Shown here: one piece after another, positions 1 to 64,000 of the stretch
Layout of the letters: each line of letters begins with the position of its first letter
Position numbering within the stretch: position 1 is the first letter of the stretch
Assembly: GCA_043810595.1 (NCBI GenBank)
Contig: JBDRNX010000032.1
Coordinates: 38,219-102,218, forward strand
DNA from: an archaeon
Lineage (GTDB): Archaea; Nanobdellota; Nanobdellia; SCGC-AAA011-G17; VGLX01
DNA length: 64,000 bases
Reading direction: 5' to 3'
The notes under the pieces: model-generated
The model's input: only the letters and a program-made list of their open reading frames with translations
What the model was told of the DNA's origin: nothing
The model's database searches: none
Program-made: the position numbers and the translations under genes

Positions 1-7
1 CTCCTGT

Positions 8-1699
8 ATGCCTGAGCTCGAAGCTAATGGTTTCAGGGGTACTTATTTCTTGACTGAAACAGATACGTATAGCCCCTCTCTGTGGAGTGAGTTTGCTGCA
101 GGGTTCAATAAGGGTCACGAGCTTGGTACTCATATGCAGGATCATTTGTGTTATGAAGTATCTGATTCAGTATTTTACAACAACATAGAGTATAACATCC
201 GGGATATAATAAGCAATACGAATGCCAAGAGGGATGACATAATAACCCATGCCTACCCTTGCGGGTTTGTCGGTCAAAACTATAAGGATATACTGAGCAA
301 CAACTGGAACTTCCTCTCAGCCAGGGGTTATTACTTCAACCAGCTTGAAGCCACAACACCGATTGACCCCTTTAACTTAAAGAGCTTAAACAGTCACGGA
401 TATCCGGGTGGCCAGTGGGAACCACCAGACTATTTCACTACTGTTGACAATGCTGAAAGCCAAGGTAAGTGGGCAAACCTGGTTTTCCACAACGAGTGCA
501 GTGATGACGGGGTAATAAACTACTTGCCTTCAAAGAATGTTTGGGTGGACACGATTGGGAATGTTATGAGGTACATCAAGTTGAGGGATGCTTCAGAAAT
601 ATACAACTATGCTGAGGTTGGTAATGAGATAAGGTTTAACGTTAGGGTTAAGGATGATACGATGAACGCCTCTTACTACAGGCAGAACCTTACGATGTGG
701 GTCCCTGTTGGCTCTAGCCAAGTAACTCAGGTGAACGTGAACAATCAACTAGCGCAGTACTTATTCGGTGAAGGCAACCAGACAAATTATGTTATATTTA
801 ATATACCCTACCCGATAAGCGCAGACGTCGTGGTAACTTTGAATTCATCATACAATATGTCAGATGATCCCTGTTTAGGAATTATCTGTAGTGATAGTAG
901 TGTGACTTGTCCTGATGGTTTTGTTAGTACATGTAGTAATACTTGTAGTGATGGTGTTTGTTCTCAGTGTACACCTAGTTGTGTTGGTCATGATGGTGAT
1001 ACAAGACCTATTGTGATAGTACAGCTTGACGACGTACAAGCTTGGTGGCTTGAAGATGTAGCTACACAAGTTGTTAACCTGCACATACAGAAAGGTATAC
1101 CGATAACATTGGGGGTCGTACCAGAAGCTCTCATGGAGAGGAATGGCATTTCAGGAAGCATCACTGAGAACCTGAAAAAATGGGCCAGGGATAACAGTGA
1201 TGTTATAGAAAGCGCAGTCCACACCTACAAACACGATGACTACACTACATGGACACTGCAACAGCAAACAGACGACATCAAGAAAGGAAAGGCTGTATTT
1301 GACACATTAGGTATTCAAACATGGATTTTTGTTCCTGCATACAACTGGGGCAACGAGTATACGCCGCAAGCTATAGTTAACGCAGGATTGTTGATAGGCA
1401 TTGATGCCTTGGAAAATGGGTATATAAATAGCATGAAAGATCCTATGATTATAGAAAACGGAGCATGGTATGGTGGAGGTTATAGTTCATTAAGTTACAG
1501 TACGGTAAGTACGATGATAGACAACAATATAAACACAACAGGCAAGGATTATTTTGTGTTAGGCTACCACCAACAGGACTTCCAAACAACTGTAAGGGTA
1601 ACGGAGCTTTCCACACTACTTGACGAGTTGAAAGCATCAGGAAAATATCGTTTCATGACCGCAAAGCAGTATTACAATTACAAGAATGGAAGTAATTAA
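8..1699 (+). CDS. Hypothetical secreted protein. Two polysaccharide-deacetylase-like halves are joined by a Cys-rich linker. The 5' end may lie outside the window.
   Basis: No in-frame stop before position 8. Second half carries an LDDVQAWW motif resembling DUF2334/NodB-type deacetylases. Linker is Cys-rich (CLGIICSDSSVTCPDG...CSQCTPSC). Confidence 0.4.
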   Translation: MPELEANGFRGTYFLTETDTYSPSLWSEFAAGFNKGHELGTHMQDHLCYEVSDSVFYNNIEYNIRDIISNTNAKRDDIITHAYPCGFVGQNYKDILSNNWNFLSARGYYFNQLEATTPIDPFNLKSLNSHGYPGGQWEPPDYFTTVDNAESQGKWANLVFHNECSDDGVINYLPSKNVWVDTIGNVMRYIKLRDASEIYNYAEVGNEIRFNVRVKDDTMNASYYRQNLTMWVPVGSSQVTQVNVNNQLAQYLFGEGNQTNYVIFNIPYPISADVVVTLNSSYNMSDDPCLGIICSDSSVTCPDGFVSTCSNTCSDGVCSQCTPSCVGHDGDTRPIVIVQLDDVQAWWLEDVATQVVNLHIQKGIPITLGVVPEALMERNGISGSITENLKKWARDNSDVIESAVHTYKHDDYTTWTLQQQTDDIKKGKAVFDTLGIQTWIFVPAYNWGNEYTPQAIVNAGLLIGIDALENGYINSMKDPMIIENGAWYGGGYSSLSYSTVSTMIDNNINTTGKDYFVLGYHQQDFQTTVRVTELSTLLDELKASGKYRFMTAKQYYNYKNGSN

Positions 1700-1707
1700 C
1701 AATAAAA

Positions 1708-2622
1708 ATGAAAAGAACAACATTGACCTTGATTATTTTTCTTATTTTGTTTTTGATACTTCTTGTTACCTTTGTTATTTTTTCTAATCCTGTTGAAGAA
1801 GAGGGACCTGTAGTTTACAATAAAACAATTATGCTCGAGCCTGGCAACGGTGCTGTGATTAACATCTGGATAGACAGCTTTTCAAGATTTGATAAGCTCA
1901 AGGATCATGGTGTCAGGTATCTTTTTGTTGATGTTGGTGATACAGGAAAGGATGGTAAGATAAAAACACCTGAAAGTGAGATAAAAGATTTTTTGGATTT
2001 TATTGGCAGGTATGAGTCTGAAAACAATTACGATTTCATCATCCTTCCCTACAGCGAGGTTATCGCAGAAGACTGTGACATATCTTCTGAATCTTTCAAG
2101 AATAATTTTGTTTGGGACTATACACGTCTCGATAGCTTGGGTTTTGACGGCATACTCGTTGATATAGAAGGCATACCCCTTGCTGAGAGGGCAGGTTATC
2201 TTAGCTTGTTAGAAAGGCTTAGGGAAAGATTACAAAAAAATTCAATAATATCGGTTTATGCTGGCGCCCTATCTGATTCCCATAATGAGTGGGAGTGGAA
2301 TTATGATTTTTATAAGTCAGTTTCTGAGCGTGTTGATTTGGTTTCTGCCAGCGGCTACGATTCAGATATAGCTGATGCTGCTGAATACAAAACTTACATA
2401 AGGGATCAGGTTGCTCTTCTTTCTTCACAGAATTTTAATACCTACTTCTTGTTTGCAGTGCCTACGCATAAGGACTATCCTGAAACGATAGATAATGCTT
2501 TGTCTGCTTACACTTCTGAAGTTAAGAAGTATCCTGAGAATAAGTTTTTGGGTATTTGCATATTTGCCGAATGGACTGTTAATGAGGATGAATGGAAAGT
2601 AATTGATAGGTTTATATATTAG
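1708..2622 (+). CDS. N-terminally membrane-anchored TIM-barrel glycosyl-hydrolase-like protein
   Basis: Hydrophobic N-terminus (LTLIIFLILFLILLVTFVIF). Motif FDGILVDIEG is reminiscent of the GH18 DxxDxDxE signature, although the middle Asp is missing. Confidence 0.35.
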   Translation: MKRTTLTLIIFLILFLILLVTFVIFSNPVEEEGPVVYNKTIMLEPGNGAVINIWIDSFSRFDKLKDHGVRYLFVDVGDTGKDGKIKTPESEIKDFLDFIGRYESENNYDFIILPYSEVIAEDCDISSESFKNNFVWDYTRLDSLGFDGILVDIEGIPLAERAGYLSLLERLRERLQKNSIISVYAGALSDSHNEWEWNYDFYKSVSERVDLVSASGYDSDIADAAEYKTYIRDQVALLSSQNFNTYFLFAVPTHKDYPETIDNALSAYTSEVKKYPENKFLGICIFAEWTVNEDEWKVIDRFIY

Positions 2623-2641
2623 TTGCTTATCATTTCAGGCC

Positions 2642-3376
2642 ATGATAGCTGTTGTTTTATGTGCGGGTTATGCAACCAGGTTATATCCACTTACTGAGAA
2701 CAAGTCTAAGGCTCTTCTCCCCATTGAGGGAAAACCTCTGCTCGATTACACCATAGAAAAAGTAGGGCAGATTGTTGATGTTGATATGATATACGTTGTT
2801 ACCAATGACAAATTTTATAAAGATTTTCTAAACTGGAAAAAAATAAACAGCTTCGGCGAAAAAATAAGGGTTTTAAATGATAAAACAACATGCAATGCAG
2901 AGAGGTTAGGGGGTATAGGCGATTTGCATTTTGTAATAAAAAAGGAAAATATCAATGATGATATTCTGGTTGTGCTGGGGGATACCATTTTTAATTTTGA
3001 TTTGAGGCTAATGGTGGATTCTTTCAAAAAGACTAATTGTACCACTTTAGGTGTTTATAGGTTACAGGATTTTAAGCAATCTCAGATTTTGGGTTTGGTA
3101 TTAGTTAAAGATGGGAAAGTTTTGTCAATTAAAGATGGTCTTGTGACAAAAGAGTCAAATATTATCTTTACAGGTATACACATATTCATTAAGTCTGATA
3201 TAAAAAGGATAGAAAAGTACATGAAAACTGATAAGCCAAAGGAAGGCCCAGGTTACTTGATTATGGAATGGCTTTCTTCAAAAGAAGTACGTGCTCACGT
3301 CTTTGAAGGTCGGTGGTTTGATATAGGTACAAAAGAAACCTATGATGAGGTTAATCATCTGTTCAGTGAGAGATAA
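2642..3376 (+). CDS. Sugar-phosphate nucleotidyltransferase (GlmU/RmlA-like)
   Basis: N-terminal MIAVVLCAGYATRLYPLT...KALLP motif typical of NTP-transferases. Internal ATG at 2642 chosen as start. Confidence 0.7.
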   Translation: MIAVVLCAGYATRLYPLTENKSKALLPIEGKPLLDYTIEKVGQIVDVDMIYVVTNDKFYKDFLNWKKINSFGEKIRVLNDKTTCNAERLGGIGDLHFVIKKENINDDILVVLGDTIFNFDLRLMVDSFKKTNCTTLGVYRLQDFKQSQILGLVLVKDGKVLSIKDGLVTKESNIIFTGIHIFIKSDIKRIEKYMKTDKPKEGPGYLIMEWLSSKEVRAHVFEGRWFDIGTKETYDEVNHLFSER

Positions 3377-3936
3377 GCTTTCATTATAATCCAGTCTGTC
3401 TGTCCATCAAACATATCTTTCCTCGAGTCTAATACATTTCTGACAGCCTCTTCAAGGGGGATTCTTACAAGTTTTATTCTTTCTGTTGATTCTTGGTTTG
3501 TACTTCCAAGTTCTATATCTCTCGCTATGAACATGTGTTGGGGGCAATCGATAACGCCGGGTACTGGTCTGAACAAGCCAGCATACTCAACTTTTCTTGC
3601 TTTTATGCCCAGTTCTTCAGCAAGTTCTCTGATTGCTGTCTCCATGTGTGAACTGTCACTTTCTTCTATTGCTCCTCCGGGTGCGAATAACCTTTCCACC
3701 CCTCCTGCATACGAGAAAGTTCTTGCAAGGTAAATCTGCTTTTGTTCGTCTATAGGTAGAATTGCAGCCCCCGGTTTTGGCTGTACCCACTCGTAAACTC
3801 CTTCTTTTCTATCAGGTCTTATTACCTTGTCCTTATGAACCTTTAATCCATATCTTCCTGTCCACGTCTCTCTTTCTAGAATAATCCAAGTTCCGTGGTT
3901 CATGGGGAATCCTTTTGTTTCTTTTATCCATTCCAT
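3355..3936 (-). CDS. NUDIX hydrolase (ADP-ribose pyrophosphatase-like)
   Basis: Nudix box GGAIEESDSSHMETAIRELAEELGI. Confidence 0.75.
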   Translation of the reverse strand: MEWIKETKGFPMNHGTWIILERETWTGRYGLKVHKDKVIRPDRKEGVYEWVQPKPGAAILPIDEQKQIYLARTFSYAGGVERLFAPGGAIEESDSSHMETAIRELAEELGIKARKVEYAGLFRPVPGVIDCPQHMFIARDIELGSTNQESTERIKLVRIPLEEAVRNVLDSRKDMFDGQTDWIIMKAYLSLNR

Positions 3937-3957
3937 GGTTTTAGTTATGATAGCACT

Positions 3958-4557
3958 TCAGCAATGTTTTTCGATGTAGTGGTTTACCTTCAGGATCAAG
4001 CTTGTTGTTTGTCCATCAAATATCGTTCCATCCATAACTTTGTTAACTGCTTCTTCTAAGCTTATCTTTACTAACTTTATGTTCTCTCCTGCTTCAAGCT
4101 CTTGTTCTCCGAATGTTAGGCCCTTTGCCATGTACAAGAATTGGTTGCTGTTTACTACTGCTGTTGATGAGTTGAACTGTCCAAGGTAAATCCATTCTTT
4201 TGAGGTTATCCCCAGTTCTTCTTTGAGTTCTCTCTTTGCAGCTTCAAGGTGGGTTTCACCTGGATTTATACCCCCGCTAATCGCCTCCAGACTAATCTTC
4301 CCTATTGCATACTGGAAATCTTTGCCTAGGTAAACATTGCCTTTTTCATCTACAGGTAACACTGAAACTCCCGGGTTTAATGAGACCCATCCGTACACTC
4401 CTTCTTTTCCGTCAGGCCTTATTACCTTATCTTCAAAAACCTTTAGGCCAAACCTGTTTGCGTATTTTTCCGCCCTTTCAACTACGGTCCAGGGACCGTT
4501 TTTTATTAATTCCTGCTTTCCCATTTGTATACCCCCTGTTGCCGCTTTTTCGGGCAT
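3958..4557 (-). CDS. NUDIX hydrolase, tandem paralog of the preceding gene
   Basis: Nudix box GGINPGETHLEAAKRELKEELGI. The N-terminal region is similar to its neighbour (FGLKVFEDKVIRPDGKEGVY versus YGLKVHKDKVIRPDRKEGVY). Confidence 0.75.
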   Translation of the reverse strand: MPEKAATGGIQMGKQELIKNGPWTVVERAEKYANRFGLKVFEDKVIRPDGKEGVYGWVSLNPGVSVLPVDEKGNVYLGKDFQYAIGKISLEAISGGINPGETHLEAAKRELKEELGITSKEWIYLGQFNSSTAVVNSNQFLYMAKGLTFGEQELEAGENIKLVKISLEEAVNKVMDGTIFDGQTTSLILKVNHYIEKHC

Positions 4558-4655
4558 CTCACTGCTGTCTTGATATATAAATTTTGCCTAATTCGAGGTT
4601 TTGTCTATACCAAAATATACAAATTTTTAAATAGGGTCATTATAACCAACGCAGC

Positions 4656-5867
4656 ATGAAAGGTCCTTTTTCGATATGGTGCTTCTTCGGGCTCACCCTC
4701 ACAATTGATGTGCTAACTCTTGGCTATCATAAGGTAAGGGGTAGTAAGCTTAAGAGAGTAAACCCTTACAATCCGATTAGGGGGGTTTCTGTAATAATTC
4801 CTGCTCACAAGGAGGGTAAGCACATAGAGAAGACCATTCGCTCTTTGTATGCTGAGAGTTACCCTTTGAAGAACGTTATCGTTTGTTCTGATGCCGAATC
4901 TAGTAAAACGAAGGAGTTTGTTGACGCTTTATGTTCTGAATATGATAACCTTTACTATATCGAGTGCCCTTACATTTCAAAATCGAGGAAGATTAATTAC
5001 GTTGTTAAAACCGTGGCTGACGTTCTGGGGGAGTTTGTTTATGTTCGCGACGCTCGTGTCACAGGTAATCCTAATTGTATAGAGAAAATGGTTTCTTATT
5101 TTTCTGATGATACCGTTGCTGCCGTGACCTCTTATGGTCGGTTGAGTATTCCTAAGAATTTTTGGTCCAGAGCTTACTACTATGGTAAGTCATGGATTAA
5201 TGAGGTTGGAAGATTCAGGAAGAGGGCTCAGGAGAAGCGTGATGCTTTGTTTGTTATTTGTGGGGCCTCAACAATGTACAGGACTTCTGTTTTGAATTAC
5301 ATTTTCATACCTCACGGAACTAAGACAGAAGACACGCATTACACTTGGAGGCTTCAGACTGCTGGTTATAGGATTAGGGTTGCCGATGATGCTGTTGTTT
5401 CTGCTCCTGAGATTGATGGTAGGGATTGGGATGGTATAAAGGGTCAGTTGAGGCAGGCTTACCGCTGGAGTTCTGGAACAATTCAATGTTTTTACAAGGA
5501 GGGTCATAACATCCCTTACAACAAGAGATTGTTTTTTACCACTGTGTTGCCGGGTTTCTTGGAAGCCATAACCTATTCCATACCACTTGTTATACTTCCC
5601 CTCCTGATAATTTTTTATCCTTTTTACGGGTGGGGGTTTTTGATTGGCGACACCGTTTTTTCTTTGGTGGGTACTCTTGTTTTTCTTCCTAGAAAGTTTT
5701 TCAAGACATTGGTGCATTATCACCAAGTTTTCTTTTTCAAGTATCTGAACGCTTTGGTTTTTCTCTATGCACTTGTTCGTGTTACTGCTGATGCTATAGA
5801 TGGCAACACAAAAAGGTGGCATAATGAGTGGGTCCCTCTGCAGACGGACTACGTCGTTGCCAAATAA
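4656..5867 (+). CDS. Family 2 glycosyltransferase, integral membrane
   Basis: VSVIIPAHKEG...SL motif of GT-A fold GT2 enzymes. C-terminal hydrophobic segments present. Confidence 0.6.
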   Translation: MKGPFSIWCFFGLTLTIDVLTLGYHKVRGSKLKRVNPYNPIRGVSVIIPAHKEGKHIEKTIRSLYAESYPLKNVIVCSDAESSKTKEFVDALCSEYDNLYYIECPYISKSRKINYVVKTVADVLGEFVYVRDARVTGNPNCIEKMVSYFSDDTVAAVTSYGRLSIPKNFWSRAYYYGKSWINEVGRFRKRAQEKRDALFVICGASTMYRTSVLNYIFIPHGTKTEDTHYTWRLQTAGYRIRVADDAVVSAPEIDGRDWDGIKGQLRQAYRWSSGTIQCFYKEGHNIPYNKRLFFTTVLPGFLEAITYSIPLVILPLLIIFYPFYGWGFLIGDTVFSLVGTLVFLPRKFFKTLVHYHQVFFFKYLNALVFLYALVRVTADAIDGNTKRWHNEWVPLQTDYVVAK

Positions 5868-6082
5868 TTATTATTGTTTAGTATTCACTCCAAAATATAT
5901 CTTCCAGCCACTAGACATCCCGACACTTGTGCACAAATTGTTTATAAGCAACCTAGTCTACTGCTATATTACCTCGTGAAACAAGTTCCGAAGAGGGGGG
6001 TAAAGATGATAAAAGATGTGTGCAACACAAAAGGCTCATTCTTACCTGAAATAAAATGCGAAAGCAAAGGAGGTATTTGAAA

Positions 6083-6367
6083 ATGGCAGATAGGCCTATA
6101 GAAAAGTGGAGGATCGGCAACATAGAGGCCGCCCTCTGGGAAAATAGGAGGACCATGAACGGTGATGAAGTCACCTACTGGACTGTCTCGTTGGGCAGAA
6201 GCTTTAAAAAGAAGGACGAAGGCATATGGCGTAACGAAGTGATAAACAACCTGAGGAGGAATGATATACCAAAGCTGATTGCAATCCTTCAGAGGGTTCA
6301 GGACCACTTGTATTTTAATCTAAACAAAGACAAAGAAGCCAAGGAAGAAGTTGAGGATGAGGAGTGA
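6083..6367 (+). CDS. Hypothetical small protein
   Basis: ORF preceded by GGAGGTATTTGAAA ribosome-binding site. No recognisable family. Confidence 0.4.
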   Translation: MADRPIEKWRIGNIEAALWENRRTMNGDEVTYWTVSLGRSFKKKDEGIWRNEVINNLRRNDIPKLIAILQRVQDHLYFNLNKDKEAKEEVEDEE

Positions 6368-6376
6368 GGTGGAAGC

Positions 6377-7405
6377 ATGAAAGATGAAAAGGTGGTGAAG
6401 GAAGAGGTTGTTGAGGAAATTTCTGAAGCTCCAAAAAAAGAGAGGAAAGAAAAGAAGAAGAAGGAAGAACTGACAATCTATAACCTTCCAGGTGTTGGTG
6501 CTGCTACTGCGGAAAAGCTTTTGGAATCTGGTTACAGCGATTTGCTTTCTATTGCCGTTTCCTCTCCCGGAGAGCTTGTTGAGGTTGCTGGTGTGGGTGA
6601 GGCTGCTGCTAGGAAGATGATTAACTTTGCAAGGAATTCTTTTGATATGGGTTTTGAGTCAGGAGATGAACTTCTTAGAAAAAGAGAGAACATAGTTAAG
6701 ATAAGCACGGGAAGCAAGACTTTTGATGGGTTGCTCGGCGGCGGCTTTGAATCTGGTTCCATCTCAGAATGTTTTGGTGAGTTTGGTGCAAGCAAGTCAC
6801 AGATTGCTCACGCGCTTGCTGTTAACGTTCAGTTGCCCAGAGAAAAAGGTGGTGCTGAGGGTACAGCAGTCTTCATAGACGGCGAGTCAACCTTCAGGCC
6901 TGAGAGGATAGTGCAGATTGCTAAGGCAGCCGGTATTGATTCCAATCAGGCGTTGAAGAACATTAAAGTGGCTCGTGCTTTTAACAGCGATCATCAGATG
7001 TTGCTTGCTGAGAAGACTGAAGAGTTGATTAAGGAAAACAACGTTAAGTTGATAATTATAGATTCCTTGACATCCCACTTCAGGGCAGACTTCGCAGGCA
7101 GGGGCCAGCTTGCTGATAGGCAGCAGAAGTTGAACAAGCACATGCATACGTTGATGAGGTTGGCTTATAAGTACAACATCTGTATCTATGTTACCAACCA
7201 GGTGATGGCAAGGCCTGATGTTTTCTTCGGAGACCCTACTGCTGCTATCGGAGGTAACATAGTTGGGCATAACTCTCAAACAAGAATTTACCTGAGGAAA
7301 GGTAAGAAGGGTACTAGGGTTGCTAAGCTTATAGACAGTCCCCACCTTCCTGACGGCGAAGCTGTATTTATGGTCACTGAGGGAGGCATCAGGGACATTG
7401 ACTAA
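6377..7405 (+). CDS. radA: DNA repair and recombination protein RadA
   Basis: N-terminal HhH domain ([20 protein letters not shown]). RecA core with [37 protein letters not shown] and [27 protein letters not shown] motifs. The Walker A is atypical (GEFGASKS). Confidence 0.9.
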
Positions 7406-7418
7406 ATTTTTTCTTTTT

Positions 7419-7904
7419 TTATTTTTTTTCTCTGTTCATTCCCCACAGTAGTGTTGGCAATCCCAAACTGAGAAGCACAAGTCCCAAGGTTTCGTGGCTT
7501 GCTATGTCCGCAACATCAAAGAAAGTGCCATATTTTATCAGTTGAAGCAAAAACACTACCAGCCCTGCTACTATGAATGCCATCCCTATATGCTTGATTT
7601 TTACCCTGTCAAATATCCAGCCGCTGTCTTTTTGTTTGTTTTTGAATTTTCCAGGAGGTTGTCTCCTTACTGCTTTGTATATTTCTGTGGTGAACCTTTC
7701 CAAGGTTGCTGCTGACAGCATTATTAGTATTATGCTTTGGCCGGGAAGTGATAGTAGCAAAACCAAGTACCAGAATTCTGTTAGAAGCGGGCTTCTGAAG
7801 AATTTTATTATCTTGAACTTCTCGAAAAGGGTGTCTTTCCAAGCTCCTGTTATTGCAATTATGAATCCGACAAAGAATCCGTAGAAGTATTCTATCACCA
7901 TCAT
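7419..7904 (-). CDS. Hypothetical membrane protein
   Basis: Several hydrophobic helices. No family recognised. Confidence 0.4.
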   Translation of the reverse strand: MMVIEYFYGFFVGFIIAITGAWKDTLFEKFKIIKFFRSPLLTEFWYLVLLLSLPGQSIILIMLSAATLERFTTEIYKAVRRQPPGKFKNKQKDSGWIFDRVKIKHIGMAFIVAGLVVFLLQLIKYGTFFDVADIASHETLGLVLLSLGLPTLLWGMNREKK

Positions 7905-7971
7905 TGTTTGAGCCTCCGTTTTTTCTTCTTAATCTGGAGGCTTATGGCTTTTTAAAATTTTTTATTGTAGC

Positions 7972-8265
7972 CTAGCTCTTAGGCAGGGCATACTCTGCTT
8001 CTAGTTTTTTTGCGTTTAGCAAGAACCTTAACCTGTACATTTCGTGGTTATTTTTTTCTTCGAGTAGTTTTTCTGCTATGTAGTCTCTTAGCTGTTTGTG
8101 TGGTAAGGACCTGTTTATTTTTTCGTAAATGAGTATTAATTGTAGTTTTTCTTCCATCTTTTTTGTGTCCCAGTCTTCGTTGAGGAAGCTGTGTACCAGA
8201 TCTTCTATGCCTCCCACGTCCTCTTCTGACAGTTTATCTATTTTTAAGAAGTTTCCATAACTCAT
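7972..8265 (-). CDS. Hypothetical protein, second gene of the unit
   Basis: ORF. The internal Met (MSYGNF...) gives a 4-nt ATGA overlap with the upstream gene. Confidence 0.35.
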   Translation of the reverse strand: MSYGNFLKIDKLSEEDVGGIEDLVHSFLNEDWDTKKMEEKLQLILIYEKINRSLPHKQLRDYIAEKLLEEKNNHEMYRLRFLLNAKKLEAEYALPKS

Positions 8266-8657
8266 TTTTTCCTTATCCCTATCCCCCACTTCGTCAAGTA
8301 TTCTTTATCTAACTCCTGTTTTTCCCTTAATCCCATCAATGTGTAGAGTGTTGGCCTGTCCATCACCAGGAAGCCTATAGTGTCTCCTGCTTTGAGTTTT
8401 TGATTGACAAAATCTTCTATGTTCCTGCTCCATGCTTTAGAATATGATGTGAGGTTTGCGTCTTCACTGTAGTTTGATATTCCGTTGTTTTCTTGTTTTA
8501 TTACCCACTCAAGGAAACCGTCTTTGTACAGAACGTAGATTTTATCTTCTTTATCTTTTGGCAGGGCTGTGGTTGTTATCAGCAATGCTCCTTCATAAAG
8601 GGTTCTTATTATGTCAGATCTCCTGTCAAACCTGTCCCTCCCTTCTAATTGCTGCAT
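8262..8657 (-). CDS. Hypothetical protein, first gene of an overlapping two-gene unit
   Basis: ORF. Its stop overlaps the start of the downstream gene as ATGA. Confidence 0.4.
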   Translation of the reverse strand: MQQLEGRDRFDRRSDIIRTLYEGALLITTTALPKDKEDKIYVLYKDGFLEWVIKQENNGISNYSEDANLTSYSKAWSRNIEDFVNQKLKAGDTIGFLVMDRPTLYTLMGLREKQELDKEYLTKWGIGIRKK

Positions 8658-8751
8658 GGTGCTTTTTTGTTGTGGTAAGGCTTATAAACCTTTTCAAAAA
8701 CACGGCTGGGTATGGAATTAGAAGAGTTAAGGAATCTGGTGAAGTAGTAGT

Positions 8752-9159
8752 TTATAACCTATACCTTATTATGAGAAGTGCTATCAGAATAAAGTAAGTT
8801 ATGATTATGAATTTCTTGTTTTTCCAGTAGAACGGTCCGCTTTTTATCTTTCTTTTTGTGAAAGGGTAAAGGTATCTGGATCCTTCTTCTCTGTGCACGA
8901 ACAAGTCTGTAATTATGTGTGTTCCATAACCGTAACCGAAAAGCATCATGTGATTGCTGTGTATTATTAAAGCTGCTAATACTATTAGAGGGGCTAGGAA
9001 TATGGAATGTAGGTATTCCCCCAAGAGGTGTATCCTCTTGTTTTTCTTGTGCAAGTATGCTAGCACATACAGGAAGTCTGGAGCTATCACCCCAAATAGA
9101 AGGAATAACGAAAAGCCGAATAAGGCCCCTGTAAGTAGTAGGTGGCCTATAAGTTCCAT
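8752..9159 (-). CDS. Membrane-bound metal-dependent hydrolase-like protein (DUF457/YdjM-like)
   Basis: N-terminal MELIGHLLLTGALFG and several His residues in TM helices. Internal Met chosen as start. Confidence 0.35.
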   Translation of the reverse strand: MELIGHLLLTGALFGFSLFLLFGVIAPDFLYVLAYLHKKNKRIHLLGEYLHSIFLAPLIVLAALIIHSNHMMLFGYGYGTHIITDLFVHREEGSRYLYPFTKRKIKSGPFYWKNKKFIIITYFILIALLIIRYRL

Positions 9160-9226
9160 TATAGAACAGTAAATATTAAATACTTTATTAAGTTTTTTAT
9201 GGTAAAAATGATTGGAGGTTTTGAAA

Positions 9227-9490
9227 ATGAATGAGTGGGGGTTTGTGGTTTTTCTGTTGATTATTGCTGGGATTTGGAGCATAATCTGGAAAGGGATTGC
9301 TCTTTGGAAATCCGCTAGGTATGGTCAGAAGGCTTGGTTCGTTGTACTGCTGATTGTTAATACAGTTGGTTTGTTGGAGATAATCTATTTGGCCTTCTTC
9401 CAGAAGAGACCTGTTAGACCTATCATGAAACCAGCAGCTAAGGCTACCACTCCTATGCCTAAGAGGCCTGTTGTTAGGAAGAGAAAATAA
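9227..9490 (+). CDS. Small membrane protein
   Basis: Two predicted TM helices. GGAGGTTTTGAAA ribosome-binding site before the ATG. Confidence 0.4.
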   Translation: MNEWGFVVFLLIIAGIWSIIWKGIALWKSARYGQKAWFVVLLIVNTVGLLEIIYLAFFQKRPVRPIMKPAAKATTPMPKRPVVRKRK

Positions 9491-9542
9491 TTTTTTATTA
9501 TTTTTATTAAAGGATTTCTTGAAAGTTTACAATGAGGGTATA

Positions 9543-9634
9543 TGCCCCCGCTGGGATTTGAACCCAGGCCACAAGCTGTTTGCATATAGATTATTCCGCA
9601 AGCTCGCATACTATCCAGGCTATACTACGAGGGC
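9543..9634 (-). tRNA. tRNA-Arg(GCG) with ~18-nt intron at the canonical 37/38 position
   Basis: Hand-folded. Acceptor GCCCTCG/CGGGGGC. T-arm CTGGG-TTCAAAT-CCCAG. Anticodon stem CGAGC/GCTTG with loop TTGCGG plus insertion AATAATCTATATGCAAAC. A TTTAAAA box lies about 30 nt upstream. Confidence 0.65.
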
Positions 9635-9681
9635 GTATTTTTTAGTTCTCTTTCTCGGCTTTTAAATCTATTGCTGCAGAA

Positions 9682-10560
9682 TTAGATCAGTCTCTTCTTT
9701 ATTCTCTCTTTTATCTTGTGATTGTTCTCTTTTATTATTCTCTTGCCTTCTTTTATCCAGTATATCGGGTGCCTCATGTGTTTTTTTATAGTTATTCCAT
9801 GGGGGCCTATTCTTGCTGCCATGTTCAGGTTTTTGCCTATCACGTAGCTTCTTCTTTTTATCAGCTCTTCAAGGAATTGTTCTTTGTTGCTCACCAGGTC
9901 GGTATATGTCAGCACTTTCCCTATTTCCACTGCTGTGTGCCCGTCACTTCCTCCTGTTATTCCCTTTCTGAGTCTGTTTGCCAGCACAGCTGCTTTTATG
10001 TCATACCTTTTTAGGTTTTGTCCGTTTATCACTTCGATAAGTTTGATGCTGTTCATTATGCCTGGGTTGATTCTTCCTTTTTTTATTGATTTGATTATGC
10101 CCCCCCCACCCCCTCTTGAGAACGGGTGTGGTGCGCACGTTATTGCGTTGTATTTTTTTGCTTCTTCTATTATTTCATTTATTCCGATTCTTAGTGACCT
10201 CATGGGGTCTCTCGGTCTGTTGTTTTTTACTTTTTTCAGGTAGAATTCTTCTAGGTCTTTCGTGCTGTAGAAATAAAGTAGTAGGTGTGACTTCTCTTTT
10301 ACTCCGATTTCTATGCCTGGGATAGTCATGACTCCCTTGAATCTTGATGCCAGTAGGCTTCCCCTTACGTCATTGTGGTCTGTTATGGATATGCCCACTC
10401 CCTTTTTTCTGCATCTCTTCATTACTTTGACTATTTTTACCCGGCCATCACTGTATCTTGTGTGGTAATGCATATCAACGTAAGAGAATTCTTTTGGGTT
10501 TATCAGCCCCGGTTTTTTGAACACCACCTTGTCAATCATCGCGTTATTTTTGAATTTCAA
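9682..10560 (-). CDS. PHP-domain metal-dependent phosphoesterase
   Basis: VDMHYHTRYSDG and ISITDHND PHP motifs. Confidence 0.7.
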   Translation of the reverse strand: MKFKNNAMIDKVVFKKPGLINPKEFSYVDMHYHTRYSDGRVKIVKVMKRCRKKGVGISITDHNDVRGSLLASRFKGVMTIPGIEIGVKEKSHLLLYFYSTKDLEEFYLKKVKNNRPRDPMRSLRIGINEIIEEAKKYNAITCAPHPFSRGGGGGIIKSIKKGRINPGIMNSIKLIEVINGQNLKRYDIKAAVLANRLRKGITGGSDGHTAVEIGKVLTYTDLVSNKEQFLEELIKRRSYVIGKNLNMAARIGPHGITIKKHMRHPIYWIKEGKRIIKENNHKIKERIKKRLI

Positions 10561-10589
10561 AAGCTTTATAAATATTTGTAATCTCGCTT

Positions 10590-10766
10590 ATGCTGATGAA
10601 GAAACTTATTTGCAGCTCTTGCGACAAGGAAACTATTAACGAGAAGGGTTCTGTTATGTTCAAATGCCCTAGCTGTGGTCAGTCTGATATAATTAGGTGT
10701 TTGCATTGCAGGAAGATTGGGGCTAGGTACAAGTGTCCTGTTTGTGAGTTTGAGGGTCCTAACTAA
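10590..10766 (+). CDS. Zn-ribbon protein (COG2888-like), 58 aa, missed by the ORF track
   Basis: Hand translation. MLMKKLICSSCDKE...KCPSCGQSD...CLHCRKIGARYKCPVCEFEGPN has four CxxC pairs. It sits directly upstream of aEF-1beta, the conserved archaeal arrangement. Confidence 0.6.
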   Translation: MLMKKLICSSCDKETINEKGSVMFKCPSCGQSDIIRCLHCRKIGARYKCPVCEFEGPN

Positions 10767-10767
10767 G

Positions 10768-11043
10768 ATGGCTACTGTTTTTGTGACTCTTAAGGTGATG
10801 CCTAAAACTACCGATGTTGATCTTAAGGTGTTGGAAGAAAAGGTTAAGGAAAAGATTAAGGATTTTGGTGGTGAGGTGGCCGGTGTTGAAATTCAGCCAG
10901 TTGCTTTCGGCTTGAATGCCCTTTTGATAAGTTTCTTGATGGACGAAAGCAAAGGCAGTCCAGATCCTCTGGAGGAGAGCGTTTCTGAACTTGAGGATGT
11001 TGCGAGCGCCACAGTGATTGATGTTAGAAGGACTCTTGGTTAA
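10768..11043 (+). CDS. ef1b: Elongation factor 1-beta (aEF-1beta)
   Basis: MATVFVTLKVMPKTTDVDL...GGEV...IQPVAFGLNALL is typical of archaeal EF-1beta. Length ~91 aa. Confidence 0.8.
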   Translation: MATVFVTLKVMPKTTDVDLKVLEEKVKEKIKDFGGEVAGVEIQPVAFGLNALLISFLMDESKGSPDPLEESVSELEDVASATVIDVRRTLG

Positions 11044-11081
11044 TCGAAAGTTTTTTATTGCTTCTAATTTATTTGGTTCTT

Positions 11082-11621
11082 ATGGATAGTGATGTAGACC
11101 TTAACAACGTGCCTTATGAGGTGGGGTTAGGTGAGGCTCAGCCTGAAGCTCCAAGCTGTCCTTTCTGTTTGATTGCTGAGGGCAAGATAGAGGCTAAGAT
11201 AGTTTATAGCGATGATCGCTTTTTGGGGATTCTTGACATTAATCCAGCTAACCTGGGTCATATTCTGCTCTTTCCGAAGTTTCACTACGTTTCCCTTGCT
11301 GGCATGAGTGACGATTTGGCTTCCAGCATGTTTGTTACCGCTAAGAAGCTTTGTGCCGTTCTCGTTGAGACCTTGCATGCCAAGGGCTTTAACATCTTTC
11401 TTGCTGAGGGCCAGGTTGCAGGTCAGAACGTCCCCCACATTTTGCTTCATTTGATTCCGAGGTATGACCAGGATGGTTTGAGTTTTTTCTGGAAGGCGAA
11501 ATCTCTTTCTGAAGATGAAATGAAGAATGTTGCTGATTTGATAAAGTCTTTTTCTTTCAAGAAGGAGGAGCCTGCTGAGCAGTACTTTTTTGAGTTTGAC
11601 GAAGAGGAGAGAATCGCTTAG
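11082..11621 (+). CDS. HIT-family (histidine triad-like) hydrolase
   Basis: CPFCLIAEGKIEAKIVYSDDRFLGILDINPANLGHILLFPKFHY and VPHILLHLIPR. The triad is HxxxHx rather than the canonical HxHxH. Confidence 0.55.
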   Translation: MDSDVDLNNVPYEVGLGEAQPEAPSCPFCLIAEGKIEAKIVYSDDRFLGILDINPANLGHILLFPKFHYVSLAGMSDDLASSMFVTAKKLCAVLVETLHAKGFNIFLAEGQVAGQNVPHILLHLIPRYDQDGLSFFWKAKSLSEDEMKNVADLIKSFSFKKEEPAEQYFFEFDEEERIA

Positions 11622-12460
11622 GCAAGGCTGAGTATTATATTGCCGAAGATTAACGTCACTATTGTTGCTATTAGGAATGGTGGCACGAAAGGTATTCCCT
11701 CCTTTACGAGCACTTTTTTTATTTTTGCTTTTCTGAGTTCTTCTATCTGTTCTTTTTCAAGGCCAAGGTCTTTCGGCCCGCATATCACCCTTCCGTTCGC
11801 TTTCACTTCCTCTGCTACCCAGTCCCCTTCTGTCAGTTTGTTCACTTCGACGTGTTTGTACATGCATGCTTTGTCAACAGCTCTCATCAGGGTTATTAGG
11901 TAGACGTACATTATTAGGAATATTGTGGGTATGCCTAACATAAGTTTTGTTAGGTTGTCTTGTATAAGGAATACTGCTACGAGTACAGCTACTCCGATAA
12001 GTAGGGTTATCATCCTTAATTTTCTGTGTTTTATCATGGTTTTTTTTGCTTCTTCCTTGAATTCTTTCCAGTGTTTTATTGCCAGAACTACTCCCATGAA
12101 TATTCCGTATGCTGCTCCTATTATCAGTATGTTGATGAATAAGTCCAGCAGGAAGAAATTTTTTGTTCCCACAGTAGCGAATATTACTCCGAGTGCTGCT
12201 ATTAGCTTTGTGTCTCCTCCGCCCCACTGTTTTGTGTAGTACATGAGAACTCCTATGACAAACATAACCCCAAAGCCTACCGCGCCGTATAAGAAGTAGT
12301 TCCACTGGTTTGTTATCAGGGAATTTATGAGTCTGAGGCCGAAGCCGGATGCTATCATGCTGTAGCTTATCCAGTCGGGAACCTCTCTTTTTTTTATGTC
12401 TACGACGGTGGCTATGACTAGGCCTGTTATCCCTACCGCGATCAATAGAAGATCTATCAT
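11618..12460 (-). CDS. Type IV prepilin/preflagellin peptidase (A24 family, FlaK/PibD-like)
   Basis: Polytopic membrane protein carrying both catalytic Asp motifs, VVDIKKREVPDW and KQWGGGDTKLIAALG. Confidence 0.75.
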   Translation of the reverse strand: MIDLLLIAVGITGLVIATVVDIKKREVPDWISYSMIASGFGLRLINSLITNQWNYFLYGAVGFGVMFVIGVLMYYTKQWGGGDTKLIAALGVIFATVGTKNFFLLDLFINILIIGAAYGIFMGVVLAIKHWKEFKEEAKKTMIKHRKLRMITLLIGVAVLVAVFLIQDNLTKLMLGIPTIFLIMYVYLITLMRAVDKACMYKHVEVNKLTEGDWVAEEVKANGRVICGPKDLGLEKEQIEELRKAKIKKVLVKEGIPFVPPFLIATIVTLIFGNIILSLA

Positions 12461-12538
12461 TTATTTATCCCTTGTTTTATGAGGTTTAAAAATTTTTTTA
12501 TCAAAACTCTTATAAATTTTCTCCCCAGTTGTGCTTCT

Positions 12539-13612
12539 ATGATATCCATAATAGGCGCAGGTCCTTCCGGTGCTCACGCTGCTTCGCTGCTTGCTAAGCA
12601 TGATAGGGTTGTTATTTTTGAGGAGCATGACAGGGTTGGCTTTCCTGTCCAGTGTACTGGCATAACCACAGGTTATCTTTCTACTCTCCTCCCTGTTAAG
12701 AGGGAGTTTCTTGTTAATAAGGTTTCAAAGGTAAGGGTTTTTTCTCCTAACGGCAATTTTGTTGATTTTAACCTGAAAAACCCGAATCTCGTTCTCGACC
12801 GTGCTGCTTTTGACCGTTCTATGGTTAGGAGGGCTCTCGACCGGGGTGCTGAGCTTCTGACTAATCATCGTTTCATCCGTTCAAGGCAGGAGAAGGGGAA
12901 AATTGTCATTGATTTGAAGGGTAAGTACAAAAAAGTTCATGCTGACGTTTTGATTGGTGCCGATGGTCCTTTCTCCCTCGTCGCTCGTTCTAACGGGATG
13001 TATGGTAAGCGTCGTTTTGTTGTTGGTGTGCAGGCAAGGGTTAACCTACAAGTAAACCCAGACCTTGTTGAGTTTCACCTGAATAAGGATTTCATGGGGT
13101 GGGTTGTTCCTGAGTCTCATAAGGTTGCAAGGGTTGGCATAGCTTCTTACTCCAATCAAAATGTTTTTTTCAAGGATTTCATGAATAAGCGTGTTGGCCA
13201 CCCCAAGGTTCGCGAGTACCAGTCCGGTTTCATCCCCACTTTCAATCCTTACTTGAAAACCCAGAAGGGTAAAGTTTATCTTGTCGGTGACGCAGCCACG
13301 CAAGTTAAGGCAACTACTTATGGGGGTATAATTCAGGGTATGATGGCTGCTGAGGAGCTTGCCAAGGCTCACACAAAGGGTTTGAGTTATGAAAGGCTTT
13401 GGAGGAGGAGAATTGGCAAGGATTTGTGGCTTGGTCTTATGATAAGGAAGAAGCTTGATACTTTTTCTAATGAGCATTATAACAAGTTGGTTAGGATGGT
13501 TAAGAAAGGTGACATTAAGAGGCTTATAGAATATTATGACCGTGATTTTCCTTCCAGGTTTGTTTTGAAGTTGTTGCTTAGAGAACCTAGGTTTTTGAGA
13601 TTCTTAATATAA
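12539..13612 (+). CDS. Geranylgeranyl reductase family FAD-dependent oxidoreductase
   Basis: IIGAGPSGAHAAS FAD-binding motif. Typical length. Confidence 0.7.
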   Translation: MISIIGAGPSGAHAASLLAKHDRVVIFEEHDRVGFPVQCTGITTGYLSTLLPVKREFLVNKVSKVRVFSPNGNFVDFNLKNPNLVLDRAAFDRSMVRRALDRGAELLTNHRFIRSRQEKGKIVIDLKGKYKKVHADVLIGADGPFSLVARSNGMYGKRRFVVGVQARVNLQVNPDLVEFHLNKDFMGWVVPESHKVARVGIASYSNQNVFFKDFMNKRVGHPKVREYQSGFIPTFNPYLKTQKGKVYLVGDAATQVKATTYGGIIQGMMAAEELAKAHTKGLSYERLWRRRIGKDLWLGLMIRKKLDTFSNEHYNKLVRMVKKGDIKRLIEYYDRDFPSRFVLKLLLREPRFLRFLI

Positions 13613-14677
13613 TTTATATCTCAATATGGCTCCTATGCCTGTTATTCCTTGTAGCTTTTTTCCGCCTTCGTGCTCATCGCTTATTATTATGATTGTCCCT
13701 TTGTTTTTTTCCACCAGCTTCATTACGTATTCAAGGTCTTTGTATTTTTCTTCTGCCCTCGTGTTTTGGAGGTACTTGTTTGTTATGAGTAATGTCTTTA
13801 TGGCTCCTGCTTCTGCAGCTTCCCTTGTTTGTTTTATTCCGTAAACTCCCACGTCCCCTTTCCTTATTTCCCCAAGCAGCTCCTCAACAAGGTTTGTTTC
13901 CCTCACAACCCTGTCGTGTTTGAGCACTTGTTTTACCTCATCTCTTTTCAGAACTTCGTTTATTGCATTCTTGCCGAAGGAGTTACAAGTTGCTAGTGTT
14001 ACTTTTTTTGCTGTATCTTGGTCTTTTTTCTTGAGTTCTTTGTAAAGTTCGTCTTTCCAGAATGCAGGGGATGCTATTATGAGGTATTCTATCTTGTGCC
14101 TCTTTACGTATTCCTGGATCTTTTTTATGAGGTCTTCGTAGAATTCTTTTTCTTTTACTGTTTTGTCTTGCACTCTTTTTTTCTGTACTCTCCCTTCTAT
14201 CTCTCCCAAGTACTCGTATCCGTATTTTTTCATTATGGCAAAGCATGCTTCGTTTCTGTCCATCGCTACTATCAGTATGTTTGATAGTTTTTCTTTTGTT
14301 GCCTCTTCCAGTTTTTCTATTTGGAAGTTGAGCCATTCTTCCTTTGTTATTTTTATTGTTGAACCTTCGTTTACGTCTATTGTGTGGTAGGAGCCCCTCT
14401 GTATGTCTTCAGGCCCTTCTTTTATAGTTCCAGAAACCCTTAGGGAGTTTGTGTACTTATGGAATTCTACTTTTTCAACCTCTATTGTTAGCGTTACCGG
14501 TTTTCTTACTATGGCTTGGCTTCTTTCTTCTTCATTCCCTATCTTTATTTTTCTGAAGGTCTGTCCTTTCACCAAATCTCTTGGGTCTATGACCTGGCTG
14601 AGCGTCCAGAGGTCTTCTGCTGTGTTTACTTTTATTTTTGCGTAGCCTTTTTTGAAGTCAGAATTTACGATTCGCAT
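13604..14677 (-). CDS. pelA: Protein pelota (Dom34 homolog)
   Basis: N-terminus MRIVNSDFKKGYAKIKVNTAEDLWTLSQVIDPRDLV. Internal ATG at 14677 chosen as start. C-terminal eRF1-like domain. Confidence 0.8.
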   Translation of the reverse strand: MRIVNSDFKKGYAKIKVNTAEDLWTLSQVIDPRDLVKGQTFRKIKIGNEEERSQAIVRKPVTLTIEVEKVEFHKYTNSLRVSGTIKEGPEDIQRGSYHTIDVNEGSTIKITKEEWLNFQIEKLEEATKEKLSNILIVAMDRNEACFAIMKKYGYEYLGEIEGRVQKKRVQDKTVKEKEFYEDLIKKIQEYVKRHKIEYLIIASPAFWKDELYKELKKKDQDTAKKVTLATCNSFGKNAINEVLKRDEVKQVLKHDRVVRETNLVEELLGEIRKGDVGVYGIKQTREAAEAGAIKTLLITNKYLQNTRAEEKYKDLEYVMKLVEKNKGTIIIISDEHEGGKKLQGITGIGAILRYKLY

Positions 14678-14714
14678 CTCTCCTAAATAAAAAACTTTAT
14701 ATATTAATAAAGTT

Positions 14715-16064
14715 ATGTTTTCTCCTATGTTTAAAAAGAGGGGAAAGACCGCCACTCCGGTTGCTACTTTGATATTTCTGATAGCTCTTTTCATTATTTT
14801 TTATGTCCTTCTAATTCCCGAGGAGACTCGTAAGGAGCTCCTGGGCGAGGAATTCACTAAAGGTAATGTTCCCCCTCCTGGTAAGGGTGTTTCTGATTCT
14901 GGTAAGGTTTTGCTTACAGCGTCTCCTGGGAAGGTTTATGCCCTTGAACGCGGCCTTTACGTTCTTCCTTTGACAGCTGCTCGTTTGTATGTGAAGGGTC
15001 AGGATCAGGCTATAGATCTTGCTGACAGGATTACTATTTCCAAAGGTTTGTTTACTGAAGACCCTGAAACTTTGTATTTCAGGATTGACGATACTTCCTC
15101 TGTTACTGCTTTGAACCTTTTCTTTTTTGTTGCTGAGCCGGTCTCGATTTATGTTGAGCTTAACGGGAATCGTGTTTTTGAGGGCAAAGTTGAGTCTGCT
15201 GACATCCCGATAAACATGCCTGTGAAGTTTTTGAGGAAGGATAATACTTTGAAGATAGGGCTTACTGGGACTTATGTTCTTACTAAGAGTGTTCAGCTTA
15301 CCTCACTCTCGCTTAAGAAGGCTTACACTGCTGAGAACAGGGTTGCTAAGCGCAACTTCGTTCTTTCCGCTTCTGAGCGTTCTGGTTTGAAGGCTGCTCA
15401 TCTTAATTATTTCATCAATTGCTTTACCATAGATCCGAAAAATCAGGGTGAAGTTTCAATTTCTTTGAACGGTAGGGTTTTGTTCTCCGACTTTGTTGTT
15501 TGCGATGCGGGTCCGCAGGTGGTCAGGCTTGACCTTAACGATATAAGGAGTGGTACTAACATTATCACTTTCGAGATAAGCAAGGGAGACTATTCATTTG
15601 AGAGTATGGAGTTGGTTTTTGAAATAACAGAGAAATTCTATCCCCAGTACAGCTTTGACATCAGCGATGATGATTATGAAGATTTGAAGGGTTTGTGTGA
15701 TTCTCGTGATTATGATGACTGTGCTTACGAGTGTAACTTTGATTGCAGGGACACTTGTAGGGGTTATTCAAACTACAATAGCTGCTACAACGATTGTTTT
15801 GATGCTTGCGAGAATGATTGCTTCGATTATTATTGCAGCGGGGGGAAGAAGCTTATAATGCAGCTTGAGTTTCCAAACGCGAGGGACAGGAAGATAGCTT
15901 CGATTACGATTAATCGTGATTTGCTTAACATGGATACGACAAGCGATGTTTTCTTCAGGGACATTTCGATATCTGCCAACAGGGGCGCTAACTACATAAA
16001 AATTGTTCCGAAGAATGATTTCGAGATTTCAACGCTGGTTGTTTCTATCGAACCGCAAACTTAA
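14715..16064 (+). CDS. Secreted or surface protein with a pilin-like class III signal peptide and a Cys-rich segment
   Basis: N-terminus MFKKRGKTATPVATLIFLIALFIIF. Cys cluster CDSRDYDDCAYECNFDCRDTCRGYSNYNSCYNDCFDACENDC. Confidence 0.4.
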   Translation: MFSPMFKKRGKTATPVATLIFLIALFIIFYVLLIPEETRKELLGEEFTKGNVPPPGKGVSDSGKVLLTASPGKVYALERGLYVLPLTAARLYVKGQDQAIDLADRITISKGLFTEDPETLYFRIDDTSSVTALNLFFFVAEPVSIYVELNGNRVFEGKVESADIPINMPVKFLRKDNTLKIGLTGTYVLTKSVQLTSLSLKKAYTAENRVAKRNFVLSASERSGLKAAHLNYFINCFTIDPKNQGEVSISLNGRVLFSDFVVCDAGPQVVRLDLNDIRSGTNIITFEISKGDYSFESMELVFEITEKFYPQYSFDISDDDYEDLKGLCDSRDYDDCAYECNFDCRDTCRGYSNYNSCYNDCFDACENDCFDYYCSGGKKLIMQLEFPNARDRKIASITINRDLLNMDTTSDVFFRDISISANRGANYIKIVPKNDFEISTLVVSIEPQT

Positions 16065-16091
16065 TAAAGTTCCGAGGTGTAAAATTAGGTT

Positions 16092-17045
16092 ATGAAAAGA
16101 GGTGTTGTGATTTTTTTGGCGTTGCTGTTAATCGTTTCTGTATTTTTTATGGGTTGTCAGGAAAAGAATGAAAAAGTTAGGAAGCTGACCAACTACATAG
16201 GGGGCGATGACGGCTTGGGTATTAAATTTACTAAGAATGCGCCTCCTGACACAGTTTTGGATGAGAAGCAGGAGGATTTTGACGTAAGTCTTGATTTGGA
16301 GAATATGGGTGAATACACGATGGCACCTGGTGAAATTCTTGCTACGCTGAGTGGTATTGATCGCGAGGCTTTCAACCTTCCCTCCCTTAATGCCAAGAAC
16401 GCTTTCCAGTTGGAGAGAAGGATTAACGATAGGGGTGTTGTTAGGGAAGGGGGAAGGAATGACTTGCCTTTCGGGCTGGCTACTTTCACCCAGGATCTTG
16501 CTGCTGACTTTACCACAGATGTTATTGCTGACGTCTGTTACAAGTATCGTACCGTTGCTGTTGCGGCAGTTTGCCTTAAGCGTGATACCTTGCAGCTTAA
16601 GACAACCGATGCCTGTTTGATAGATAACGATAAGGTTGAGTTCGAGAATTCTGGAGCTCCCATCCAGGTTACGAATGTTGAAACCAGGAAGGCGGGTAGG
16701 AATAGCGTTAAGGTTACTTTCACTGTTGAAAACAAAGGTGATGGTGAGGTTTACCTGTCAGGAACCTTCACAGATTCTTGTTCCGGTCACGAGAAGGACG
16801 AGGCAAAGCTCCGTGTTATAATGGATTCTCCTTCCCCGAGGATTAACTTCAGGTGTGACTTGTTTAACGGAGCTGCCCAGGGTGATGTTAAGCTTTATGA
16901 TAAGACGAGGCAGGTTAGTTGTACTATAGACACGGGCAGTTTGCAGGAAACGGCTTACGAGGCTCTGGTGAACATACAGATTGATTATGTTTACAGGAAC
17001 GCTGTTGTTCAGGAGATAACAATTGAGAACACCAACGTTCTCTGA
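16092..17045 (+). CDS. Secreted lipoprotein-like hypothetical protein
   Basis: Signal peptide ending FFMGC. Confidence 0.4.
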   Translation: MKRGVVIFLALLLIVSVFFMGCQEKNEKVRKLTNYIGGDDGLGIKFTKNAPPDTVLDEKQEDFDVSLDLENMGEYTMAPGEILATLSGIDREAFNLPSLNAKNAFQLERRINDRGVVREGGRNDLPFGLATFTQDLAADFTTDVIADVCYKYRTVAVAAVCLKRDTLQLKTTDACLIDNDKVEFENSGAPIQVTNVETRKAGRNSVKVTFTVENKGDGEVYLSGTFTDSCSGHEKDEAKLRVIMDSPSPRINFRCDLFNGAAQGDVKLYDKTRQVSCTIDTGSLQETAYEALVNIQIDYVYRNAVVQEITIENTNVL

Positions 17046-17088
17046 TTTTTTCAATACTTTTATAAATTTTCTTTAAGTCTTAATTCTT

Positions 17089-18321
17089 ATGATTATTGCT
17101 GATTTGCACATACACAGCAAGTATTCTAGGGCTTGCAGCACAAGTCTTGATATTCCGAGCCTTGAGAAGTATGCCAAGATAAAAGGTTTGCACCTGCTCG
17201 GTACAGGTGACTTTACCCATCCCAAATGGATTAAGGAATTAAAAGAGAATCTCGTTGAGAACGATGATGGCATTCTCAAGACAAAGTCAGGTTTCAGTTT
17301 TGTTTTGCAGAGTGAGATCTCTCTTATTTATTCTCAGGGTGGTAAGGGTAGAAGGGTGCATAACGTTGTTCTCGCTCCGAGTTTTGATGTTGTTTCTCAG
17401 ATTACTGAAGCCTTGGGGAAAAGAGGGAGGTTGGATTATGATGGCCGACCTATATTCAACATTCCCTGCCCCGAGTTTGTTGATATGATGGTGGGCATTT
17501 CTAAGGATATTGAGGTTATTCCCGCTCACGCTTGGACTCCCTGGTTTTCTCTTTTCGGTTCCAACTCAGGTTTTGATTCTCTGAAGGATTGTTTTCAGGA
17601 CAAATCAAATTATATCCACGCTATAGAGACCGGTTTGAGTTCCGATCCTCCTATGAACTGGCGTCTTTCTCAGCTTGATAACGTTTCTATCGTTAGTTCT
17701 TCTGATTCGCACAGCTTTTGGCCTTGGCGTCTCGGCAGGGAGGCAACGCTATTTGATTGCTCGCCTTCTTACAAGAATATTTTGAAGGGTATAAGAACGA
17801 GAGACGGTTTGAACTCTACTGTAGAGGTCGATCCCAATTTTGGTAAGTACCATCTGACAGGTCATAGGCTTTGTAATGTCAGGCTTACCCCTAAAGAGTC
17901 TTTGAAGAGCAATAACATATGTCCGAAGTGCGGTCGTCCTCTGACTGTTGGTGTTTTGCAGAGGGTTGAGCAGCTTGCAGACCGTGAGGAAGGTTTCAGG
18001 TCGAAAAATGCTAAGCCTTTTTATTCTGTCATCCCACTTTCTGAGATTCTCGCTTCGATTCTTGGTAAGGCTGTTTCAACGAAGGTTGTTTGGCAGGAAT
18101 ACAATAAGCTTATTGGTAGTTTCGGTTCGGAATTTAATGTTTTGTTGTTCACCCCTTTGGAGGATTTGAAGAAGGTTACTGATGAAAAGATTGCTGATGT
18201 TATAACCCGGAATAGGAATCACGAGATTGAGATTTCTCCAGGTTATGATGGTGTTTATGGCGAGCCTGTTCTTGGTGGTGTTGGGGTAAAAAAGAATCAG
18301 AAGAACCTTCTTGATTTTTAG
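17089..18321 (+). CDS. endQ: Endonuclease Q (PHP domain plus Zn ribbon)
   Basis: DLHIHSKYSRA, GTGDFTHPKW, IPAHAWTPWFSLFG, SSSDSHS...RLGRE, GKYHLTGHRLC and CPKCGRPLTVGVLQRV match archaeal EndoQ along the whole length. Confidence 0.8.
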   Translation: MIIADLHIHSKYSRACSTSLDIPSLEKYAKIKGLHLLGTGDFTHPKWIKELKENLVENDDGILKTKSGFSFVLQSEISLIYSQGGKGRRVHNVVLAPSFDVVSQITEALGKRGRLDYDGRPIFNIPCPEFVDMMVGISKDIEVIPAHAWTPWFSLFGSNSGFDSLKDCFQDKSNYIHAIETGLSSDPPMNWRLSQLDNVSIVSSSDSHSFWPWRLGREATLFDCSPSYKNILKGIRTRDGLNSTVEVDPNFGKYHLTGHRLCNVRLTPKESLKSNNICPKCGRPLTVGVLQRVEQLADREEGFRSKNAKPFYSVIPLSEILASILGKAVSTKVVWQEYNKLIGSFGSEFNVLLFTPLEDLKKVTDEKIADVITRNRNHEIEISPGYDGVYGEPVLGGVGVKKNQKNLLDF

Positions 18322-19100
18322 CCTATGTAGTTTGTGTCTGGTCTCTTGCCTGTTTTTTGCAAATCCTTTCTCTTTTGCTGCTGTAGCTTTGTTATCTGTT
18401 CTTTCTTTGTTTTTATTTCCGTGTCTACCTGTTGTATTTCCACGTCCAGGTGTGCCAAGTCCAGTCCGAGTTTTAGTTTTTTGTCCAGTACCGTCAGTAT
18501 CGCTCTTGCTCCCTTTATCCCTACGTATGTAGGGTGCCCGAATGTTTCTGCTAACATCGCTATGGACGGTATGTCTCTGTACTTTGCTAGTCCAACTAGC
18601 AGGCCTGATACCCCCATTATTGGTCCGACTATCCCGTAAATGTCGCATTTGAGGTTTGGTGATTTGTATTTTTGTATTATTTGTTTGCTGTTTCCTGTGC
18701 AGTAAACTTGCGGGTTTTCCGGCACGTTTTGTAGTCCTATCCCTCCAAGGGTTATCACTTCTTTGACTTTCATGTCCTGTACTATGTCCAGTACCTTGTT
18801 GCAGAACTCGTAACATGACGCTTCGTCGATTGGCTGCACATCTCCTGCTAGGAAGAGGAAGTCTTTGTCTTTTATTTTTTTGTGGAATATCCTTATTGTT
18901 GGTAGGTCAACTAAATTTTGTTCGTTTACAAAAACAGCATGAGGGAATCCGTCTGAGTGTATTTCGAATATCTTTTTTGGTTTCAAGGAATCTACCATGT
19001 AGTCCATTGCTATCTTGCCTACGTTGCCTATTCCAGGCAGCCCTTCTATCAGAATTGGGTTTTTTATTTTCACATCCTCTATTTTTCTTACGTTGTGCAT
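18318..19100 (-). CDS. PAC2-family (COG1938) proteasome-assembly-chaperone-like protein with a C-terminal coiled coil
   Basis: LIEGLPGIGNVGKIA motif. Start MHNVRK overlaps the Nop10 stop by 1 nt (TGATG). Confidence 0.6.
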   Translation of the reverse strand: MHNVRKIEDVKIKNPILIEGLPGIGNVGKIAMDYMVDSLKPKKIFEIHSDGFPHAVFVNEQNLVDLPTIRIFHKKIKDKDFLFLAGDVQPIDEASCYEFCNKVLDIVQDMKVKEVITLGGIGLQNVPENPQVYCTGNSKQIIQKYKSPNLKCDIYGIVGPIMGVSGLLVGLAKYRDIPSIAMLAETFGHPTYVGIKGARAILTVLDKKLKLGLDLAHLDVEIQQVDTEIKTKKEQITKLQQQKRKDLQKTGKRPDTNYIG

Positions 19101-19267
19101 CAGATAATCCCTTGTTCCTTTTTTGCCTTTCTTCTCCACTCGCCCCACTTGTCCTGCGGGCTGAACCTTGCTGGTTTTGGGCTGAGTGTTTTTTCACCGC
19201 ACTTTGGGCAGCTCTCTTTTAATGTGTATGTATTGCATTTGGAGCATTTAAGTATTTCTCTGTTCAT
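19100..19267 (-). CDS. nop10: H/ACA ribonucleoprotein subunit Nop10, 55 aa, missed by the ORF track
   Basis: Hand translation. MNREILKCSKCNTYTLKESCPKCGEKTLSPKPARFSPQDKWGEWRRKAKKEQGII. Start overlaps the aIF2alpha stop as ATGA. Confidence 0.8.
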   Translation of the reverse strand: MNREILKCSKCNTYTLKESCPKCGEKTLSPKPARFSPQDKWGEWRRKAKKEQGII

Positions 19268-20052
19268 TTTTTGAGGAGTTCCCCTTCGCCTCCTTCTTTT
19301 TTTATGACTTCTATCGCCTTGTTTGCTACTTCTTGTATTTCTTTTTCTCCTGTTTTGTAATCGCTTGTTGTTAGAACGAGTCTGTATTTCGGTGCGCTTA
19401 CGTAGCTTATTTCAAGCTCGTATTTCTTTTCTTTTGCTACCTTTTCAGCTTCTTTCAAGGCTTTTTTTATCAGCTCTATCCCTTCTGGTGATTCGCTTGT
19501 GAGCATTAACGATGTTTCTATCTTTACTTTTATTGGTTTTATCTTGTCTTTTAGTATTTCTTCAAATGTTTTTTGGTATTTTTTTGGTACCTTTGCTTTT
19601 TCCATTGTTGTCGTGCCTGCTATGAATTCCTGGAAGAACGTGTTGAAGTTTCCGTACTCTTCCACTATGCCTTTGCCGAATTCGTTGTAAATTTCTTGCA
19701 CAGTTGTTTTTGTTTTTTGTGCCAACCCTTCAAGAATCTTTTCTGCTCTCTGCTCCTGTTTGTATTCCTCGTTTTTGTGTTTTTTTACTGATAAGGGTAC
19801 TCTTCTTAGAGAGAGGTCTATCTGTCCTTTTTCTTTGTTTATCCTTAAAACCTTGCACACGAGTTTTCTTCCTTCTTTTACGAAATCTCTTATGTTTCTT
19901 ATTCTTCCCGGTGAGATTTCCGATATGTGTATCATCGCTTCCTTGTTTTCGTACTCGTCCAGGTCAACAAAAACTGAGTGTGGGAATATTTTCTTGACTG
20001 TGCAGATTACGAATTCTCCTTCTTCCGGTATTCCTGATTTCTTGTAGAACAT
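19264..20052 (-). CDS. eif2a: Translation initiation factor 2 alpha subunit (aIF2-alpha)
   Basis: N-terminal S1 domain (GEFVICTVKKIFPHSVFVDLDEYENKEAMIHISEIS). Sits in the conserved L44e-S27e-aIF2a-Nop10 operon. Confidence 0.85.
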   Translation of the reverse strand: MFYKKSGIPEEGEFVICTVKKIFPHSVFVDLDEYENKEAMIHISEISPGRIRNIRDFVKEGRKLVCKVLRINKEKGQIDLSLRRVPLSVKKHKNEEYKQEQRAEKILEGLAQKTKTTVQEIYNEFGKGIVEEYGNFNTFFQEFIAGTTTMEKAKVPKKYQKTFEEILKDKIKPIKVKIETSLMLTSESPEGIELIKKALKEAEKVAKEKKYELEISYVSAPKYRLVLTTSDYKTGEKEIQEVANKAIEVIKKEGGEGELLKK

Positions 20053-20095
20053 CTTTATTTTTTATGAAAAGGTTTGTTTTTAAGGTTTTCTATGT

Positions 20096-20284
20096 TTACT
20101 CGAGAACTTCCAGTATTCTTGCCTTTATTCTTCCCTTGCCGCCTGTTGGGTCACTGAGGGCTTTGTCGCATACTAGGCATTTTACTACACTACTTGCTTT
20201 GCCGAATATTATCTGTTCGTTTTTGCACTTCGGGCATCTTACCTTAATGAATTTGCTTTTTGATTCCTTTGGTTGTTCTTCCAT
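20096..20284 (-). CDS. rps27e: Ribosomal protein S27e
   Basis: C4 zinc finger (KVRCPKCKNEQIIFGKASSVVKCLVCDKAL). Confidence 0.85.
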   Translation of the reverse strand: MEEQPKESKSKFIKVRCPKCKNEQIIFGKASSVVKCLVCDKALSDPTGGKGRIKARILEVLE

Positions 20285-20285
20285 T

Positions 20286-20594
20286 TTACTTGAACTCCGT
20301 CCTCTTTGCCCTTATTCCTGCTTTTTGAACATGTGTTTTGCCGCAAACTTTGCACTTGAACCTCAAGTCTGTCTTCTTGCTTGATTTTACTCCTGACATC
20401 TTTGGTTTTGTTGGCTTTGAGCCGTACTTTCCCAAGTTTCCAAAACCTCTTCCTTTGCCCCTGTACCTGGCTCTCGCTATGGATCCCCTCTTGAGGCTTC
20501 CTCTCTTGCCTCCCCTCTTTGCCATTGCCACGCTGTGTTCCGTGTGTTTTTTGCAAAACGGGCAGTATCTTTTCTTTGCTTTTGGCAGTTTCAT
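20286..20594 (-). CDS. rpl44e: Ribosomal protein L44e
   Basis: KRYCPFCKKHTEHSV...KCKVCGK. Confidence 0.85.
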   Translation of the reverse strand: MKLPKAKKRYCPFCKKHTEHSVAMAKRGGKRGSLKRGSIARARYRGKGRGFGNLGKYGSKPTKPKMSGVKSSKKTDLRFKCKVCGKTHVQKAGIRAKRTEFK

Positions 20595-21208
20595 TTTATT
20601 TGTTCTACTCGATTTTTCTTTATCAGCACGTTAGCAACCTTTGTTGGTAGGGCTGCCATGTCCTCTTCGTCGTAAGGTCCGTAAACATTCAGGTCATCAC
20701 CGATGAACTTCGGTGTGGGGCTAATGAACCTCACTAATTTTGTTTCTAACTTTTTGTCGCTTTTTAACTCTTTCGGTTTTTCGGGTTCTTCTATTTTCGG
20801 GTGGTTAACTTGCAGGATGTTATTCAGCACCCCTTTTCTGTATCTTAGCATCGTGTCTCTTACCTCCCTGAATAGCCCCTTTTCTTCAGGCAGTATTTCT
20901 GGCAGCTCTGCTGTCTCTCCCATCAATGCTGCCACTCTCGCAAGTTGTATTATCTTGCTCTCCCTCTTTTCGTACAGTTCTTTCAGTATTTTCTTTACGT
21001 TTTCGACTGTTTTCTGGGTCTTTTGGAGTTCTGCTGAAGCGAATATGCTTGTTTTGCTCTGTTGGGATTCTAATAGGCTTGTTTTTTCTGCCAGGTATTT
21101 TACGACGTCTGAGTAGAATGTCGGTTCGAGCTGTTGGAGCTCGTTTTTGTATTTCTCCCTCCTGAGGATCTCATAGAGGGTTTCGAAAACTATCTTCACC
21201 TCTGTCAT
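20591..21208 (-). CDS. GINS-subunit-like protein (Gins51/Gins15-like, A then B domain order)
   Basis: N-terminal helical LYEILRREKYKNELQQLEPTFYSDVVKYL. C-terminal VRFISPTPKFIGDDLNVYGPYDEEDMAALPTKVANVLIKK resembles the GINS B-domain. Assignment by eye only. Confidence 0.4.
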   Translation of the reverse strand: MTEVKIVFETLYEILRREKYKNELQQLEPTFYSDVVKYLAEKTSLLESQQSKTSIFASAELQKTQKTVENVKKILKELYEKRESKIIQLARVAALMGETAELPEILPEEKGLFREVRDTMLRYRKGVLNNILQVNHPKIEEPEKPKELKSDKKLETKLVRFISPTPKFIGDDLNVYGPYDEEDMAALPTKVANVLIKKNRVEQIK

Positions 21209-21316
21209 ATTTAGTCTGATTTTTGTTTTATTAAAAAAGTTTTGTGTTTTGTAATGGTTATTTTTTCAAAGGTTAGATTTAAATACCTTTCTTGGTAAGG
21301 AAAAACGGGGGTTTTT

Positions 21317-23023
21317 ATGCAATCTAGGGTCAGGAAAGAAGATAATCTTGCTATTTTGAAGCGTAATGATACTTACATGAAGGATGATGTTTTGAGGGTT
21401 CTTGAGCCTTCTTACCTCACTCCGGGCAGGGGAGTTACTCGCAGGATAGATTCTTTTATAGGGGGTTTGGACGGAAAGCCTGTTACCGGTACGGATATTC
21501 ACAATTTTTATCGTAAGACCTTGAATTGGGAAAAGCTTTATGACGTAGCCAATTCTGCGGGGGTTTCCAGTTCTATAGTTAACGATTTTCTGGGGAAGCA
21601 TCCTAATTACGGTATTAAGGTTTTTACAGGAGTTCAGAATTTTGTTATTTGCAACCCCTTGGTTGTTAAGGAGTTGGGCGGTCCTGTCAAGAAGTTTTCA
21701 AAGCGTCTCAGTCAGAGCATAAGCAAGAAGCTGGAATTGATTTGTGGTGATGTTTTTGTTAAGTTTGATGATATGAAGTCTAAAGATATTGATTACTGGA
21801 AGCTTAAGCCTTTTTTTGATAGTCACGTTAAGAGTTTCAAGGGGGATTTTATTCCTGCTTCCCGGGTTGTTTTGCGTGACGGTAAGTCTGAAGGTGTGGC
21901 TTACTTCAACAGGGAGTTTTATAACATACTTGTTAAGAGCTCTTACAACGGCATAACAATAAACAAATACCCTGAGCCGAGTCAGAGGTTTGATATGTCA
22001 GACCTTTTGAAAGAGCCAACTATCTACAATTTTCCAAAAGAACGAAGGCTCTTGACTCGTGAGGAGGAAGTTGAGTTGAGTAATAAATTCTTAACCATTT
22101 TGGGTAAGATAAGGAAGGTAGAGTCTAGGATTGGTTTGTCATCTGTTGGTATTAAGCGTGTTGCAAAATTGATGGGTGATGCTTATTCTTATGTTTCAAC
22201 GGATAAGAAGAGGTTTAGTAAGGGGGCTCTTGATGCAGCTCTTAGTAAGATTTCTGAACTTGAGGACCATGCTAATTATTATGGTTCCATAATGTTGTGG
22301 CATAATCACGGTTTAATAAGGAAGCGTGCTATTCATTTCGCGAGTTATGCTAAATCTATTACGAGGGATGAGTTGGAACAGGAGGGGAGGCTTGGTGTGA
22401 TGCGTGCATTTAAGAAGTTTGATCCTTCAAAAGGTTATAAGTTCTCTACTTATGCTTCTTGGTGGATCGATCAGGCCATGATCCGGGAGATAATTGATAG
22501 GGATAATCTGATTAGGGTGCCAGTTTACTTGAACGAGTTGATTAATAAGACAAATAGGGTTATGAGAAAGTTTTTTGCTGAGAATAATCGCATCCCTGAC
22601 GATGAGGAGGTTTCAAGTATGATTGGTCTCCCTGTGGAGTATGTTAAGCGGAGCCGTGATGCTTGTGCGGTTAGGAAAACATCTTCTTTGAATAGGGTTG
22701 TTGTTGAGGACGGTGACTCAGAATTGGAATCGTTGGTTGTTTATGATAAGTATAGTAATCCTGAAGAGGAGATTATAGCTAGAATAGACCAGAGCAGCAG
22801 GTCTAAGGAGATTGATAGAATCCTTTCCATTTTGTCTTTTAGGGAGGCGGATATTCTGAAGAAGAGGTTTGGTATAGGCTGCAAAAGTGAGTTAACTCTT
22901 GCAGAGGTGGGTAAAAGTTATGTGCTCACCAGGCAGCGTATAAAGCAGATTGAAGAAGATGCTTTGAACAAGTTGAAGAAAAAATACGGGGATAAGCCTG
23001 AAATCAGGTCTTTCCTACAGTAA
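21317..23023 (+). CDS. Bacterial-type sigma-70 family RNA polymerase sigma factor with a ~235-aa N-terminal extension of unknown function
   Basis: Region 1.2 ([15 protein letters not shown]). Region 2 ([14 protein letters not shown]...[52 protein letters not shown]). Region 3 ([37 protein letters not shown]). Region 4.2 HTH ([50 protein letters not shown]). Confidence 0.8.
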
Positions 23024-24121
23024 TTTTAGCAGTTCTCTTCCGTAAATTTTCATTCCCTTCTTGCATTCTTTTTCGCTGAAGTTTTTTGCTTTGCTTTTCT
23101 CTTTTCCGTAAATCAGGAAAGGTACTGGAAGTTTTGAGTGTGCTTTCAGTTTGCATTCTGTTGAGTGGTCTCCTGTTACGCATATGACTGCGTTTAATTT
23201 TTTTACTCTACTTATGAATTCCCTGTCTATTTTCTCTATGGCTTTCACTTTCCCTTTGACATCTCCTTGGTGCGCGTATGTATCAGGTCCTTTTATCTGC
23301 AGGTAGAAGTTGTCGTATTTGTTGAAGTTTTTCTTTATCGTTTCAAAAGTTTTTTTGAGGTCTGGGCTTTTTGACAGTATCTTCATTCCGGCTAGTTTTC
23401 CTACACCAATTTCTACTGGCATGTCAGCAAGCAAAGCCCACTTTCCCTTAAGCTTTTTCAGTTTTGGCAGTCTATTCCCACAGCCCCTCATTATTATTGT
23501 TTTGTTTTTCAGGGCTTTTTCTACCTTTTTTGTGAATTCGTTGATTGTCCTGGCTGTTTCTTCTGCATTTTTTTCTAATGCCTTGCACCTCAGCACCCTT
23601 AACTTTCTTCCTCTTATAGGTAGTGCTGTTGAGACGTAGTTTTTTGCTATCCTGTACCCTGGGTGGGTGTTCGTTACTCTAGGCGAGCTTTTTGTTTTTA
23701 TTTTCATTATAGCCCTGTAATCTACTGTGGGTATTATCTTTATTTTTTCATCGCTGAATTTTTTTGCATATCTTTTTACCTGTTTTTCTGTTGCTCCCTG
23801 TATCCTTGTTATTATCCCTTTTTTTGTTTCGGAGAAGTTGCACCGTGCCACAGCTCCGTCTATTTTTATCCCCGCTCCGTGTGCTTCGATCACGCCTCTT
23901 CCTGTGTGCACTTTGAACGGGTCAAATCCCAGAAGCGTTATCATTGCTTCGTCAGATTCTGGTGCTATGTTTTTTGCTATTACCGTAATCATCCCCACTT
24001 TCCCTTCTCTTGCCATGAAGTCCATGTGGGGTGTTTTTGCTTTTTCTAGCGGTGTTTTGTTTCCCAGTTCTTTGTATTTGGAATCCCCGAGTCCGTCTAG
24101 CAGTACTATTATTTTTTTCAT
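23015..24121 (-). CDS. apgM: Cofactor-independent phosphoglycerate mutase, archaeal type (ApgM)
   Basis: [14 protein letters not shown]...[17 protein letters not shown]-terminus of the metalloenzyme-superfamily archaeal PGM. Confidence 0.7.
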
Positions 24122-24432
24122 AGTGTTTTTATTATTGTAAACAGAAGCAGCATACCTATCAGGATGAATATTACTCCTACATATTTGTTAACTTCTCTCT
24201 TTTTTTGTTCATTTACCGGAACGCCCATGCTGAACATTACCTTGTGTTTTATTGCCACGTAACCTGTTGTGATGAAGAATCCTCCGAAGAACAAAAGGAA
24301 TAGCATCCCTTGGAAGCTTTTCACTCCTGCTCTTGTGAAATACCCCCAAAGTGCTGAAAGAACGCACAGCATCAAAAGGTAGTTTGCGTACCAGTTGACT
24401 TTTTTAACATTACCCTTCTCTTTTTTTGCCAT
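24118..24432 (-). CDS. Small membrane protein
   Basis: Three predicted TM helices. Its stop overlaps the apgM start. Confidence 0.4.
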   Translation of the reverse strand: MAKKEKGNVKKVNWYANYLLMLCVLSALWGYFTRAGVKSFQGMLFLLFFGGFFITTGYVAIKHKVMFSMGVPVNEQKKREVNKYVGVIFILIGMLLLFTIIKTL

Positions 24433-24508
24433 GTTAATAACCTTCTTTTGAAAATATTTAAAACTTTCTAACCATAATTTTAAATAACTTCTTGTTTACT
24501 TCAATTTC

Positions 24509-25486
24509 ATGTACCTGATAAAGCAGCTTCCCGAGGATTTTATCGTAGAGGAGATTCCAAAAATCAAGTTAGGTAATGGTCCTTACACCTACTTCATCCT
24601 CGAGAAAAGGCTGTGGAATACTAACGATGCTATCAAGGCCATAGCTTCTAGGGTGAATGTTAAGGAAAAATACTTTAACGTTGCAGGCATTAAGGATAAG
24701 CAGGCTGTCACAAAGCAGTATGTTTCTGTGCTTAACGTTTCGAGGCAAAGGTTGGAGTCTTTGAAAATAAAAGACATTAAGATTAAGGTTGTTGGCAATG
24801 GCACTGAGAGGTTGAAGCTTGGTCAGCTTAAGGCCAATCATTTCAAGGTAATAGTCAGGAACCTTGAGAAGGAGTATGATAAGATTTCTTTTATTGAGAA
24901 TTATTATGACGATCAGAGGTTTGGGGGAAGGAATGCTATTCTCGGTAAGGCGTTGGTTAAGGGCAAGTATAGGAAGGCTTGTTATACGCTTCGTCTGAGG
25001 TGGGATAAGTCTGATTATCTTGGTTCGTTAAGAAAGCTTGGCAAGAAGTTGTTGAGGCTTTACGTTAATGCCTACCAGAGTTTACTGTTCAACCAGGCTT
25101 TGGCAGCCTACCTTAAGTCTAAATACAAGAAGTATTACACAGTTGATTATTCTAAAGGTGAGTTTGTTTTTTCGAATGAGAAGTTGAAGAATGGTACTTT
25201 TCCCATACTTGGCTTTTTGACGGATTTCAAAAACAAGGAAATTGCTAATATCTATGAAGATTTGATGAAGAAGGAAAAGTTGAGGAAAGAAGACTTCATA
25301 ATGAAGAGCACTCCTGAGTTGAGTTCTGAGGGTAATGAAAGGAAGATGTTTGTTACCGTCGATGATTTAAAGCTTTTATACTCCAAAGACGAGCTTCACA
25401 AGGGCAAGCTAAAGGCAGTTCTTGACTTTAAGCTTCCGCCCGGCAGCTATGCAACCTTGGTTATCAAAAAAATGTTTAATAAATAA
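24509..25486 (+). CDS. truD: tRNA pseudouridine(13) synthase TruD
   Basis: EDFIVEE and AGIKDKQAVTKQ motifs of the TruD family. Confidence 0.7.
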   Translation: MYLIKQLPEDFIVEEIPKIKLGNGPYTYFILEKRLWNTNDAIKAIASRVNVKEKYFNVAGIKDKQAVTKQYVSVLNVSRQRLESLKIKDIKIKVVGNGTERLKLGQLKANHFKVIVRNLEKEYDKISFIENYYDDQRFGGRNAILGKALVKGKYRKACYTLRLRWDKSDYLGSLRKLGKKLLRLYVNAYQSLLFNQALAAYLKSKYKKYYTVDYSKGEFVFSNEKLKNGTFPILGFLTDFKNKEIANIYEDLMKKEKLRKEDFIMKSTPELSSEGNERKMFVTVDDLKLLYSKDELHKGKLKAVLDFKLPPGSYATLVIKKMFNK

Positions 25487-25572
25487 CTATCAATTAGTAG
25501 TTACAAACAAAAGGTTTATAAATAGGTTAATAAGCTATTTTTTATACCTCGTCTAGGTATTTTGGGGGTTGT

Positions 25573-26430
25573 ATGTATCTGTTTCCATTTCAGGTTGGAA
25601 AGCGTAAGGATGGTCATATACTATCAACTGCTGATACAGATAGGGAAACCTATGATTTGTTGTCAAAATTCGGTTTCAAAACCTTCTACATCAATCCTGA
25701 AAACAGGACTCACGACGGAAAATCAAAGTTTTACATTCAATACGAGAACCTGAACCCTCCGATGGCTGCCATGAAGGTTTTTACTCCTTCCGGCAATAAG
25801 TTGGCCTGGCACCAGCAAGACGACCCAAAGTTTCAGCATTTCAAATGTGCTTGTTACGTCGGTGTCTTTGGCCTACCTGTACCCGATACGAAGTTGGATG
25901 ATAAACCTAGGTCTATGATCGAGGCGTTTAGGACCTTAAGAACTAAGTATAGCAATTTGGAAGAAATGGAGTTTGATGAAAAAGAGATGTCAACTATACC
26001 TTACACTAAATTGCTTCCTGACAGGAATTTCTTTGGCTACAGAATTGGTAAGGATAGAGCTGGTCATATTTTAAGGTCAAAATATCTTGAAAGTGAAATA
26101 GAGCTTTACCTCACTAATTTTGATGTGAGAAAACATTATGTAGATCCCGAGAATAAGACCCTGGACGGTTTTATGAAGGTCTATACGCAGCACCAATTAA
26201 TTGGTGGGGGTTTGAGTGTTTTTACTGTAAGGACACCTGACGGAAACATGTTAGACTTTTATGATAGGAAAGGCGAGTTAATTAAGTGTGGATGCTTAGT
26301 TGGATTCATAGGACTCCCCCCTGATGAGAAGAAGGAGAAGGGTAAGGAACTGCTTCAAATGTTTAGGAATATGATAAAGAAATATCATAAAGGTCTTGAA
26401 GACGTGGTTATAGGAGAAGAAAAAAGCTGA
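25573..26430 (+). CDS. Hypothetical protein built from two tandem ~135-aa repeats
   Basis: Repeat 1 (GKRKDGHILSTADTDRETYDLL...YINPENRTHDGK...KCACYVGVFGLPVPD) and repeat 2 (GKDRAGHILRSKYLESEIELYL...YVDPENKTLDGF...KCGCLVGFIGLPPD) are clearly homologous. Confidence 0.4.
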   Translation: MYLFPFQVGKRKDGHILSTADTDRETYDLLSKFGFKTFYINPENRTHDGKSKFYIQYENLNPPMAAMKVFTPSGNKLAWHQQDDPKFQHFKCACYVGVFGLPVPDTKLDDKPRSMIEAFRTLRTKYSNLEEMEFDEKEMSTIPYTKLLPDRNFFGYRIGKDRAGHILRSKYLESEIELYLTNFDVRKHYVDPENKTLDGFMKVYTQHQLIGGGLSVFTVRTPDGNMLDFYDRKGELIKCGCLVGFIGLPPDEKKEKGKELLQMFRNMIKKYHKGLEDVVIGEEKS

Positions 26431-26494
26431 TTTCATTGTAATGCATCTGTCTTTTTGACAATATTTATAAACCTTATTCATACCCCTTTTTTCT

Positions 26495-27658
26495 ATGTTT
26501 AAGTTTTTGAAAGACAAGCTTGCAGGAGCCCTCTCTAAGTTCACAAAGAAAGTGGAGGAAGCTCCTGAGGTCAAGGAAGAAAAGCCTGAATTAGTTGAGA
26601 AAGTAGAAGAAAAAATAGAGAAAAAGCCGGAAGTTGTTAAAGAAGAAATTCCTGAAAAGGTAGAAGAAAAAGAAGAAATTCCTGAGGTGAAGGAAGAGCC
26701 ACCCAAAATTGAAGAGAAGAAGGAAGTTGTAAAAGAAGAGCCCAAGGTAGAAGAGAAGAAACCTGAAAAAGTTGAAAAGAAGAAGGGTTTCTTTGCTAGG
26801 CTGACGGAAAAGGTCACAACGACAAAGATTTCTGAAAATAAATTTAACGAATTGTTCTGGGATTTGGAAGTTGTCTTAATGGAGAACAACGTGGCTGTTG
26901 AAGTGATTGATAAGATAAAAAGCGATTTGAAGAAGGATCTTGTTGAAGTTCCGATAAAGCGTTCGGATGTCAAAGAAGTTATAGTTAAGAGCTTGAAGTC
27001 GAGCATAGAGGATTTGTTCAGGGAGCCTGATTTTGATTTGGTTGCTGAAATAAAAAAATCTGAGAAGCCTTATGTTATTGTTTTCGTTGGCATTAACGGT
27101 TCTGGAAAGACGACTACCATCGCTAAGTTCGTTCAGTACTTGAAGAATAATCATCTTACTTCTGTGATCGCAGCTTCTGACACTTTCAGGGCTGCTGCCA
27201 TCCACCAGCTTGAGGAGCACGGAAGTAAGCTTGGTGTTAAGGTTGTCAAGCACGACTACGGTGCTGACCCTGCGGCTGTTGCTTTTGACGCTGAGAAGTA
27301 TGCCAAGGCTCATAACATAGATGTTGTTCTGATAGATACTGCCGGCAGGATGCACAGCAACGTTAACCTTATTAATGAGATGAAGAAGATCATGAGGGTT
27401 GCTAAGCCGAACCTTAAGATTTTTGTTGGTGAAGCTATCACTGGTAACGACTGCGTTGAGCAGGCTAAAACTTTTAACGAGGCCGTAACACTTGACGGTA
27501 TAGTTCTTGCTAAGGCAGACATAGATGAGAAAGGCGGTGCAGCTATTTCTGTTAGTTACATTACTGGTAAGCCGATAATGTTCTTGGGTGTAGGTCAGGG
27601 GTATGGTGATCTGGAGAAGTTTGATAAGTACAAAATAATTAAGTCGATAGGACTTTAA
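26495..27658 (+). CDS. ftsY: Signal recognition particle receptor FtsY
   Basis: Lys/Glu-rich N-terminal A domain. NG domain with VIVFVGINGSGKTTTIAK, DTAGR and GKPIMFLGVGQ. Confidence 0.9.
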   Translation: MFKFLKDKLAGALSKFTKKVEEAPEVKEEKPELVEKVEEKIEKKPEVVKEEIPEKVEEKEEIPEVKEEPPKIEEKKEVVKEEPKVEEKKPEKVEKKKGFFARLTEKVTTTKISENKFNELFWDLEVVLMENNVAVEVIDKIKSDLKKDLVEVPIKRSDVKEVIVKSLKSSIEDLFREPDFDLVAEIKKSEKPYVIVFVGINGSGKTTTIAKFVQYLKNNHLTSVIAASDTFRAAAIHQLEEHGSKLGVKVVKHDYGADPAAVAFDAEKYAKAHNIDVVLIDTAGRMHSNVNLINEMKKIMRVAKPNLKIFVGEAITGNDCVEQAKTFNEAVTLDGIVLAKADIDEKGGAAISVSYITGKPIMFLGVGQGYGDLEKFDKYKIIKSIGL

Positions 27659-27691
27659 TTTTAAAAAATAGTAACTTTTTTATACTCGCCT

Positions 27692-28375
27692 TTGTTAACA
27701 CTTTCTATGGTTAAAAAATGGTGTCCTCTTATTATTTTATTACTTAGTTCTCTTTTTCTTGTTTTTTTGTTGGCTGGTTGTCAACAACCAGTTAAGTATG
27801 TTTGTTCTGACGGATCTGTAGTTAGTGACGCTTCGCTGTGTCCGATAGAAGAGGAAGAGACTGAGATTCCAATAACTACACCAGAAATAACCCCTACAGA
27901 TACCTTTGTTATGAAGATTAGTGAGTCTGTGGATTTTGAAGGCAAGACAATTAAGCTGTTGGATGTTTCAAATGATGGTAAGACTTTGGTGGATGTTTCT
28001 GGGGTTACCCGTGAGATTATGTCCACCAAGCAGGTGGAGATTGTTAATGGCTTGGAGGTTGTTGTGCTTAGCATAAATTACGTTAACACAGATCCCGATT
28101 CTAGCATGGCTACTCTGAAGTTTAGTCCGCTAACTCTCGGCTATGACGAGTACTTGTTTTACGTAGACAAGCCCCAGTCTATCGAGGGCATTGAGGTCAC
28201 TCTTACAGGTGTCGCGTCTTCTTATATACTAATCGACACGGATGATGTGTCTGGTATGAAAATCTACCCTGGAAGCTCTAAGATTGTTTCTGGCTTGAAC
28301 ATAACAAACTTCAAGGCTTTCCCTCGCGGCGTGAGAGCAGAGGACTATGCTATTCTGATAATTACTAAAGCTTAA
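27692..28375 (+). CDS. Lipoprotein-like secreted hypothetical protein
   Basis: Signal peptide with lipobox-like LAGC. Confidence 0.4.
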   Translation: MLTLSMVKKWCPLIILLLSSLFLVFLLAGCQQPVKYVCSDGSVVSDASLCPIEEEETEIPITTPEITPTDTFVMKISESVDFEGKTIKLLDVSNDGKTLVDVSGVTREIMSTKQVEIVNGLEVVVLSINYVNTDPDSSMATLKFSPLTLGYDEYLFYVDKPQSIEGIEVTLTGVASSYILIDTDDVSGMKIYPGSSKIVSGLNITNFKAFPRGVRAEDYAILIITKA

Positions 28376-28540
28376 TGTTTTTTATCCATTCTTTTATTTT
28401 ATTTTCCAATTTTATCTCTCTTGCCAGAATTTCTGCTGCCCTCTTCGTTGTCCCGGTTCTAGAGTAGAATACAACCAGTTTTTTCATGTATTTCTTTAAA
28501 AACCCCAAATTTTATAAATTTAACCTCTCTCAGCCTTATT

Positions 28541-29893
28541 ATGTTAGACAAGCTTGGAGATTCGTTGAAAGGTACGCTGAAAAAGATAGCCCAAAGTCTC
28601 TTTGTTGACGAGCGTTTGATTGATGAGCTTGTTAAGGATATTCAGCGTGCTTTGCTCTCTGCTGACGTTAACGTCAAGCTCGTTTTTGACCTTTCCAAGT
28701 CGATTAAGGAGCGTGCCTTGAAGGAGGAGCCTCCGAAGGGCATGACCAAGAAGGAGTACCTCATTAAGATTGTTTACGATGAGCTTGTGAAGTTTTTGGG
28801 TGAGGAAAAGGCTGAGATTGTTATAACAAAGAAGAGGCCTTTCAAGATTATGATGGTTGGTTTGTTCGGTTCTGGTAAAACAACCAGTATCGGCAAGCTT
28901 GCTAAGTATTATTCAAAGCGCGGCTATAAGGTTGCTGCCCTTGGTTTGGATGTTCACAGGCCTGCTGCCATGGATCAGCTCGAGCAGGTTGCTAAGCACG
29001 CTCAGATTCCTTCTTTCATCGAGCGTAAGGAAAAGGACCCTGTTAAGATTTACAAGAGGTTTGAGCAGGATTTGAACAAGTATGACTTGGTTATTATCGA
29101 TACCGCTGGTCGTGACGCTCTTTCCAAGGATTTGGTTAAAGAGATTGAAACTCTCAACAAGGTAATAGGTCCTGATGAGAACCTGCTTGTTATTTCCGCT
29201 GACATAGGCCAGGCAGCGCAGAAGCAGGCGCAGCAGTTTCATGATTCCTGTCACATTACCGGCATAGTTGTTACCAAGATGGACGGTACTGCCAAGGCAG
29301 GTGGCGCTTTGTCTGCTTGTGCCGTTACTCAAGCGCCTATCAAGTTTATTGGCGTTGGCGAGAAGATTGATGACTTAGAGGAGTTTAATCCCAAAGGTTT
29401 TGTTTCTCGCTTGCTCGGCATGGGCGACCTTGAGGCTTTGTTGGAAAAAGCTAAGGAAGCCATGAGTGAGGAGCAGGCAAAGGACTTAAGCAAGAAAATG
29501 CTTAAGGGTGATTACAATTTTATCGATTTGTATGAGCAGATGCAGGCCATGAAGAAGATGGGTCCTCTTTCTAAGGTTGTTGATCTTATTCCGGGCATGG
29601 GGAATCTTAACATTCCGAAGGACATGTTGAAGGTTCAGGATGAGAAGCTTGAGAAGTGGAAGCATATTTTTAATTCTTGCACAAGGGAGGAGTTGGAGAA
29701 CCCTGATATCATCACAAGGTCGAGGATTGATAGGATTGCTAAGGGTGCTGGTGTTTCTACAGTTGATGTTCGTGAGTTGTTGAAGATGTACAAGCAGAGT
29801 AAGAAGCTTATGAAGTTGATGTCTGGTAAGGGTGCTCCTAAGGACCTTAACAAGTTGGTTAAGAAGTTTAAAGGCAAGAAAATGAAGTTCTGA
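28541..29893 (+). CDS. srp54: Signal recognition particle protein SRP54
   Basis: IMMVGLFGSGKTTSIGKLA, DTAGR and a Met-rich M-domain at the C-terminus. Confidence 0.9.
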   Translation: MLDKLGDSLKGTLKKIAQSLFVDERLIDELVKDIQRALLSADVNVKLVFDLSKSIKERALKEEPPKGMTKKEYLIKIVYDELVKFLGEEKAEIVITKKRPFKIMMVGLFGSGKTTSIGKLAKYYSKRGYKVAALGLDVHRPAAMDQLEQVAKHAQIPSFIERKEKDPVKIYKRFEQDLNKYDLVIIDTAGRDALSKDLVKEIETLNKVIGPDENLLVISADIGQAAQKQAQQFHDSCHITGIVVTKMDGTAKAGGALSACAVTQAPIKFIGVGEKIDDLEEFNPKGFVSRLLGMGDLEALLEKAKEAMSEEQAKDLSKKMLKGDYNFIDLYEQMQAMKKMGPLSKVVDLIPGMGNLNIPKDMLKVQDEKLEKWKHIFNSCTREELENPDIITRSRIDRIAKGAGVSTVDVRELLKMYKQSKKLMKLMSGKGAPKDLNKLVKKFKGKKMKF

Positions 29894-29927
29894 ACAGAAA
29901 GATTTATATTCTGTTATTTGTCTTAAT

Positions 29928-30524
29928 TTGTATATGCAAAAAAAGGGTCAGCTTACTATATTTATTATTATAGGAATAGTTATTCTTTTTGTTTTGGCAG
30001 TTGTTTATTTCACTGTGTATGCTCCTAAGCGGCCTGAGATACCTCCTGAGCAGTTTTCTGATGTCCAGAAGTATGTTGATTCTTGTGTTGAGCAGACCTT
30101 GCGTGACGGCGTCACGAGGCTTGGCAGGGGTCCTAACCCTGACTATGAAGGAGCTCTTGCTGATTACGTAAAATCTTACCTTGTTTATTGTCCTAATTTT
30201 ACCGCTGACTTTCCTGAATTGGTTGTTAAGCCGAAAGATATAGTTTCTGTTAACACTACTCTCACTTCTGATAAGTCTATGGTCAGTGCTGTTGTCATCT
30301 ACCCCATAAGCATTTCTAAGGGGGCTTATACTAAGAACCTTGAGAGGTTTTATGCTGAGTACAGTCTTGTTGAACGTGGTTGTGCCTCTGTTCCTGTTAA
30401 CGTTAATTGCAGGTACACAGGGAGTAGTACTGTTACGGTCAAGGTTACTGGAATAACCTTCACCTTTAATCCAGGAGACTTTGTTGGCATAGGTGGTGTT
30501 TGCATAGCTTGTAAGATAGGATGA
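29928..30524 (+). CDS. Pilin-like protein with class III signal peptide
   Basis: MYMQKKGQLTIFIIIGIVILFVLAVVYF. A KKG|Q site is followed by a 22-aa hydrophobic stretch. First gene of a surface-protein operon. Confidence 0.45.
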   Translation: MYMQKKGQLTIFIIIGIVILFVLAVVYFTVYAPKRPEIPPEQFSDVQKYVDSCVEQTLRDGVTRLGRGPNPDYEGALADYVKSYLVYCPNFTADFPELVVKPKDIVSVNTTLTSDKSMVSAVVIYPISISKGAYTKNLERFYAEYSLVERGCASVPVNVNCRYTGSSTVTVKVTGITFTFNPGDFVGIGGVCIACKIG

Positions 30525-32197
30525 GAAAAAATTTATTTTTTGGAATCTGCATAGTCTCTTTATTTATTCTTATGTCTTTTTCCGTGGATTCTTTCTCCGC
30601 TATTAACTCGTGGGTTTGTAAGGAGATAAGCGCAGAGGGCAATTTTGATGACGAGAATTTTTTGCAGACCGTTATAATAAATTGCGATGTAGAGTCTTAT
30701 CAATTCACTACAGACGATTCTACTGTTTTTTTCGTAGCCAACTTCAATATAGATGGGGGGGATAACTTAACCTTTCAGATTGAGGGTCCCAGCGGTGTTG
30801 TTTACAGGGAAGAGGAAGGGGTAATTCCAGTTTCCATGCCAAACAGGTATGGTTTTTATTCTATGGATATAGCTGGCAAGGCCCCCGGAACATATCATGC
30901 AAAGCTTTTCAATAACGAAACAGTTGTTATCGATAAAATGTTTAGGGTAGCTGTTCCAGATTATACTTGCGAGACTAACGGATTTTTCTGCTGCCCCCTG
31001 GATAAGATGTGTATTAACAGGGTTGATTCAAGGTATGTTTGTAATTCTGGTGGTGTTTGTTGCAAGCCTCTTGGTTGTGTTACTCCTGTTTCTGGTGAGT
31101 TGACTGTTACCATAGTCCCTGATTGTTCTGCTGAAGGGCTTGAGGAGTGCGACAGGGTGATCGGCAACGTTTACGATTACAGTATTCACGGTCCTTTGGA
31201 AAATCCTCAGATGATAGAGCTTTTCTTCCGTGATATTGACGTTGATTGTTTCAATAAGGTTAACGTTGTTGTTGCTGTTTATGATGAGTTGGGTCTCAAC
31301 GAAGATAGTGCGTGGAATACTTATGAGAGTACTGTTACTCAGCTTTCTGGAAGTTATTACAGTGTTTCTGCTCAGATAGATTACATTGGTTACATTGCCG
31401 TTATTAAGAACAACAAGTGTGTTCCTACCGATTGTTTCATACCAGGTTTCAACACAGTTCCGTTTGATGGGTTGGTTCTTGCCGGCGATCCTATCCAGCT
31501 TGGTGTTTGTCAGGTGACTAAAGAGTGTGATGCTTCTGCAGGGGATATTTGTAACCGTAAATGCACTCAAAATCTCGATCCGGATTGTGGTACATTAATT
31601 TGTACCAGCCAGATGAATGATTGCTGCAACCCCGAGTATGATAAGGTTTGTGATTTGGATTGTGCAATTCGTATGGATCCAGACTGTGCTGATGAGACAT
31701 ATTTGGGTGGTTTGTGTTATCCAAGCAGTCCTGAGAGGCGCGGCTTTGCTTCATGTGATATTCACTGTACAGGGGCTGATCCTAATTGTGGGTCGCCAGG
31801 TTGTAATCCAGTTACTGATGACACCTGTGATCCTAACTGTCCTAAGCTCTCTAACAGAGTGGGTTATCTTGATATCGATTGTTGCAGCGAACATGGTATT
31901 CCTGTAACTGATGCAGGCGGTGATTGTTGTAACAGTGTTGAGAACGGCGTTTGTGACCCTGACTGTGTGCCTGGTTTGGATCGTGATTGTAATAAGCCAA
32001 TAACCTGCAATCCGAATGGTGTTAAGGAGTCGTTTGAGCAGTGTGACGGAACCGATTTCGGCATTTATGCAGGTTGTGCTTCATACATGGGCGAGGGTTG
32101 CGAGGGTAACTTGACGTGCACCTCAGCTTGTAAGATTGATAGTAGTGAATGTCAGTGCACTGATGATAATGGTGATGGTAATGGTAATGGATGGTGA
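30521..32197 (+). CDS. Secreted cysteine-rich protein with repeated Cx(n)DPDC/DPNC motifs
   Basis: N-terminal signal peptide. C-terminal half has about 40 Cys with recurring DPDC (CTQNLDPDCG, IRMDPDCAD, GADPNCGSPGC, CDPNCPK, CDPDCVPGLDRDC). Confidence 0.45.
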   Translation: MRKNLFFGICIVSLFILMSFSVDSFSAINSWVCKEISAEGNFDDENFLQTVIINCDVESYQFTTDDSTVFFVANFNIDGGDNLTFQIEGPSGVVYREEEGVIPVSMPNRYGFYSMDIAGKAPGTYHAKLFNNETVVIDKMFRVAVPDYTCETNGFFCCPLDKMCINRVDSRYVCNSGGVCCKPLGCVTPVSGELTVTIVPDCSAEGLEECDRVIGNVYDYSIHGPLENPQMIELFFRDIDVDCFNKVNVVVAVYDELGLNEDSAWNTYESTVTQLSGSYYSVSAQIDYIGYIAVIKNNKCVPTDCFIPGFNTVPFDGLVLAGDPIQLGVCQVTKECDASAGDICNRKCTQNLDPDCGTLICTSQMNDCCNPEYDKVCDLDCAIRMDPDCADETYLGGLCYPSSPERRGFASCDIHCTGADPNCGSPGCNPVTDDTCDPNCPKLSNRVGYLDIDCCSEHGIPVTDAGGDCCNSVENGVCDPDCVPGLDRDCNKPITCNPNGVKESFEQCDGTDFGIYAGCASYMGEGCEGNLTCTSACKIDSSECQCTDDNGDGNGNGW

Positions 32198-32231
32198 TAT
32201 TAAGTATGCAGATGAAGAGTGGTGATAAGGT

Positions 32232-35200
32232 TTGAAAAAATCCACTAAAAAGGTGATATACTTTATTTCTATAGCTATTTTGCTCATTTTTTTGGTAGTT
32301 TTAAGCTCTTCGTGTGACGATGATAAAGACGATTATTGTAGGGCCCCGAAGACTATTATGGGCTATTGTCACACAGAATGCGGTTCTCCTGCTGAATGTC
32401 ACCTTGCATACCCTGGTGATATAGGTACTGGTTGCAAGTTCGGGCAAGTATGTAATGATAATTGTCAGTGTGAGTGGGTGGACCAGGATTTAGATGGTTT
32501 TCCTTCCAAGAACATAGGATACATGCATTATACCAAGGATTGTGACGATAAAGACCCCACTGTTTTCCCTGGTGCTCCTGAGATTTGCGACAACAAGGAT
32601 AACGATTGTAATAATAAGGTTGACGTAGATGAGGGCGGTGTTTGTGATAAGCATGTTTATTTCTGTAAGTCTGATAACTTTAATACCCCCCTTGAAAGTT
32701 GTACCGATGGTCTGTGGTGTTCTGCTGAAACCATTAATACTTCAGCTGCTTGCAAATACACCACCACAATTGGGGATATAGGCACTCAGCCAGTTAAGAC
32801 TTTTGTTTGTGACAACTTCTTCCAGGACGGTGACTACGGTTGTTACAAGTTCGTTAACGGAGCGTTTAGTGTTGTGACTAGTTGCGATAACGATAACGAG
32901 CTTGATGAAACTGAAGAATGTGACGGCACTAATCTCGATGGTAAGAGTTGTGAATACTTCGGTTATTTAGGTGGAACTCTGAAGTGTGACAGGTGTACTT
33001 TTGACTTTGATGATTGTACAGGTGTTGTTTGCGATCATGATAATTTCAAGGATCCTGGTGAGGAATGTGACGGCACCGATTTGAACGGTAAGACTTGTCA
33101 GTATTTCGGTTTGCCTGGAAACGTCTTGACTTGTAACGATGTTTGCTTGTTTGATAAGAGGGGCTGTACAGGTGGTGTTGCTGAGTGTGGTAATAACGTT
33201 GTTGAAGCTGGTGAGACTTGTGACGGCTTCAACTTGAACGGTATGACTTGCAGTGATTTCGATTCTTACACAGGGGGCACTTTGGTTTGTAATGCGCCAG
33301 GTACTGTTAAGGAATGTCATTTCAACACAGCCAGTTGTACTCCTGATAATCCAGGCATCTGTGGTAATAATCAGATAAATGATGGTGAGGAGTGTGACGG
33401 CATGAATCTTGATGGTAAGAGCTGTACAGACTTTGATAATTTCATCAGCGGTTCTTTGAGTTGTTATCCTCAGGGTAACGCTCTTGCTTGTCTACTTGAT
33501 ACAAGTCAGTGTGTCGCTCCTCAGCCCGTCTGCGGTAACGCAATAGTGGAGTCTGGTGAGGAGTGTGACGGTTCAAATCTGAACGGTCAGTCTTGTACCT
33601 CTATGGGCTTTGCTGGTGGTACTTTGTTGTGTGAGGTTGATTGCAGCTATGATTACAGCAGCTGTGAGAGCGTATCTTGTGATAACGATAACGCTGCCGA
33701 GCCTGGCGAGGCTTGTGACGGTACGGATCTCGATGGCAGGATTTGTCAGTTCTTCGGCTTTACTGGCGGAACTCTTGAGTGCAGTAATAATTGTGAGTTT
33801 AATTTCACTAAATGTAATAATTATGTATGTGATAATGATGGGGTTGCTGAGCCTGGCGAGGTTTGTGACGGTGATGATTTGAGGGATTGGACTTGCAATG
33901 ACTTGGACATGTTCACGGGAGGCCTGTTGCAATGTACTGATCTGTGTATGTTTGACAGGAGTGAGTGCAGTTTGATTTGTGATAACAATAACGTCGCTGA
34001 ATCTGGTGAGGAGTGTGACGGCAGTGACTTGAGAGGCAAGGACTGCAGTAACTTCGGAAGGTTCGGCGGATTCCTTCTTTGTAGCTTGTCATGTAAGTAT
34101 GACCTGGGCAGTTGCGGTCCTTCCTGTTTGGAGGATTGGGATTGTACTGCTTGGACGAACTGTTCCAAGATGTCCGATAACACAACTAGGGTTTGTACAG
34201 ACTTAACTGGTTGTGGTACTGAATATTCGAAGCCTAACGAGTTGAAGCCTTGTGACCCCGCAGTATGTGTAGATGATGATAACGATGGTTATTGTGCTTG
34301 CTTCGGTGATGCTGTTGGTTGCGATTGTGATGATACCCTTGCTGCGATACATCCTGACGCTAATGAGCTTTGCAACGGTGAGGATGATAATTGTGATGCC
34401 ACGATTGATGAGGGATGCCCTTGCGAGTTTAACACCACACGTATTTGCGGTGTTGATGAGGGTTTGTGCAGGGAAGGCATCCAGCGCTGCTTGAACGGCT
34501 TCTGGAGTTTCTGTAGCAGTAACTACATAGGTCCAAGACCGGAAGTTTGTGATAACGGTTTGGATGAGGATTGTGATGGTTATCCTGATGATGGTTGTAT
34601 CTGTGAGAATAATGCCACGCAGGAATGCGGCACAGATGTTGGTGAGTGTGAGAAGGGTACTCAGATTTGTTTCGGAGGTAACTGGACTGCTTGTTCAGGT
34701 GCCAAGACTGAAACTGCTGAGGTTTGCTCAGGTAAGAAGGATGAGGACTGTGATACTTTAATAGATTGTGATGATGATTCTTGCTTGATCAGCTCGGTTT
34801 GTGAAGATGGCGGTCCGGGTGGGCCAACTCCAACCTGCTTTGATAAGACTAAGAACCAGGGTGAGGAGGGCGTTGATTGTGGAGGTCCGTGCCCTGCTTG
34901 TCAGGAACTTTGTGGTTATGGCGAGATAACTTCCGAATGTTTGTGCGAAAGCGTTAAGAGAACTTCGGGTTACTGTTGCGGCGGCAATAGGTATCAGATT
35001 AATTCTTGCACATCTGGTTGTACAGATTCTGATGGGGATACTTTGTGTGATGAGGATGAGATACGTGACGGTACAGACCCGAACAATCCCGATACTGATG
35101 GTGATGGAATTAACGATAATGAGGACAGCTGGCCTCGCTGCAACCAGGACGGGAAGTGTGACTCTTCAAAAGATTACCCTGAAGACGCTGATAACTGTCC

Positions 35201-35615
35201 GGACGATTGTGGAGGTAAGAAAAAAGGTGGTGGCCTTGGCCTGTTGTGGTGGATTATTATAATACTTCTAATCTTGATAGTGTGTGCTATTACCGCTTAC
35301 TTTTTGATAAAGAAGGATATAATCAAGTTGAAGAAGAAAAAGAAGGAAGAGCCCAAGGTTGTTTTGGGTAAGCCTATGATGAAGTTCGGTGCCGGTACCA
35401 TTCAGCCGATTACCACTAAGAAGCCGGTGAGGGATGTTTCAAAGCTTGTTTCTTACATTGGGGGTTCTATAAAGAAGGGTGAGTCAAGGTTGAAGTTGAG
35501 GGAGTCTGCTTTGAAGGCCGGCTGGGGTAACGAGGAGATTAACAAGGCTTTCGAAAGCATAGATAAGGGTAGGAAGCAGTCCAACAAGAAGTTCTTCAGC
35601 CTGTTCAAGAAATAA
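32232..35615 (+). CDS. Giant (1127 aa) cysteine-rich repeat surface protein with C-terminal TM anchor and basic cytoplasmic tail
   Basis: Signal peptide. Eight ~45-aa repeats of form C(G/D)N..(E/P)GEECDG.(N/D)L.G..C..FG...G(T)L.C...C.FD...C, reminiscent of Myxococcus-type Cys-rich repeats. TM helix LGLLWWIIIILLILIVCAITAYFLI near the C-terminus. Lys-rich tail. Confidence 0.6.
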   Translation: MKKSTKKVIYFISIAILLIFLVVLSSSCDDDKDDYCRAPKTIMGYCHTECGSPAECHLAYPGDIGTGCKFGQVCNDNCQCEWVDQDLDGFPSKNIGYMHYTKDCDDKDPTVFPGAPEICDNKDNDCNNKVDVDEGGVCDKHVYFCKSDNFNTPLESCTDGLWCSAETINTSAACKYTTTIGDIGTQPVKTFVCDNFFQDGDYGCYKFVNGAFSVVTSCDNDNELDETEECDGTNLDGKSCEYFGYLGGTLKCDRCTFDFDDCTGVVCDHDNFKDPGEECDGTDLNGKTCQYFGLPGNVLTCNDVCLFDKRGCTGGVAECGNNVVEAGETCDGFNLNGMTCSDFDSYTGGTLVCNAPGTVKECHFNTASCTPDNPGICGNNQINDGEECDGMNLDGKSCTDFDNFISGSLSCYPQGNALACLLDTSQCVAPQPVCGNAIVESGEECDGSNLNGQSCTSMGFAGGTLLCEVDCSYDYSSCESVSCDNDNAAEPGEACDGTDLDGRICQFFGFTGGTLECSNNCEFNFTKCNNYVCDNDGVAEPGEVCDGDDLRDWTCNDLDMFTGGLLQCTDLCMFDRSECSLICDNNNVAESGEECDGSDLRGKDCSNFGRFGGFLLCSLSCKYDLGSCGPSCLEDWDCTAWTNCSKMSDNTTRVCTDLTGCGTEYSKPNELKPCDPAVCVDDDNDGYCACFGDAVGCDCDDTLAAIHPDANELCNGEDDNCDATIDEGCPCEFNTTRICGVDEGLCREGIQRCLNGFWSFCSSNYIGPRPEVCDNGLDEDCDGYPDDGCICENNATQECGTDVGECEKGTQICFGGNWTACSGAKTETAEVCSGKKDEDCDTLIDCDDDSCLISSVCEDGGPGGPTPTCFDKTKNQGEEGVDCGGPCPACQELCGYGEITSECLCESVKRTSGYCCGGNRYQINSCTSGCTDSDGDTLCDEDEIRDGTDPNNPDTDGDGINDNEDSWPRCNQDGKCDSSKDYPEDADNCPDDCGGKKKGGGLGLLWWIIIILLILIVCAITAYFLIKKDIIKLKKKKKEEPKVVLGKPMMKFGAGTIQPITTKKPVRDVSKLVSYIGGSIKKGESRLKLRESALKAGWGNEEINKAFESIDKGRKQSNKKFFSLFKK
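32877..34125 (+). repeat. Eight tandem ~135-nt coding repeats (Cys-rich modules) inside the 1127-aa gene
   Basis: Recurrent GEECDG / GETCDG / GEACDG / GEVCDG cores at ~45-aa spacing. Confidence 0.6.
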
Positions 35616-35646
35616 GTTTTTAAACTGTTCTTTTTTCTTTCTCATC

Positions 35647-36264
35647 ATGAAGAAGGTTATTGGCCGCGGTGCAGAAGCCATACTTTATCTTGAAGATGGT
35701 AAAGTGGTTAAACAGAGAGTAAGGAAGGGTTACCGTCATCCAGAAATAGACATGAGGATCAGGAAGTTTTGTACTCGTCGTGAGAATAAGCTTCTTTTTT
35801 CAGCGTCTTCTCTCATTAACGTTCCCAAGGTTTTTGAGTTTTCCGATTCAGATATGAGGATAGTTATGGAGTTCGTTGAAGGCGATACTGTGAGGGATGT
35901 GCTCGATGATATGCCCAAAGCTAAGCGTCTCGAGCTCTGCCGTGAGCTTGGCAAGTCTGTTGCTCTGTTGCACGATGCTAACATAATCCATGGCGATTTG
36001 ACAACTTCTAACTTCATACTCAAGGGGGGTAAGATTTTTTTCATAGATTTCGGTCTCGGTTTTTTTTCGAACAAGGTTGAGGACAAGGCCGTTGACTTGC
36101 ATCTCCTCAGGCAGGCCTTGGAGAGTAAGCATTACAGGCATTTCGAGGAGTGTTTCGACGCTGTCTTGGAAGGTTACAGGGATACCGGATTGAATGCCGA
36201 GGCTGTTCTTGATCGTTTTGTTGTTGTTGAGAAGAGAGGTAGGTACAAGAGGAAGGGCAGTTGA
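35647..36264 (+). CDS. bud32: KEOPS complex kinase Bud32 (Kae1-associated kinase)
   Basis: GAEAILYL, IHGDLTTSNFIL and FIDFGLG atypical RIO-like kinase motifs. ~205 aa. Confidence 0.8.
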   Translation: MKKVIGRGAEAILYLEDGKVVKQRVRKGYRHPEIDMRIRKFCTRRENKLLFSASSLINVPKVFEFSDSDMRIVMEFVEGDTVRDVLDDMPKAKRLELCRELGKSVALLHDANIIHGDLTTSNFILKGGKIFFIDFGLGFFSNKVEDKAVDLHLLRQALESKHYRHFEECFDAVLEGYRDTGLNAEAVLDRFVVVEKRGRYKRKGS

Positions 36265-36334
36265 GAAAATTTTTTAAAGGCTATCTGATTTATCATGCCA
36301 AGAGGTGATTTTATGGCTGGTTCATGTTGTGGCT

Positions 36335-37192
36335 CTAAGAAGAAAAAGAAGAAACAAATTTTATTTTTCTTTTTTTATAATAAACTGCTATTATTATCGC
36401 TGCTTCTATTAAGAATACGTAGATGATGATTGGCCATATCGTTCTTGACAGTTCAGCGTTTGAAAAAACGAGTATAAGCGCAAAGATGTAATACGCCGCT
36501 CTTGACAATACCGCCAGGGTTAGGTATTTTGTTTTGATCTCTTCTTTCTGTTTTAGTTTCCATAAAGCCAATGTCGCTATGAGCATTGAGATTATTATGA
36601 ACCATATCAGGTAAGTGTATTGGCTTGGATCAATTCCCAGCATGTCCACTATGAATGCCTCTCCTGTTGCAATTAAAACAAAGAGTATGTATGCAACTAT
36701 CGGCACGGCCCATTTTTCTTCGAGTTCATCGTAGCAGAATACCAGCGCCAGGGTTATCAGCATCCAGGATATGAAGTTGCTTGCAGGCACTCCGAACAGT
36801 CCTTGTGTTGCATCATAACCGATCCACGTCCAGTACCCTTGTTTTACTGCGAAGAATTCAAGTGCGAAGTCCACGAGCAGGACCAGTATTGGTGTTAGGA
36901 ATATCCTTCCGACTTTGTTTGTGAGTTTTGTTGCGATTAAGTACGCGTTTAATATTATTATTCCCCATGACAGTATCACGAAGAGTGGTGTTTTGTATAT
37001 GAAGAGGAGGAATTGTTCGCTGTAGTAGTATCCCCCGACCTGGTTTTGGAATAGTATTACATGCAGGTTCTCGAACAGGGCTGCAAATACGGTAGCTATT
37101 ATGAGCAGGTCTAATTTTTTTGTTTTCTTCGCTATGTATATGTTGAAAATGAATAGTAATATTATGCCTAATTCTACAAATAGATGGAACAA
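36335..37192 (-). CDS. Polytopic membrane protein, unknown function
   Basis: Seven to eight hydrophobic helices. Confidence 0.4.
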   Translation of the reverse strand: MFHLFVELGIILLFIFNIYIAKKTKKLDLLIIATVFAALFENLHVILFQNQVGGYYYSEQFLLFIYKTPLFVILSWGIIILNAYLIATKLTNKVGRIFLTPILVLLVDFALEFFAVKQGYWTWIGYDATQGLFGVPASNFISWMLITLALVFCYDELEEKWAVPIVAYILFVLIATGEAFIVDMLGIDPSQYTYLIWFIIISMLIATLALWKLKQKEEIKTKYLTLAVLSRAAYYIFALILVFSNAELSRTIWPIIIYVFLIEAAIIIAVYYKKRKIKFVSSFSS

Positions 37193-37367
37193 TTTTTCAC
37201 CTCTTAATCATTTATTCCAGCCAATTTTCTACTTTCTTTTTACTGAGTAAAATATAATTTATAAAACTTCTTGTTTTACCTTTCTAATTTATTATATACC
37301 TTAAGGTATAAGAAGTCACGACAAGTATGCGCGCAGCCTTAATAAACCCATCTAAATTATTTTAATT

Positions 37368-38000
37368 ATGGAGATAAATCCTGAAATAGCTGAGCTTTGT
37401 GGCATCATTTTAGGAGATGGTCACTTACATAATACTGAGAACAGGATTACCATAACTGGTTCTGTAGATGACTTACATTACTACAAAGGATATGTCATAC
37501 CTTTATTTCAGAAAAACTTTGGAGAAACTCCAAAGTTAGTGCCAGTCAAAGATAAAAATGCGTGGAAATTAGTATTACAAAATAAGGTGGTTTTTATGTT
37601 TTTTATTAATGAACTGGGTTTAGTGAGAGGTAGGAAGACAAATATAAAAATTCCGACAAGGATATCCTGCTCTAGAGAACTGCTAATCCCTTTCATGAGA
37701 GGGTTATTTGATACGGATGGTTACCTAAAATTTGCTAAACAAAACAGAGATGTTAATTATTACCCTCGAATGAGGCTTACTTTGTATAAAAATGAACTTT
37801 CGCTTAGTCTGTCTAAAGTTTTTAAAAAGTTAAATTTTAACTTTAATAAATGTGTAGATAGAAGATATAACACAATATGCTATGAAATCTCTGGGTCTAT
37901 GATGTTAAATAGGTGGATGGAAATGATAGGTACTTCTAACCCTAAACACCTTGTCAAATACTTTCTTTGGAAAAGACAAGGTTACGTATCTATTATATAA
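37368..38000 (+). CDS. LAGLIDADG homing endonuclease, two-motif monomeric type, free-standing
   Basis: Motif 1 LCGIILGDGHL and motif 2 FMRGLFDTDGYL. Own AT-rich upstream region with TTTATAAAA. Confidence 0.7.
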   Translation: MEINPEIAELCGIILGDGHLHNTENRITITGSVDDLHYYKGYVIPLFQKNFGETPKLVPVKDKNAWKLVLQNKVVFMFFINELGLVRGRKTNIKIPTRISCSRELLIPFMRGLFDTDGYLKFAKQNRDVNYYPRMRLTLYKNELSLSLSKVFKKLNFNFNKCVDRRYNTICYEISGSMMLNRWMEMIGTSNPKHLVKYFLWKRQGYVSII

Positions 38001-38052
38001 AAAGAAATGTTTATAAACAAATTTTATTGCTAATTCTCAAGGATAGCCCTAT

Positions 38053-38168
38053 AGCCCCGTAGAAGAGAAAAAACTCTGCGGAATGTAGCGGCCAAATTAG
38101 GTCAAAACTAAGGCGATTCATTCCGCCCTTTGGAGGCGGAGACGGAGGTTCAAATCCTCCCGGGGCTA
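38053..38168 (+). tRNA. tRNA gene with a ~44-nt insertion. Identity uncertain; possibly Gln(UUG) with an intron between the D-arm and the anticodon stem.
   Basis: Hand-folded. Acceptor AGCCCCG/CGGGGCT. T-arm GGAGG-TTCAAAT-CCTCC. Candidate anticodon arm CCGCC-CTTTGGA-GGCGG. 8-bp hairpin GCGGAATG/CATTCCGC. Tandem ATAGCCC duplication at the 5' end. Confidence 0.45.
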
Positions 38169-38216
38169 TCCTTTCTTTTCACAATCTTTATATATTTATT
38201 CTCCTTACAATTGTTT

Positions 38217-38519
38217 ATGCCTGCACCTATTGTTAAAATTTTATTTTTGTTAATTACTCTTGTATTTCTGTTGTTTAGCGGATGCGTGCAGCAAGGAAAA
38301 GATATAAAATCCATCTGTTGTGAACAATGTGTAGAGGCAGGTGAGGGTGATGTTCGTGGTTTTGACACCAGTTCTGAAACCTGCTCATATTATAGGGATG
38401 TTCCAGTATTTGAAAACGGGCTTCCTACCGATAGGAAACTATTTAGTTCTGAATGTGTGACTTATTTTAATAACAGTCCTATGACAGTTAGAGAATGTAA
38501 GGCAACCTTAGGAGAATAA
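38217..38519 (+). CDS. Small Cys-containing lipoprotein-like protein
   Basis: Signal peptide ending LFSGC. Overlaps the tRNA 3' end if the longer ORF start is used, so the internal Met at 38217 was taken. Confidence 0.35.
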   Translation: MPAPIVKILFLLITLVFLLFSGCVQQGKDIKSICCEQCVEAGEGDVRGFDTSSETCSYYRDVPVFENGLPTDRKLFSSECVTYFNNSPMTVRECKATLGE

Positions 38520-38575
38520 CCTAAGTTTGATTAATTTCACAATATTTATATACTTATTTCACTTAGTACCCTTTT

Positions 38576-38854
38576 ATGCCAAGACCTAAAAAAACTGAAT
38601 CTAGCGGACCAGTGCAAGTTGGTGAGGTTTTCACCTACTTTTCAAAGGTGGGTGTAGCGGGGATTAAGTTGACAGGTACCTTGAACGCAGGCGACAAGAT
38701 TCACATAAGGGGTGCAACAACTGATTTCGAACAGGCTGTTGCCTCTATGCAAATTGACCGTCAGCCTGTTCAGAGCGCCAGTAATGGCGACTCTATAGGT
38801 GTGAAGGTCAATGATGTTGTGAGACCTGGTGACAAGGTTTACAAGGTAGCATAA
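38576..38854 (+). CDS. Small beta-barrel protein resembling EF-Tu domain 2
   Basis: GEVFTYFSKVGVAGIKLTGTLNAGDKIHIRG...GDSIGVKVNDVVRPGDKVYKV pattern. Confidence 0.35.
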   Translation: MPRPKKTESSGPVQVGEVFTYFSKVGVAGIKLTGTLNAGDKIHIRGATTDFEQAVASMQIDRQPVQSASNGDSIGVKVNDVVRPGDKVYKVA

Positions 38855-38947
38855 GATTTATAAATCCTTTAAAATCAAGACTTTTGAGGATAGGTCGGTT
38901 TCGGCTTACCTATACCAGAAATAGTGGAACTATTTCTGTGTTTTAAA

Positions 38948-39403
38948 ATGGCAAGGATGTATTCAAGAAGGAAGGGTAAGGCTGGTAGTAAGAAGCCGGT
39001 CAAGAAAGTTAAGCCAATCTGGATTAGGTACGCTGCAAAGGAGATAGAGCAGCTTGTTGTTAAGCTTGTCAAGGCTGGTAAGAGCGCTTCTGAGATAGGT
39101 GTTATCCTCAGAGATACTTACGGCGTTCCTAATGTTAAAACTCTCACTAAGAAAAAGATTTCTAAAATTCTTGAGGAGAACAAGGTCGGGCCCAAGTTGC
39201 CCTATGACCTGGTTGCCCTTATCAAGAGGGATATTGCCATCATGAAGCACCTTGACACCAACAAGAAGGACATGACCGCAAGGCGTGGTTTGATGCTTAC
39301 AGAATCGAAGATTAGGAGGCTTACCAAGTATTACAAGAGAATTGGCAAGCTTCCGTCTGATTGGTCTTACGATAGGAGTAAGGCTAAGTTGTTGATTGAG
39401 TAA
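38948..39403 (+). CDS. rps15: Ribosomal protein S15 (S13e)
   Basis: MARMYSRRKGKAGSKKP N-terminus. ~151 aa. Confidence 0.85.
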   Translation: MARMYSRRKGKAGSKKPVKKVKPIWIRYAAKEIEQLVVKLVKAGKSASEIGVILRDTYGVPNVKTLTKKKISKILEENKVGPKLPYDLVALIKRDIAIMKHLDTNKKDMTARRGLMLTESKIRRLTKYYKRIGKLPSDWSYDRSKAKLLIE

Positions 39404-39423
39404 TTTTTTGTTTTTTTGATAAA

Positions 39424-40818
39424 ATGGGGTACGAGGAGTTTTTGGGGGGTGTGAAGAGTTCTGTCAATGCTTTCAAGAGATTGGAGAAGAATCCTATAAG
39501 GATTATATCCCATCTAGATTCAGATGGTCTTGCCTCCTGTTCTATACTGATTCGTGCTTTTGAGCGTGAGGATTACCCCTTCTCGATTTCAATCGTGAGG
39601 CAGCTTGATGCTTCTGTTTTGGAAGAGTTGAGTAGGGAGGATTACAAGATTTATTTTTTTACAGATTTGGGTTCTGGCTGTCTGAGTTTGATCCAGGAGA
39701 AGTTGCCTAAGCGCTCTATTTTTGTTTTGGATCATCACAAGCCTGAAGAATTCAAGCCTTCTTTCTTTCACGTGAATCCTTTGCTTTATGGTGTTGACGG
39801 TGATTGGGAGGTTTCCGGTGCTGGAATCACTTACCTTTTTGCCAAGGCCCTTAATGAGAACAATAAGGACATGGCTCACATAGCTATCGTTGGCGCCATC
39901 GGTGACATCCAGGAGAAGAAGGGTTTCATCGGCTTGAATAGTTACATCTTGGAAGATGCTGTCGACTCTGGTAAGATGGAAGTGAAGCAGGGTTTGTCCA
40001 TGTTTGGTATGCAGACGAGACCTCTGCACAAGGTGTTGGAATTTAGTACCGACCCTTACATTCCAGGTGTTACTGGCAATGAGGCTGGCGCGGTTCAGTT
40101 TTTGCAGGAGTTGGGTATTGAGATCCATGATAAGCACGGCTACAAGAAGCTTATTCATCTTGACGAGAAGGATATGAAGAAGTTGGTTACCGGTATTATC
40201 CTTAAGCGTCTGGGTTCTGAGAAGAATCCCGATGATGTTTTGGGTCCTATTTTCATTTTGAGGGAGGAGGCTGAGGGCAGCCCTACTAAAGATGCTAAGG
40301 AGTTTTCCACTTTGTTGAATGCCTGTGGCCGTTTGAATAAACCCTCTTATGGGGTTGGCGCTTGTCTCGGTAGTAAGAACATAAGGGAGAAGGCCGTCAA
40401 CCTGATGGGGGATTACAAGGGCGAGATAATAAAGTCTCTTAACTGGTTCTACGCTAACAGGAAAACTGAAAGCGTTATCGAGAAGGAAGGCTATGCTATC
40501 ATAAATGCCGAAGACCACGTCCCTGAACGCTTGATTGGTACTCTCGCTTCTATAATCTCAAGGACTAACATTTATCCTGCGCACACTATTTTGATGTCGA
40601 TGGCTCATACGGTTGATGGGAACACAAAGGTTAGCATGAGGATGGTGGGTTTTGACTCTAAGATTGATTTGAGGAATATTGTAAATGCGATTGTTAAGCA
40701 TACCGGTGGTCAAGCTGGCGGTCATCGCCTCGCTTGCGGCTGTTTGGTTCAGCAGGAGAAAGAGCTGGAATTTATCAAGATAGCCGATGAGGTTCTTTCA
40801 AAACATTTTTCTAAATAG
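39424..40818 (+). CDS. RecJ-like DHH-family ssDNA exonuclease (GAN/Cdc45-like)
   Basis: DHH motifs (ISHLDSDGLAS, DHH at VLDHHKP, GGH at GGQAGGH). Conserved position next to rps15. Confidence 0.7.
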   Translation: MGYEEFLGGVKSSVNAFKRLEKNPIRIISHLDSDGLASCSILIRAFEREDYPFSISIVRQLDASVLEELSREDYKIYFFTDLGSGCLSLIQEKLPKRSIFVLDHHKPEEFKPSFFHVNPLLYGVDGDWEVSGAGITYLFAKALNENNKDMAHIAIVGAIGDIQEKKGFIGLNSYILEDAVDSGKMEVKQGLSMFGMQTRPLHKVLEFSTDPYIPGVTGNEAGAVQFLQELGIEIHDKHGYKKLIHLDEKDMKKLVTGIILKRLGSEKNPDDVLGPIFILREEAEGSPTKDAKEFSTLLNACGRLNKPSYGVGACLGSKNIREKAVNLMGDYKGEIIKSLNWFYANRKTESVIEKEGYAIINAEDHVPERLIGTLASIISRTNIYPAHTILMSMAHTVDGNTKVSMRMVGFDSKIDLRNIVNAIVKHTGGQAGGHRLACGCLVQQEKELEFIKIADEVLSKHFSK

Positions 40819-40857
40819 AAAGTTTTATTAACCCTGTTTTTTGAAATTTCTGTTACG

Positions 40858-41418
40858 ATGGCCCAATTGGTTGTTAAGAAGAAAAAGAAAGTTTGGTTTA
40901 ATATAATCTCTCCTAAAGAGTTTGGAGAATTTACTATTGCGGAGACTCTTGCTTCAGAGCCTAACCTGCTGGTTGGCAGGTATGTCAAGGCTAGCTTGAT
41001 GGACCTAACAAACGACCCTAAGAAGCAGAACGTTCAGATTACTTTCAAGATTACCTCTGTTAAGGAGAATGCTGCTGACACAGAGTTGGTTCGTTACGAG
41101 TTGATGCCTTCTTACATAAGGCGTTTGATGAGGAAAGAAAGGGACAAGGTTGAGGATTCTTTTGTCGTTCAAAGCAAAGATAATGTGAAGGTTAGGATTA
41201 AGCCTATTATAATTACCAAGGGTAAAACACAGAATTCTGTTCTAACAGCAATAAGGAAAAAGACTCAGGAGGTTATCTCCGAGGTTTTGAAAGAGCAGAA
41301 CTATTACGATTTCGTTTCTGAGGCCATCTCAACCAAGACTCAGAAATCTTTGAGGGAACAGTTGAAAAAGATTTACCCCATTGCTGTGTTGGAGTTCAAA
41401 GTTGTTGAAAAGGTGTGA
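40858..41418 (+). CDS. rps3ae: Ribosomal protein S3Ae (S1e)
   Basis: KKKKKVWFNIISPKEFGEF and following S3Ae-family sequence. Confidence 0.85.
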   Translation: MAQLVVKKKKKVWFNIISPKEFGEFTIAETLASEPNLLVGRYVKASLMDLTNDPKKQNVQITFKITSVKENAADTELVRYELMPSYIRRLMRKERDKVEDSFVVQSKDNVKVRIKPIIITKGKTQNSVLTAIRKKTQEVISEVLKEQNYYDFVSEAISTKTQKSLREQLKKIYPIAVLEFKVVEKV

Positions 41419-41609
41419 CGATGCCTAAGCCGGTTGTGGATAAAAAGAAGTGTAAAGGTGACTTTCTCTGTGTTGAGGTTTGTCCTGTTTCGGTTTTTGA
41501 AAAAGACGAAAAAAATAAAAAAGTTAAAGTAGTTAAACCCAATGATTGTATAGGTTGTAGGGCATGTGAAGTCCAGTGCCCTGAGGGCGCAATAAAAATC
41601 GAGGATTGA
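41415..41609 (+). CDS. 4Fe-4S ferredoxin
   Basis: Two CxxCxxCxxxCP clusters (CKGDFLCVEVCP, CIGCRACEVQCP). Confidence 0.7.
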   Translation: MTMPKPVVDKKKCKGDFLCVEVCPVSVFEKDEKNKKVKVVKPNDCIGCRACEVQCPEGAIKIED

Positions 41610-41680
41610 AGTGATATGTGTTATTGGTCAGGTTGAAAATAGAACTTTTTCTTATGTGAGTAATCTTATTTTTTTAGGAG

Positions 41681-42064
41681 GTGATAAACTTGTTTGAGAT
41701 TGATACTTTGCACTTGATCATAGACGGCAACGGTTGTAATGTTGACAGCTTGGGGGATTTGGAAGGAGTTTACGACTTTCTTGATGAAATCCCTTTAAGG
41801 ATAGGTATGACAAAGATGATACAGCCTTACGTTGTAAAATGGAAGGATAAAGGTTCTGCTTTGGAGGGTGTTACCGGTTTTGTTACAATAGCCGAGTCCC
41901 ATATTTCTGTGCATACCTTCCCTGATAATGCTAGGGTTTACGTCGATATTTTTTCATGCAAGCATTTTGATAAGGAGAAAGTTCTTCAGATATTCAAGGA
42001 GCATTTTGAGCCTGAGAAGGTAGAGTTTAAGGTTGTCAGGGAACACGAAGGGGTAATCCCCTGA
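41681..42064 (+). CDS. speH: S-adenosylmethionine decarboxylase proenzyme (SpeH-type)
   Basis: FVTIAESHISVHTFPD processing and active-site motif. GTG or downstream TTG start after AGGAGGT. Confidence 0.65.
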   Translation: MINLFEIDTLHLIIDGNGCNVDSLGDLEGVYDFLDEIPLRIGMTKMIQPYVVKWKDKGSALEGVTGFVTIAESHISVHTFPDNARVYVDIFSCKHFDKEKVLQIFKEHFEPEKVEFKVVREHEGVIP

Positions 42065-42070
42065 TCAGTA

Positions 42071-42694
42071 TTAGGTTGTGTTATTTCTTCTTTTTAAGTA
42101 ATTTTTGTATATCCTCCATGCATAATAGGTCACTGCAGCAAGTATTATTATTATAAGCACCAAGTCTATTTTTGTTGAATACTTTTGTATTAACTGCCAA
42201 TTTTCTCCTAACTTTAAGCCAGCGTACATAAGTATGCTGTTCCACATCAAAGATCCGATAAAGGTATATACTGAGAATTTTGTGATGTTCATCTTTCCAA
42301 TGCCTGCTGGTATGGATATGAAGTGTCTTACTATCGGTATGAATCTGCTGATGAATATGGTTTTTTCTCCGTATTTGTTGAACCATCTTTCCGTCCACTT
42401 GAGATGCCCCTCGTCAAGCAGCAAGTATTTTCCTACTTTCTTCACAAGTATATTCCCTCCGTAGTACCCCATGTAGTATGATATTAGTGCCCCGATTAAA
42501 CATCCTACCGCGCTTACTATCGCTGCTGTAAAGAATGAGAATTTTCCTTGTGCTACTAAGTAGCCTACGAACGGCATTACAGCTTCTGAGGGCACAGGGG
42601 TAAGCATGCTTTCCAGCGCCATCAGTATCGCTATCCCGGGGTAGCCTATTGCGGTTATTACGCTTGTTATTATGTCTACTAACTGTTGTATCAT
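42071..42694 (-). CDS. DedA-family (SNARE-associated) membrane protein
   Basis: VPSEAVMPFVGYL motif. Polytopic. Confidence 0.65.
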   Translation of the reverse strand: MIQQLVDIITSVITAIGYPGIAILMALESMLTPVPSEAVMPFVGYLVAQGKFSFFTAAIVSAVGCLIGALISYYMGYYGGNILVKKVGKYLLLDEGHLKWTERWFNKYGEKTIFISRFIPIVRHFISIPAGIGKMNITKFSVYTFIGSLMWNSILMYAGLKLGENWQLIQKYSTKIDLVLIIIILAAVTYYAWRIYKNYLKRRNNTT

Positions 42695-42798
42695 CTTCTC
42701 TTAAAAAATTTTGTTCGGTTTATAATTGTTTCTAAAAGGAAAAGTTTATATATTAGTTATGAATATATATTCATTATAAACATGGGAGGTATTTGAAA

Positions 42799-43047
42799 AT
42801 GCCAGCATTTGATGGAACAGGACCTTATGGAACCGGACCTGTTGGGTTAGGCCTTGGACCATGCGGTAGGGGCTTAGCTTTCAGGAGGGGTTATGGAAGA
42901 GAGTTTGGTTGGAGACACTGGCGTAGGCTTCCGATTGAAGAAGTAACCTTGACCAAAGAAGAAGAAAAGAAGATATTAGAAGCTGAGATGAAAGAGATTG
43001 AAGCTGAAAAAGAATCTATCGAGAAAAGACTTGAAGAGTTGAAATAA
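42799..43047 (+). CDS. Gly/Pro-rich coiled-coil small protein (DUF5320-like)
   Basis: GTGPYGTGPVGLGLGPCGRG N-terminus. Stop abuts the start of the next gene (TAAATG). Confidence 0.4.
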   Translation: MPAFDGTGPYGTGPVGLGLGPCGRGLAFRRGYGREFGWRHWRRLPIEEVTLTKEEEKKILEAEMKEIEAEKESIEKRLEELK

Positions 43048-43509
43048 ATGCCGAGACCGAGGATTTGCAGAAGAGTTCATTTCCAACCTAATGTAACCTA
43101 TTTCAAGCCAGCAGGAGTGAGGCTTATTCACTTAGATGAATCTGTAATTAGCATCGATGAATTAGAGGCGGTTAGGCTAAAAGATTTGCTTCAGCTTGAT
43201 CAGGAAATTGCAGCAAAAAAGATGAATATCTCACAGCCAACATTTCACCGCCTTGTAACTTCTGCTAGGAAGAAGATAGCTGATGCCATAATAAATGGAA
43301 AGGCAATAAGAATAGAAGGAGGTAATTTCAAGATGGTAGAACTGCCCAAAAGAAAATTTAAGTGTTACGATTGCGCTTACGAATGGACATTGCCTTATGG
43401 AAGCGGAAGGCCACCAGCATGCCCCAAATGCGGATCTAAAAATGTTCACAGACACCCCGAGGACAGGGGTCCACAAAGAGGTCGCGGTATGAGAATGGGA
43501 AGGCCTTAA
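43048..43509 (+). CDS. DUF134/UPF0251-family putative DNA-binding protein with C-terminal Zn ribbon
   Basis: MPRPRICRRV...YFKPAG...LDESVISIDELEAVRLKDLLQLDQEIAAKKMNISQPTFHRLVTSARKKIADAIING. CxxC...CPKCG at the C-terminus. Confidence 0.55.
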   Translation: MPRPRICRRVHFQPNVTYFKPAGVRLIHLDESVISIDELEAVRLKDLLQLDQEIAAKKMNISQPTFHRLVTSARKKIADAIINGKAIRIEGGNFKMVELPKRKFKCYDCAYEWTLPYGSGRPPACPKCGSKNVHRHPEDRGPQRGRGMRMGRP

Positions 43510-43541
43510 CTTTTTCTTTTTTTTATTTGTAGTAGAAAAGC

Positions 43542-43548
43542 TTTTAAA
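43542..43548 (+). promoter_or_regulatory. Putative archaeal TATA box for the tRNA pair
   Basis: TTTTAAA centred about 28 nt upstream of the first tRNA 5' end. Same spacing as the TTTAAAA elements upstream of the other four tRNAs (9660-9667, 52478-52484, 52987-52995). Confidence 0.4.
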
Positions 43549-43572
43549 CGATTTTCTTAACTTTTTTAGTAT

Positions 43573-43686
43573 GCCTCAGTAGCTCAGTCAGAAGAGCGAA
43601 AAATTCACTTGATGGATTTGCTCAGCTGCCTTGTAACTGAGCCGGAAAGCAGTAGGTCGGGGGTGCGAATCCCTCCTGAGGCTCCA
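43573..43686 (+). tRNA. Intron-containing tRNA with genomically encoded CCA. Anticodon tentatively UGU (Thr); one or two introns.
   Basis: Hand-folded. Acceptor GCCTCAG/CTGAGGC. D-arm GCTC-AGTCAGAA-GAGC. T-arm GGGGG-TGCGAAT-CCCTC. 3' TCCA. ~38 extra nt between the D-arm and the variable loop. A TTTTAAA box lies about 28 nt upstream. Confidence 0.55.
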
Positions 43687-43687
43687 T

Positions 43688-43759
43688 GGGCTCGTAGTCT
43701 AGTGGTATGACGTCGCCTTGACATGGCGGAGGTCGGGTGTTCGATCCACCCCGGGCCCA
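43688..43759 (+). tRNA. tRNA-Val(GAC)
   Basis: Hand-folded. Acceptor GGGCTCG/CGGGCCC. Anticodon arm TCGCC-TTGACAT-GGCGG. T-arm GGGTG-TTCGATC-CACCC. Only 1 nt separates it from the preceding tRNA. Confidence 0.75.
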
Positions 43760-43814
43760 TTTTTCTCCTTTAATAAAGAAAGGTTTTTATATACCAAAAT
43801 TGTTATTTTTTATC

Positions 43815-45809
43815 ATGCGAAAAAGAGGTCAGGTGACCGCCTTTATCATCCTCGGCGTCATCATAGTTGCTTTGGTTGCCATCGGTATCTACTATCGAGA
43901 TTCTTTAATGGAGTCTCTTTCTTCTATTGGGGTCGTTGGCGGTGTAAAGGTTCCCGAGGAATTCCAAGAGATTAATTTTTACGTTGAGGATTGTGTTAAT
44001 GATATTTCCGAGGATGGCATAAGATTGTTGGGCTTGCAGGCTGGCTATCTTTCTATTCCAGAAGATTCTATTCCTGCCGGCCCAGCAAATCTTTTTTCCA
44101 ACCGATTGGGTGTTTTTCCCAACGGACATATGGAGGTGCCTTACTGGTTTTACGTTACAGCCAATAACATACCTAGGGACGCAACTCCTTCCATAGGTTC
44201 TATGGAACAAGGCCTTGCTACTTACATAGATTCCAATTTAGATGATTGTATCGATAATTTCACCGAGTTTGACAGGTTCAAAATAGCTCCGAGGAATCAT
44301 AAGACTTCTGTGAAGATTAAGAAGGATGCTGTTGATGTCGAAGTTTCATTCCCTATAACTGCGGAGCTGGATGATAAGGTTTACAACTTCAAAGAGTTCA
44401 AGGTTGAGGTTCCTGCTGCTCTGGGCAAGCTTTACAGCATGGCTTTGCAGATACAAGATAGTGAGAACACAGATTATTTCCTTGAGGATAAGACTTATGA
44501 CGTTCTTGTTTTGTATGAGGAGATTCCCTTATCTGAGACTGACTTTAGTTGTTCCCCTAGGATTTGGTCTAAGACTAAGGTTACTGAGGATTTCAAGAGA
44601 TTTCTCTCCTATAACGTTCCTGCGATAAAGGTGAAGGGTGCTGATTATAACATGTTGCCGGGTCGTAAGTACTTTGAGTGGGGTGCTTTGGAAACTTCTT
44701 ATCCTGACACGAGTGTTAATTTCATGTATTCTAGCTCTTGGCCCATCTACCTTGATGTCGTTCCTGCTGAGGGCGATGTTCTTAAGGGCGATGAGTTCTT
44801 GAGGGAGAATGCAGGTGAGGCACTTTCCTACCTCTCGTCTTTTGTGTGCATTAACCAGTATCATTTTATTTACGACATCAAGCATCCTGTTCTGGTTGTT
44901 TTACACGATGACGAATCTTTCGGTGGCCGGGGTTTGGACTTCCAGTTTGCTACCATGGTTGTTATCGATAACAATCAGCCTAGGGAGAACACGGCTCAAG
45001 ACTTGGGAATACCGGATGACGTTACTACCAATGAGATTTGCAAGTATGCGAGTTCAAAAATCACGATTAATGTTTTGAGACCTTCCTTTGGTGCGTTTGT
45101 TCCTGTTCCTGATGCGGATGTTTCTTACAAGTGTATCACCTCCCTTTGTGACATCGGTAAGACAGGCTCAGACGGTTCCATCACTGCCAACTTCCCTGCT
45201 TGTATTAACGGTGCTGTCATCGCCAAGAAGGACGGCTTCCATCAGGGTAAGACAACTCTTTCGACTAACGAGCCTGCAAGCACGTCTGTTATTATCGAAC
45301 CTTATTATGATTTGAATGTTGATGTTAGGGTTTTGAGTCCCTCTCCGAGAATTCCTTTGGCTACCGAGAAGATTGTTTTTAACTTCGTCAACGAGGAGGC
45401 TGGCTACTCGACCTCTTTCATCTATCCTGATGATAAAAAACTTAAGCTTATTTCAGGAGACTATGAGGTTACCTCCTACGTGGTTGAGGAAAGTCCGTTT
45501 GAGATCACGATACAAGGTCAAGATGTGGAGCACTGCACCACGGTCCCTAAGGGTATTTTGGGGATATTTGGTGTTGAGGAAGAGAAGTGTTCAAGTGTTA
45601 ACATCCCACCTACCAAGCTGAAGACTCTTATTAAGGGCGGAGCTAACTTTAAGTTCACTGTTAACAGGAATGATTTGGCGTCAGCCACTAGGGTAGTGCT
45701 TTACACAGTTTCTGAAAAAACGCCTAGTACCTATGAAGAGCTTGCTGACGTTTATTCAAGTCTTCAAGAGCAAAAGTCATATTTCATTTATCCGAGGTTT
45801 GAAAGATGA
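43815..45809 (+). CDS. Large (664 aa) secreted protein with pilin-like class III signal peptide
   Basis: MRKRGQVTAFIILGVIIVALVAIGIYY (KRG|Q then hydrophobic stretch). The longer ORF start would overlap tRNA-Val, so the ATG at 43815 was taken. Confidence 0.45.
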   Translation: MRKRGQVTAFIILGVIIVALVAIGIYYRDSLMESLSSIGVVGGVKVPEEFQEINFYVEDCVNDISEDGIRLLGLQAGYLSIPEDSIPAGPANLFSNRLGVFPNGHMEVPYWFYVTANNIPRDATPSIGSMEQGLATYIDSNLDDCIDNFTEFDRFKIAPRNHKTSVKIKKDAVDVEVSFPITAELDDKVYNFKEFKVEVPAALGKLYSMALQIQDSENTDYFLEDKTYDVLVLYEEIPLSETDFSCSPRIWSKTKVTEDFKRFLSYNVPAIKVKGADYNMLPGRKYFEWGALETSYPDTSVNFMYSSSWPIYLDVVPAEGDVLKGDEFLRENAGEALSYLSSFVCINQYHFIYDIKHPVLVVLHDDESFGGRGLDFQFATMVVIDNNQPRENTAQDLGIPDDVTTNEICKYASSKITINVLRPSFGAFVPVPDADVSYKCITSLCDIGKTGSDGSITANFPACINGAVIAKKDGFHQGKTTLSTNEPASTSVIIEPYYDLNVDVRVLSPSPRIPLATEKIVFNFVNEEAGYSTSFIYPDDKKLKLISGDYEVTSYVVEESPFEITIQGQDVEHCTTVPKGILGIFGVEEEKCSSVNIPPTKLKTLIKGGANFKFTVNRNDLASATRVVLYTVSEKTPSTYEELADVYSSLQEQKSYFIYPRFER

Positions 45810-48800
45810 GAACAGAGTTGATTGCATTTTTCTGTATGGCTTTAGTAATTTGCATTCCCCTGACTTTGGCTGCTGATACTCAGGAGGTACTTAAAGGGGC
45901 TGAGCCTGAATTCAAGAGTATCGATGTTGATGAGTTTGAGGAGCGTGAGACAGGGGAGTCTATAGTTGTTGAGGTTAAGTCTTACGAGCCCCAAGTTTTG
46001 GTAGCTTCTGCCATAGAGCAGGATGATGTTCCTGTGTTTGTTTTCTTGACAGGTACCACCCTCGGCAGTTACAAAGGACCGGAGTTTGTCAGTGAGGGCA
46101 GGCTTACTGTTGTTAAGGAGGGCGACATATTCTATGGTGTTCCCCCTATCAAAAACGTTTACATAAGCGAGCGTGATTATGATAGCAAGTACGTTCGGTC
46201 TGTTACCTACAAAAAACCTAAGAACAGTTTGTATTCTCTTGACAACCTCGGTTACTTGATTGTTAATCTCAAGCAGATTCCCAAGGAAGCCGACGTTCCT
46301 AACATTATAGATGCTAACATGACTGTCAGGATTGAGTTTGATATGGAAAGGAGTTATGGTATCGGTAGGCAGACTTTGATATTGAGTGAGGAGGCTAACG
46401 AGAAGACTTTCCTCAACAAGGTTGACTTAAGGGATAACATGGTTTTCTCCGGTAATGCTTATGTTCGTGCTGTTAAGATTTCTGACGATTCTGTTGACAT
46501 TATGGTTTATGACACTGCGTTGAAAGGTCTTGGTAGCAGGACTAACCTTAAGGTGGGACAGATTTCCAGTGCTATAACTTTGCGTGGTACTCATTCCAAC
46601 CTTGTCCAGGATCAGTTCAGGTTGCAGGTTGATTCTATCGTTGATCCTCAGCGTGAGTACGCTGAGGTCGAGGTCAGCATTGACGGTTCGTTGCCTGAGA
46701 AGAAGATTCTTTACAAGGGCTCTACTTTGTATCCTGGCTCTAGTGTGACAGTTTCTGATGTTAGTAAGATTGCATCAGGTAAGGAGATTATAGAGTCTGT
46801 TAGGGTAGCAGCAACTTCAGGAACTTACATAGCAAGCCGTAATTACACCAGCAAGTATAACATCCTTAATGCCGAGATGAATAAGGAGGCTTATGAAAAT
46901 AAGATTTATAAGAATGGTGCTGATCTTCAGGAGGTTCTTAAGATTAGTAACTTCAAGTTTGATGATTTGAAGAATGCTTTTGGATTTGATAGCATAACGT
47001 TTGATCCGATAACAGTTAATGCTTTGACGGTCGATCAGGATTACAAGCCGACTACAGTTACTGGGAAGGTTAAGACTCTTGCTAGTGTTCTTTCTGACTT
47101 GAAGCTTTCCCCTGAGATAGTTTTTGATGAAGCGAACAAGAAGGTGATAATAAAGATTTTCAAAATCGCAGAGAGGGAGCTTGCTGATCCTTGCACGAGC
47201 CAGGATTTGGTTTACACCCAGACTGCTTATTATAATGAGGCTGCCAGGAAAACCTTAATGGGCTTTTTTGATAAGGAGGGCAAGCTGTCCAATCAGGAGA
47301 AGAAGCGTTTGCTTTGTTCCGCTATTGATGTTTTCAAGAGGGTTTCTGCTTCTTATGGCAATGAGATGGACGAGAATAATAAGGTTCGTTACGGTGCCGA
47401 AGCTGATTACATGATCGGCAAGGGTTATGATGAGCTTTCCAAATTGGACGACATAGTTAATGGTGAAGTTGCTTCGACAAATGCATTGAATTATTATAGG
47501 CGGGCTCAGTCTGCGGGTTTCATAACTTCTGATATTCAAACTAAGATAGAGGAGTTCAGCACCAATTTGGTAACTGGTGTTGAGGGTCACGACATAGTTG
47601 TTGATGATAACGGTCACGAGGTTATTATACACTTGTTGCAGGTTGTTGATAAGACAGGAGCCCAACTTGATGCTTCTGCCCGCATTTCAGTAAACAACAA
47701 GGCTGCTACTGTTTTCAGGACAGGTGAATCTTTGTTCCCCGGTGAGCCTAAGGATATGGACAGATGCAGGATTAAGGAGATTAAGAGTTCCAGCGTTATC
47801 GTTGAAAACTGTCCTAAGCATGATAAAGATGGGAACACATTGAAGGATACTGCCCTGCCTGATATCACTTTGAAGGAAAACGTTCTCACTACAATTGAGA
47901 ATTACAGGGTGATACTTCTGGGTACTGAGATTAACAAGCAAGCAACAGTTACAGTGTTGCCAGGTTCTGGTAAGTCTATGTTCTCTGAATCAAGTTTCAT
48001 GTTGCACATACCTGTTGAGAAGCGGGCTATCAAGTTGAATCCTGATAAGATTGACGATAAGATTAACAAGACTGAAGAAACTATTAAAAAACTGAATGAG
48101 ATTATAACAAATCTTGATAAGCTTATCAAGTCCTGGAAGGCTGTCTGCCTTGCCACTTTTGCTTTCCTTACCATAAAGAATTCTTTCGGCTTATTCGGCG
48201 GAGGTGCTGCTAGGGTCAGGGCTAGGGAGAGAGTTATGGTTGACAGTGGTTGGAGGAAGTATTGTGAGACGGATTCCGGTCCTGGCAAGACCTACAAGAG
48301 TTATGACGAGTGTATTTTTGAGCATGCTGATAAGATCAATCAGAACATCGATGCTGTTCAGAAGGCTCTTGAGTCTGCTGATAATAGTTACGCTAAAGGT
48401 TCTGATAATGCAGCAGGTGTTGACATAAAGGGGATTAAGGATTTCCAGAAGTCTAGCGGCGAGGAGCTTTATTCCGAAGAGAATTTCAAGAATCTTGTTT
48501 ACCTGAAGGAGTTGAATGATGCCTGTTCCAGCGGCGTGGGAAGTTTTGGTAACGACGCTAAGGGCAAGCCTTACCCGAACACGTGTGCCGATGTTTCTAA
48601 GAAGTACTCTGATGCCTTGTTTGAGATTCAGAGCGCTAATACCAACCTTGGTGGTGCTCTTACCGAGTTTAAGGATAAGAAGCTTGACAGCTTCGAAGCT
48701 TGGAAGAAGGAGCATAAGGAAGGTGCTCTTGCTGATTTCCTTAACGAGAGAACTTCTGAGGTTAACAAGTTGAAGTCAGAATCTCAATTCAAGACTTATG

Positions 48801-51586
48801 TTGGTCGGACTTATAACTCTTTCACTACACAGAACAAGGCGGTGCCTGCTGAAGTGATAAAAGCCAGTGATAACAATTACTATTGGGTTACACCTTACGG
48901 TACTGCTAAGGTTGTTCCTGAAGCTGATGGAAAAACGTACACTTACACTTACGACAACAATCAAATTAAGTTGAGCCCAACCCCGCAGACAGCTGATAAG
49001 ACCTTGAAGGTTTCTTCTGTTATTTGGGATGCGAGTAAGACTACCGGTACCGCTTACAATCCTGATGGCATTTCCTATAAGGTTGCTGCAGATTCCAAAG
49101 GTAGGCCCCAGATTCAGGATGGACCTTTCAAAGATTACGTGGCAACCACTTATAACGAGGCTGCTCTTGGTGACTATGCTGGTTTGAGGCAGACTTACAG
49201 TGCTGGCGCATCTTATGAGTGTTATGAAGATAACAGGCCGTACTGCATTCCATTGAGCAAGGGTAACTTTGTCAAGGTTTTGGAATTTTACAAGGATGGC
49301 AGTCCGAAGACCATGAACATTTGGAATGTCGGTCCTGACGGCAGGCTTTGCACCGAAGATGACGTTCCTGCTGCCGGTGATCCCAAGTACAGCACTTGTG
49401 CTCACACTTCTGCTCTGATGACGAATTCTGACTGCAGCAGAGTTCTTTCTGAGGTTCAGTCTAAGATTAACTCTGCTACTAGGTACTGTCAGAGTAAGAA
49501 TCCTTTGCGTTCTGAAGACGGTCACACTTTTAAGCACAGCATTTCATCAGCTGCTCAGGAGTCTTATTCAAAGGCTGGTCATTGTGAGGATGCTATGGAG
49601 ATTGAGGATTGTAAGTTGATGTTTGCTGTTTGCGACCCTGTGATGTGTCCTCCTTCGAGGTTTAACCTTGCTGGTAACTGGCAGGTGGATGATGTTACCA
49701 AGACTGGAATAATCGGTTCCATCGTGCTTGGTTTGCCTAACTTCCCGACAGATCCCATACCAATATGCCTTACCGGTATTTCTGCTGGTTTGAAGAACAT
49801 AAGGTCTGTCTTCGAGGCTTACAGGGACTGTTTGGTTACGATGAAGGTGGAGGGTAAGTCTGTTGGTATTTGTGATAAGATCAGGTCTGTTTACATATGT
49901 CAGATTTTGTGGCAGGAGGCAATTGCTATTTTCAAGGTCAAGGGTGGGTTGCTTGACGTTGTAGGCGGTATGTTTGGTAATGCTGCTGGCGGTGGTGAGT
50001 ATTTCAGCTTTAGCGATAACTTTGCTAACGTCGAGAAGTCTGTTAATTATTTCACTCAGAGTTATGCTAGCTCTGTTTTCGCTGCTCATAAGGGTAAGTC
50101 TCTTGATGAGGTTGGCACAGAGATTTGTAAGTCTGCTGTGTACGGTCAGTTCCCAGGTTTGGGTGAATACTTTGATCATCTTACTGAGCCGGAAAACCCT
50201 CCGCAGTTTACTGCCTTGTTTGAGGAGATGCCTTATTCCGAGACTGAGAAGAAGTCGCAGTATTCTGTTTACTATCACATTTATGCGGGGACTGATGTTG
50301 AGGTTCAGTATTCTGTCTACTTGAAGAGTCCGACTAATAGGAAGTATTACGTTACCGAGCAGTGTGAGCGTCGTAACAGGAAGATTGAGAAGGGAAGCTT
50401 TGCTGATTACAGCATTACTTGCGTTACAGATACGGGTTATACTCAGATTTGTGTTGAGATTAACGGCAAGGAGGATTGCGGCTTCGGTAAGGTTAGCACT
50501 GCTTTCAGCTTGAATTATTTGAACGATATGGTGGTTAGTGATGAGGCAAAGAGGCAGATTACCAAGGCTGAGGATTGCGTTCCGGAATCCCCGAGGACTA
50601 GCCCTTCTCTCGGCTCTGTTGCTCTTCCAGGGCAGGTTAGTTTGCTCAGGACAGGTATTGTTAGGGTTTGCAGCTTTGACAATCCGGGCAAGGGTGCTAA
50701 TTACAGGAACTGGCAGCAGGTAGGTACCTGCATAGACAAGGACGGTAAGAGTTGGGGTAGCTGTTGGATGGACATGTCTACCGTTGACATTACGTCTGTT
50801 AGTGAGCGTTCCGAACTTCAGAAGGAACTTGAGAGTAGGGGTATACAGCTTGATGCTACGAAGAAGGGAATTCCCGAATCTGCTTTGCTGAAGGCTGATG
50901 CCAGCAAGGAGAAGATTCAGCAGGCTTACGATTCGATGTTGCTGAAGACTTGGCCGGATTACTTGAAGTCTCTTGCCCTGTTGCAGGAGGTTGTTGACCT
51001 CTCAATAGATCCTAACTCAATTGCTGATGCTTTGTACAAGATAGGTGTTATCTACTATGAGCTTGCTTTGACCACTCCAACAGCTGCGGAGTTGAAAGAG
51101 GCTGCTCAGGTTGTGCCTCCTAGCACTTCCACTATTACGACAACAACTCCTGAGGTTAAGAAAGAGGCTGAGATTTGTTACGATAAGAAGGATAACGACG
51201 GTGACGGTTGGTATGATTGTGAAGACCAAGATTGTGACGGCAAATATGCCGTGGAGTGCACTGACGCTAGTGATTGTGTTAACGCTCCTGTATGTAATTA
51301 TGAGAGGCGTAGTGCTTGCGTATGTACTTCTGGTCTTTGTTGTGATTTGGAAAACTGTGATTTCTACTCTAGTATTAACGTTTGTGATATTCAGTCTGCG
51401 TATGAGTGCCGCATGAGACAGAGCGGTGATGAGATACACAGGACTCTTACTATGACGTATTGTACTGGTAAGAGCAGTCAGTGTGATGGCGATACAGTTG
51501 TGGGTGAGCCTGAATTGTTTAAGACCTGTGGCTTAAATGAGGAGTGTAGGAGAGGGGAACCGGAGTGTTACCCCCTTTCAAAGTGA
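45806..51586 (+). CDS. Giant (1926 aa) surface protein with N-terminal signal peptide, one internal hydrophobic segment and a C-terminal Cys-rich domain
   Basis: ATGA overlap with the upstream gene. Hydrophobic AVCLATFAFLTI near aa 770. C-terminal ~130 aa has about 24 Cys (CYDKKDNDGDGWYDCEDQDCDGKYAVECTDASDC...). Confidence 0.5.
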   Translation: MRTELIAFFCMALVICIPLTLAADTQEVLKGAEPEFKSIDVDEFEERETGESIVVEVKSYEPQVLVASAIEQDDVPVFVFLTGTTLGSYKGPEFVSEGRLTVVKEGDIFYGVPPIKNVYISERDYDSKYVRSVTYKKPKNSLYSLDNLGYLIVNLKQIPKEADVPNIIDANMTVRIEFDMERSYGIGRQTLILSEEANEKTFLNKVDLRDNMVFSGNAYVRAVKISDDSVDIMVYDTALKGLGSRTNLKVGQISSAITLRGTHSNLVQDQFRLQVDSIVDPQREYAEVEVSIDGSLPEKKILYKGSTLYPGSSVTVSDVSKIASGKEIIESVRVAATSGTYIASRNYTSKYNILNAEMNKEAYENKIYKNGADLQEVLKISNFKFDDLKNAFGFDSITFDPITVNALTVDQDYKPTTVTGKVKTLASVLSDLKLSPEIVFDEANKKVIIKIFKIAERELADPCTSQDLVYTQTAYYNEAARKTLMGFFDKEGKLSNQEKKRLLCSAIDVFKRVSASYGNEMDENNKVRYGAEADYMIGKGYDELSKLDDIVNGEVASTNALNYYRRAQSAGFITSDIQTKIEEFSTNLVTGVEGHDIVVDDNGHEVIIHLLQVVDKTGAQLDASARISVNNKAATVFRTGESLFPGEPKDMDRCRIKEIKSSSVIVENCPKHDKDGNTLKDTALPDITLKENVLTTIENYRVILLGTEINKQATVTVLPGSGKSMFSESSFMLHIPVEKRAIKLNPDKIDDKINKTEETIKKLNEIITNLDKLIKSWKAVCLATFAFLTIKNSFGLFGGGAARVRARERVMVDSGWRKYCETDSGPGKTYKSYDECIFEHADKINQNIDAVQKALESADNSYAKGSDNAAGVDIKGIKDFQKSSGEELYSEENFKNLVYLKELNDACSSGVGSFGNDAKGKPYPNTCADVSKKYSDALFEIQSANTNLGGALTEFKDKKLDSFEAWKKEHKEGALADFLNERTSEVNKLKSESQFKTYVGRTYNSFTTQNKAVPAEVIKASDNNYYWVTPYGTAKVVPEADGKTYTYTYDNNQIKLSPTPQTADKTLKVSSVIWDASKTTGTAYNPDGISYKVAADSKGRPQIQDGPFKDYVATTYNEAALGDYAGLRQTYSAGASYECYEDNRPYCIPLSKGNFVKVLEFYKDGSPKTMNIWNVGPDGRLCTEDDVPAAGDPKYSTCAHTSALMTNSDCSRVLSEVQSKINSATRYCQSKNPLRSEDGHTFKHSISSAAQESYSKAGHCEDAMEIEDCKLMFAVCDPVMCPPSRFNLAGNWQVDDVTKTGIIGSIVLGLPNFPTDPIPICLTGISAGLKNIRSVFEAYRDCLVTMKVEGKSVGICDKIRSVYICQILWQEAIAIFKVKGGLLDVVGGMFGNAAGGGEYFSFSDNFANVEKSVNYFTQSYASSVFAAHKGKSLDEVGTEICKSAVYGQFPGLGEYFDHLTEPENPPQFTALFEEMPYSETEKKSQYSVYYHIYAGTDVEVQYSVYLKSPTNRKYYVTEQCERRNRKIEKGSFADYSITCVTDTGYTQICVEINGKEDCGFGKVSTAFSLNYLNDMVVSDEAKRQITKAEDCVPESPRTSPSLGSVALPGQVSLLRTGIVRVCSFDNPGKGANYRNWQQVGTCIDKDGKSWGSCWMDMSTVDITSVSERSELQKELESRGIQLDATKKGIPESALLKADASKEKIQQAYDSMLLKTWPDYLKSLALLQEVVDLSIDPNSIADALYKIGVIYYELALTTPTAAELKEAAQVVPPSTSTITTTTPEVKKEAEICYDKKDNDGDGWYDCEDQDCDGKYAVECTDASDCVNAPVCNYERRSACVCTSGLCCDLENCDFYSSINVCDIQSAYECRMRQSGDEIHRTLTMTYCTGKSSQCDGDTVVGEPELFKTCGLNEECRRGEPECYPLSK

Positions 51587-51587
51587 T

Positions 51588-52364
51588 ATGAAAAAGCCTA
51601 AATTTGTAAATTTTTTGAAGAAGAAGTTTGTTAAGGTTTACGTAGCTGATTTGTTGTTCTTTTCTCTGCTTCTCTGGTTTTTGGTTTATGCTCGCAATCG
51701 CATCTTTTCTTACTTGGTTGTAATTCAGCAGTTTACCCCTCAGCTTAACGATATCTACTCTTCGTTGAACATGGAAGATCCTGCGAGCGTTGCTCAGCTT
51801 GATGCGCTTTTGAAGGTGATAGAGCCAATAGTTACTGAGGCTAATTTTTTCATTTACTTTGTTGTTCCTGTTATGGTTTTCTTGATCTGGGTTTTTTTCC
51901 AGGGTCTCAGTTGGGGTTTGTTGAAGGAGGATTCTTTTAAGAAATCGCTTTACATACATTTTTACGTTAAGTTTGCCTTGCTCAGCATCCCTTTTTTTGT
52001 GGTTCTGTTTTTCTTGTTGAGGGGTTTCTTGGAGCTTACCGAGACTGTTAACCTTACCAAGTCCGTTATAATCTGGATTGTCTTGTTTATAGTGTTTTAT
52101 TTCACGTTGATTTCTTATCTGGTTATGAAAAAGAAGAAGCTGCTGTTTGACATCTTTGAAGTGGGTATTAAGAGGGCCAAGGTTTTTTTCCCTGCCTTCC
52201 TCCTTTTTATTGTTCTCTTCCTTATAGTTTTCGTGCTGTTCTTCAACGCTTACATCTCTGCCCTTTCCCTTGTGATGCCTTCTGCTTCGTCGATTATCTT
52301 GTTGTTGTTTTTTGTATTGCTGTTTAGTTCTTCTAAATGTCTTCTAGAATTTCTTTCAAAGTAG
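51588..52364 (+). CDS. Polytopic membrane protein, last gene of the giant-protein operon
   Basis: Six to seven TM helices. Starts 1 nt after the stop of the 1926-aa gene. Confidence 0.4.
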   Translation: MKKPKFVNFLKKKFVKVYVADLLFFSLLLWFLVYARNRIFSYLVVIQQFTPQLNDIYSSLNMEDPASVAQLDALLKVIEPIVTEANFFIYFVVPVMVFLIWVFFQGLSWGLLKEDSFKKSLYIHFYVKFALLSIPFFVVLFFLLRGFLELTETVNLTKSVIIWIVLFIVFYFTLISYLVMKKKKLLFDIFEVGIKRAKVFFPAFLLFIVLFLIVFVLFFNAYISALSLVMPSASSIILLLFFVLLFSSSKCLLEFLSK

Positions 52365-52367
52365 AGA

Positions 52368-52451
52368 TGCGGGAGACAGGATTTGAACCTGTGCAGGCAC
52401 TAAGCCACACGGCCCTGAACCGTGTTCGTTTGGCCGCTCCGACACTCCCGC
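52368..52451 (-). tRNA. tRNA-Leu(CAG), type II with long variable arm
   Basis: Hand-folded. Acceptor GCGGGAG/CTCCCGC. Anticodon arm CACGG-TTCAGGG-CCGTG. Variable arm GGC-TTAGT-GCC. T-arm ACAGG-TTCAAAT-CCTGT. A TTTAAAA box lies about 30 nt upstream. Confidence 0.75.
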
Positions 52452-52559
52452 ATATGTAGTATTGAGAAAACTTGGTCTTTAAAACTTTTTGTAAAGTCAT
52501 GATAAAACTTATTTTGTAGAATAATAATACTTTTAAATTGGTTATTCGCTAAATATTTT

Positions 52560-52823
52560 ATGACGTTAACAGATTTAGTTGTTTTGCAGTTTTCATCTAA
52601 CCCTTGCTACGTTGAAGTTGTTTCTCCAAAAAAAGTTAAGGGTTTAACAGTTTCAAAAACAAGTTATAGTTTTGGTAATTACAAAAATATTCCAATTGGC
52701 AAGGCTATTCATACTGATTCTGTTATTGGGGTTTATAACAGAAATAAAATAAGTCATTTGGATAGTATGGTACGCACTGCGACTGAAACTGTACATGTCT
52801 ATCATTCTCGTTTAGATGATTAA
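52560..52823 (+). CDS. Hypothetical small protein between the two tRNA-Leu genes
   Basis: ORF only. No ribosome-binding site noted. May be non-coding. Confidence 0.2.
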   Translation: MTLTDLVVLQFSSNPCYVEVVSPKKVKGLTVSKTSYSFGNYKNIPIGKAIHTDSVIGVYNRNKISHLDSMVRTATETVHVYHSRLDD

Positions 52824-52876
52824 TTTCTACGTGATTCGTGCAACTTGTGGTCTTATTAAAAGAATATGATAAAAAC

Positions 52877-52960
52877 TGCGGGAGACAGGATTTGAACCTG
52901 CGTAGGCACTAAGCCACACGGTCCTAAGCCGTGTCCGTTTGGCCGCTCCGGCACTCCCGC
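52877..52960 (-). tRNA. tRNA-Leu(UAG), type II
   Basis: Same scaffold as the CAG isoacceptor, with anticodon loop CTTAGGA. A TTTTAAAAA box lies about 30 nt upstream. Confidence 0.75.
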
Positions 52961-53010
52961 ATCAACTAAGAATTAGGTTTTTGTTGTTTTAAAAAGGTTT
53001 TGAAATAGAA

Positions 53011-53175
53011 TTATTTTTTCATCCAGTTGTAATGCCTCATCTTGCTGGATTTTCCGAAACCGCAGCTTGAGCACTTCTTCTTTCTTATGTGGTACGTGCG
53101 CTTTCCGCATCTCCTGCATCTGATGAAGTTCTTTTTGCCAGACTTCAAACCCATCGAAGCTGTTCCCTTTACCAT
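53011..53175 (-). CDS. rpl37e: Ribosomal protein L37e, 54 aa, missed by the ORF track
   Basis: Hand translation. MVKGTASMGLKSGKKNFIRCRRCGKRTYHIRKKKCSSCGFGKSSKMRHYNWMKK, a C4 zinc ribbon. Located immediately downstream of the Sm gene, as in most archaea. Confidence 0.8.
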   Translation of the reverse strand: MVKGTASMGLKSGKKNFIRCRRCGKRTYHIRKKKCSSCGFGKSSKMRHYNWMKK

Positions 53176-53182
53176 TTTTGCC

Positions 53183-53413
53183 TCAAGCTTGTGATATCAG
53201 AACTATCATGTCTCCTCTTACGAAGACATTGCCCAACTTTCTTTTCAGTTGTCCCTCGACATATTCCTCTGCGTCCATCACTACTACGTTTATGTGTATG
53301 TCGAATGCTTTCAACGTTCCAATTATCTGTTTCTGGTTCTTCAGCTCTATTATTACTCTCTTGTTCCTTGCAGCGTTTAATGCATCCAACGGTCTTTCTG
53401 GTTCCATAATCAT
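53183..53413 (-). CDS. Sm-like archaeal protein (SmAP/LSm)
   Basis: Sm1 and Sm2 motifs (VIIELKNQKQIIGTLKAFDIHINVVV...GNVFVRGDMIVLI). Confidence 0.8.
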   Translation of the reverse strand: MIMEPERPLDALNAARNKRVIIELKNQKQIIGTLKAFDIHINVVVMDAEEYVEGQLKRKLGNVFVRGDMIVLISQA

Positions 53414-53508
53414 TTTAGGTAATGCAGTTCTTTTTAAATCTTTCTAAAATCTTCTCGATGGAGTTTGAACCAAAAGTTATTTAAAGCCCTCATTTTTAGT
53501 TTGTATTT

Positions 53509-53889
53509 ATGGTTATCACTCAGCACAGAGCTAGGAGAAAAAGGTCTGGCGGTAGGTATAAGGCCTGGAGGAAGAAAAGGTTGAGAGAGTCAGGCAACAT
53601 TCCGGCTTATACGAAACTCGCTAAGAAAGTTGTTAAGTCTCACAGGACCGTTGGTAATAAGAGGAAGATTTTCCTTCTTTCTGCCGAGACTGCCAACGTT
53701 TATGATCCTAAGACTAAGAAGTATGAGCAGTTGAAGATCGGGACTATCGTTGAGAATCCTGCCAACAGGCATTTCATAAGGAGAAGCATAATCACTAAGG
53801 GTACTATAATAAAGACAGAAAAAGGAAATGCTCGTGTTATGAACAGGCCGGGTCAGGAAGGCGTTATCAACGCTGTTCTTGTTTCTTAG
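53509..53889 (+). CDS. rps8e: Ribosomal protein S8e
   Basis: RKRSGGRYKAWRKKR...NPANRHFIRRSIITKGTIIKTE...RPGQEGVINAVL. Confidence 0.8.
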   Translation: MVITQHRARRKRSGGRYKAWRKKRLRESGNIPAYTKLAKKVVKSHRTVGNKRKIFLLSAETANVYDPKTKKYEQLKIGTIVENPANRHFIRRSIITKGTIIKTEKGNARVMNRPGQEGVINAVLVS

Positions 53890-53948
53890 TTTCTAGTTGT
53901 TTTGAAGTTTTGGATAATTTTAAATAACATAAGATTTTATGCTATCAT

Positions 53949-54245
53949 ATGAAAGCTTGGTTTTTATTGCTCTGTTTTTTGGCTTTGTTTTTTGTAGGCT
54001 GTAGTCTGGATCAGCATCCTCAGCAGAGTAACTATGTTTTTGACAAGTCGAAGTTCTGTCCTGATTATGGTAACTGTCAGGATACCGGTGAGGATTCTAG
54101 GTTGTGTGAAAGTTCGGAAGATTGTACTGCCACTTGCGCTTATGGCTGTGTAAGTAAGAATTGGATGATAGGAAGGGGCGACTGCGAAGCGTTAGTGGGT
54201 TATACCTGTGAATGTGTTGATGGATTCTGTCAGGTTAAGAAATAG
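53949..54245 (+). CDS. Small secreted Cys-rich protein
   Basis: Signal peptide ending FFVGC. 12 Cys in 98 aa. Confidence 0.35.
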   Translation: MKAWFLLLCFLALFFVGCSLDQHPQQSNYVFDKSKFCPDYGNCQDTGEDSRLCESSEDCTATCAYGCVSKNWMIGRGDCEALVGYTCECVDGFCQVKK

Positions 54246-54246
54246 T

Positions 54247-55962
54247 TTATCTGTGGTGTTCGTTCTTTGGGTGCTCGTGACCCATCTGTTTTCTTTTCTT
54301 GATGTATTCTCTGTGTTTTTTTCCTTCGTCTACAAATCTGTCAAAGCTGAATCCGTATTCGTCTATCATGCTTGATGCGTATTGCCCTCCGAGGAAGTGT
54401 GGCATCAAGACGTAGGTTGCACCTTTTTTGTACAGCATGCTTGCCTCATCAAGTTGGTGTGAAATAACCATTATTATTGCTCTTTTGTTTGTATGTCTTA
54501 TTTCGCCTATAAGCAGCATGTTGGTTTCGAAGTTCGGTATGGTTGAGACCGCTATTTTTATGTTCTTTAGGTTTAGTCCGTTGAGGAATTCGGAGTCGTC
54601 AACGTCTCCGTATTCACAGCGTAGACCTTTTTTTGACAGGTCTTCTATGGTTCTTGGGTTGTAGTCTACCACCAGAACTTTTTTGCCCATCTTTTTGAAA
54701 ACCTCTAAGAAGTCATACCCTATCCTGTTGTATCCGAATAATATAGCATCATATATTTCAGGTTTGTAATGTTTGTCTTTTTTTGCACCCTTCTTTTCGA
54801 ATATGGAGAGGTATTTAGAGAGGTGCGGGTAGATCTTGTCTGAGTAAAGTATGAGGTATGTTGAGCCTGCTATCGTTATTAAGCCGACGATGGTTACGAG
54901 TGCTAGTATTTCACTTGAGAGGTGTCCGACTCTTATGCCCAGCAGGATTAGGATTAGGGAGAACTCGCTTATCTGTGCTACTGTGAGGCCTGCTAGGAAG
55001 CCGTTTCTTTTGCTGTATCCCATCAAGCCCATGAGTATCATGACTATCAGCGGGTTTCCTATTAGTATAAACAACGAGAAGATTATTGCTGGTATAAAGT
55101 ATCTGCTTATGTCCGCTATTACCATTTGTGATCCTAGGAAGATGAAGAATAAGATGATGAAGAAATCTCTAAGGGGTTTCATCTTTGAGCTGATTTCGTA
55201 GTTGTACGGTGATAATGAGAGAGTTACTCCTGCGATTAGCGCACCTATTTCTATCGAGAAGTTTAAGTAGTTGAAGAGGGCGGCCAAACCAAGGCCCCAC
55301 CCGATAGAGAAGAGGAATAAAAACTCTTGTGAGGACGCAAAGAACCTGCACAGTTTTGGTAGTACATAAATGCTTATTAAAATAAGCAGTCCTACGAGGA
55401 TAACTCCTTTTATTAGGGTGATTAAAGCTACACTCACTATGTTGAGACCGTTTGAAAATGAGGATATGATCACTAAGATGAGTACTGCTATTATGTCCTG
55501 TACCAGCAAGAATCCTATGGATATTTTTCCGTAGAGCGTTTCAAGGTCTTTCTTGTCTGAGAGCAGCTTCATAATTATTATTGTGCTGCTGAATGTTAGT
55601 GCAATGGAGATGTATAAAGAGGCAGTGACGGAAAAACCTAGCATCCTGCTTATGAAAAAACCTATTATTGAGGTGAAAACTACCTGCCCCACCCCTGTAA
55701 TTAGTGAAACCTTACCAACTTCTTTTATTACCTTCGGGCTTAGGTTCAGACCAACAATAAAGAGAAGGAGCGCCACCCCTATAGTGGAGAACGTGGCGAT
55801 GGTATCAACAGACTGTACTATGTTTAGGAGGTATGGACCTACGAGTAAACCAGTTAGTATGTAACCTATTATTAGGGGTTGCTTAAGTAATCTTACTACG
55901 GCTACTATCACCGCAGTTATTGCGATTATGACTGCCAACTCTACAAATACTTCTATAGCCAC
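54247..55962 (-). CDS. CPA2-family cation:proton antiporter with C-terminal TrkA-N (RCK) domain
   Basis: Kef-type N-terminus (IIGYILTGLLVGPYLLN). C-terminal Rossmann motif VLVVDYNPRTIEDLSKKGL. Confidence 0.7.
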   Translation of the reverse strand: MAIEVFVELAVIIAITAVIVAVVRLLKQPLIIGYILTGLLVGPYLLNIVQSVDTIATFSTIGVALLLFIVGLNLSPKVIKEVGKVSLITGVGQVVFTSIIGFFISRMLGFSVTASLYISIALTFSSTIIIMKLLSDKKDLETLYGKISIGFLLVQDIIAVLILVIISSFSNGLNIVSVALITLIKGVILVGLLILISIYVLPKLCRFFASSQEFLFLFSIGWGLGLAALFNYLNFSIEIGALIAGVTLSLSPYNYEISSKMKPLRDFFIILFFIFLGSQMVIADISRYFIPAIIFSLFILIGNPLIVMILMGLMGYSKRNGFLAGLTVAQISEFSLILILLGIRVGHLSSEILALVTIVGLITIAGSTYLILYSDKIYPHLSKYLSIFEKKGAKKDKHYKPEIYDAILFGYNRIGYDFLEVFKKMGKKVLVVDYNPRTIEDLSKKGLRCEYGDVDDSEFLNGLNLKNIKIAVSTIPNFETNMLLIGEIRHTNKRAIIMVISHQLDEASMLYKKGATYVLMPHFLGGQYASSMIDEYGFSFDRFVDEGKKHREYIKKRKQMGHEHPKNEHHR

Positions 55963-56062
55963 TTGTCCACCTCTTTTCTTTTTTATAAAGTTAGACTCTA
56001 TCTTTATAAATTTATTCTCGATTACAATAAATCTTTAATATATCAACTTTTTAGCATTTTTT

Positions 56063-56608
56063 ATGTTATCTCAAATAGAAGCAAGGTCTGGTGATGTTGG
56101 GGTTAGTTTTGCGGTTCCTGATCTTGAGGAAATTCTTAGGAAGGCTCCTAAGGAAGTGGTTTATGAGCCTAACAATAATGGCTTTAAGCTTGTTAACGAG
56201 GTTGTAAGGATTGGCTATACAGATATTTTTTTCGGTGGCAGTGATGGTGTGGAGTTGGATTTCCTAAAAACCTACCCTGAGATAAGGCTTGATGCCCATC
56301 ACGTCGGTGGTTACCCTTGTGTTGACATGGAAAGGTTGCCCTCTAGTTTGGTTTGTGAGATGATTAGAGCCCAAACGTCGGATAAGGATAGGGTGGAGGT
56401 GTACAGCCGTCCCAGCCATTGGGCTTCTGACCTGTTGATAGGTTCTCCTGAATGGTTTGACAGGGCTTCTGGCATTATGAGGCAGGCTGCTGTTAAATAT
56501 GATCTTAAGCATTGGTACCATGTTTATAGGGGTAAGGAAGGTATGGTTGAGTCTCCAATCCCGAGGCCAAGCCTTTCATCCCGCATTAGGCGTTTGCTGC
56601 CTTCTTAG
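56063..56608 (+). CDS. Hypothetical protein
   Basis: ORF. No family recognised. Confidence 0.35.
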   Translation: MLSQIEARSGDVGVSFAVPDLEEILRKAPKEVVYEPNNNGFKLVNEVVRIGYTDIFFGGSDGVELDFLKTYPEIRLDAHHVGGYPCVDMERLPSSLVCEMIRAQTSDKDRVEVYSRPSHWASDLLIGSPEWFDRASGIMRQAAVKYDLKHWYHVYRGKEGMVESPIPRPSLSSRIRRLLPS

Positions 56609-56763
56609 GCTTTTTACCTCGTTCTTTACGTTTGGCAAATTAGGGTAAAACGAAAGCTTTATATAGTGGAGAGGGGGTATAATTTTAAAAAGTTTATTAT
56701 TACCCTTTCAAAGTAATAAGAAACTTTTATAAAAGCCTCTTTCGCGCAAAGGAGTCCTGAAAA

Positions 56764-57678
56764 ATGCCAACGTATATCAAAAAATGCCCCGAATGTGGGG
56801 GAATAAACTTAATTCTTAACAAGGATAAGGGAGAAGTAATCTGTAAAGATTGTGGTCTAGTTATTGAGGAGAAGATGATTGATTTCGGCCAGGAGTGGCG
56901 TGAGTTTGACCACGACCAGGCTGATAAGCGTCGTAGAACAGGTGCTCCGATGACTTATACCAAGTATGACAAGGGATTGGGTACTGACATAGGTCAGAAA
57001 GGCGATGTTTACAAGCTTTCTGGCAAGGAGCGTAATAAGTTTTTCAGGTTGAGGAAGTGGCAGTACCGGATTTCAACTGCCATAGAGAGGAACTTGAAGC
57101 TTGCGCTTGCTGAATTGAAAAGAGTTTCTTCATATTTGAAGCTTCCCAAGTCTGTCGAGGAGGAATCAGCTAGGATTTACACAATGGCTGTTCAGCGTGG
57201 CCTTGTAAGGGGTCGTTCGATGGAGTCAGTGGTTGCGGGTGCTGTTTATGCTGCCTGCAGGCGTCATGAAGTGCCTAGAACGCTTGACGAGCTTTCAGAA
57301 GCTTCTGGCATTGACAAGAAGGAGATAGGAAGGACTTACAGGTTTGTTACTAGAGAGCTTGGTATCAGGATTTTGCCGAGCAACCCTGTGGATTACCTGC
57401 CAAGGTTCGCTTCAGCTTTGAAACTTTCTGCTGAGACTCAAAGTAAGGCTGTTGAGATTCTCGAGCAGGCTCAGAGGTCTGAGCTTACCTCAGGAAGGGG
57501 TCCGACTGGTATTGCTGCAGCTTCACTTTACGTTGCTGCCTTGATCAACAACGAGAAGAGAACGCAAAGGGAAGTTGCTGACATAGCAGGGGTTACAGAG
57601 GTTACGATTAGGAACAGGTACAAGGAGTTGCTTAAGAAGCTTAAGCTTAAGGATAAGATCAAGGTCAAGAAAGAATAA
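56764..57678 (+). CDS. tfb: Transcription initiation factor IIB (TFB)
   Basis: N-terminal Zn ribbon (CPECGGINLILNKDKGEVICKDCG), B-finger and two cyclin repeats. Confidence 0.9.
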   Translation: MPTYIKKCPECGGINLILNKDKGEVICKDCGLVIEEKMIDFGQEWREFDHDQADKRRRTGAPMTYTKYDKGLGTDIGQKGDVYKLSGKERNKFFRLRKWQYRISTAIERNLKLALAELKRVSSYLKLPKSVEEESARIYTMAVQRGLVRGRSMESVVAGAVYAACRRHEVPRTLDELSEASGIDKKEIGRTYRFVTRELGIRILPSNPVDYLPRFASALKLSAETQSKAVEILEQAQRSELTSGRGPTGIAAASLYVAALINNEKRTQREVADIAGVTEVTIRNRYKELLKKLKLKDKIKVKKE

Positions 57679-57702
57679 AAGGGGTTCTTTGAAGGTGTTT
57701 GA

Positions 57703-58005
57703 ATGGCGAAAGATAACGATAAGAATGTGGAACCCTCTAAGGATGTATTACTTGCATACATAAAGGGTGAGGATTGTCATTTCTTCCTGGAGTTTGTTGA
57801 GGGTATAGGTGTGCTGAGGGTTGAGAACGAGAGAGGTGACACGATTGGAAGGCTTGTTCTCGGTAACAAGAGGTCCATAGATTTGCTGGAGCAGCGCCTG
57901 GTTTTTCTTAAGAAGCTTATCTTCAAATCCAGTCATGTTTCTTCTGATGATGTTGTAGAGGATTTGCTTTCTGAGCAGGATTTTGTTGGGAGGTTGATTG
58001 AATGA
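57703..58005 (+). CDS. Hypothetical protein
   Basis: ORF. ATGA overlap with the next gene. Confidence 0.35.
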   Translation: MAKDNDKNVEPSKDVLLAYIKGEDCHFFLEFVEGIGVLRVENERGDTIGRLVLGNKRSIDLLEQRLVFLKKLIFKSSHVSSDDVVEDLLSEQDFVGRLIE

Positions 58006-58334
58006 GTCTTGCGGAAAACGTTCAGGTTTGGTTCAAGAAGAATGCAGCTTCACTTGCCTTGAAGATTCAGGGTTATGAAGTTAAGAGGTCCAATTGTACT
58101 GTTCATGTTTTTGATAGGAATTTTGAGGTTTGTCGTGTTCAGAGGAAAGAGTATGTCATTGTTAATGATATGCCTTTGGACGATAAGTTTTCTTTGGGTG
58201 CTTACCTGTTTTCAGAGGACAATTATCCCAAGATGGAGCGTGTTTTCAAAGTTTTGAGGATTCCGGTGAACCGTCCGGACTATTTCACGGACTCCGAGGG
58301 TAACCTTCGCATAATTTCTAACGTCTCTCATTAG
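58002..58334 (+). CDS. Hypothetical protein
   Basis: ORF translationally coupled to the preceding gene. Confidence 0.35.
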   Translation: MSLAENVQVWFKKNAASLALKIQGYEVKRSNCTVHVFDRNFEVCRVQRKEYVIVNDMPLDDKFSLGAYLFSEDNYPKMERVFKVLRIPVNRPDYFTDSEGNLRIISNVSH

Positions 58335-58368
58335 AAAGGTTTTTAACCCCTTTTTTCCATCGGTATTT

Positions 58369-59220
58369 TTGATGTATAGAGAGGTTTTTTGGAAATCTAT
58401 TAGGAATCTAAGGCTATCGTTGTTCATTCCAGACCTATATCTCCTTCTGGTAGAGATGGTACTCGCTTTTCTCTTTTTCAAGTTTACCGGCTTAGCTGCC
58501 CTACTCACCGATCCCGTTTTCGTTGCTGCCAGCATAGAGGACAAGATCCCCCTGTTAAGGCTTTTCATTTCCGAGAATACGCTTGGTTTGCTTATTTACT
58601 TCCTGATTTTCGTGCTAACATCTTTCATATTGGGTGCTAGTCTGAATTCTATGCGTTATGGCATGATAAGGGATGTTGTTTTTGGCGATAGGTATTCCTT
58701 CAAGCAGGTTATGAATTATGGAGTTAGGTTCTGGCCCATAGTCGTTGTTAGGTTGATAATTTTTGTTTTTGGTATAGTCACATTTCTTTTTGTTCTTGGT
58801 TGTTATTCTATCCTCGAAACTTATTACCCTATCCCTGTAACCTTGTTTATCGTTACCTTTCTTGTTGTGGCGGCAATTCTATTCCTCAAGTTTTTGTTTC
58901 TTTTTACGTACGCGATAATGTTTCTTGACCATAAGGGTGCTTTGGCTTCTGTTATCAATTCTTTTGCTTACTTCTTGCGTAACAAGTGGTATGTCTTTAA
59001 GGTCTTCCTGCTGATTCTTGTTTTAAGCGCTGTTTTGCTCCCTTTCGAGTTGATATTTAACTATTATCAGAATGCTTTGGGTTTGTTGAGTTTTTACACG
59101 ATACTTTTCTTTGTGGTCAGGGGTGCTGCGTCTGCTTTTTACAACGTATGGTCAGAAGTCCTTATATTCTATTCTTATGCTGCTAGACTGTTATTTCCAT
59201 CAGGTCCTTCGCAGCTGTAG
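58369..59220 (+). CDS. Polytopic membrane protein
   Basis: Six or more TM helices. Confidence 0.4.
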   Translation: MMYREVFWKSIRNLRLSLFIPDLYLLLVEMVLAFLFFKFTGLAALLTDPVFVAASIEDKIPLLRLFISENTLGLLIYFLIFVLTSFILGASLNSMRYGMIRDVVFGDRYSFKQVMNYGVRFWPIVVVRLIIFVFGIVTFLFVLGCYSILETYYPIPVTLFIVTFLVVAAILFLKFLFLFTYAIMFLDHKGALASVINSFAYFLRNKWYVFKVFLLILVLSAVLLPFELIFNYYQNALGLLSFYTILFFVVRGAASAFYNVWSEVLIFYSYAARLLFPSGPSQL

Positions 59221-60073
59221 TTTCTTTGAATACTTCTTTCGCTTCTTTTTCCAGCTTCTTCGAGTCTTTGTATCTCTGGCTGAAGTGCGTTATCACTAAC
59301 CTTTTTGCTTCTGCTTCTTTTGCCAGCTCTGCCGCTTGCTTGGTTGTGAGGTGCTTGTACTCTTCTGTTTTCTCTCTGAGTTCGTCGAGGAGCGTTGCTT
59401 CGCACACCAGCAGGTCTGAGTTTCTTGCTAGCTCAACTGCATCTTTCGTGTATGCTGTGTCGAGTATGAATGTTACCTTTTTTCCCTTTCTTACTGTTGT
59501 GGCGTCCTCAACCCTTATCCTCTGACCTTTCCATGTTATGCTTTTTCCTTCCTGGAGCTCTCTGAGTATGGGGTGCCTTGTCAGTCCGAATTTTTTTGTG
59601 TAGTTTACGTTCACGTTTCTCTTTTCTCCTTCTATGAAGCTATAACCAAAACACGGGGAGGAGTGTTTGAGCATTTTTGCTTCTAGCGAGAAGTCTTTGT
59701 TTTTGAAGAACACTCCCTCGTTTATCTCGTTGATTCTCATCTTTATCCTGAATTCGTTGATGAATCCTTTGAACATGTTTGTTATGAATTCCCTGCTCCC
59801 TCTAGGCCCATAGATGTCTAATACCTTGCTGTATTCGTTGGCTCCTAGTGTTTGTATCAGTCCCGGAAGCCCTAAGACATGGTCTCCGTGCCAGTGTGTT
59901 ATCAAAATTTTTGTTATTTTTGTGGGTGATATCTTTGCCACTCTTAGCTGTCTCTGTGTTCCCTCGCCGCAGTCTATCAGTATATTCTCGTTCTGGTAGT
60001 TAAGTAAGATTGCCGTGTGGTTCCTAGTTGGTGTGGGTACCATCGAACCGGTTCCAAGGAATGTTATTTTCAT
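59183..60073 (-). CDS. rnz: Ribonuclease Z (tRNA 3' endonuclease)
   Basis: Metallo-beta-lactamase motif ILITHWHGDHVLGLPGL. ~296 aa. Confidence 0.8.
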   Translation of the reverse strand: MKITFLGTGSMVPTPTRNHTAILLNYQNENILIDCGEGTQRQLRVAKISPTKITKILITHWHGDHVLGLPGLIQTLGANEYSKVLDIYGPRGSREFITNMFKGFINEFRIKMRINEINEGVFFKNKDFSLEAKMLKHSSPCFGYSFIEGEKRNVNVNYTKKFGLTRHPILRELQEGKSITWKGQRIRVEDATTVRKGKKVTFILDTAYTKDAVELARNSDLLVCEATLLDELREKTEEYKHLTTKQAAELAKEAEAKRLVITHFSQRYKDSKKLEKEAKEVFKETTAAKDLMEITV

Positions 60074-60125
60074 GAAAATTAGTCAAGGGAAAAGCTTTTT
60101 AAATAATTTGCTATTCTATCTTGTC

Positions 60126-60659
60126 ATGGTTAAGGAGGCCAAGGTTAAGATTGAGCTTGGCAGGGAGCATCTAGTTGTTGATGAGACTCCTGACGTACGT
60201 GCTTTGTATGACCAAAGCAGGTTCGGTGAGCTGAAGGAGGATAAGATCCACTTCTCCCTTGTCGAGGGCTTGTATCTTTTGGAAAAGGGTAAGATTGAGG
60301 TAAAAACGCCTAGTGGCAAGAATGTTGATTTTGATGGTTATGTGAAGAAGGCCCGCAAGGTTGAGCCTAATTTCTGGGTTCGTTACTGCGTGTTTAGGGA
60401 TTTGAGGCAGCGTGGTTACATAATTAAGACCGCTCTTAAGTTCGGTGCTGATTTCCGTGTTTATGACCGGGGTGTTAAGCCCGGCGAGGACCATGCTAGA
60501 TGGATTGTTTATCCCGTTTATGAGGGTGAGACACTAACGTGGTATGAGTGGGCTGCTAAGAATAGGGTTGCCCATTCTACTAAGAAGAGACTTCTTTTGG
60601 CTGTTGTGGATGATGAGGGTGAAGTTAGCTATTGGGAGTCTAAGTGGGTTAGGCCTTGA
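60126..60659 (+). CDS. endA: tRNA-splicing endonuclease EndA
   Basis: Catalytic C-terminal domain with KFGADFRVY...H...K pattern. N-terminal EndA-like fold (EVKTPSGKNVDFDGY). Internal ATG at 60126 chosen as start. Confidence 0.65.
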   Translation: MVKEAKVKIELGREHLVVDETPDVRALYDQSRFGELKEDKIHFSLVEGLYLLEKGKIEVKTPSGKNVDFDGYVKKARKVEPNFWVRYCVFRDLRQRGYIIKTALKFGADFRVYDRGVKPGEDHARWIVYPVYEGETLTWYEWAAKNRVAHSTKKRLLLAVVDDEGEVSYWESKWVRP

Positions 60660-60716
60660 ATTGTTATCAACTGGATTACATAAAAACTTTTAAACTTTCA
60701 TCTCTTGGTTCTTTTT

Positions 60717-61655
60717 ATGGCTGAGAGTGCTTTGAAATTGGGGAATGATGTTCTTAATTTTGTCCGTACTAAGGGACCTGTCCTGCCTGTTCACGTGGGT
60801 GAGCGTTTTGGTTTCAATACAATAATCTCTTCTGCTGTTCTCTCTGACCTTGTTTCTAAGGGGGTTATCAGATTTTCTAACGCCAAGATAGGTGGCAGCC
60901 CTGTTTATTTTGTTTCGGGGCAGGAGGCCAAGCTTCAGATGCTTTACAAGTACCTTGGTGAGAAGCCGAGGAAGATTTTTGACATGTTGCGTGATTCTGG
61001 TGTTCTTCGCGATAAGGTTCTTGAGCCTTGGCAGCGCGTTGCTGTTCGTGAGATTAAGGATTTTTCTGTCATGCTTCGAGTTAATTATGCTGGCAATGAG
61101 GAGATTTTCTGGAAGTGGTATATTCTTTCTGATGATGATGCTAAGAAGCTTATTGCTGATATAATTAAGAGCGAGTTGAAGCCTGTTGTTGAGGAGAAGG
61201 TTGAGGAAAAGGTTCCTGAGCCTGTTAAGGAAGTTCAGAAAATTGTTGAGCTGGAGCCTGAGCCTGTGAGTGAAATTCCTAGGTTTGAGGAGAGAAAAGT
61301 TGAGAAGCCCAAGAAGGTTAAGAGGCACAAGTCGAACATCGATTTTTATGAGATGGTTAAGAAGTATTTTGCTGACAGCAAGATTAGTATCTTGGAAGAG
61401 AACATCATCAGGAGGAATACGGAGTTTAATTTTGTTGTTAACGTTCCTTCTTCAGTGGGCCCTTTGAGGTTTTTTGTGGTTGCTAAGAATAAGAAGACGA
61501 TAAATGATGCTGATTTGTCTGTTGCCTACAGCCAGAGTCAGCTTAAGAAGCTTCCTGTTCTTTTTTTGAGTAGCGGTGAGATTTCCAAGAGGGCATCTTC
61601 TTATCTGGATGCGAACCTTAAGGGCTACCTGTCTTTTAAGAAGATAGGTCTTTGA
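60717..61655 (+). CDS. Winged-helix protein with acidic/Lys-rich linker and C-terminal PD-(D/E)XK-like region
   Basis: N-terminus resembles wHTH (VLNFVRTKGPVLPVHVGERFGFNTIISSAVLSDLVSKGVIR). Function unknown. Confidence 0.3.
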   Translation: MAESALKLGNDVLNFVRTKGPVLPVHVGERFGFNTIISSAVLSDLVSKGVIRFSNAKIGGSPVYFVSGQEAKLQMLYKYLGEKPRKIFDMLRDSGVLRDKVLEPWQRVAVREIKDFSVMLRVNYAGNEEIFWKWYILSDDDAKKLIADIIKSELKPVVEEKVEEKVPEPVKEVQKIVELEPEPVSEIPRFEERKVEKPKKVKRHKSNIDFYEMVKKYFADSKISILEENIIRRNTEFNFVVNVPSSVGPLRFFVVAKNKKTINDADLSVAYSQSQLKKLPVLFLSSGEISKRASSYLDANLKGYLSFKKIGL

Positions 61656-62613
61656 ATCTTTCCGAGTATTTTTTTGCTATGTTCTTGTCCTCTATTATCA
61701 TTATGTTTTCGTCGTTTCTCTTGTCCGCGTTCTCGGTTGGGTTGTAAGATCCTGTTATGACTATGCTTTCATCGATTACAAAAACCTTGTCATGAAGTTT
61801 GTATTTTTTCTCGTACCACTTTACATCTACTCCCCCCTCCTTCAGTTCTTCGTACTGGTCGTACTGGCTTTTCTGCGTTTCTTCTATCATACCCTGCACT
61901 TTCTTTCCCTCTTTGTGTTTCTTTATCAGCACTTCAGCAACTTCCTTGTCTGTGAAGCTGAATGTGAAGAAGGTTATGCTTTCGTTTGCTGCTTGAAGTT
62001 TTTCTATTACTCTCTTGCTGCACTCATCTTCCGGGCAGAAGTAGTTCTCGACTCTCTTGTTGTTTAGGTATATTACCGGGTTTTTCACCCTTTCTCCTTT
62101 TCCGAATTGCTTGTTCCACAGTTCGTTGAATTCCTGCTCGTAGTTTTCTGCTATGTAGTTTGATTTTATTATCAGTATGTTGTTGGTGTTGTTTGCTTCG
62201 CTTTTTGTCGGGTTGTAAGATCCGGTGATTACCTCCTTTCCGTCGATTATGCAGAACTTGTTGTGCATCAGCTGGTTTGTGTTGTAGTTCTTTACTGTTT
62301 TTATTCCTGGTATGGGTCTTATGTTGGCCCTGTCGGTTACAAATTCTACCTCTTCCTTTTTTTCTTTTAGTATGTTTGTTATTTCTTCTTCGTTTAGGTT
62401 GTATACCGCGCAGTGTATTGATTGCTCTGCTTTGCTTAGTTCGTTTGAAATCTTTCCTGTGCAGTCGTCTTCGGGGCAGAAGTACACGTCCATGCTTCCT
62501 TTCTCGTATACTGCTTTGCCTGTGTATTTTATATCGCTGTACTGCACTAGTATTATTATCAGTCCGGTTAGTCCGACCAATAGCGCTGCTTTGAGTAAGT
62601 TTTTTACTTTCAT
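61636..62613 (-). CDS. Phospholipase D-family protein (two HKD motifs) with N-terminal signal anchor
   Basis: HNKFCIIDGKEVITGSYNPT and HDKVFVIDESIVITGSYNPT. Confidence 0.7.
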   Translation of the reverse strand: MKVKNLLKAALLVGLTGLIIILVQYSDIKYTGKAVYEKGSMDVYFCPEDDCTGKISNELSKAEQSIHCAVYNLNEEEITNILKEKKEEVEFVTDRANIRPIPGIKTVKNYNTNQLMHNKFCIIDGKEVITGSYNPTKSEANNTNNILIIKSNYIAENYEQEFNELWNKQFGKGERVKNPVIYLNNKRVENYFCPEDECSKRVIEKLQAANESITFFTFSFTDKEVAEVLIKKHKEGKKVQGMIEETQKSQYDQYEELKEGGVDVKWYEKKYKLHDKVFVIDESIVITGSYNPTENADKRNDENIMIIEDKNIAKKYSERFKDLSS

Positions 62614-62709
62614 GCTCTCTTTTTTTACTCCCCTTTTTATTAACGCTCTTGTCCTTTCTCCATAAATCTTCCGATACCTTTTAAAACTTATTTCTTTATG
62701 TTTTTAGTT

Positions 62710-63789
62710 ATGGAATACATGTTTATTTTAGGCCGAGATTCTGAACTCTCTCTTTTGGAGTTGGTTTCTTATTTCAAGAATAATAACATCGGCTATCATT
62801 TTGTTAAGCGTTTCGGTGAGGCTGCTGTTTTTTCTCTTCCCGAGCTTGATTTCAAGAAGTTGGTTATGCAGCTTGGCGGCACTGTGAAGATTGGTGTTGT
62901 TTTGGATGTTGATGATTTGTATTTTGAGAGCAACAGGATCAGGTATGCAGTAAGCGCTTACGGCAAACAGGATGTTTCTCATCTTAAGAAGGAGATTAAG
63001 GAATGTTTTAAGCATCAGCACGTTCGGGCTTTTATGAAGAAGCCTAAGCAGGGTACTACCTTGATGCCTTCTGATGTTTTGAGGCACGATTTGATTGATA
63101 ATGGTTATGAGTTTTTGCTTGCTGGTGATTTTGTTGCTCGCACGATTGCTGTTTTCAATCCCTCTGAGCATGAAACTCGTGATGAGAAGCGTCCTGAAAA
63201 TGATTACCTGAGGACTATTTCCATTAGGCTTGCCAAAATTTTGATTAACCTGAGTCAGTCTAAGCATACTTTGCTCGATCCTTTCTGTGGGTATGGTACG
63301 ATCTTGCAGGAAGCTCTTCTAATGAACATTGATGTTTTTGGTATTGATTCTGATTCAAAAGCTGTTGCTGCTTGCAAGAAGAATCTCATCTGGTTGCAGA
63401 ATAATTACAAGTTCAACGCTAAGTGGCGTGTTTTCAATAACGATGCGAGGAATGCCAGCAAGATTATCACGAGTGTTGATTCTGTTGCAACGGAGCCTTA
63501 CTTGGGTCCTTATCTAAAAAAGCTTCCTACTAAAGATGATGCTCTTGCCATAGTTGGTGATTTAGAGCCACTTTATTCTGATATGTTGAAGGATTTGAGG
63601 AAGATTGTGAAAGGAAAGGTTGCTATCGTTGTCCCCAGGTTTAGGACTAGGGCTAATGATCTTATCCAGCTTCAGTTTGAGAAGATTGCTAAGGATTCTG
63701 GTTTCAGACCTGTTAATTTTTCTGAGGTTAAGCTTCCTGTTCTTTACTTGACTGGTAAGATTGAGCGTGAGATTTGGGTTTTGGAATAG
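62710..63789 (+). CDS. THUMP-associated class I SAM-dependent RNA methyltransferase (Trm-G10/Trm11-like)
   Basis: Motif I LDPFCGYGTILQEA. Length and domain order fit archaeal tRNA m2G methyltransferases. Confidence 0.5.
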   Translation: MEYMFILGRDSELSLLELVSYFKNNNIGYHFVKRFGEAAVFSLPELDFKKLVMQLGGTVKIGVVLDVDDLYFESNRIRYAVSAYGKQDVSHLKKEIKECFKHQHVRAFMKKPKQGTTLMPSDVLRHDLIDNGYEFLLAGDFVARTIAVFNPSEHETRDEKRPENDYLRTISIRLAKILINLSQSKHTLLDPFCGYGTILQEALLMNIDVFGIDSDSKAVAACKKNLIWLQNNYKFNAKWRVFNNDARNASKIITSVDSVATEPYLGPYLKKLPTKDDALAIVGDLEPLYSDMLKDLRKIVKGKVAIVVPRFRTRANDLIQLQFEKIAKDSGFRPVNFSEVKLPVLYLTGKIEREIWVLE

Positions 63790-63825
63790 AAATCCATAAA
63801 TATTTTGTTCTTTTACAAAAAGGCT

Positions 63826-64000
63826 ATGAGGGTCACTGTAATTGGCTGTGGCGATGTTACCAAGATTCATCGCTTTGCTGGCATGTCCGAGTCAGAGGCT
63901 TCTGACTTAGTTGACAAGGTTGGCAAACTTCTTGCTGAAAGCGGTGTTGAAATTGTTTTGGTTCCTGCTCGCGGTATCCCTTATGAGGTTGCTAAGGCTT
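63826..64000 (+). CDS. Rossmann-fold protein (LOG/TIGR00725-like), 3' truncated by window end
   Basis: MRVTVIGCGDVTKIH...VEIVLVPARG. Confidence 0.3.
   Translation, partial: MRVTVIGCGDVTKIHRFAGMSESEASDLVDKVGKLLAESGVEIVLVPARGIPYEVAKA

Follow-up and report, generated by a model that had tools for sequence, protein, structure and literature searches.

A LAGLIDADG endonuclease gene adjoining a tRNA-Gln gene with two predicted BHB introns and a leader complementary to its 3' end in a DPANN archaeon

The window, that is the whole stretch of 64,000 nucleotides of archaeal DNA that was analysed, contains a LAGLIDADG endonuclease gene followed, 52 nt further in the 3' direction, by a tRNA-Gln gene (Table 1). 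A preliminary description made from the sequence alone had reported a 210-aa ORF with two LAGLIDADG motifs and, about 50 nt downstream, a tRNA-like gene with an acceptor stem and a T arm that could bear an intron. All of this is borne out, the neighbour being a tRNA gene with two bulge-helix-bulge (BHB) introns. The endonuclease gene had also been described as free-standing, outside any rRNA intron or intein; we agree, since nothing upstream of it in the window repeats a tRNA exon. Its position differs from the usual archaeal contexts of such genes, which are self-splicing introns, BHB introns and inteins.

Table 1. Features of the endonuclease and tRNA-Gln locus, with positions numbered as in the window. 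Arrows mark predicted cleavage sites.
Feature	Position	Strand	Remarks
LAGLIDADG endonuclease gene	37368..38000	+	210 aa, monomeric two-domain type; from ORF listing and profile/structure matches
LAGLIDADG motif 1, LCGIILGDGHL	37395..37427	+	residues 10-20; putative catalytic Asp17 at 37416-37418
LAGLIDADG motif 2, FMRGLFDTDGYL	37692..37727	+	residues 109-120; putative catalytic Asp117 at 37716-37718
TATA-box-like element, TTTATAAA	38010..38017	+	read from sequence
Leader element, AAGGATAGCCCT	38039..38050	+	complement of tRNA 3' acceptor strand and trailer (38162-38173)
Repeat, ATAGCCCT/ATAGCCCC	38043-58		first copy contained in the leader element
tRNA-Gln(UUG) gene	38053-38168	+	116 nt, ~43 nt longer than a tRNA
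Acceptor stem	38053-59 / 38161-67		AGCCCCG / CGGGGCT
Exon 1	38053..38062	+	tRNA positions 1-10, AGCCCCG-TA-G; same exon in 23 related genes
Intron 1	38063..38083	+	21 nt, position 10/11, hBH type; site shared with 23 tRNA-Gln genes
Intron 1, central helix	38057-60 / 38078-81		CCGU / GCGG
Intron 1, bulges	38061-63; 38082-84		AG↓A; AA↓U
Intron 1, inner helix	38064-67 / 38074-77		AGAG / CUCU
Exon 2	38084..38095	+	tRNA positions 11-21, UGU-AGCGGCCAA; carries A14, G18, G19, A21
Intron 2	38096..38117	+	22 nt, position 21/22, relaxed BHB; bulges AA↓A and AU↓U
Intron 2, central helix	38090-93 / 38112-15		GGCC / GGCG, 3/4 pairs only
Intron 2, inner helix	38097-100 / 38108-11		UUAG / CUAA
Exon 3	38118..38168	+	tRNA positions 22-73; anticodon UUG at 38130-38132
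Anticodon arm	38123-39		CCGCC-CTTTGGA-GGCGG
T arm	38144-60		GGAGG-TTCAAAT-CCTCC
3' partner of leader helix, GGGGCTATCCTT	38162-73	+	within 38162..38179, continuing into T-rich TTTCTTTT (38172-79)

LAGLIDADG enzymes are either monomers with two motifs per chain or homodimers of chains with one motif. Members of the superfamily with two motifs per chain are recognised by a pseudo-symmetric pair of alpha-beta-beta-alpha-beta-beta-alpha domains packed via the motif helices, with an acidic metal-binding residue ending each motif. The protein has the two motifs, the two-domain fold and the two motif-end acidic residues. In an alignment of 27 homologs (A1), G16, D17 and G18 are invariant in motif 1, as are G112, L113, D115, T116 and D117 in motif 2; the putative catalytic residues Asp17 and Asp117 are thus kept at 30-64% identity, an acidic residue closing each motif. 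The match to the Pfam profile LAGLIDADG_3 (PF14528) reaches 21.0 bits (E 4e-4), slightly less than the curated cut-off of 22.5, and nearly all of the 119 homologs have a precomputed match to this profile. Two homologs are labelled 'WhiA' by one source. A sequence search of the PDB retrieved 2dch (E 2.2e-5). The AF2 model of the protein (pLDDT 95.8, pTM 0.92) is without any added DNA-binding domain, and its best Foldseek matches are I-Tsp061I (E 2e-12, TM 0.74-0.76) and then many chains of I-DmoI, with about 20% sequence identity to this class; WhiA and I-AniI are also found among the structural matches. The LAGLIDADG identity given in the preliminary description is thus confirmed by the motifs and the I-Tsp061I/I-DmoI fold. 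As judged from its sequence and its model, the ORF product is a monomeric double-motif LAGLIDADG endonuclease, probably active as a nuclease.

The ORF is intact, as it also is in nearly all of 80 loci. Its GC content is 32.1%, versus 41.3% for the whole window. We rejected this low value as a sign of recent transfer because the same offset recurs in 73 of 81 loci and follows the GC content of the host at a constant difference; it is therefore a trait of the family.

The neighbouring gene was analysed against the usual features of a tRNA, namely a cloverleaf with a 7-bp acceptor stem, a D arm with A14, G18, G19 and A21, a 7-nt anticodon loop with U33 and a T loop of the form TTCRAAT, all of which are found in the gene after removal of both introns. 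Exon 3 provides the 3' strand of the D stem, the anticodon arm, a 4-nt variable loop, the T arm, the 3' strand of the acceptor stem and a discriminator A. ARAGORN, which had been suggested as a check, gave a divided answer: it finds no tRNA at this locus at default settings and, with the option -i, miscalls a tRNA-Ala(agc) with a 28-nt intron, but it returns tRNA-Gln(ttg) when 38063-83 and 38096-117 are deleted in silico. Likewise, the unspliced gene gives a partial match of 22.7 bits to the Rfam tRNA model (gathering score 29), and the intronless tRNA-Gln of the related locus L027 scores 57.8 bits against RF00005. Standard tRNA finders thus miss or miscall this essential gene, and the tRNA sets of DPANN archaea are therefore likely under-annotated.

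The exact boundaries of the introns come from the BHB motif (a 4-bp central helix flanked by a 3-nt bulge on each strand, each bulge being cut after its second nucleotide) and from the orthologs. Both introns fit this motif, with 3/4 pairs in the central helix of intron 2, as in L029. The strict hBHBh' form is absent, since the outer helix has 0-1 bp in each intron and only the inner helix is strong; both agree with the relaxed hBH type of PMC4090602. Across the 23 tRNA-Gln genes sharing intron 1, 98.8% of the cells in its helices are paired, versus 29-43% in slid controls; the central helix is paired 4/4 in 22 of them, and compensatory changes occur in 5/7 pairs. Exon 2 corresponds to TGTAGYGGYCAA in relatives and is identical to the intronless L027 tRNA. 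The tRNA-Gln of L004 has intron 1 only and that of L027 has none, and the D arm of both reads G-TGT-AGYGGCCAA-TCAT-T, as predicted by the BHB cleavage rule. The site of intron 2 is also filled in L029 and L032, and excision of this intron gives GGCCAA-TCATT, which is exactly the sequence of the orthologs devoid of it (L004, L001b and L027). An alternative junction for intron 2 (38097-38118), which would yield A22 and a neater D stem, was rejected in favour of GGCCAA↓TCATT, on which the BHB rule and the orthologs agree. In an exhaustive search over deletions of one or two segments, the best ranks were all two-segment solutions and single deletions were absent from the top 41. The D arm of the intron-poor orthologs, the covariation of intron 1 and the ARAGORN call after excision establish, at the level of sequence comparison, that the gene is a tRNA-Gln(UUG) interrupted by two small predicted BHB introns at 10/11 and 21/22. 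For the other loci, automated BHB removal followed by ARAGORN was dropped, as it produced spurious tRNA-Pyl and tRNA-Leu solutions; tRNA identities were assigned by ARAGORN on intronless genes, by reading of the anticodon loop and by acceptor classes.

A tandem duplication abutting the 5' end of the tRNA gene had been noted previously. The repeat does exist, but it is really an element of the leader whose sequence is the complement of the 3' end of the tRNA. Archaeal TATA boxes usually lie about 25-30 nt from the transcription start, and the TATA-like element would then set the start of the pre-tRNA near 38040; the T-rich TTTCTTTT is a likely terminator. In the minimum free energy (MFE) fold, leader and 3' end form a helix of 12 bp (z -4.5), and 1 out of 500 shuffled leaders matched the native one. 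For the window the z of the leader to 3'-end duplex is -5.05; its mean is -3.1 for intron-bearing genes versus -0.2 for 11 intronless tRNA-Gln genes (p = 2.6e-5), these values coming from thermodynamic models and from sequences related to each other. The element accompanies the intron-bearing tRNA-Gln genes and is absent beside the intronless ones. It is present in the divergent-type loci and missing from L027, whose intronless tRNA adjoins an endonuclease gene, which makes a relic of a convergent tRNA by the endonuclease gene a less likely origin. The presence of the leader repeat goes with that of the 10/11 intron, not with that of the endonuclease.

A possible role for this leader comes from the position of intron 1, whose central helix occupies tRNA positions 5-8 and therefore competes with the acceptor stem. 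By pairing with the 3' acceptor strand and the trailer, the leader would release positions 5-8 and could thus be a folding aid for splicing. The calculated free-energy difference between the intron 1 BHB and the acceptor conformers goes from +9.4 kcal/mol without leader to -2.6 with leader and trailer, and its mean over the 23 genes is +6.9 with mature ends, -2.0 with the native leader and +4.0 with a shuffled leader. According to these folding calculations, intron 1 can reach its splicing-competent fold when the leader is present, and the leader may have this effect in vivo. Inspection by hand found no BHB formed on the 3' side by leader and trailer pairing.

The association of the two genes extends far beyond the window. 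Of 79 non-redundant loci from several DPANN phyla, 69 (87%) have a tRNA or tRNA-like gene abutting or overlapping the endonuclease gene, with limits set at 150 nt on its 3' side and 300 nt on its 5' side; the background expectation is 0.023 per 450 nt (~2%). In the endonuclease tree, leaves whose genes adjoin the same kind of tRNA (Gln, Ser, His, iMet, Arg, Thr) group together. These two results show that the adjacency is not due to chance. The conserved adjacency within the family is absent from the preliminary description. A tRNA-Gln lies directly 3' of the endonuclease gene in all checked homologs at 48-64% identity, and all members of the Gln clade adjoin tRNA-Gln, in three arrangements: co-directional, convergent-overlapping and divergent. 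The ORFs frequently end within the tRNA. The endonuclease gene is bordered on both sides by directly repeated tRNA ends in L058, L073 and L047, and in the first two of these a copy of tRNA exon 1 stands on each side of the ORF. Many of the adjacent tRNAs carry several introns. One could assume that an intron protects a tRNA gene from its own endonuclease; however, intronless tRNAs adjoin the endonuclease in L027 and in the His, Arg, Thr and convergent Gln clades, so that introns are not a general immunity device. The linkage looks new: a literature survey, whose incomplete coverage leaves the novelty unproven, gave no earlier description of LAGLIDADG genes associated with tRNA genes in DPANN.

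We also looked for signs of residence and of mobility. The neighbourhood of the endonuclease and tRNA-Gln pair is conserved, with ribosomal protein S15 in 10 loci and a family of ~260 aa in 11, and an environment of Bud32 kinase, S15 and a RecJ-like gene is kept in several relatives. In close pairs the endonuclease and S15 show about the same degree of conservation. Its similarity correlates weakly with that of the flanking genes (rho 0.23-0.26), some pairs being discordant. No allele lacking the endonuclease gene was found at the same locus, and an S15-based search of metagenome contigs returned 18 loci with neither the endonuclease gene nor the tRNA near S15, which are uninformative for empty alleles. 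Viral contigs contained no close relatives of the endonuclease, their LAGLIDADG matches being distant and partial. The conserved neighbourhood, the GC content tracking the host and the S15-like conservation fit long vertical residence, and possibly domestication, as well as they fit homing.

We propose, as a fairly probable explanation, that the locus combines a long-resident, free-standing homing endonuclease of the tRNA-Gln locus, with putative activity and target, and a two-intron tRNA-Gln whose leader aids splicing. The endonuclease would belong to the tRNA-Gln clade of a DPANN family in which each clade is paired with one tRNA species. It would be site-specific, with a recognition site in the tRNA-Gln locus or at its edge, and repair of the double-strand break could copy the endonuclease gene and the neighbouring tRNA allele together. 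The tRNA-Gln(UUG) is presumably functional, with its own TATA-like box, and a broad-specificity archaeal splicing endonuclease would excise the introns at 10/11 and 21/22, the 12-nt leader binding the 3' acceptor strand and trailer so as to free positions 5-8 for the BHB of intron 1. A broader hypothesis, which we put forward only tentatively, concerns the whole DPANN family: each endonuclease could target one tRNA gene and spread as an endonuclease-plus-tRNA cassette, sometimes inside giant tRNA introns (L058, L073), and leader 'decoy' pairing with the tRNA 3' end could make BHB introns that compete with the acceptor stem spliceable.

On the other hand, one would also wonder whether the protein is still selfish. 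A domesticated LAGLIDADG protein could serve the host at tRNA loci by binding DNA there in a locus-specific manner or regulating the tRNA gene next to it, by starting gene conversion between tRNA-Gln copies or by cutting elements that integrate into tRNA genes. Supporting this idea are the long residence in a conserved neighbourhood, the GC content fitted to each host, the S15-like conservation in close pairs, the intact gene in nearly all of the 80 loci and the presence of WhiA among the structural neighbours. However, both catalytic aspartates are invariant, unlike in regulators of the WhiA type, and there is no extra DNA-binding domain. Moreover, a host factor acting in trans would not need a paralog fused to each target tRNA in any orientation; the directly repeated tRNA ends around the gene in L058, L073 and L047 resemble insertion footprints, and in several pairs the endonuclease and the flanking genes are discordant in similarity. 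We thus regard domestication as rather unlikely. A role as RNA cofactor is much less likely still. Some LAGLIDADG proteins of group I introns act as maturases, I-AniI being a bifunctional endonuclease and maturase, and I-AniI is among the structural matches. A protein binding the neighbouring pre-tRNA and helping it to fold for BHB splicing would suit an intron 1 whose BHB conflicts with the acceptor stem, as well as the several introns of many adjacent tRNAs, but intronless tRNAs adjoin the gene in L027 and throughout the His, Arg, Thr and convergent Gln clades. The leader element already explains the presentation of the BHB and tracks the intron, not the protein, which in addition retains its catalytic residues.

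Inherited gene order alone, with no functional link between the two neighbours, could be invoked from the conserved Bud32 kinase, S15 and RecJ-like surroundings in several relatives. We consider it highly improbable, since a tRNA lies at the edge of the gene in 87% of 79 loci from several phyla where ~2% would be expected, the linkage persists through three arrangements in the Gln clade, the endonuclease clades sort by tRNA identity and the ORFs often finish inside the tRNA. Finally, the preliminary description had envisaged a degenerating endonuclease next to a relic of its insertion site, or a non-canonical intron at 26/27, with ~44 extra nucleotides between the D arm and the anticodon arm that include a perfect 8-bp hairpin. 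It is true that the gene is ~43 nt too long, that ARAGORN accepts a tRNA-Gln after deletion of 38079-38122 and that the hairpin (GCGGAATG, 38078-85, with CATTCCGC, 38119-26) is present in the MFE fold. However, the extra length is due to two insertions in the D arm and not to one block, and the hairpin is not conserved, GCGGTA facing TTTTGG in L004. The 'D arm' then proposed, GAAG-AGAAAAAA-CTCT, consists largely of intron 1's inner hairpin; its loop AGAAAAAA lacks G18 and G19 and its stem is mismatched, and such a single intron would delete the canonical TGTAGCGGCCAA-TCAT D arm found in the intron-poor orthologs, with no BHB at its junctions. As for the relic, the leader repeat follows the 10/11 intron and not the endonuclease, and an intact ORF with both Asp invariant at 30-64% identity and about S15-level conservation in close pairs is not degenerating. 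This scenario is refuted by the comparison and can practically be dismissed.

These data touch on open questions, namely how archaeal non-canonical tRNA introns are gained and spread, and why tRNA genes are so frequently disrupted in small-genome archaea. If the enzymes cut tRNA loci, homing endonucleases would be tied to tRNA gene evolution, and the family would be a source of new endonucleases whose natural targets are long and conserved. Homing of tRNA cassettes, if true, would for the first time link archaeal tRNA genes and BHB introns to a mobility mechanism that acts on DNA. The leader element suggests a simple RNA-folding answer where a splicing motif conflicts with the tRNA fold.

Several parallels can be drawn with known systems. 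I-Tsp061I and I-DmoI, which are archaeal and intron-encoded, share the fold, the size, the two-motif monomer and an archaeal host, but their genes lie within rRNA-gene BHB introns, whereas the gene described here lies outside introns and by a tRNA. In collaborative homing, known from phage group I introns, a free-standing endonuclease acts together with an ORF-less intron that interrupts its target. By analogy, the endonuclease gene here could be seen as the partner of a small intron devoid of any ORF in the gene next to it, but L027 and several clades pair it with intronless tRNAs. The bacterial regulator WhiA derives from a LAGLIDADG endonuclease, with an extra C-terminal helix-turn-helix and loss of the catalytic residues; the protein studied here has the same fold, without added helix-turn-helix and with its catalytic Asp kept. 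SegB is a free-standing GIY-YIG endonuclease of the tRNA cluster of T4-like phages, presumed to spread these tRNA genes by co-conversion. Here too a free-standing endonuclease gene is found among or next to tRNA genes, but it is of the LAGLIDADG type and lies on archaeal chromosomes; each tRNA species has its own clade, and ORF and tRNA frequently overlap. SegB and tRNA are both named in the abstract of PMC13096335.

Concerning the tRNA, sequences beyond the mature molecule also base-pair to serve splicing in the split and permuted tRNAs of Nanoarchaeum equitans and Cyanidioschyzon merolae, where leader-trailer pairing builds the substrate of the splicing endonuclease (PMC4090602). In these tRNAs the pairing is the BHB itself, whereas here pairing of the leader with the 3' end would free positions 5-8 for the BHB of a cis-intron, in a gene that is neither split nor permuted. 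The two-intron tRNA-Gln itself belongs to an already known kind. Multi-intron tRNAs with small non-canonical introns of relaxed hBH or HBh' type, cleaved by a broad-specificity splicing endonuclease, are described in Thermoproteales, Nanoarchaeota and ARMAN (PMC4090602), and the tRNA-Gln likewise has several small relaxed-BHB introns in one gene. In a comparison with that review alone, position 10/11 is absent from the sites listed (20/21, 22/23, 25/26, 29/30, 30/31, 45/46, 53/54, 56/57, 59/60 and 3/4). The present case further differs in its host, a Woesearchaeota-like DPANN archaeon, and in a leader element that appears to assist formation of the BHB.

The open reading frame noticed in the preliminary description, and the two LAGLIDADG motifs quoted from it, were found in the sequence, and its assignment to this class holds. 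The encoded protein gives a weak match to Pfam LAGLIDADG_3 (E 4e-4; 21 bits for a cut-off of 22.5) and, in a sequence search of solved structures, matches the archaeal enzyme 2dch (E 2.2e-5). Its AlphaFold model is confident (pLDDT 95.8, pTM 0.92) and best resembles I-Tsp061I (E 2e-12, TM 0.74-0.76), together with intein endonucleases and a large number of I-DmoI chains; WhiA also matches, at a lower rank. A large protein database yielded 119 homologs, mostly from metagenome-assembled genomes of Woesearchaeota and Nanoarchaeota, nearly all with PF14528. Among 27 aligned homologs (30-64% identity), G16-D17-G18 and G112-L113-x-D115-T116-D117 are invariant, and both metal-binding aspartates are therefore kept. 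We have little doubt about the LAGLIDADG fold and the intact active site: the protein is an intact monomeric two-domain endonuclease, for which we infer nuclease activity. The suggestion that the gene is degenerating does not agree with an intact frame and conserved aspartates. Its closest kin are archaeal rRNA-intron LAGLIDADG enzymes, from which it differs in being free-standing, and it is the only family member in the window.

A tRNA-Gln gene directly follows the endonuclease gene in the homologs with 64%, 60% and 48% identity. Scanning one genome per species, we obtained 80 loci out of 311 relatives, spanning Woesearchaeota, Nanoarchaeota, Pacearchaeota, Aenigmatarchaeota, Altiarchaeota, Iainarchaeota and Micrarchaeota, and in most of them the endonuclease frame adjoins or overlaps a tRNA gene. 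By automated count, a tRNA or tRNA-like gene lies at the 3' end in 62 of 79 non-redundant loci, at the 5' end in 11 and at either end in 69 (87%), for a background of 0.023 per 450-nt window. That this linkage is non-random is practically certain. Within the clade at least 38% identical to the window protein, tRNA-Gln is always adjacent, in three arrangements (see the table). More distant clades adjoin tRNA-His, tRNA-Ser(GCU), initiator tRNA, tRNA-Arg(UCG), tRNA-Thr(GGU) and others, with the UAG of the tRNA D arm often doubling as the stop codon of the endonuclease, and in a neighbour-joining tree the endonucleases group by the identity of the adjacent tRNA. Full-text literature searches, incomplete in coverage, turned up no paper describing a linkage of LAGLIDADG and tRNA genes in DPANN archaea.

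In many relatives the frame runs into the tRNA and stops at the D-arm TAG or in the first intron. With such an overlap, maturation of the tRNA 5' end would strip the stop codon from the mRNA. Two further layouts were seen. In L001, one endonuclease gene precedes tandem tRNA-Gln(CUG) and tRNA-Gln(UUG), both with a 10/11 intron. In L018, the endonuclease gene has an intronless tRNA-Gln(CUG) on one side and a tRNA-Gln(UUG) with an intron on the other; after the latter, a run of N is followed by a repeat of the tRNA 3' end (ATCTGCCCGGGGCTATT), for which masking or scaffolding is a likelier source than biology.

In the window, the tRNA-like gene begins 52 nt past the endonuclease stop codon and measures 116 nt, about 43 nt above a tRNA. 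The acceptor stem and T arm announced earlier are both there. Standard tools do not identify this gene correctly: ARAGORN reports no tRNA by default and, with intron search, miscalls it tRNA-Ala(agc), and Rfam gives the unspliced gene a partial tRNA match of 22.7 bits, under the gathering score of 29. Default ARAGORN also missed a tRNA-Arg(GCG) elsewhere in the window; this gene, read by hand, is interrupted at the canonical 37/38 site by an intron about 18 nt long.

When deletions of one segment or of two were enumerated exhaustively over the stretch from the acceptor stem to the anticodon stem and the products ranked, two-segment deletions filled the top ranks, with no single deletion among them. 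Cleavage sites were placed by a bulge-helix-bulge (BHB) rule that cuts each 3-nt bulge between its second and third nucleotides; it was derived from the canonical 37/38 case and is consistent with the motif description in PMC4090602. The 73-nt spliced product reads AGCCCCG-UA-GUGU-AGCGGCCAA-UCAU-U-CCGCC-CUUUGGA-GGCGG- followed by -AGAC-GGAGG-UUCAAAU-CCUCC-CGGGGCU-A, and is called tRNA-Gln(ttg) by ARAGORN. Since ARAGORN also accepts the single 26/27 intron initially proposed, comparative evidence was needed. In L004, whose endonuclease is 60% identical, the tRNA-Gln has intron 1 alone (...TAG[23 nt]TGTAGTGGCCAATCATT...); that of L027 has no introns (AGCCCTGTAGTGTAGCGGCCAATCATT..., 57.8 bits on Rfam tRNA), and its positions 8-26 are identical to the spliced exons of the window gene. 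Deletion ranking, BHB rule and these two D arms replace the 26/27 intron by two D-arm introns, and a tRNA-Gln interrupted at 10/11 and 21/22 is very probably the correct reading. The 8-bp pairing GCGGAATG/CATTCCGC of the preliminary description is present, but it is not conserved in relatives; it ties the anticodon stem to the end of intron 1 plus two genuine pairs of the D stem.

Intron 1 is found at one and the same position in 23 tRNA-Gln genes. With the exon/intron junction parts aligned without gaps, 98.8% of its helix cells are paired, versus 29-43% in controls where the partner was slid by 1-3 columns, and compensatory changes affect 5 of 7 pairs (e.g. CCGU/GCGG, CUGU/ACAG, CCAU/AUGG), while the inner helices vary freely. 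The intron 2 site is also occupied in L029 and L032. With a strong inner helix and an outer helix nearly absent, both motifs are, as judged from sequence, of the relaxed hBH type, which calls for a splicing endonuclease of broad specificity (PMC4090602). Archaeal tRNA genes with several introns and relaxed BHB motifs are already known (PMC4090602), and this tRNA-Gln is one more; position 10/11 is absent from the intron-position list of that paper.

Features of the window and of related DPANN loci with endonuclease homologs (L numbers; positions in each locus's own coordinates)
Locus	Feature	Position	Detail	Basis
Window	tRNA-Arg(GCG)	9543-9634 (-)	acceptor GCCCTCG/CGGGGGC; anticodon stem CGAGC/GCTTG	read by hand
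Window	1127-aa protein	32232-35615 (+)		
Window	LAGLIDADG ORF	37368..38000 (+)	210 aa	sequence reading
Window	TATA-like box	38010-17	TTTATAAA	sequence reading
Window	leader element	38039-50	AAGGATAGCCCT, complementary to GGGGCTATCCTT	
Window	3' partner of leader	38162-73	GGGGCTATCCTT; 3' acceptor strand + trailer	
Window	acceptor stem	38053-59 / 38161-67	AGCCCCG / CGGGGCT	sequence reading
Window	discriminator	38168	A	sequence reading
Window	anticodon arm	38123-39	CCGCC-CUUUGGA-GGCGG, anticodon UUG (Gln)	sequence reading
Window	T arm	38144-60	GGAGG-UUCAAAU-CCUCC	sequence reading
Window	intron 1	38063-38083	bulges AG|A, AA|U; inner helix AGAG/CUCU	BHB rule
Window	intron 1 central helix		C57-C58-G59-U60 / G78-C79-G80-G81	BHB rule
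Window	intron 2	38096-38117	bulges AA|A, AU|U; inner helix UUAG/CUAA	BHB rule
Window	intron 2 central helix		GGCC/GGCG, 3/4 pairs	BHB rule
Window type	Gln clade, arrangement 1		co-directional	
L013, L015, L019, L035	Gln clade, arrangement 2		convergent; intronless tRNA-Gln(CUG) overlaps ORF 3' extension	
L014, L021, L022, L025	Gln clade, arrangement 3		divergent	
L001	tandem tRNA-Gln genes	3721-3834, 3919-4015		
L018	flanking tRNA-Gln genes	2758-2830, 3713-3821		
L018	N run and repeat	~3824-3925		
L027	endonuclease locus	3001-3770		
L030	ORF-into-tRNA overlap	3698-3717		
L033	ORF-into-tRNA overlap	3683-3690		
L043, L061, L064, L066, L068, L076	ORF-into-tRNA overlap	ORF 3' ends		
L047	21-nt direct repeat	2135-2155, 2913-2933	ATAGCGGGAAGAGGATTTGAA	
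L058	ORF between exon 1 copies	2821-3800	archaeon GW2011_AR20, CP010426.1, complete genome	
L073	ORF between exon 1 copies	2819-3790		

The tandem duplication ATAGCCCT/ATAGCCCC noted at the 5' end of the tRNA is real, but its first copy reads as part of a leader element. This element also occurs where the tRNA diverges from the endonuclease gene and is absent from L027, whose intronless tRNA-Gln adjoins the endonuclease gene; it therefore goes with the intron and not with the endonuclease. Given the usual archaeal promoter spacing, transcription would start near 38040 and include it. A 12-bp helix between leader and 3' end closes the minimum free energy fold (z = -4.5). Because tRNA positions 5-8 are part of the central helix of intron 1, that helix competes with the acceptor stem. 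In constrained folding of the window gene, the conformer with the intron 1 BHB costs +9.4 kcal/mol relative to the acceptor conformer with mature ends only and is favoured by 2.6 kcal/mol with leader and trailer. Over the 23 intron-bearing genes, the mean difference was +6.9 kcal/mol for mature ends alone, -2.0 once the native 25-nt leader was included and +4.0 with a shuffled leader, native leaders giving values more than 2 kcal/mol lower than shuffled ones in 20 of 23. The leader pairs with the acceptor 3' strand in the window, L001, L004, L017 and L030, and with the T arm's 3' half in L016, L018, L020 and L023. For intron-bearing genes the mean z of the duplex between leader and 3' end is -3.1, versus -0.2 for 11 intronless tRNA-Gln of the same loci (p = 2.6e-5). 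We propose that the leader could be a decoy that sequesters the tRNA 3' end and lets the intron 1 BHB form. From energy models and related sequences, we lean towards such a role in presenting this motif.

Some relatives carry tRNA repeats on both sides of the endonuclease gene. In L058 and L073, exon 1 of tRNA-Ser(GCU) is present twice, with the frame in between: the upstream copy, identical in both species, has a TATA-like box, and the downstream one lies inside the 3' end of the frame, before a 31-nt BHB intron at 29/30. Either copy could join the same exon 2 via the same BHB half-site to give tRNA-Ser, and if the upstream one is used the frame falls within an 847-nt tRNA intron. No upstream tRNA exon copy was found near the endonuclease in the window. 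In L047, the gene is flanked by a direct repeat that is the reverse complement of an initiator-type tRNA 3' end and resembles an insertion footprint. Together with one clade per tRNA, adjacency in any orientation and frequent overlap, these repeats are best fitted by a family of homing endonucleases with recognition sites in or at the edge of tRNA genes, for which conserved tRNA genes would serve as landmarks. The nearest functional precedent for a tRNA-tied endonuclease is phage T4 SegB, although it belongs to a different enzyme family. For the window enzyme itself, active homing with the tRNA-Gln locus as target is a tentative reading, a little short of an even chance.

Domestication of the endonuclease stays a serious rival, because alleles without the gene were looked for and none was found. 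The genes neighbouring the pair are conserved (Bud32 kinase, S15, RecJ-like); GC content is 32.1% for the endonuclease gene of the window and 41.3% for the window as a whole, and among 81 loci the endonuclease frame is below its flanks in 73, tracking host GC with a constant offset (mean -4.6 points); in close pairs the protein is about as conserved as S15 (e.g. 78.5% versus 81.5%). Neighbourhood, host-tracking GC and S15-like conservation count against a simple recently mobile element. Against strict vertical descent stand a weak correlation between endonuclease and flanking-gene similarity (rho 0.23-0.26) and discordant pairs (L020-L029, 70% versus 54%; window-L027, 44% versus 65%). A maturase role for the protein is unlikely, since whole clades flank intronless tRNAs. 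These clades also led us to reject, as a general rule, the idea that the intron protects the tRNA gene from its own endonuclease, to which L027 is a direct counter-example.

L027 is the sole co-directional member of the Gln clade lacking both the tRNA-Gln intron and leader complementarity; its S15 is nearest to those of the window and L004 (65%), and its endonuclease to that of L029 (64%; window 44%). Just 5' of the Bud32-like kinase, the window encodes a cysteine-rich repetitive protein with a C-terminal membrane anchor; the gene at the matching place in L001 carries Pfam Cu-binding_MopE, homology between the two not being implied.

Follow-up and report, generated by a model that had tools for sequence, protein, structure and literature searches.

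A conserved operon of Woesearchaeota and Pacearchaeota couples a protein with a prepilin-like leader to a giant modular surface protein that may attach the archaeon to partner cells

Layout and conservation of the operon

We analysed a 64-kb stretch of archaeal DNA (the window), in which three co-directional open reading frames, g1, g2 and g3, form one operon on the + strand at positions 43815-52364. ORF calls bore out the coordinates of these genes given in an earlier note on this DNA, together with its 4-nt and 1-nt junctions: g1 and g2 overlap by 4 nt (ATGA), and g2 and g3 are separated by a 1-nt spacer (TGA-t-ATG). The two tRNA genes that it placed upstream and the two tRNA-Leu genes that it placed downstream were all located.

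43573-43686, + strand: intron-containing tRNA-Arg(CCT) gene, flanking, outside the operon (Rfam RF00005, 38 bits; ARAGORN with the intron option)
43687-43760, + strand: tRNA-Val(GAC) gene, flanking, abutting the tRNA-Arg gene
43784-43793, + strand: TATA-like box TTTTTATATA, read from the sequence, its centre ~26 nt before the g1 ATG
43815-45809, + strand: g1, 664 aa, with a class III-type leader, a hydrophobic helix, an alpha/beta head and a beta-sandwich stalk
45806-51586, + strand: g2, a 1926-aa giant secreted protein without a membrane anchor (ORF and signal peptide)
51588-52364, + strand: g3, a 258-aa membrane protein with ~6 transmembrane segments
52366-52452, - strand: tRNA-Leu(CAG) gene, flanking, convergent with g3 and 1 nt past its stop codon
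52876-52961, - strand: tRNA-Leu(TAG) gene, flanking, 92% identical to the tRNA-Leu(CAG) gene

By the spacing usual in archaeal promoters, the position of the TATA-like box would imply a leaderless g1 transcript. The description of g3 as polytopic held, with about six hydrophobic segments, but its proposed length of 275 aa did not: the 275-aa version of the ORF begins 50 nt inside g2, and the 1-nt junction gives 258 aa. Searches with g3 returned no Pfam or PDB match, and the protein has no invariant polar residue; a homologue was found at one related locus (L002, E 2e-12).

Comparative genomics, a check proposed in the earlier note, showed that the leader and giant-protein genes co-occur. Among loci drawn from 243 species genomes carrying a g1 relative, a g2 homologue lay directly downstream of g1 in all of those with room for it (81/81), the two genes shared the ATGA overlap in 55/77, and g3 followed g2 in 34/50. 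The operon was found in every relative examined, and the g1-g2 pair was present in a Pacearchaeota genome too. This genomic coupling suggests that the g1 and g2 proteins may bind each other. The two families also share a compositional property: the depletion of N-X-S/T sequons was 4- to 4.5-fold in both families and 1.3-fold in the ORFs around them, and three other exported proteins in the window had no such depletion, a pattern that fits exported, contact-rich proteins.

The g1 leader, its processing and its paralogues

The earlier note had described the start of g1 as a short basic stretch, KRG↓Q and a ~22-residue hydrophobic segment, and we found the same arrangement. The N-terminus (MRKRGQVTAFIILGVIIVALVAIGIYY) consists of five residues ending in KRG, 22 hydrophobic residues and then Arg, and the hydrophobic stretch directly after the putative cleavage site reads QVTAFIILGVIIVALVAIGIYY. 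The Kyte-Doolittle mean was 3.06 for the best 19-residue window and 2.73 for the 20-residue window counted from the cleavage site. A basic N-region ending in [KR]-[GA] and about 20 uninterrupted hydrophobic residues, two traits of a class III signal, are thus both present in g1.

43815-43895, + strand: g1 leader MRKRG and hydrophobic segment Q6-Y27, with a putative prepilin-peptidase site between G5 and Q6 (motif scan)
43956-44984, + strand: g1 head domain, residues 48-390 (AF2 secondary structure), the first part common to 169-196-aa paralogues
45030-45806, + strand: g1 C-terminal beta-sandwich region (transthyretin/CnaB-like), residues ~406-664
11618-12460, - strand: A24 prepilin/preflagellin peptidase (PF01478, E 3.2e-13), with Asp motifs VVDIKKREVPD and GGGD
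29934-32197, + strand: second unit of the same design, a 196-aa g1 paralogue (MQKKG↓QLTIFIIIG...) with a 4-nt overlap with a 558-aa secreted Cys-rich protein

A logo of the g1 family had K-2 in 66/70 sequences, R/K-1 in 70/70 and G or A as the last leader residue in 70/70, and on the mature side T+3 in 53/70, F/Y+5 in 65/70 (Phe in 43, Tyr in 22) and G+9 in 70/70. The +1 column of this logo was fixed by the regex used for selection; among full-length homologues Gln stands at +1 in ~75/79. K-R-G-Q, T+3 and G+9 are therefore near-invariant (~70 homologues) despite an overall identity of 31-40%, and because they are so at a mean column identity of 38%, the data support the view that the g1 N-terminus behaves like a class III (prepilin-type) signal and not like a generic anchor. 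The class III signal proposed in the earlier note is further in line with the RG↓Q context (RGQI), which is the experimentally defined cleavage context of EppA/EpdA in Methanococcus, where Gln at +1 is required (PMC4187195), and with the A24 peptidase encoded in the window. That peptidase, reported with both catalytic Asp motifs, was recovered as described and is a candidate processing enzyme for g1, whose leader would be cleaved.

All of the ~90 full-length homologues of g1 are annotated as hypothetical, and searches with g1 against Pfam, NCBIfam, PHROGs, PADLOC and the sequences in PDB gave no match. No curated pilin family of Pfam or NCBIfam was matched, even at E ≤ 5, by g1, its N-terminal 200 aa, the short paralogues or the small genes with KRG leaders, and no fold match of g1 to solved pilins was reported; a match to SlaB reflected the generic beta-sandwich similarity common to dozens of adhesins. 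With 664 residues g1 is also three to four times as large as an ordinary pilin. In the AF2 model (pLDDT 85.7), a helix at residues 4-37 is followed by a low-confidence linker (residues 34-43), a helix at 48-74 and then sheets; the model has no single continuous pilin helix, the linker separating the N-terminal helix from the head.

The leader recurs on smaller proteins. The g1 HMM (positions 1-73 and 131-200) matched the 196-aa protein at 29934-30524 with an E value of 8.6e-20, and a 169-aa paralogue at locus L027 has the same leader as both; downstream of the g1-g2 pair at locus L004 lie three small genes, each with a KRG leader. The recurrence of the pattern at 29928-35615, claimed in the earlier note, is thus based on homology and includes the 4-nt overlap with a secreted Cys-rich gene. 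Homology gave no support for its other proposed instance, at 14715-17045, where the second gene begins MKRGVVIFLALLLIVSVFFMGC, which can be read as a lipobox or as a class III signal.

Genes for pilus assembly were sought around g1. Neither a TFF ATPase nor a platform gene was found in the 64-kb window or in the 10 kb around g1 at any of 84 related loci, where a scan for T2SSE-type Walker A motifs was also negative. DPANN archaea do have TFF systems, and class III signals are widespread on surface proteins other than pilins (preprint 10.64898/2026.04.22.720090). We weighed whether the N-terminus might be an ordinary uncleaved Sec signal-anchor, its KRGQ being kept for topology or packing, in which case a surface complex would be possible with no link to pilin biology. 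The distance from TFF assembly genes, the large size of g1, the non-acidic +5 position, the failure to match a pilin family and the flexible linker after the helix all fit this explanation. It is fairly unlikely nonetheless: generic anchors would not keep G, Q, T+3 and G+9 near-invariant at 31-40% identity, the same leader is found on pilin-sized paralogues and small neighbouring genes, and the A24 peptidase encoded in the window needs substrates.

The g2 scaffold and a candidate attachment complex

The 1926-aa protein carries a Sec-type signal at its N-terminus, as the earlier note had stated. Its supposed internal hydrophobic segment was not upheld: in a hydrophobicity scan, neither g2 nor seven homologues had a segment of transmembrane grade. 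The C-terminal knot was smaller than the ~24 Cys first counted, with 18 Cys within the last 146 residues and 52 in the whole protein.

45806-46795, + strand: g2 signal peptide (residues 1-23) and conserved N-terminal domain (to ~residue 330); BLASTP alignments with distant homologues span residues 1-320, with invariant columns
47183-47515, + strand: g2 TPR-like stretch, ~residues 460-570 (g2 profile against BamD/YfiO in PDB, E 2e-5); the range is approximate, the PDB match being numbered in profile positions (449-556) and not in g2 residues
47903-48295, + strand: g2 conserved middle block, residues ~700-830, a long helix ending WKAVCLATFAFLTIKNSFGLFGGG (AF2 helix, pLDDT ~60-73)
49223-51085, + strand: g2 conserved Cys/Gly-rich core, residues 1140-1760, with motif CDPVMCPPSR and at least 15 invariant Cys (alignments)
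51167-51586 (stop codon included), + strand: g2 variable C-terminal module, an acidic 18-Cys knot with weak similarity to EGF-like and acidic double-disulfide repeats

AF2 confidence was below 50 across the most conserved part of the Cys/Gly-rich core. A profile of this core matched 1075 clusters (50% identity), with E ≤ 1e-30 for 944, and the homologues range more than two-fold in length, from 1,460 to >3,300 aa. Their C-termini differ. Among 42 homologue tails, we found SLT domains in 12, GDSL in 5, 3D in 3 and M23 in 2, and one each of Amidase_3, DPBB_1, M15_4, NlpC/P60 and SH3_3. The window's own g2 has no hydrolase domain (PF01464, SLT, gave no match at E ≤ 0.1), and its C-terminal module matched only weakly the teneurin EGF region (E 0.04) and NF033662 (E 2e-4). 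g2 combines a conserved scaffold with a swappable C-terminus.

The reading that we prefer, with a probability of about 0.5, is that g1, g2 and g3 form a lineage-wide cell-surface complex of Woesearchaeota and Pacearchaeota (DPANN), consisting of a pilin-like presenter and a giant adhesin or wall-breaching protein, that attaches the archaeon to a partner cell. In such a complex, g1 would enter the membrane via its class III (prepilin-type) signal and be cut after Gly5 (KRG↓Q) by the A24 peptidase (11618-12460). The mature helix would either stay in the membrane or be lifted into a short fibre by a type IV filament machine, so that g1 may become part of a pilus, and the pilin-like head and beta-sandwich stalk would point outward. 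g2 would be exported by Sec and, because it has no anchor of its own, would be held at the surface by the translationally coupled g1. Its scaffold would present a swappable C-terminal working end, which in many relatives is a peptidoglycan hydrolase and in the window's g2 would be a disulfide- or metal-stabilised Cys knot, probably a binding module. g3 could act as a membrane partner, dock or assembly factor. Together the three proteins would tie the small archaeon to its partner, which is probably a bacterial cell, and those of relatives might also open the partner's wall locally; the surface device, in short, probably holds on to partner bacteria.

The earlier note had proposed pilin-anchored adhesins serving host attachment. 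The part of this proposal that concerns host contact is strengthened by our data because peptidoglycan-hydrolase modules (SLT, M23, amidase, NlpC/P60) occur on the C-termini of g2 homologues. Several observations count against the preferred reading: the lack of TFF genes nearby, the size of g1, Phe/Tyr at +5, the lack of a pilin family match and the AF2 linker, and also the lack of a hydrolase in the window's g2 and the fact that g1-g2 binding is deduced from genomic coupling.

A structural role in an S-layer-like envelope was considered as well, in which g2 would form the outer canopy, g1 the membrane-anchored stalk and g3 an accessory, analogous to SlaA/SlaB of Sulfolobales and without a part in host contact. 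The unit is universal, apparently single-copy and set in a housekeeping neighbourhood beside ribosomal protein genes, and its two-component design of an anchor and a giant secreted protein with tight translational coupling would suit such an envelope. Archaeal S-layer proteins are typically heavily glycosylated, whereas the g1 and g2 families are depleted in N-glycosylation sequons 4- to 4.5-fold. A length of 1,460 to >3,300 aa and enzymatic, swappable C-termini would be unusual for a lattice protein, the g1 anchor is an N-terminal class III-type helix where SlaB has a C-terminal transmembrane segment, and the SlaB match is of the generic kind noted above. We consider an S-layer role distinctly unlikely.

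A bolder version of the attachment complex can be imagined, in which g1, g2 and g3 would be the core of an unrecognised, lineage-defining host-penetration organelle: g1 would present g2 where the cells touch, interchangeable enzymes at the g2 C-terminus would cut the wall, segments of the g2 core would insert in the partner's membrane and open a cytoplasmic bridge, and sequon avoidance would keep the contact surfaces bare. In this version, segments of the invariant Cys/Gly-rich core such as KTGIIGSIVLGLPNF and FAFLTIKNSFGLFGGG would be fusion-peptide-like. We hold this to be improbable. DPANN cells are thought to feed through a cytoplasmic bridge.

It is very improbable that g1 instead forms the tip of a T2SS-like piston that releases g2 as a free lytic or binding factor. 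The missing anchor of g2, its coupling to a protein with a class III leader and the hydrolase cargo domains of relatives would agree with pseudopilus-driven export, but such archaea lack an outer membrane that g2 would have to cross, and the protein is already equipped with a Sec signal; it would also be difficult to account for a conserved scaffold of 1,700 aa in an enzyme that diffuses freely, and no ATPase or platform gene is near.

The setting of the operon bears on its origin. The S3Ae, GAN, RIO, LSM, S8e and TFB backbone around the gene pair was kept in genomes with only 24-40% g1 identity, and a tRNA gene lay within 1 kb upstream of g1 in 36/68 related loci. Judged from this synteny, the unit belongs to the old core of Woesearchaeota and Pacearchaeota genomes, and the suggestion that it was inserted next to a tRNA cluster is not supported. 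The alternative of a mobile element or genomic island that entered at a tRNA gene with strain-specific adhesins, to which the tRNA genes on both sides and the slightly raised GC (0.43-0.45 against ~0.41, an ordinary composition overall) might point, is contradicted by the universal, syntenic distribution, by the conservation of the tRNA adjacency itself (about half of the loci), and by a search that found no integrase, no att-like repeat, no direct repeat of the tRNA end around the unit and no PHROG matches, and we give it almost no credence.

Comparison with known systems

Large or modular minor type IV pilins that present a partner include CofB-CofJ and TcpB-TcpF of enteric bacteria, S. sanguinis PilB/PilC and the minor pilins that act with PilY1. 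Like g1, they have a pilin-type N-terminus bearing extra beta-sandwich modules, and their gene adjoins one for a large non-pilin protein, exported by Sec, whose display on the surface depends on the pilin. They differ in that they have no sequence or detected fold relationship to g1, which is archaeal, has a partner two to three times larger and is only putatively incorporated into a filament.

The Epd pilins of Methanococcus maripaludis (TFF 'system 1', reported in DPANN; preprint 10.64898/2026.04.22.720090) share with g1 a short basic leader ending in RG, Gln at +1 and ~20 hydrophobic residues. EppA substrates are acidic at +5, whereas g1 has Phe/Tyr there, is 664 aa long, lies outside a pilus locus and matched no Pfam pilin model. 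g1 would be a defined substrate for studying prepilin-peptidase specificity in DPANN. The Sulfolobus bindosome and class III-signal substrate-binding proteins resemble g1 as large extracellular proteins that use a prepilin-type signal and N-terminal helix in place of a conventional anchor, with a gene away from the assembly ATPase (preprint 10.64898/2026.04.22.720090); unlike them, g1 lacks a solute-binding domain and is coupled to a giant secreted protein, not to an ABC transporter. Compared with SlaA/SlaB, g1 has its anchor, of class III type, at the other end of the protein, the g1 and g2 families are poor and not rich in sequons, and the C-terminal modules of g2 are enzymatic and variable. 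The two families avoid N-glycosylation sites strongly and in a family-specific way.

Few uncultured archaea are as widespread as Woesearchaeota and Pacearchaeota. A large lytic-transglycosylase protein of AR20 was reportedly noted in 2015; AR20's copy is one of our loci (L016). Such proteins of Woesearchaeota and Pacearchaeota have been proposed to bind bacterial walls (PMC8204110, fam00969, Castelle et al. 2021; PMC9723730, GH23), in papers that make no mention of the pilin-like partner gene or g3. Searches matched g2 to members of this group with E values of 0 to 1e-100, and its homology to two that bear SLT, P0101 and P0102, covers most of the protein. g2 agrees with fam00969 in lineage, size and extracellular location; it differs in having no SLT domain. 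The literature defines the group by SLT, whereas the conserved element is the scaffold, with SLT as one of at least 10 C-terminal modules. Earlier work noted scattered 'large lytic transglycosylase' genes. Our analysis places them in a single scaffold family of 1075 clusters or more, which occupies a fixed core locus in no fewer than 243 species-representative genomes. The family is in every case translationally coupled to a protein whose leader is of prepilin type, and its working end is modular. g1, g2 and g3 thus offer a concrete candidate for an attachment and wall-breaching apparatus, and the C-terminal module of g2 is a readable marker that may predict the type of partner, a peptidoglycan hydrolase pointing to a bacterium.

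The three-gene unit and its conservation

The interval at 43815-52364 contains three genes, all in the same direction, which encode a pilin-like leader protein (g1), a giant secreted protein (g2) and a membrane protein (g3), with tRNA genes on both sides:

43573-43760 (+): intron-containing tRNA-Arg(CCT) and tRNA-Val(GAC), no spacer between them
43784-43793: TATA-like box TTTTTATATA, ~26 nt 5' of the g1 ATG
43815-45809 (+): g1, 664 aa
45806-51586 (+): g2, 1926 aa
51588-52364 (+): g3, 258 aa when started at the 1-nt junction
52366-52961 (-): two tRNA-Leu genes, anticodons CAG and TAG, on the strand opposite to the operon

The genes are joined by an ATGA overlap (g1/g2) and by TGA-t-ATG (g2/g3). 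The spacing of the TATA-like box suggests that the g1 unit has a promoter of its own and that its transcript is leaderless. Likewise, the absence of a spacer between tRNA-Arg(CCT), which ARAGORN detected only with the intron option on, and tRNA-Val(GAC) suggests a dicistronic tRNA transcript. The two tRNA-Leu genes, 509 nt apart, share 92% identity over 86 nt, and the sole ORF in their spacer (87 aa) is of doubtful reality. The gene content of the window is housekeeping (RadA, aRF1, SRP54, FtsY, TruD, GINS, aIF2-alpha, S3Ae, S8e, LSM, TFB, GAN/DHH and tRNase Z), and the genome is that of a DPANN archaeon; the database record identical to g1 reads 'MAG: hypothetical protein ABIH63_03535 [archaeon]' and belongs to a contig of 105 kb.

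When one genome per species was scanned, 243 genomes encoded a g1 relative. All 80 retrieved g1 loci were annotated as Woesearchaeota, Nanoarchaeota, Nanoarchaeia or just 'archaeon', and they included the complete genomes AR20 (CP010426) and CP066683. The next same-strand gene after g1 was a g2 homologue in 81 of the 81 loci with more than 200 nt downstream, which bears out the co-occurrence of leader and giant genes that the earlier note had pointed to; the g1/g2 junction was -4 in 55/77 loci. The pair was also present in a Pacearchaeota MAG (g1 homologue, hhalign E 2.6e-107). Where the sequence ran on for 1 kb or more, a g3 homologue followed in 34 of 50 loci, sometimes parted from g2 by one extra gene. 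Since g3 has neither a known family nor an invariant polar residue, g3 is probably structural rather than catalytic. Elsewhere, g1 and g2 were fused in one open reading frame (locus L053, 1126-5140) and g1 was split over two ORFs (L072, 459-2491); such loci may reflect assembly errors, pseudogenes or genuine fusions.

As the best-supported reading, with a probability of about 0.5, we propose that g1-g2-g3 form a three-part surface complex with g1 as presenter or anchor, g2 as wall-directed scaffold and g3 as membrane partner. The pilin-like g1 would be cut by a prepilin peptidase and would then anchor or present g2, whose C-terminal module would bind, and in many relatives also cut, the wall of a partner bacterium, with g3 as the putative partner in the membrane. 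The idea of a pilin-anchored adhesin for host attachment, already raised in the earlier note, is plausible.

The g1 leader and its pilin-sized relatives

The g1 N-terminus is MRKRG↓QVTAFIILGVIIVALVAIGIYY-R, with the arrow at the putative cleavage site. Among 70 distinct homologue N-termini, K was found at position -2 in 66 and R or K at position -1 in all 70, and the final leader residue was G (66/70) or A (4/70). Past the site, T occurred at +3 in 53, F or Y at +5 in 65 and G at +9 in 70 of these N-termini, and a basic residue at +23 ended the hydrophobic stretch; +1 was Gln in ~75 of 79 full-length homologues. That this N-terminus is an ordinary signal-anchor that undergoes no pilin processing appears doubtful, because in a family with a mean column identity of only 38% the constraint seen in the aligned leaders is far above the need of a generic signal-anchor.

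The window encodes a prepilin peptidase of the A24 type at 11618-12460 (PF01478, E 3e-13) with both Asp motifs previously described (VVDIKKREVPD and GGGD). No curated pilin model in Pfam or NCBIfam matched g1, no type IV filament (TFF) ATPase or platform gene was found within the 64-kb window, and none of the 84 g1 loci had a T2SSE-type Walker A motif up to 10 kb away. DPANN archaea with TFF systems (system 1, Aap-like and 4A) have been described, and class III signals are also carried by non-pilin surface proteins encoded apart from the assembly genes (preprint 10.64898/2026.04.22.720090).

An AlphaFold2 model of g1 was confident (pLDDT 85.7; alignment of n=56 sequences) and consisted of an N-terminal helix (residues 4-37), a low-confidence linker (34-43), an alpha/beta head (48 to ~390) and a stalk of beta-sandwich domains (~410-664). 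Fold searches with the model returned nothing beyond single beta-sandwich domains. A 196-aa protein at 29934-30524 matched the g1 profile over the leader and two head segments (E 8.6e-20; BLASTP E 7e-4), and locus L027 encodes a 169-aa g1 paralogue with the same leader. The g1 head thus also occurs at pilin size, and g1 itself accordingly resembles a pilin-type module to which a stalk has been added. In L004 (15962-18122) and L038, small KRG-leader genes (140, 168 and ~263 aa) follow g1-g2 in place of g3, together with a 154-aa gene whose product has a transmembrane segment at its N-terminus; this cluster, from one Woesearchaeota lineage and with the L004 starts MKKRGQTEIY..., MINKRGEFGLV... 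and MLNKRGMVEIF..., looks like a minor-pilin set.

The earlier note had the g1-type pattern recurring at 14715-17045, where neither protein is homologous to g1; the 14715-16064 product was ruled out at an hhalign probability of 1.9%. These and other Cys-rich or exported products of the window are as follows:

14715-17045 (+), first gene: 449-aa protein starting MFSPMFKKRGKTATPVATLIFLIALFIIF, with a Cys/Asp-rich insert
14715-17045 (+), second gene: 317-aa protein whose start, MKRGVVIFLALLLIVSVFFMGC, may be read as a lipobox or as a class III signal
32232-35615 (+): 1127-aa Cys-rich protein directly 3' of the pair formed by the 196-aa short-pilin-like protein and a 558-aa protein; signal peptide, MopE-type metal-binding repeats (PF11617, E 2.5e-14), many 'GEECDG.DLNG..C' units, C-terminal transmembrane segment and Lys-rich tail
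53949-54245 (+): 98-aa Cys-rich protein starting MKAWFLLLCFLALFFVGCS, lipobox-like, a second possible lipoprotein signal in this archaeon

The g2 scaffold, its C-terminal modules and sequon avoidance

The g2 protein has a Sec signal peptide without an anchor, and three conserved blocks were defined in relatives at 22-35% identity:

Residues 1-320: N-domain
Residues 700-830: middle block
Residues 1140-1760: Cys/Gly-rich core, in which at least 15 Cys are invariant and the motif CDPVMCPPSR occurs

Searched against 1.84 billion proteins, the core profile matched 1075 cluster representatives, 944 of them at E<=1e-30, which indicates a large and sharply bounded family; when the g2 alignment was used for another, word-indexed search, no further relatives emerged. 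No significant family was found for g1, g2 or g3 in Pfam, NCBIfam, PHROGs or PADLOC, and PDB sequence and profile searches with all three returned only a TPR-like stretch in g2, apart from which the g2 family matched no solved structure or curated family.

The g2 C-terminus is variable. The tails of 42 homologues carried SLT (12), GDSL (5), 3D (3) and M23 (2) domains and, once each, Amidase_3, DPBB_1, Peptidase_M15_4, NlpC/P60, SH3_3 and Metallophos; judged by these matches, the modules are mostly of the bacterial peptidoglycan-hydrolase type. The window g2 ends in an acidic Cys knot with weak similarities to EGF-like and double-disulfide repeats only. The structural description in the earlier note was largely right, with three details corrected: this knot has 18 Cys and not ~24, g3 has 258 aa and not 275 with the 1-nt junction, and the hydrophobic stretches inside g2 fall short of transmembrane grade, which leaves a transmembrane reading of them unsupported. 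A phage tape-measure-like origin, considered because of hydrophobic segments and lysin domains, was rejected on the lack of PHROG matches, the Sec signal of g2 and the universal chromosomal core position.

We compared N-X-S/T sequon counts with those of shuffled sequences.

Sequons observed and expected from shuffling (families from loci L001-L084, the loci of g1/g2 relatives)
g2 family: observed 249, expected 1124
g1 family: observed 111, expected 440
Other long ORFs of the same loci: observed 478, expected 630
Window g2: observed 3, expected 13.8

Sequons were depleted 4- to 4.5-fold in the g1 and g2 families versus 1.3-fold in the neighbouring ORFs, and 0 of 1000 shuffles of the window g2 had a count that low. 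No depletion was seen in three further exported proteins of the window; the 449-aa and 317-aa proteins had zero sequons versus 3.3 and 2.3 expected. The avoidance fits glycosylation-exposed proteins that need bare surfaces, and it speaks against a role as S-layer glycoproteins; a two-component S-layer-like envelope made of g1 and g2 is unlikely. Release of g2 by a pseudopilus-driven process we regard as quite improbable.

Chromosomal setting and comparison with known systems

Within 10 kb of the unit in 40 large loci, the recurrent neighbours were S3Ae (24), LSM (17), S8e (16), GAN (16) and RIO kinase (15); a tRNA preceded g1 by at most 1 kb in 36/68 loci and lay downstream of the unit in 17/35. 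The GC content of the unit is ordinary, and neither an att-like repeat nor an integrase is present. Read from this conserved neighbourhood and composition, the g1-g2-g3 unit is ancestral; its description as inserted next to a tRNA cluster was wrong, and a tRNA-borne island is effectively refuted by the synteny, the composition and the lack of att repeats.

Two further genes of the window were recorded:

37368-38000 (+): free-standing LAGLIDADG-like ORF (PF14528, E 4e-4) between a carotenoid-synthesis-like gene and the S15/GAN/S3Ae block
21317-23023 (+): 568-aa protein with bacterial sigma-70 regions 2, 3 and 4 (PF04542, PF04539, PF04545) in an archaeal genome

A LAGLIDADG_3 ORF at the matching position in L002 indicates that the former is a conserved gene and not a recent homing event. 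According to Castelle et al. 2021 (PMC8204110), sigma-70 genes are prevalent in Woesearchaeota; an anti-sigma factor is absent and their role is not known.

Earlier papers describe giant SLT-domain proteins from Woesearchaeota and Pacearchaeota as possible wall-binding or wall-degrading factors (PMC8204110, as fam00969, Castelle et al. 2021; PMC9723730; PMC11537232). These three papers make no mention of a shared scaffold independent of SLT, of a modular C-terminus, of an obligatory class III-leader partner, of g3, of a fixed core locus or of sequon avoidance. The RG↓Q site of g1 is shared with the Methanococcus pilin EpdA, where it is the cleavage context, and the EppA peptidase requires the +1 Gln (PMC4187195). 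In contrast to the EppA paradigm, +5 in the g1 family is aromatic and not acidic, and unlike ordinary pilins, g1 is 664 aa long.
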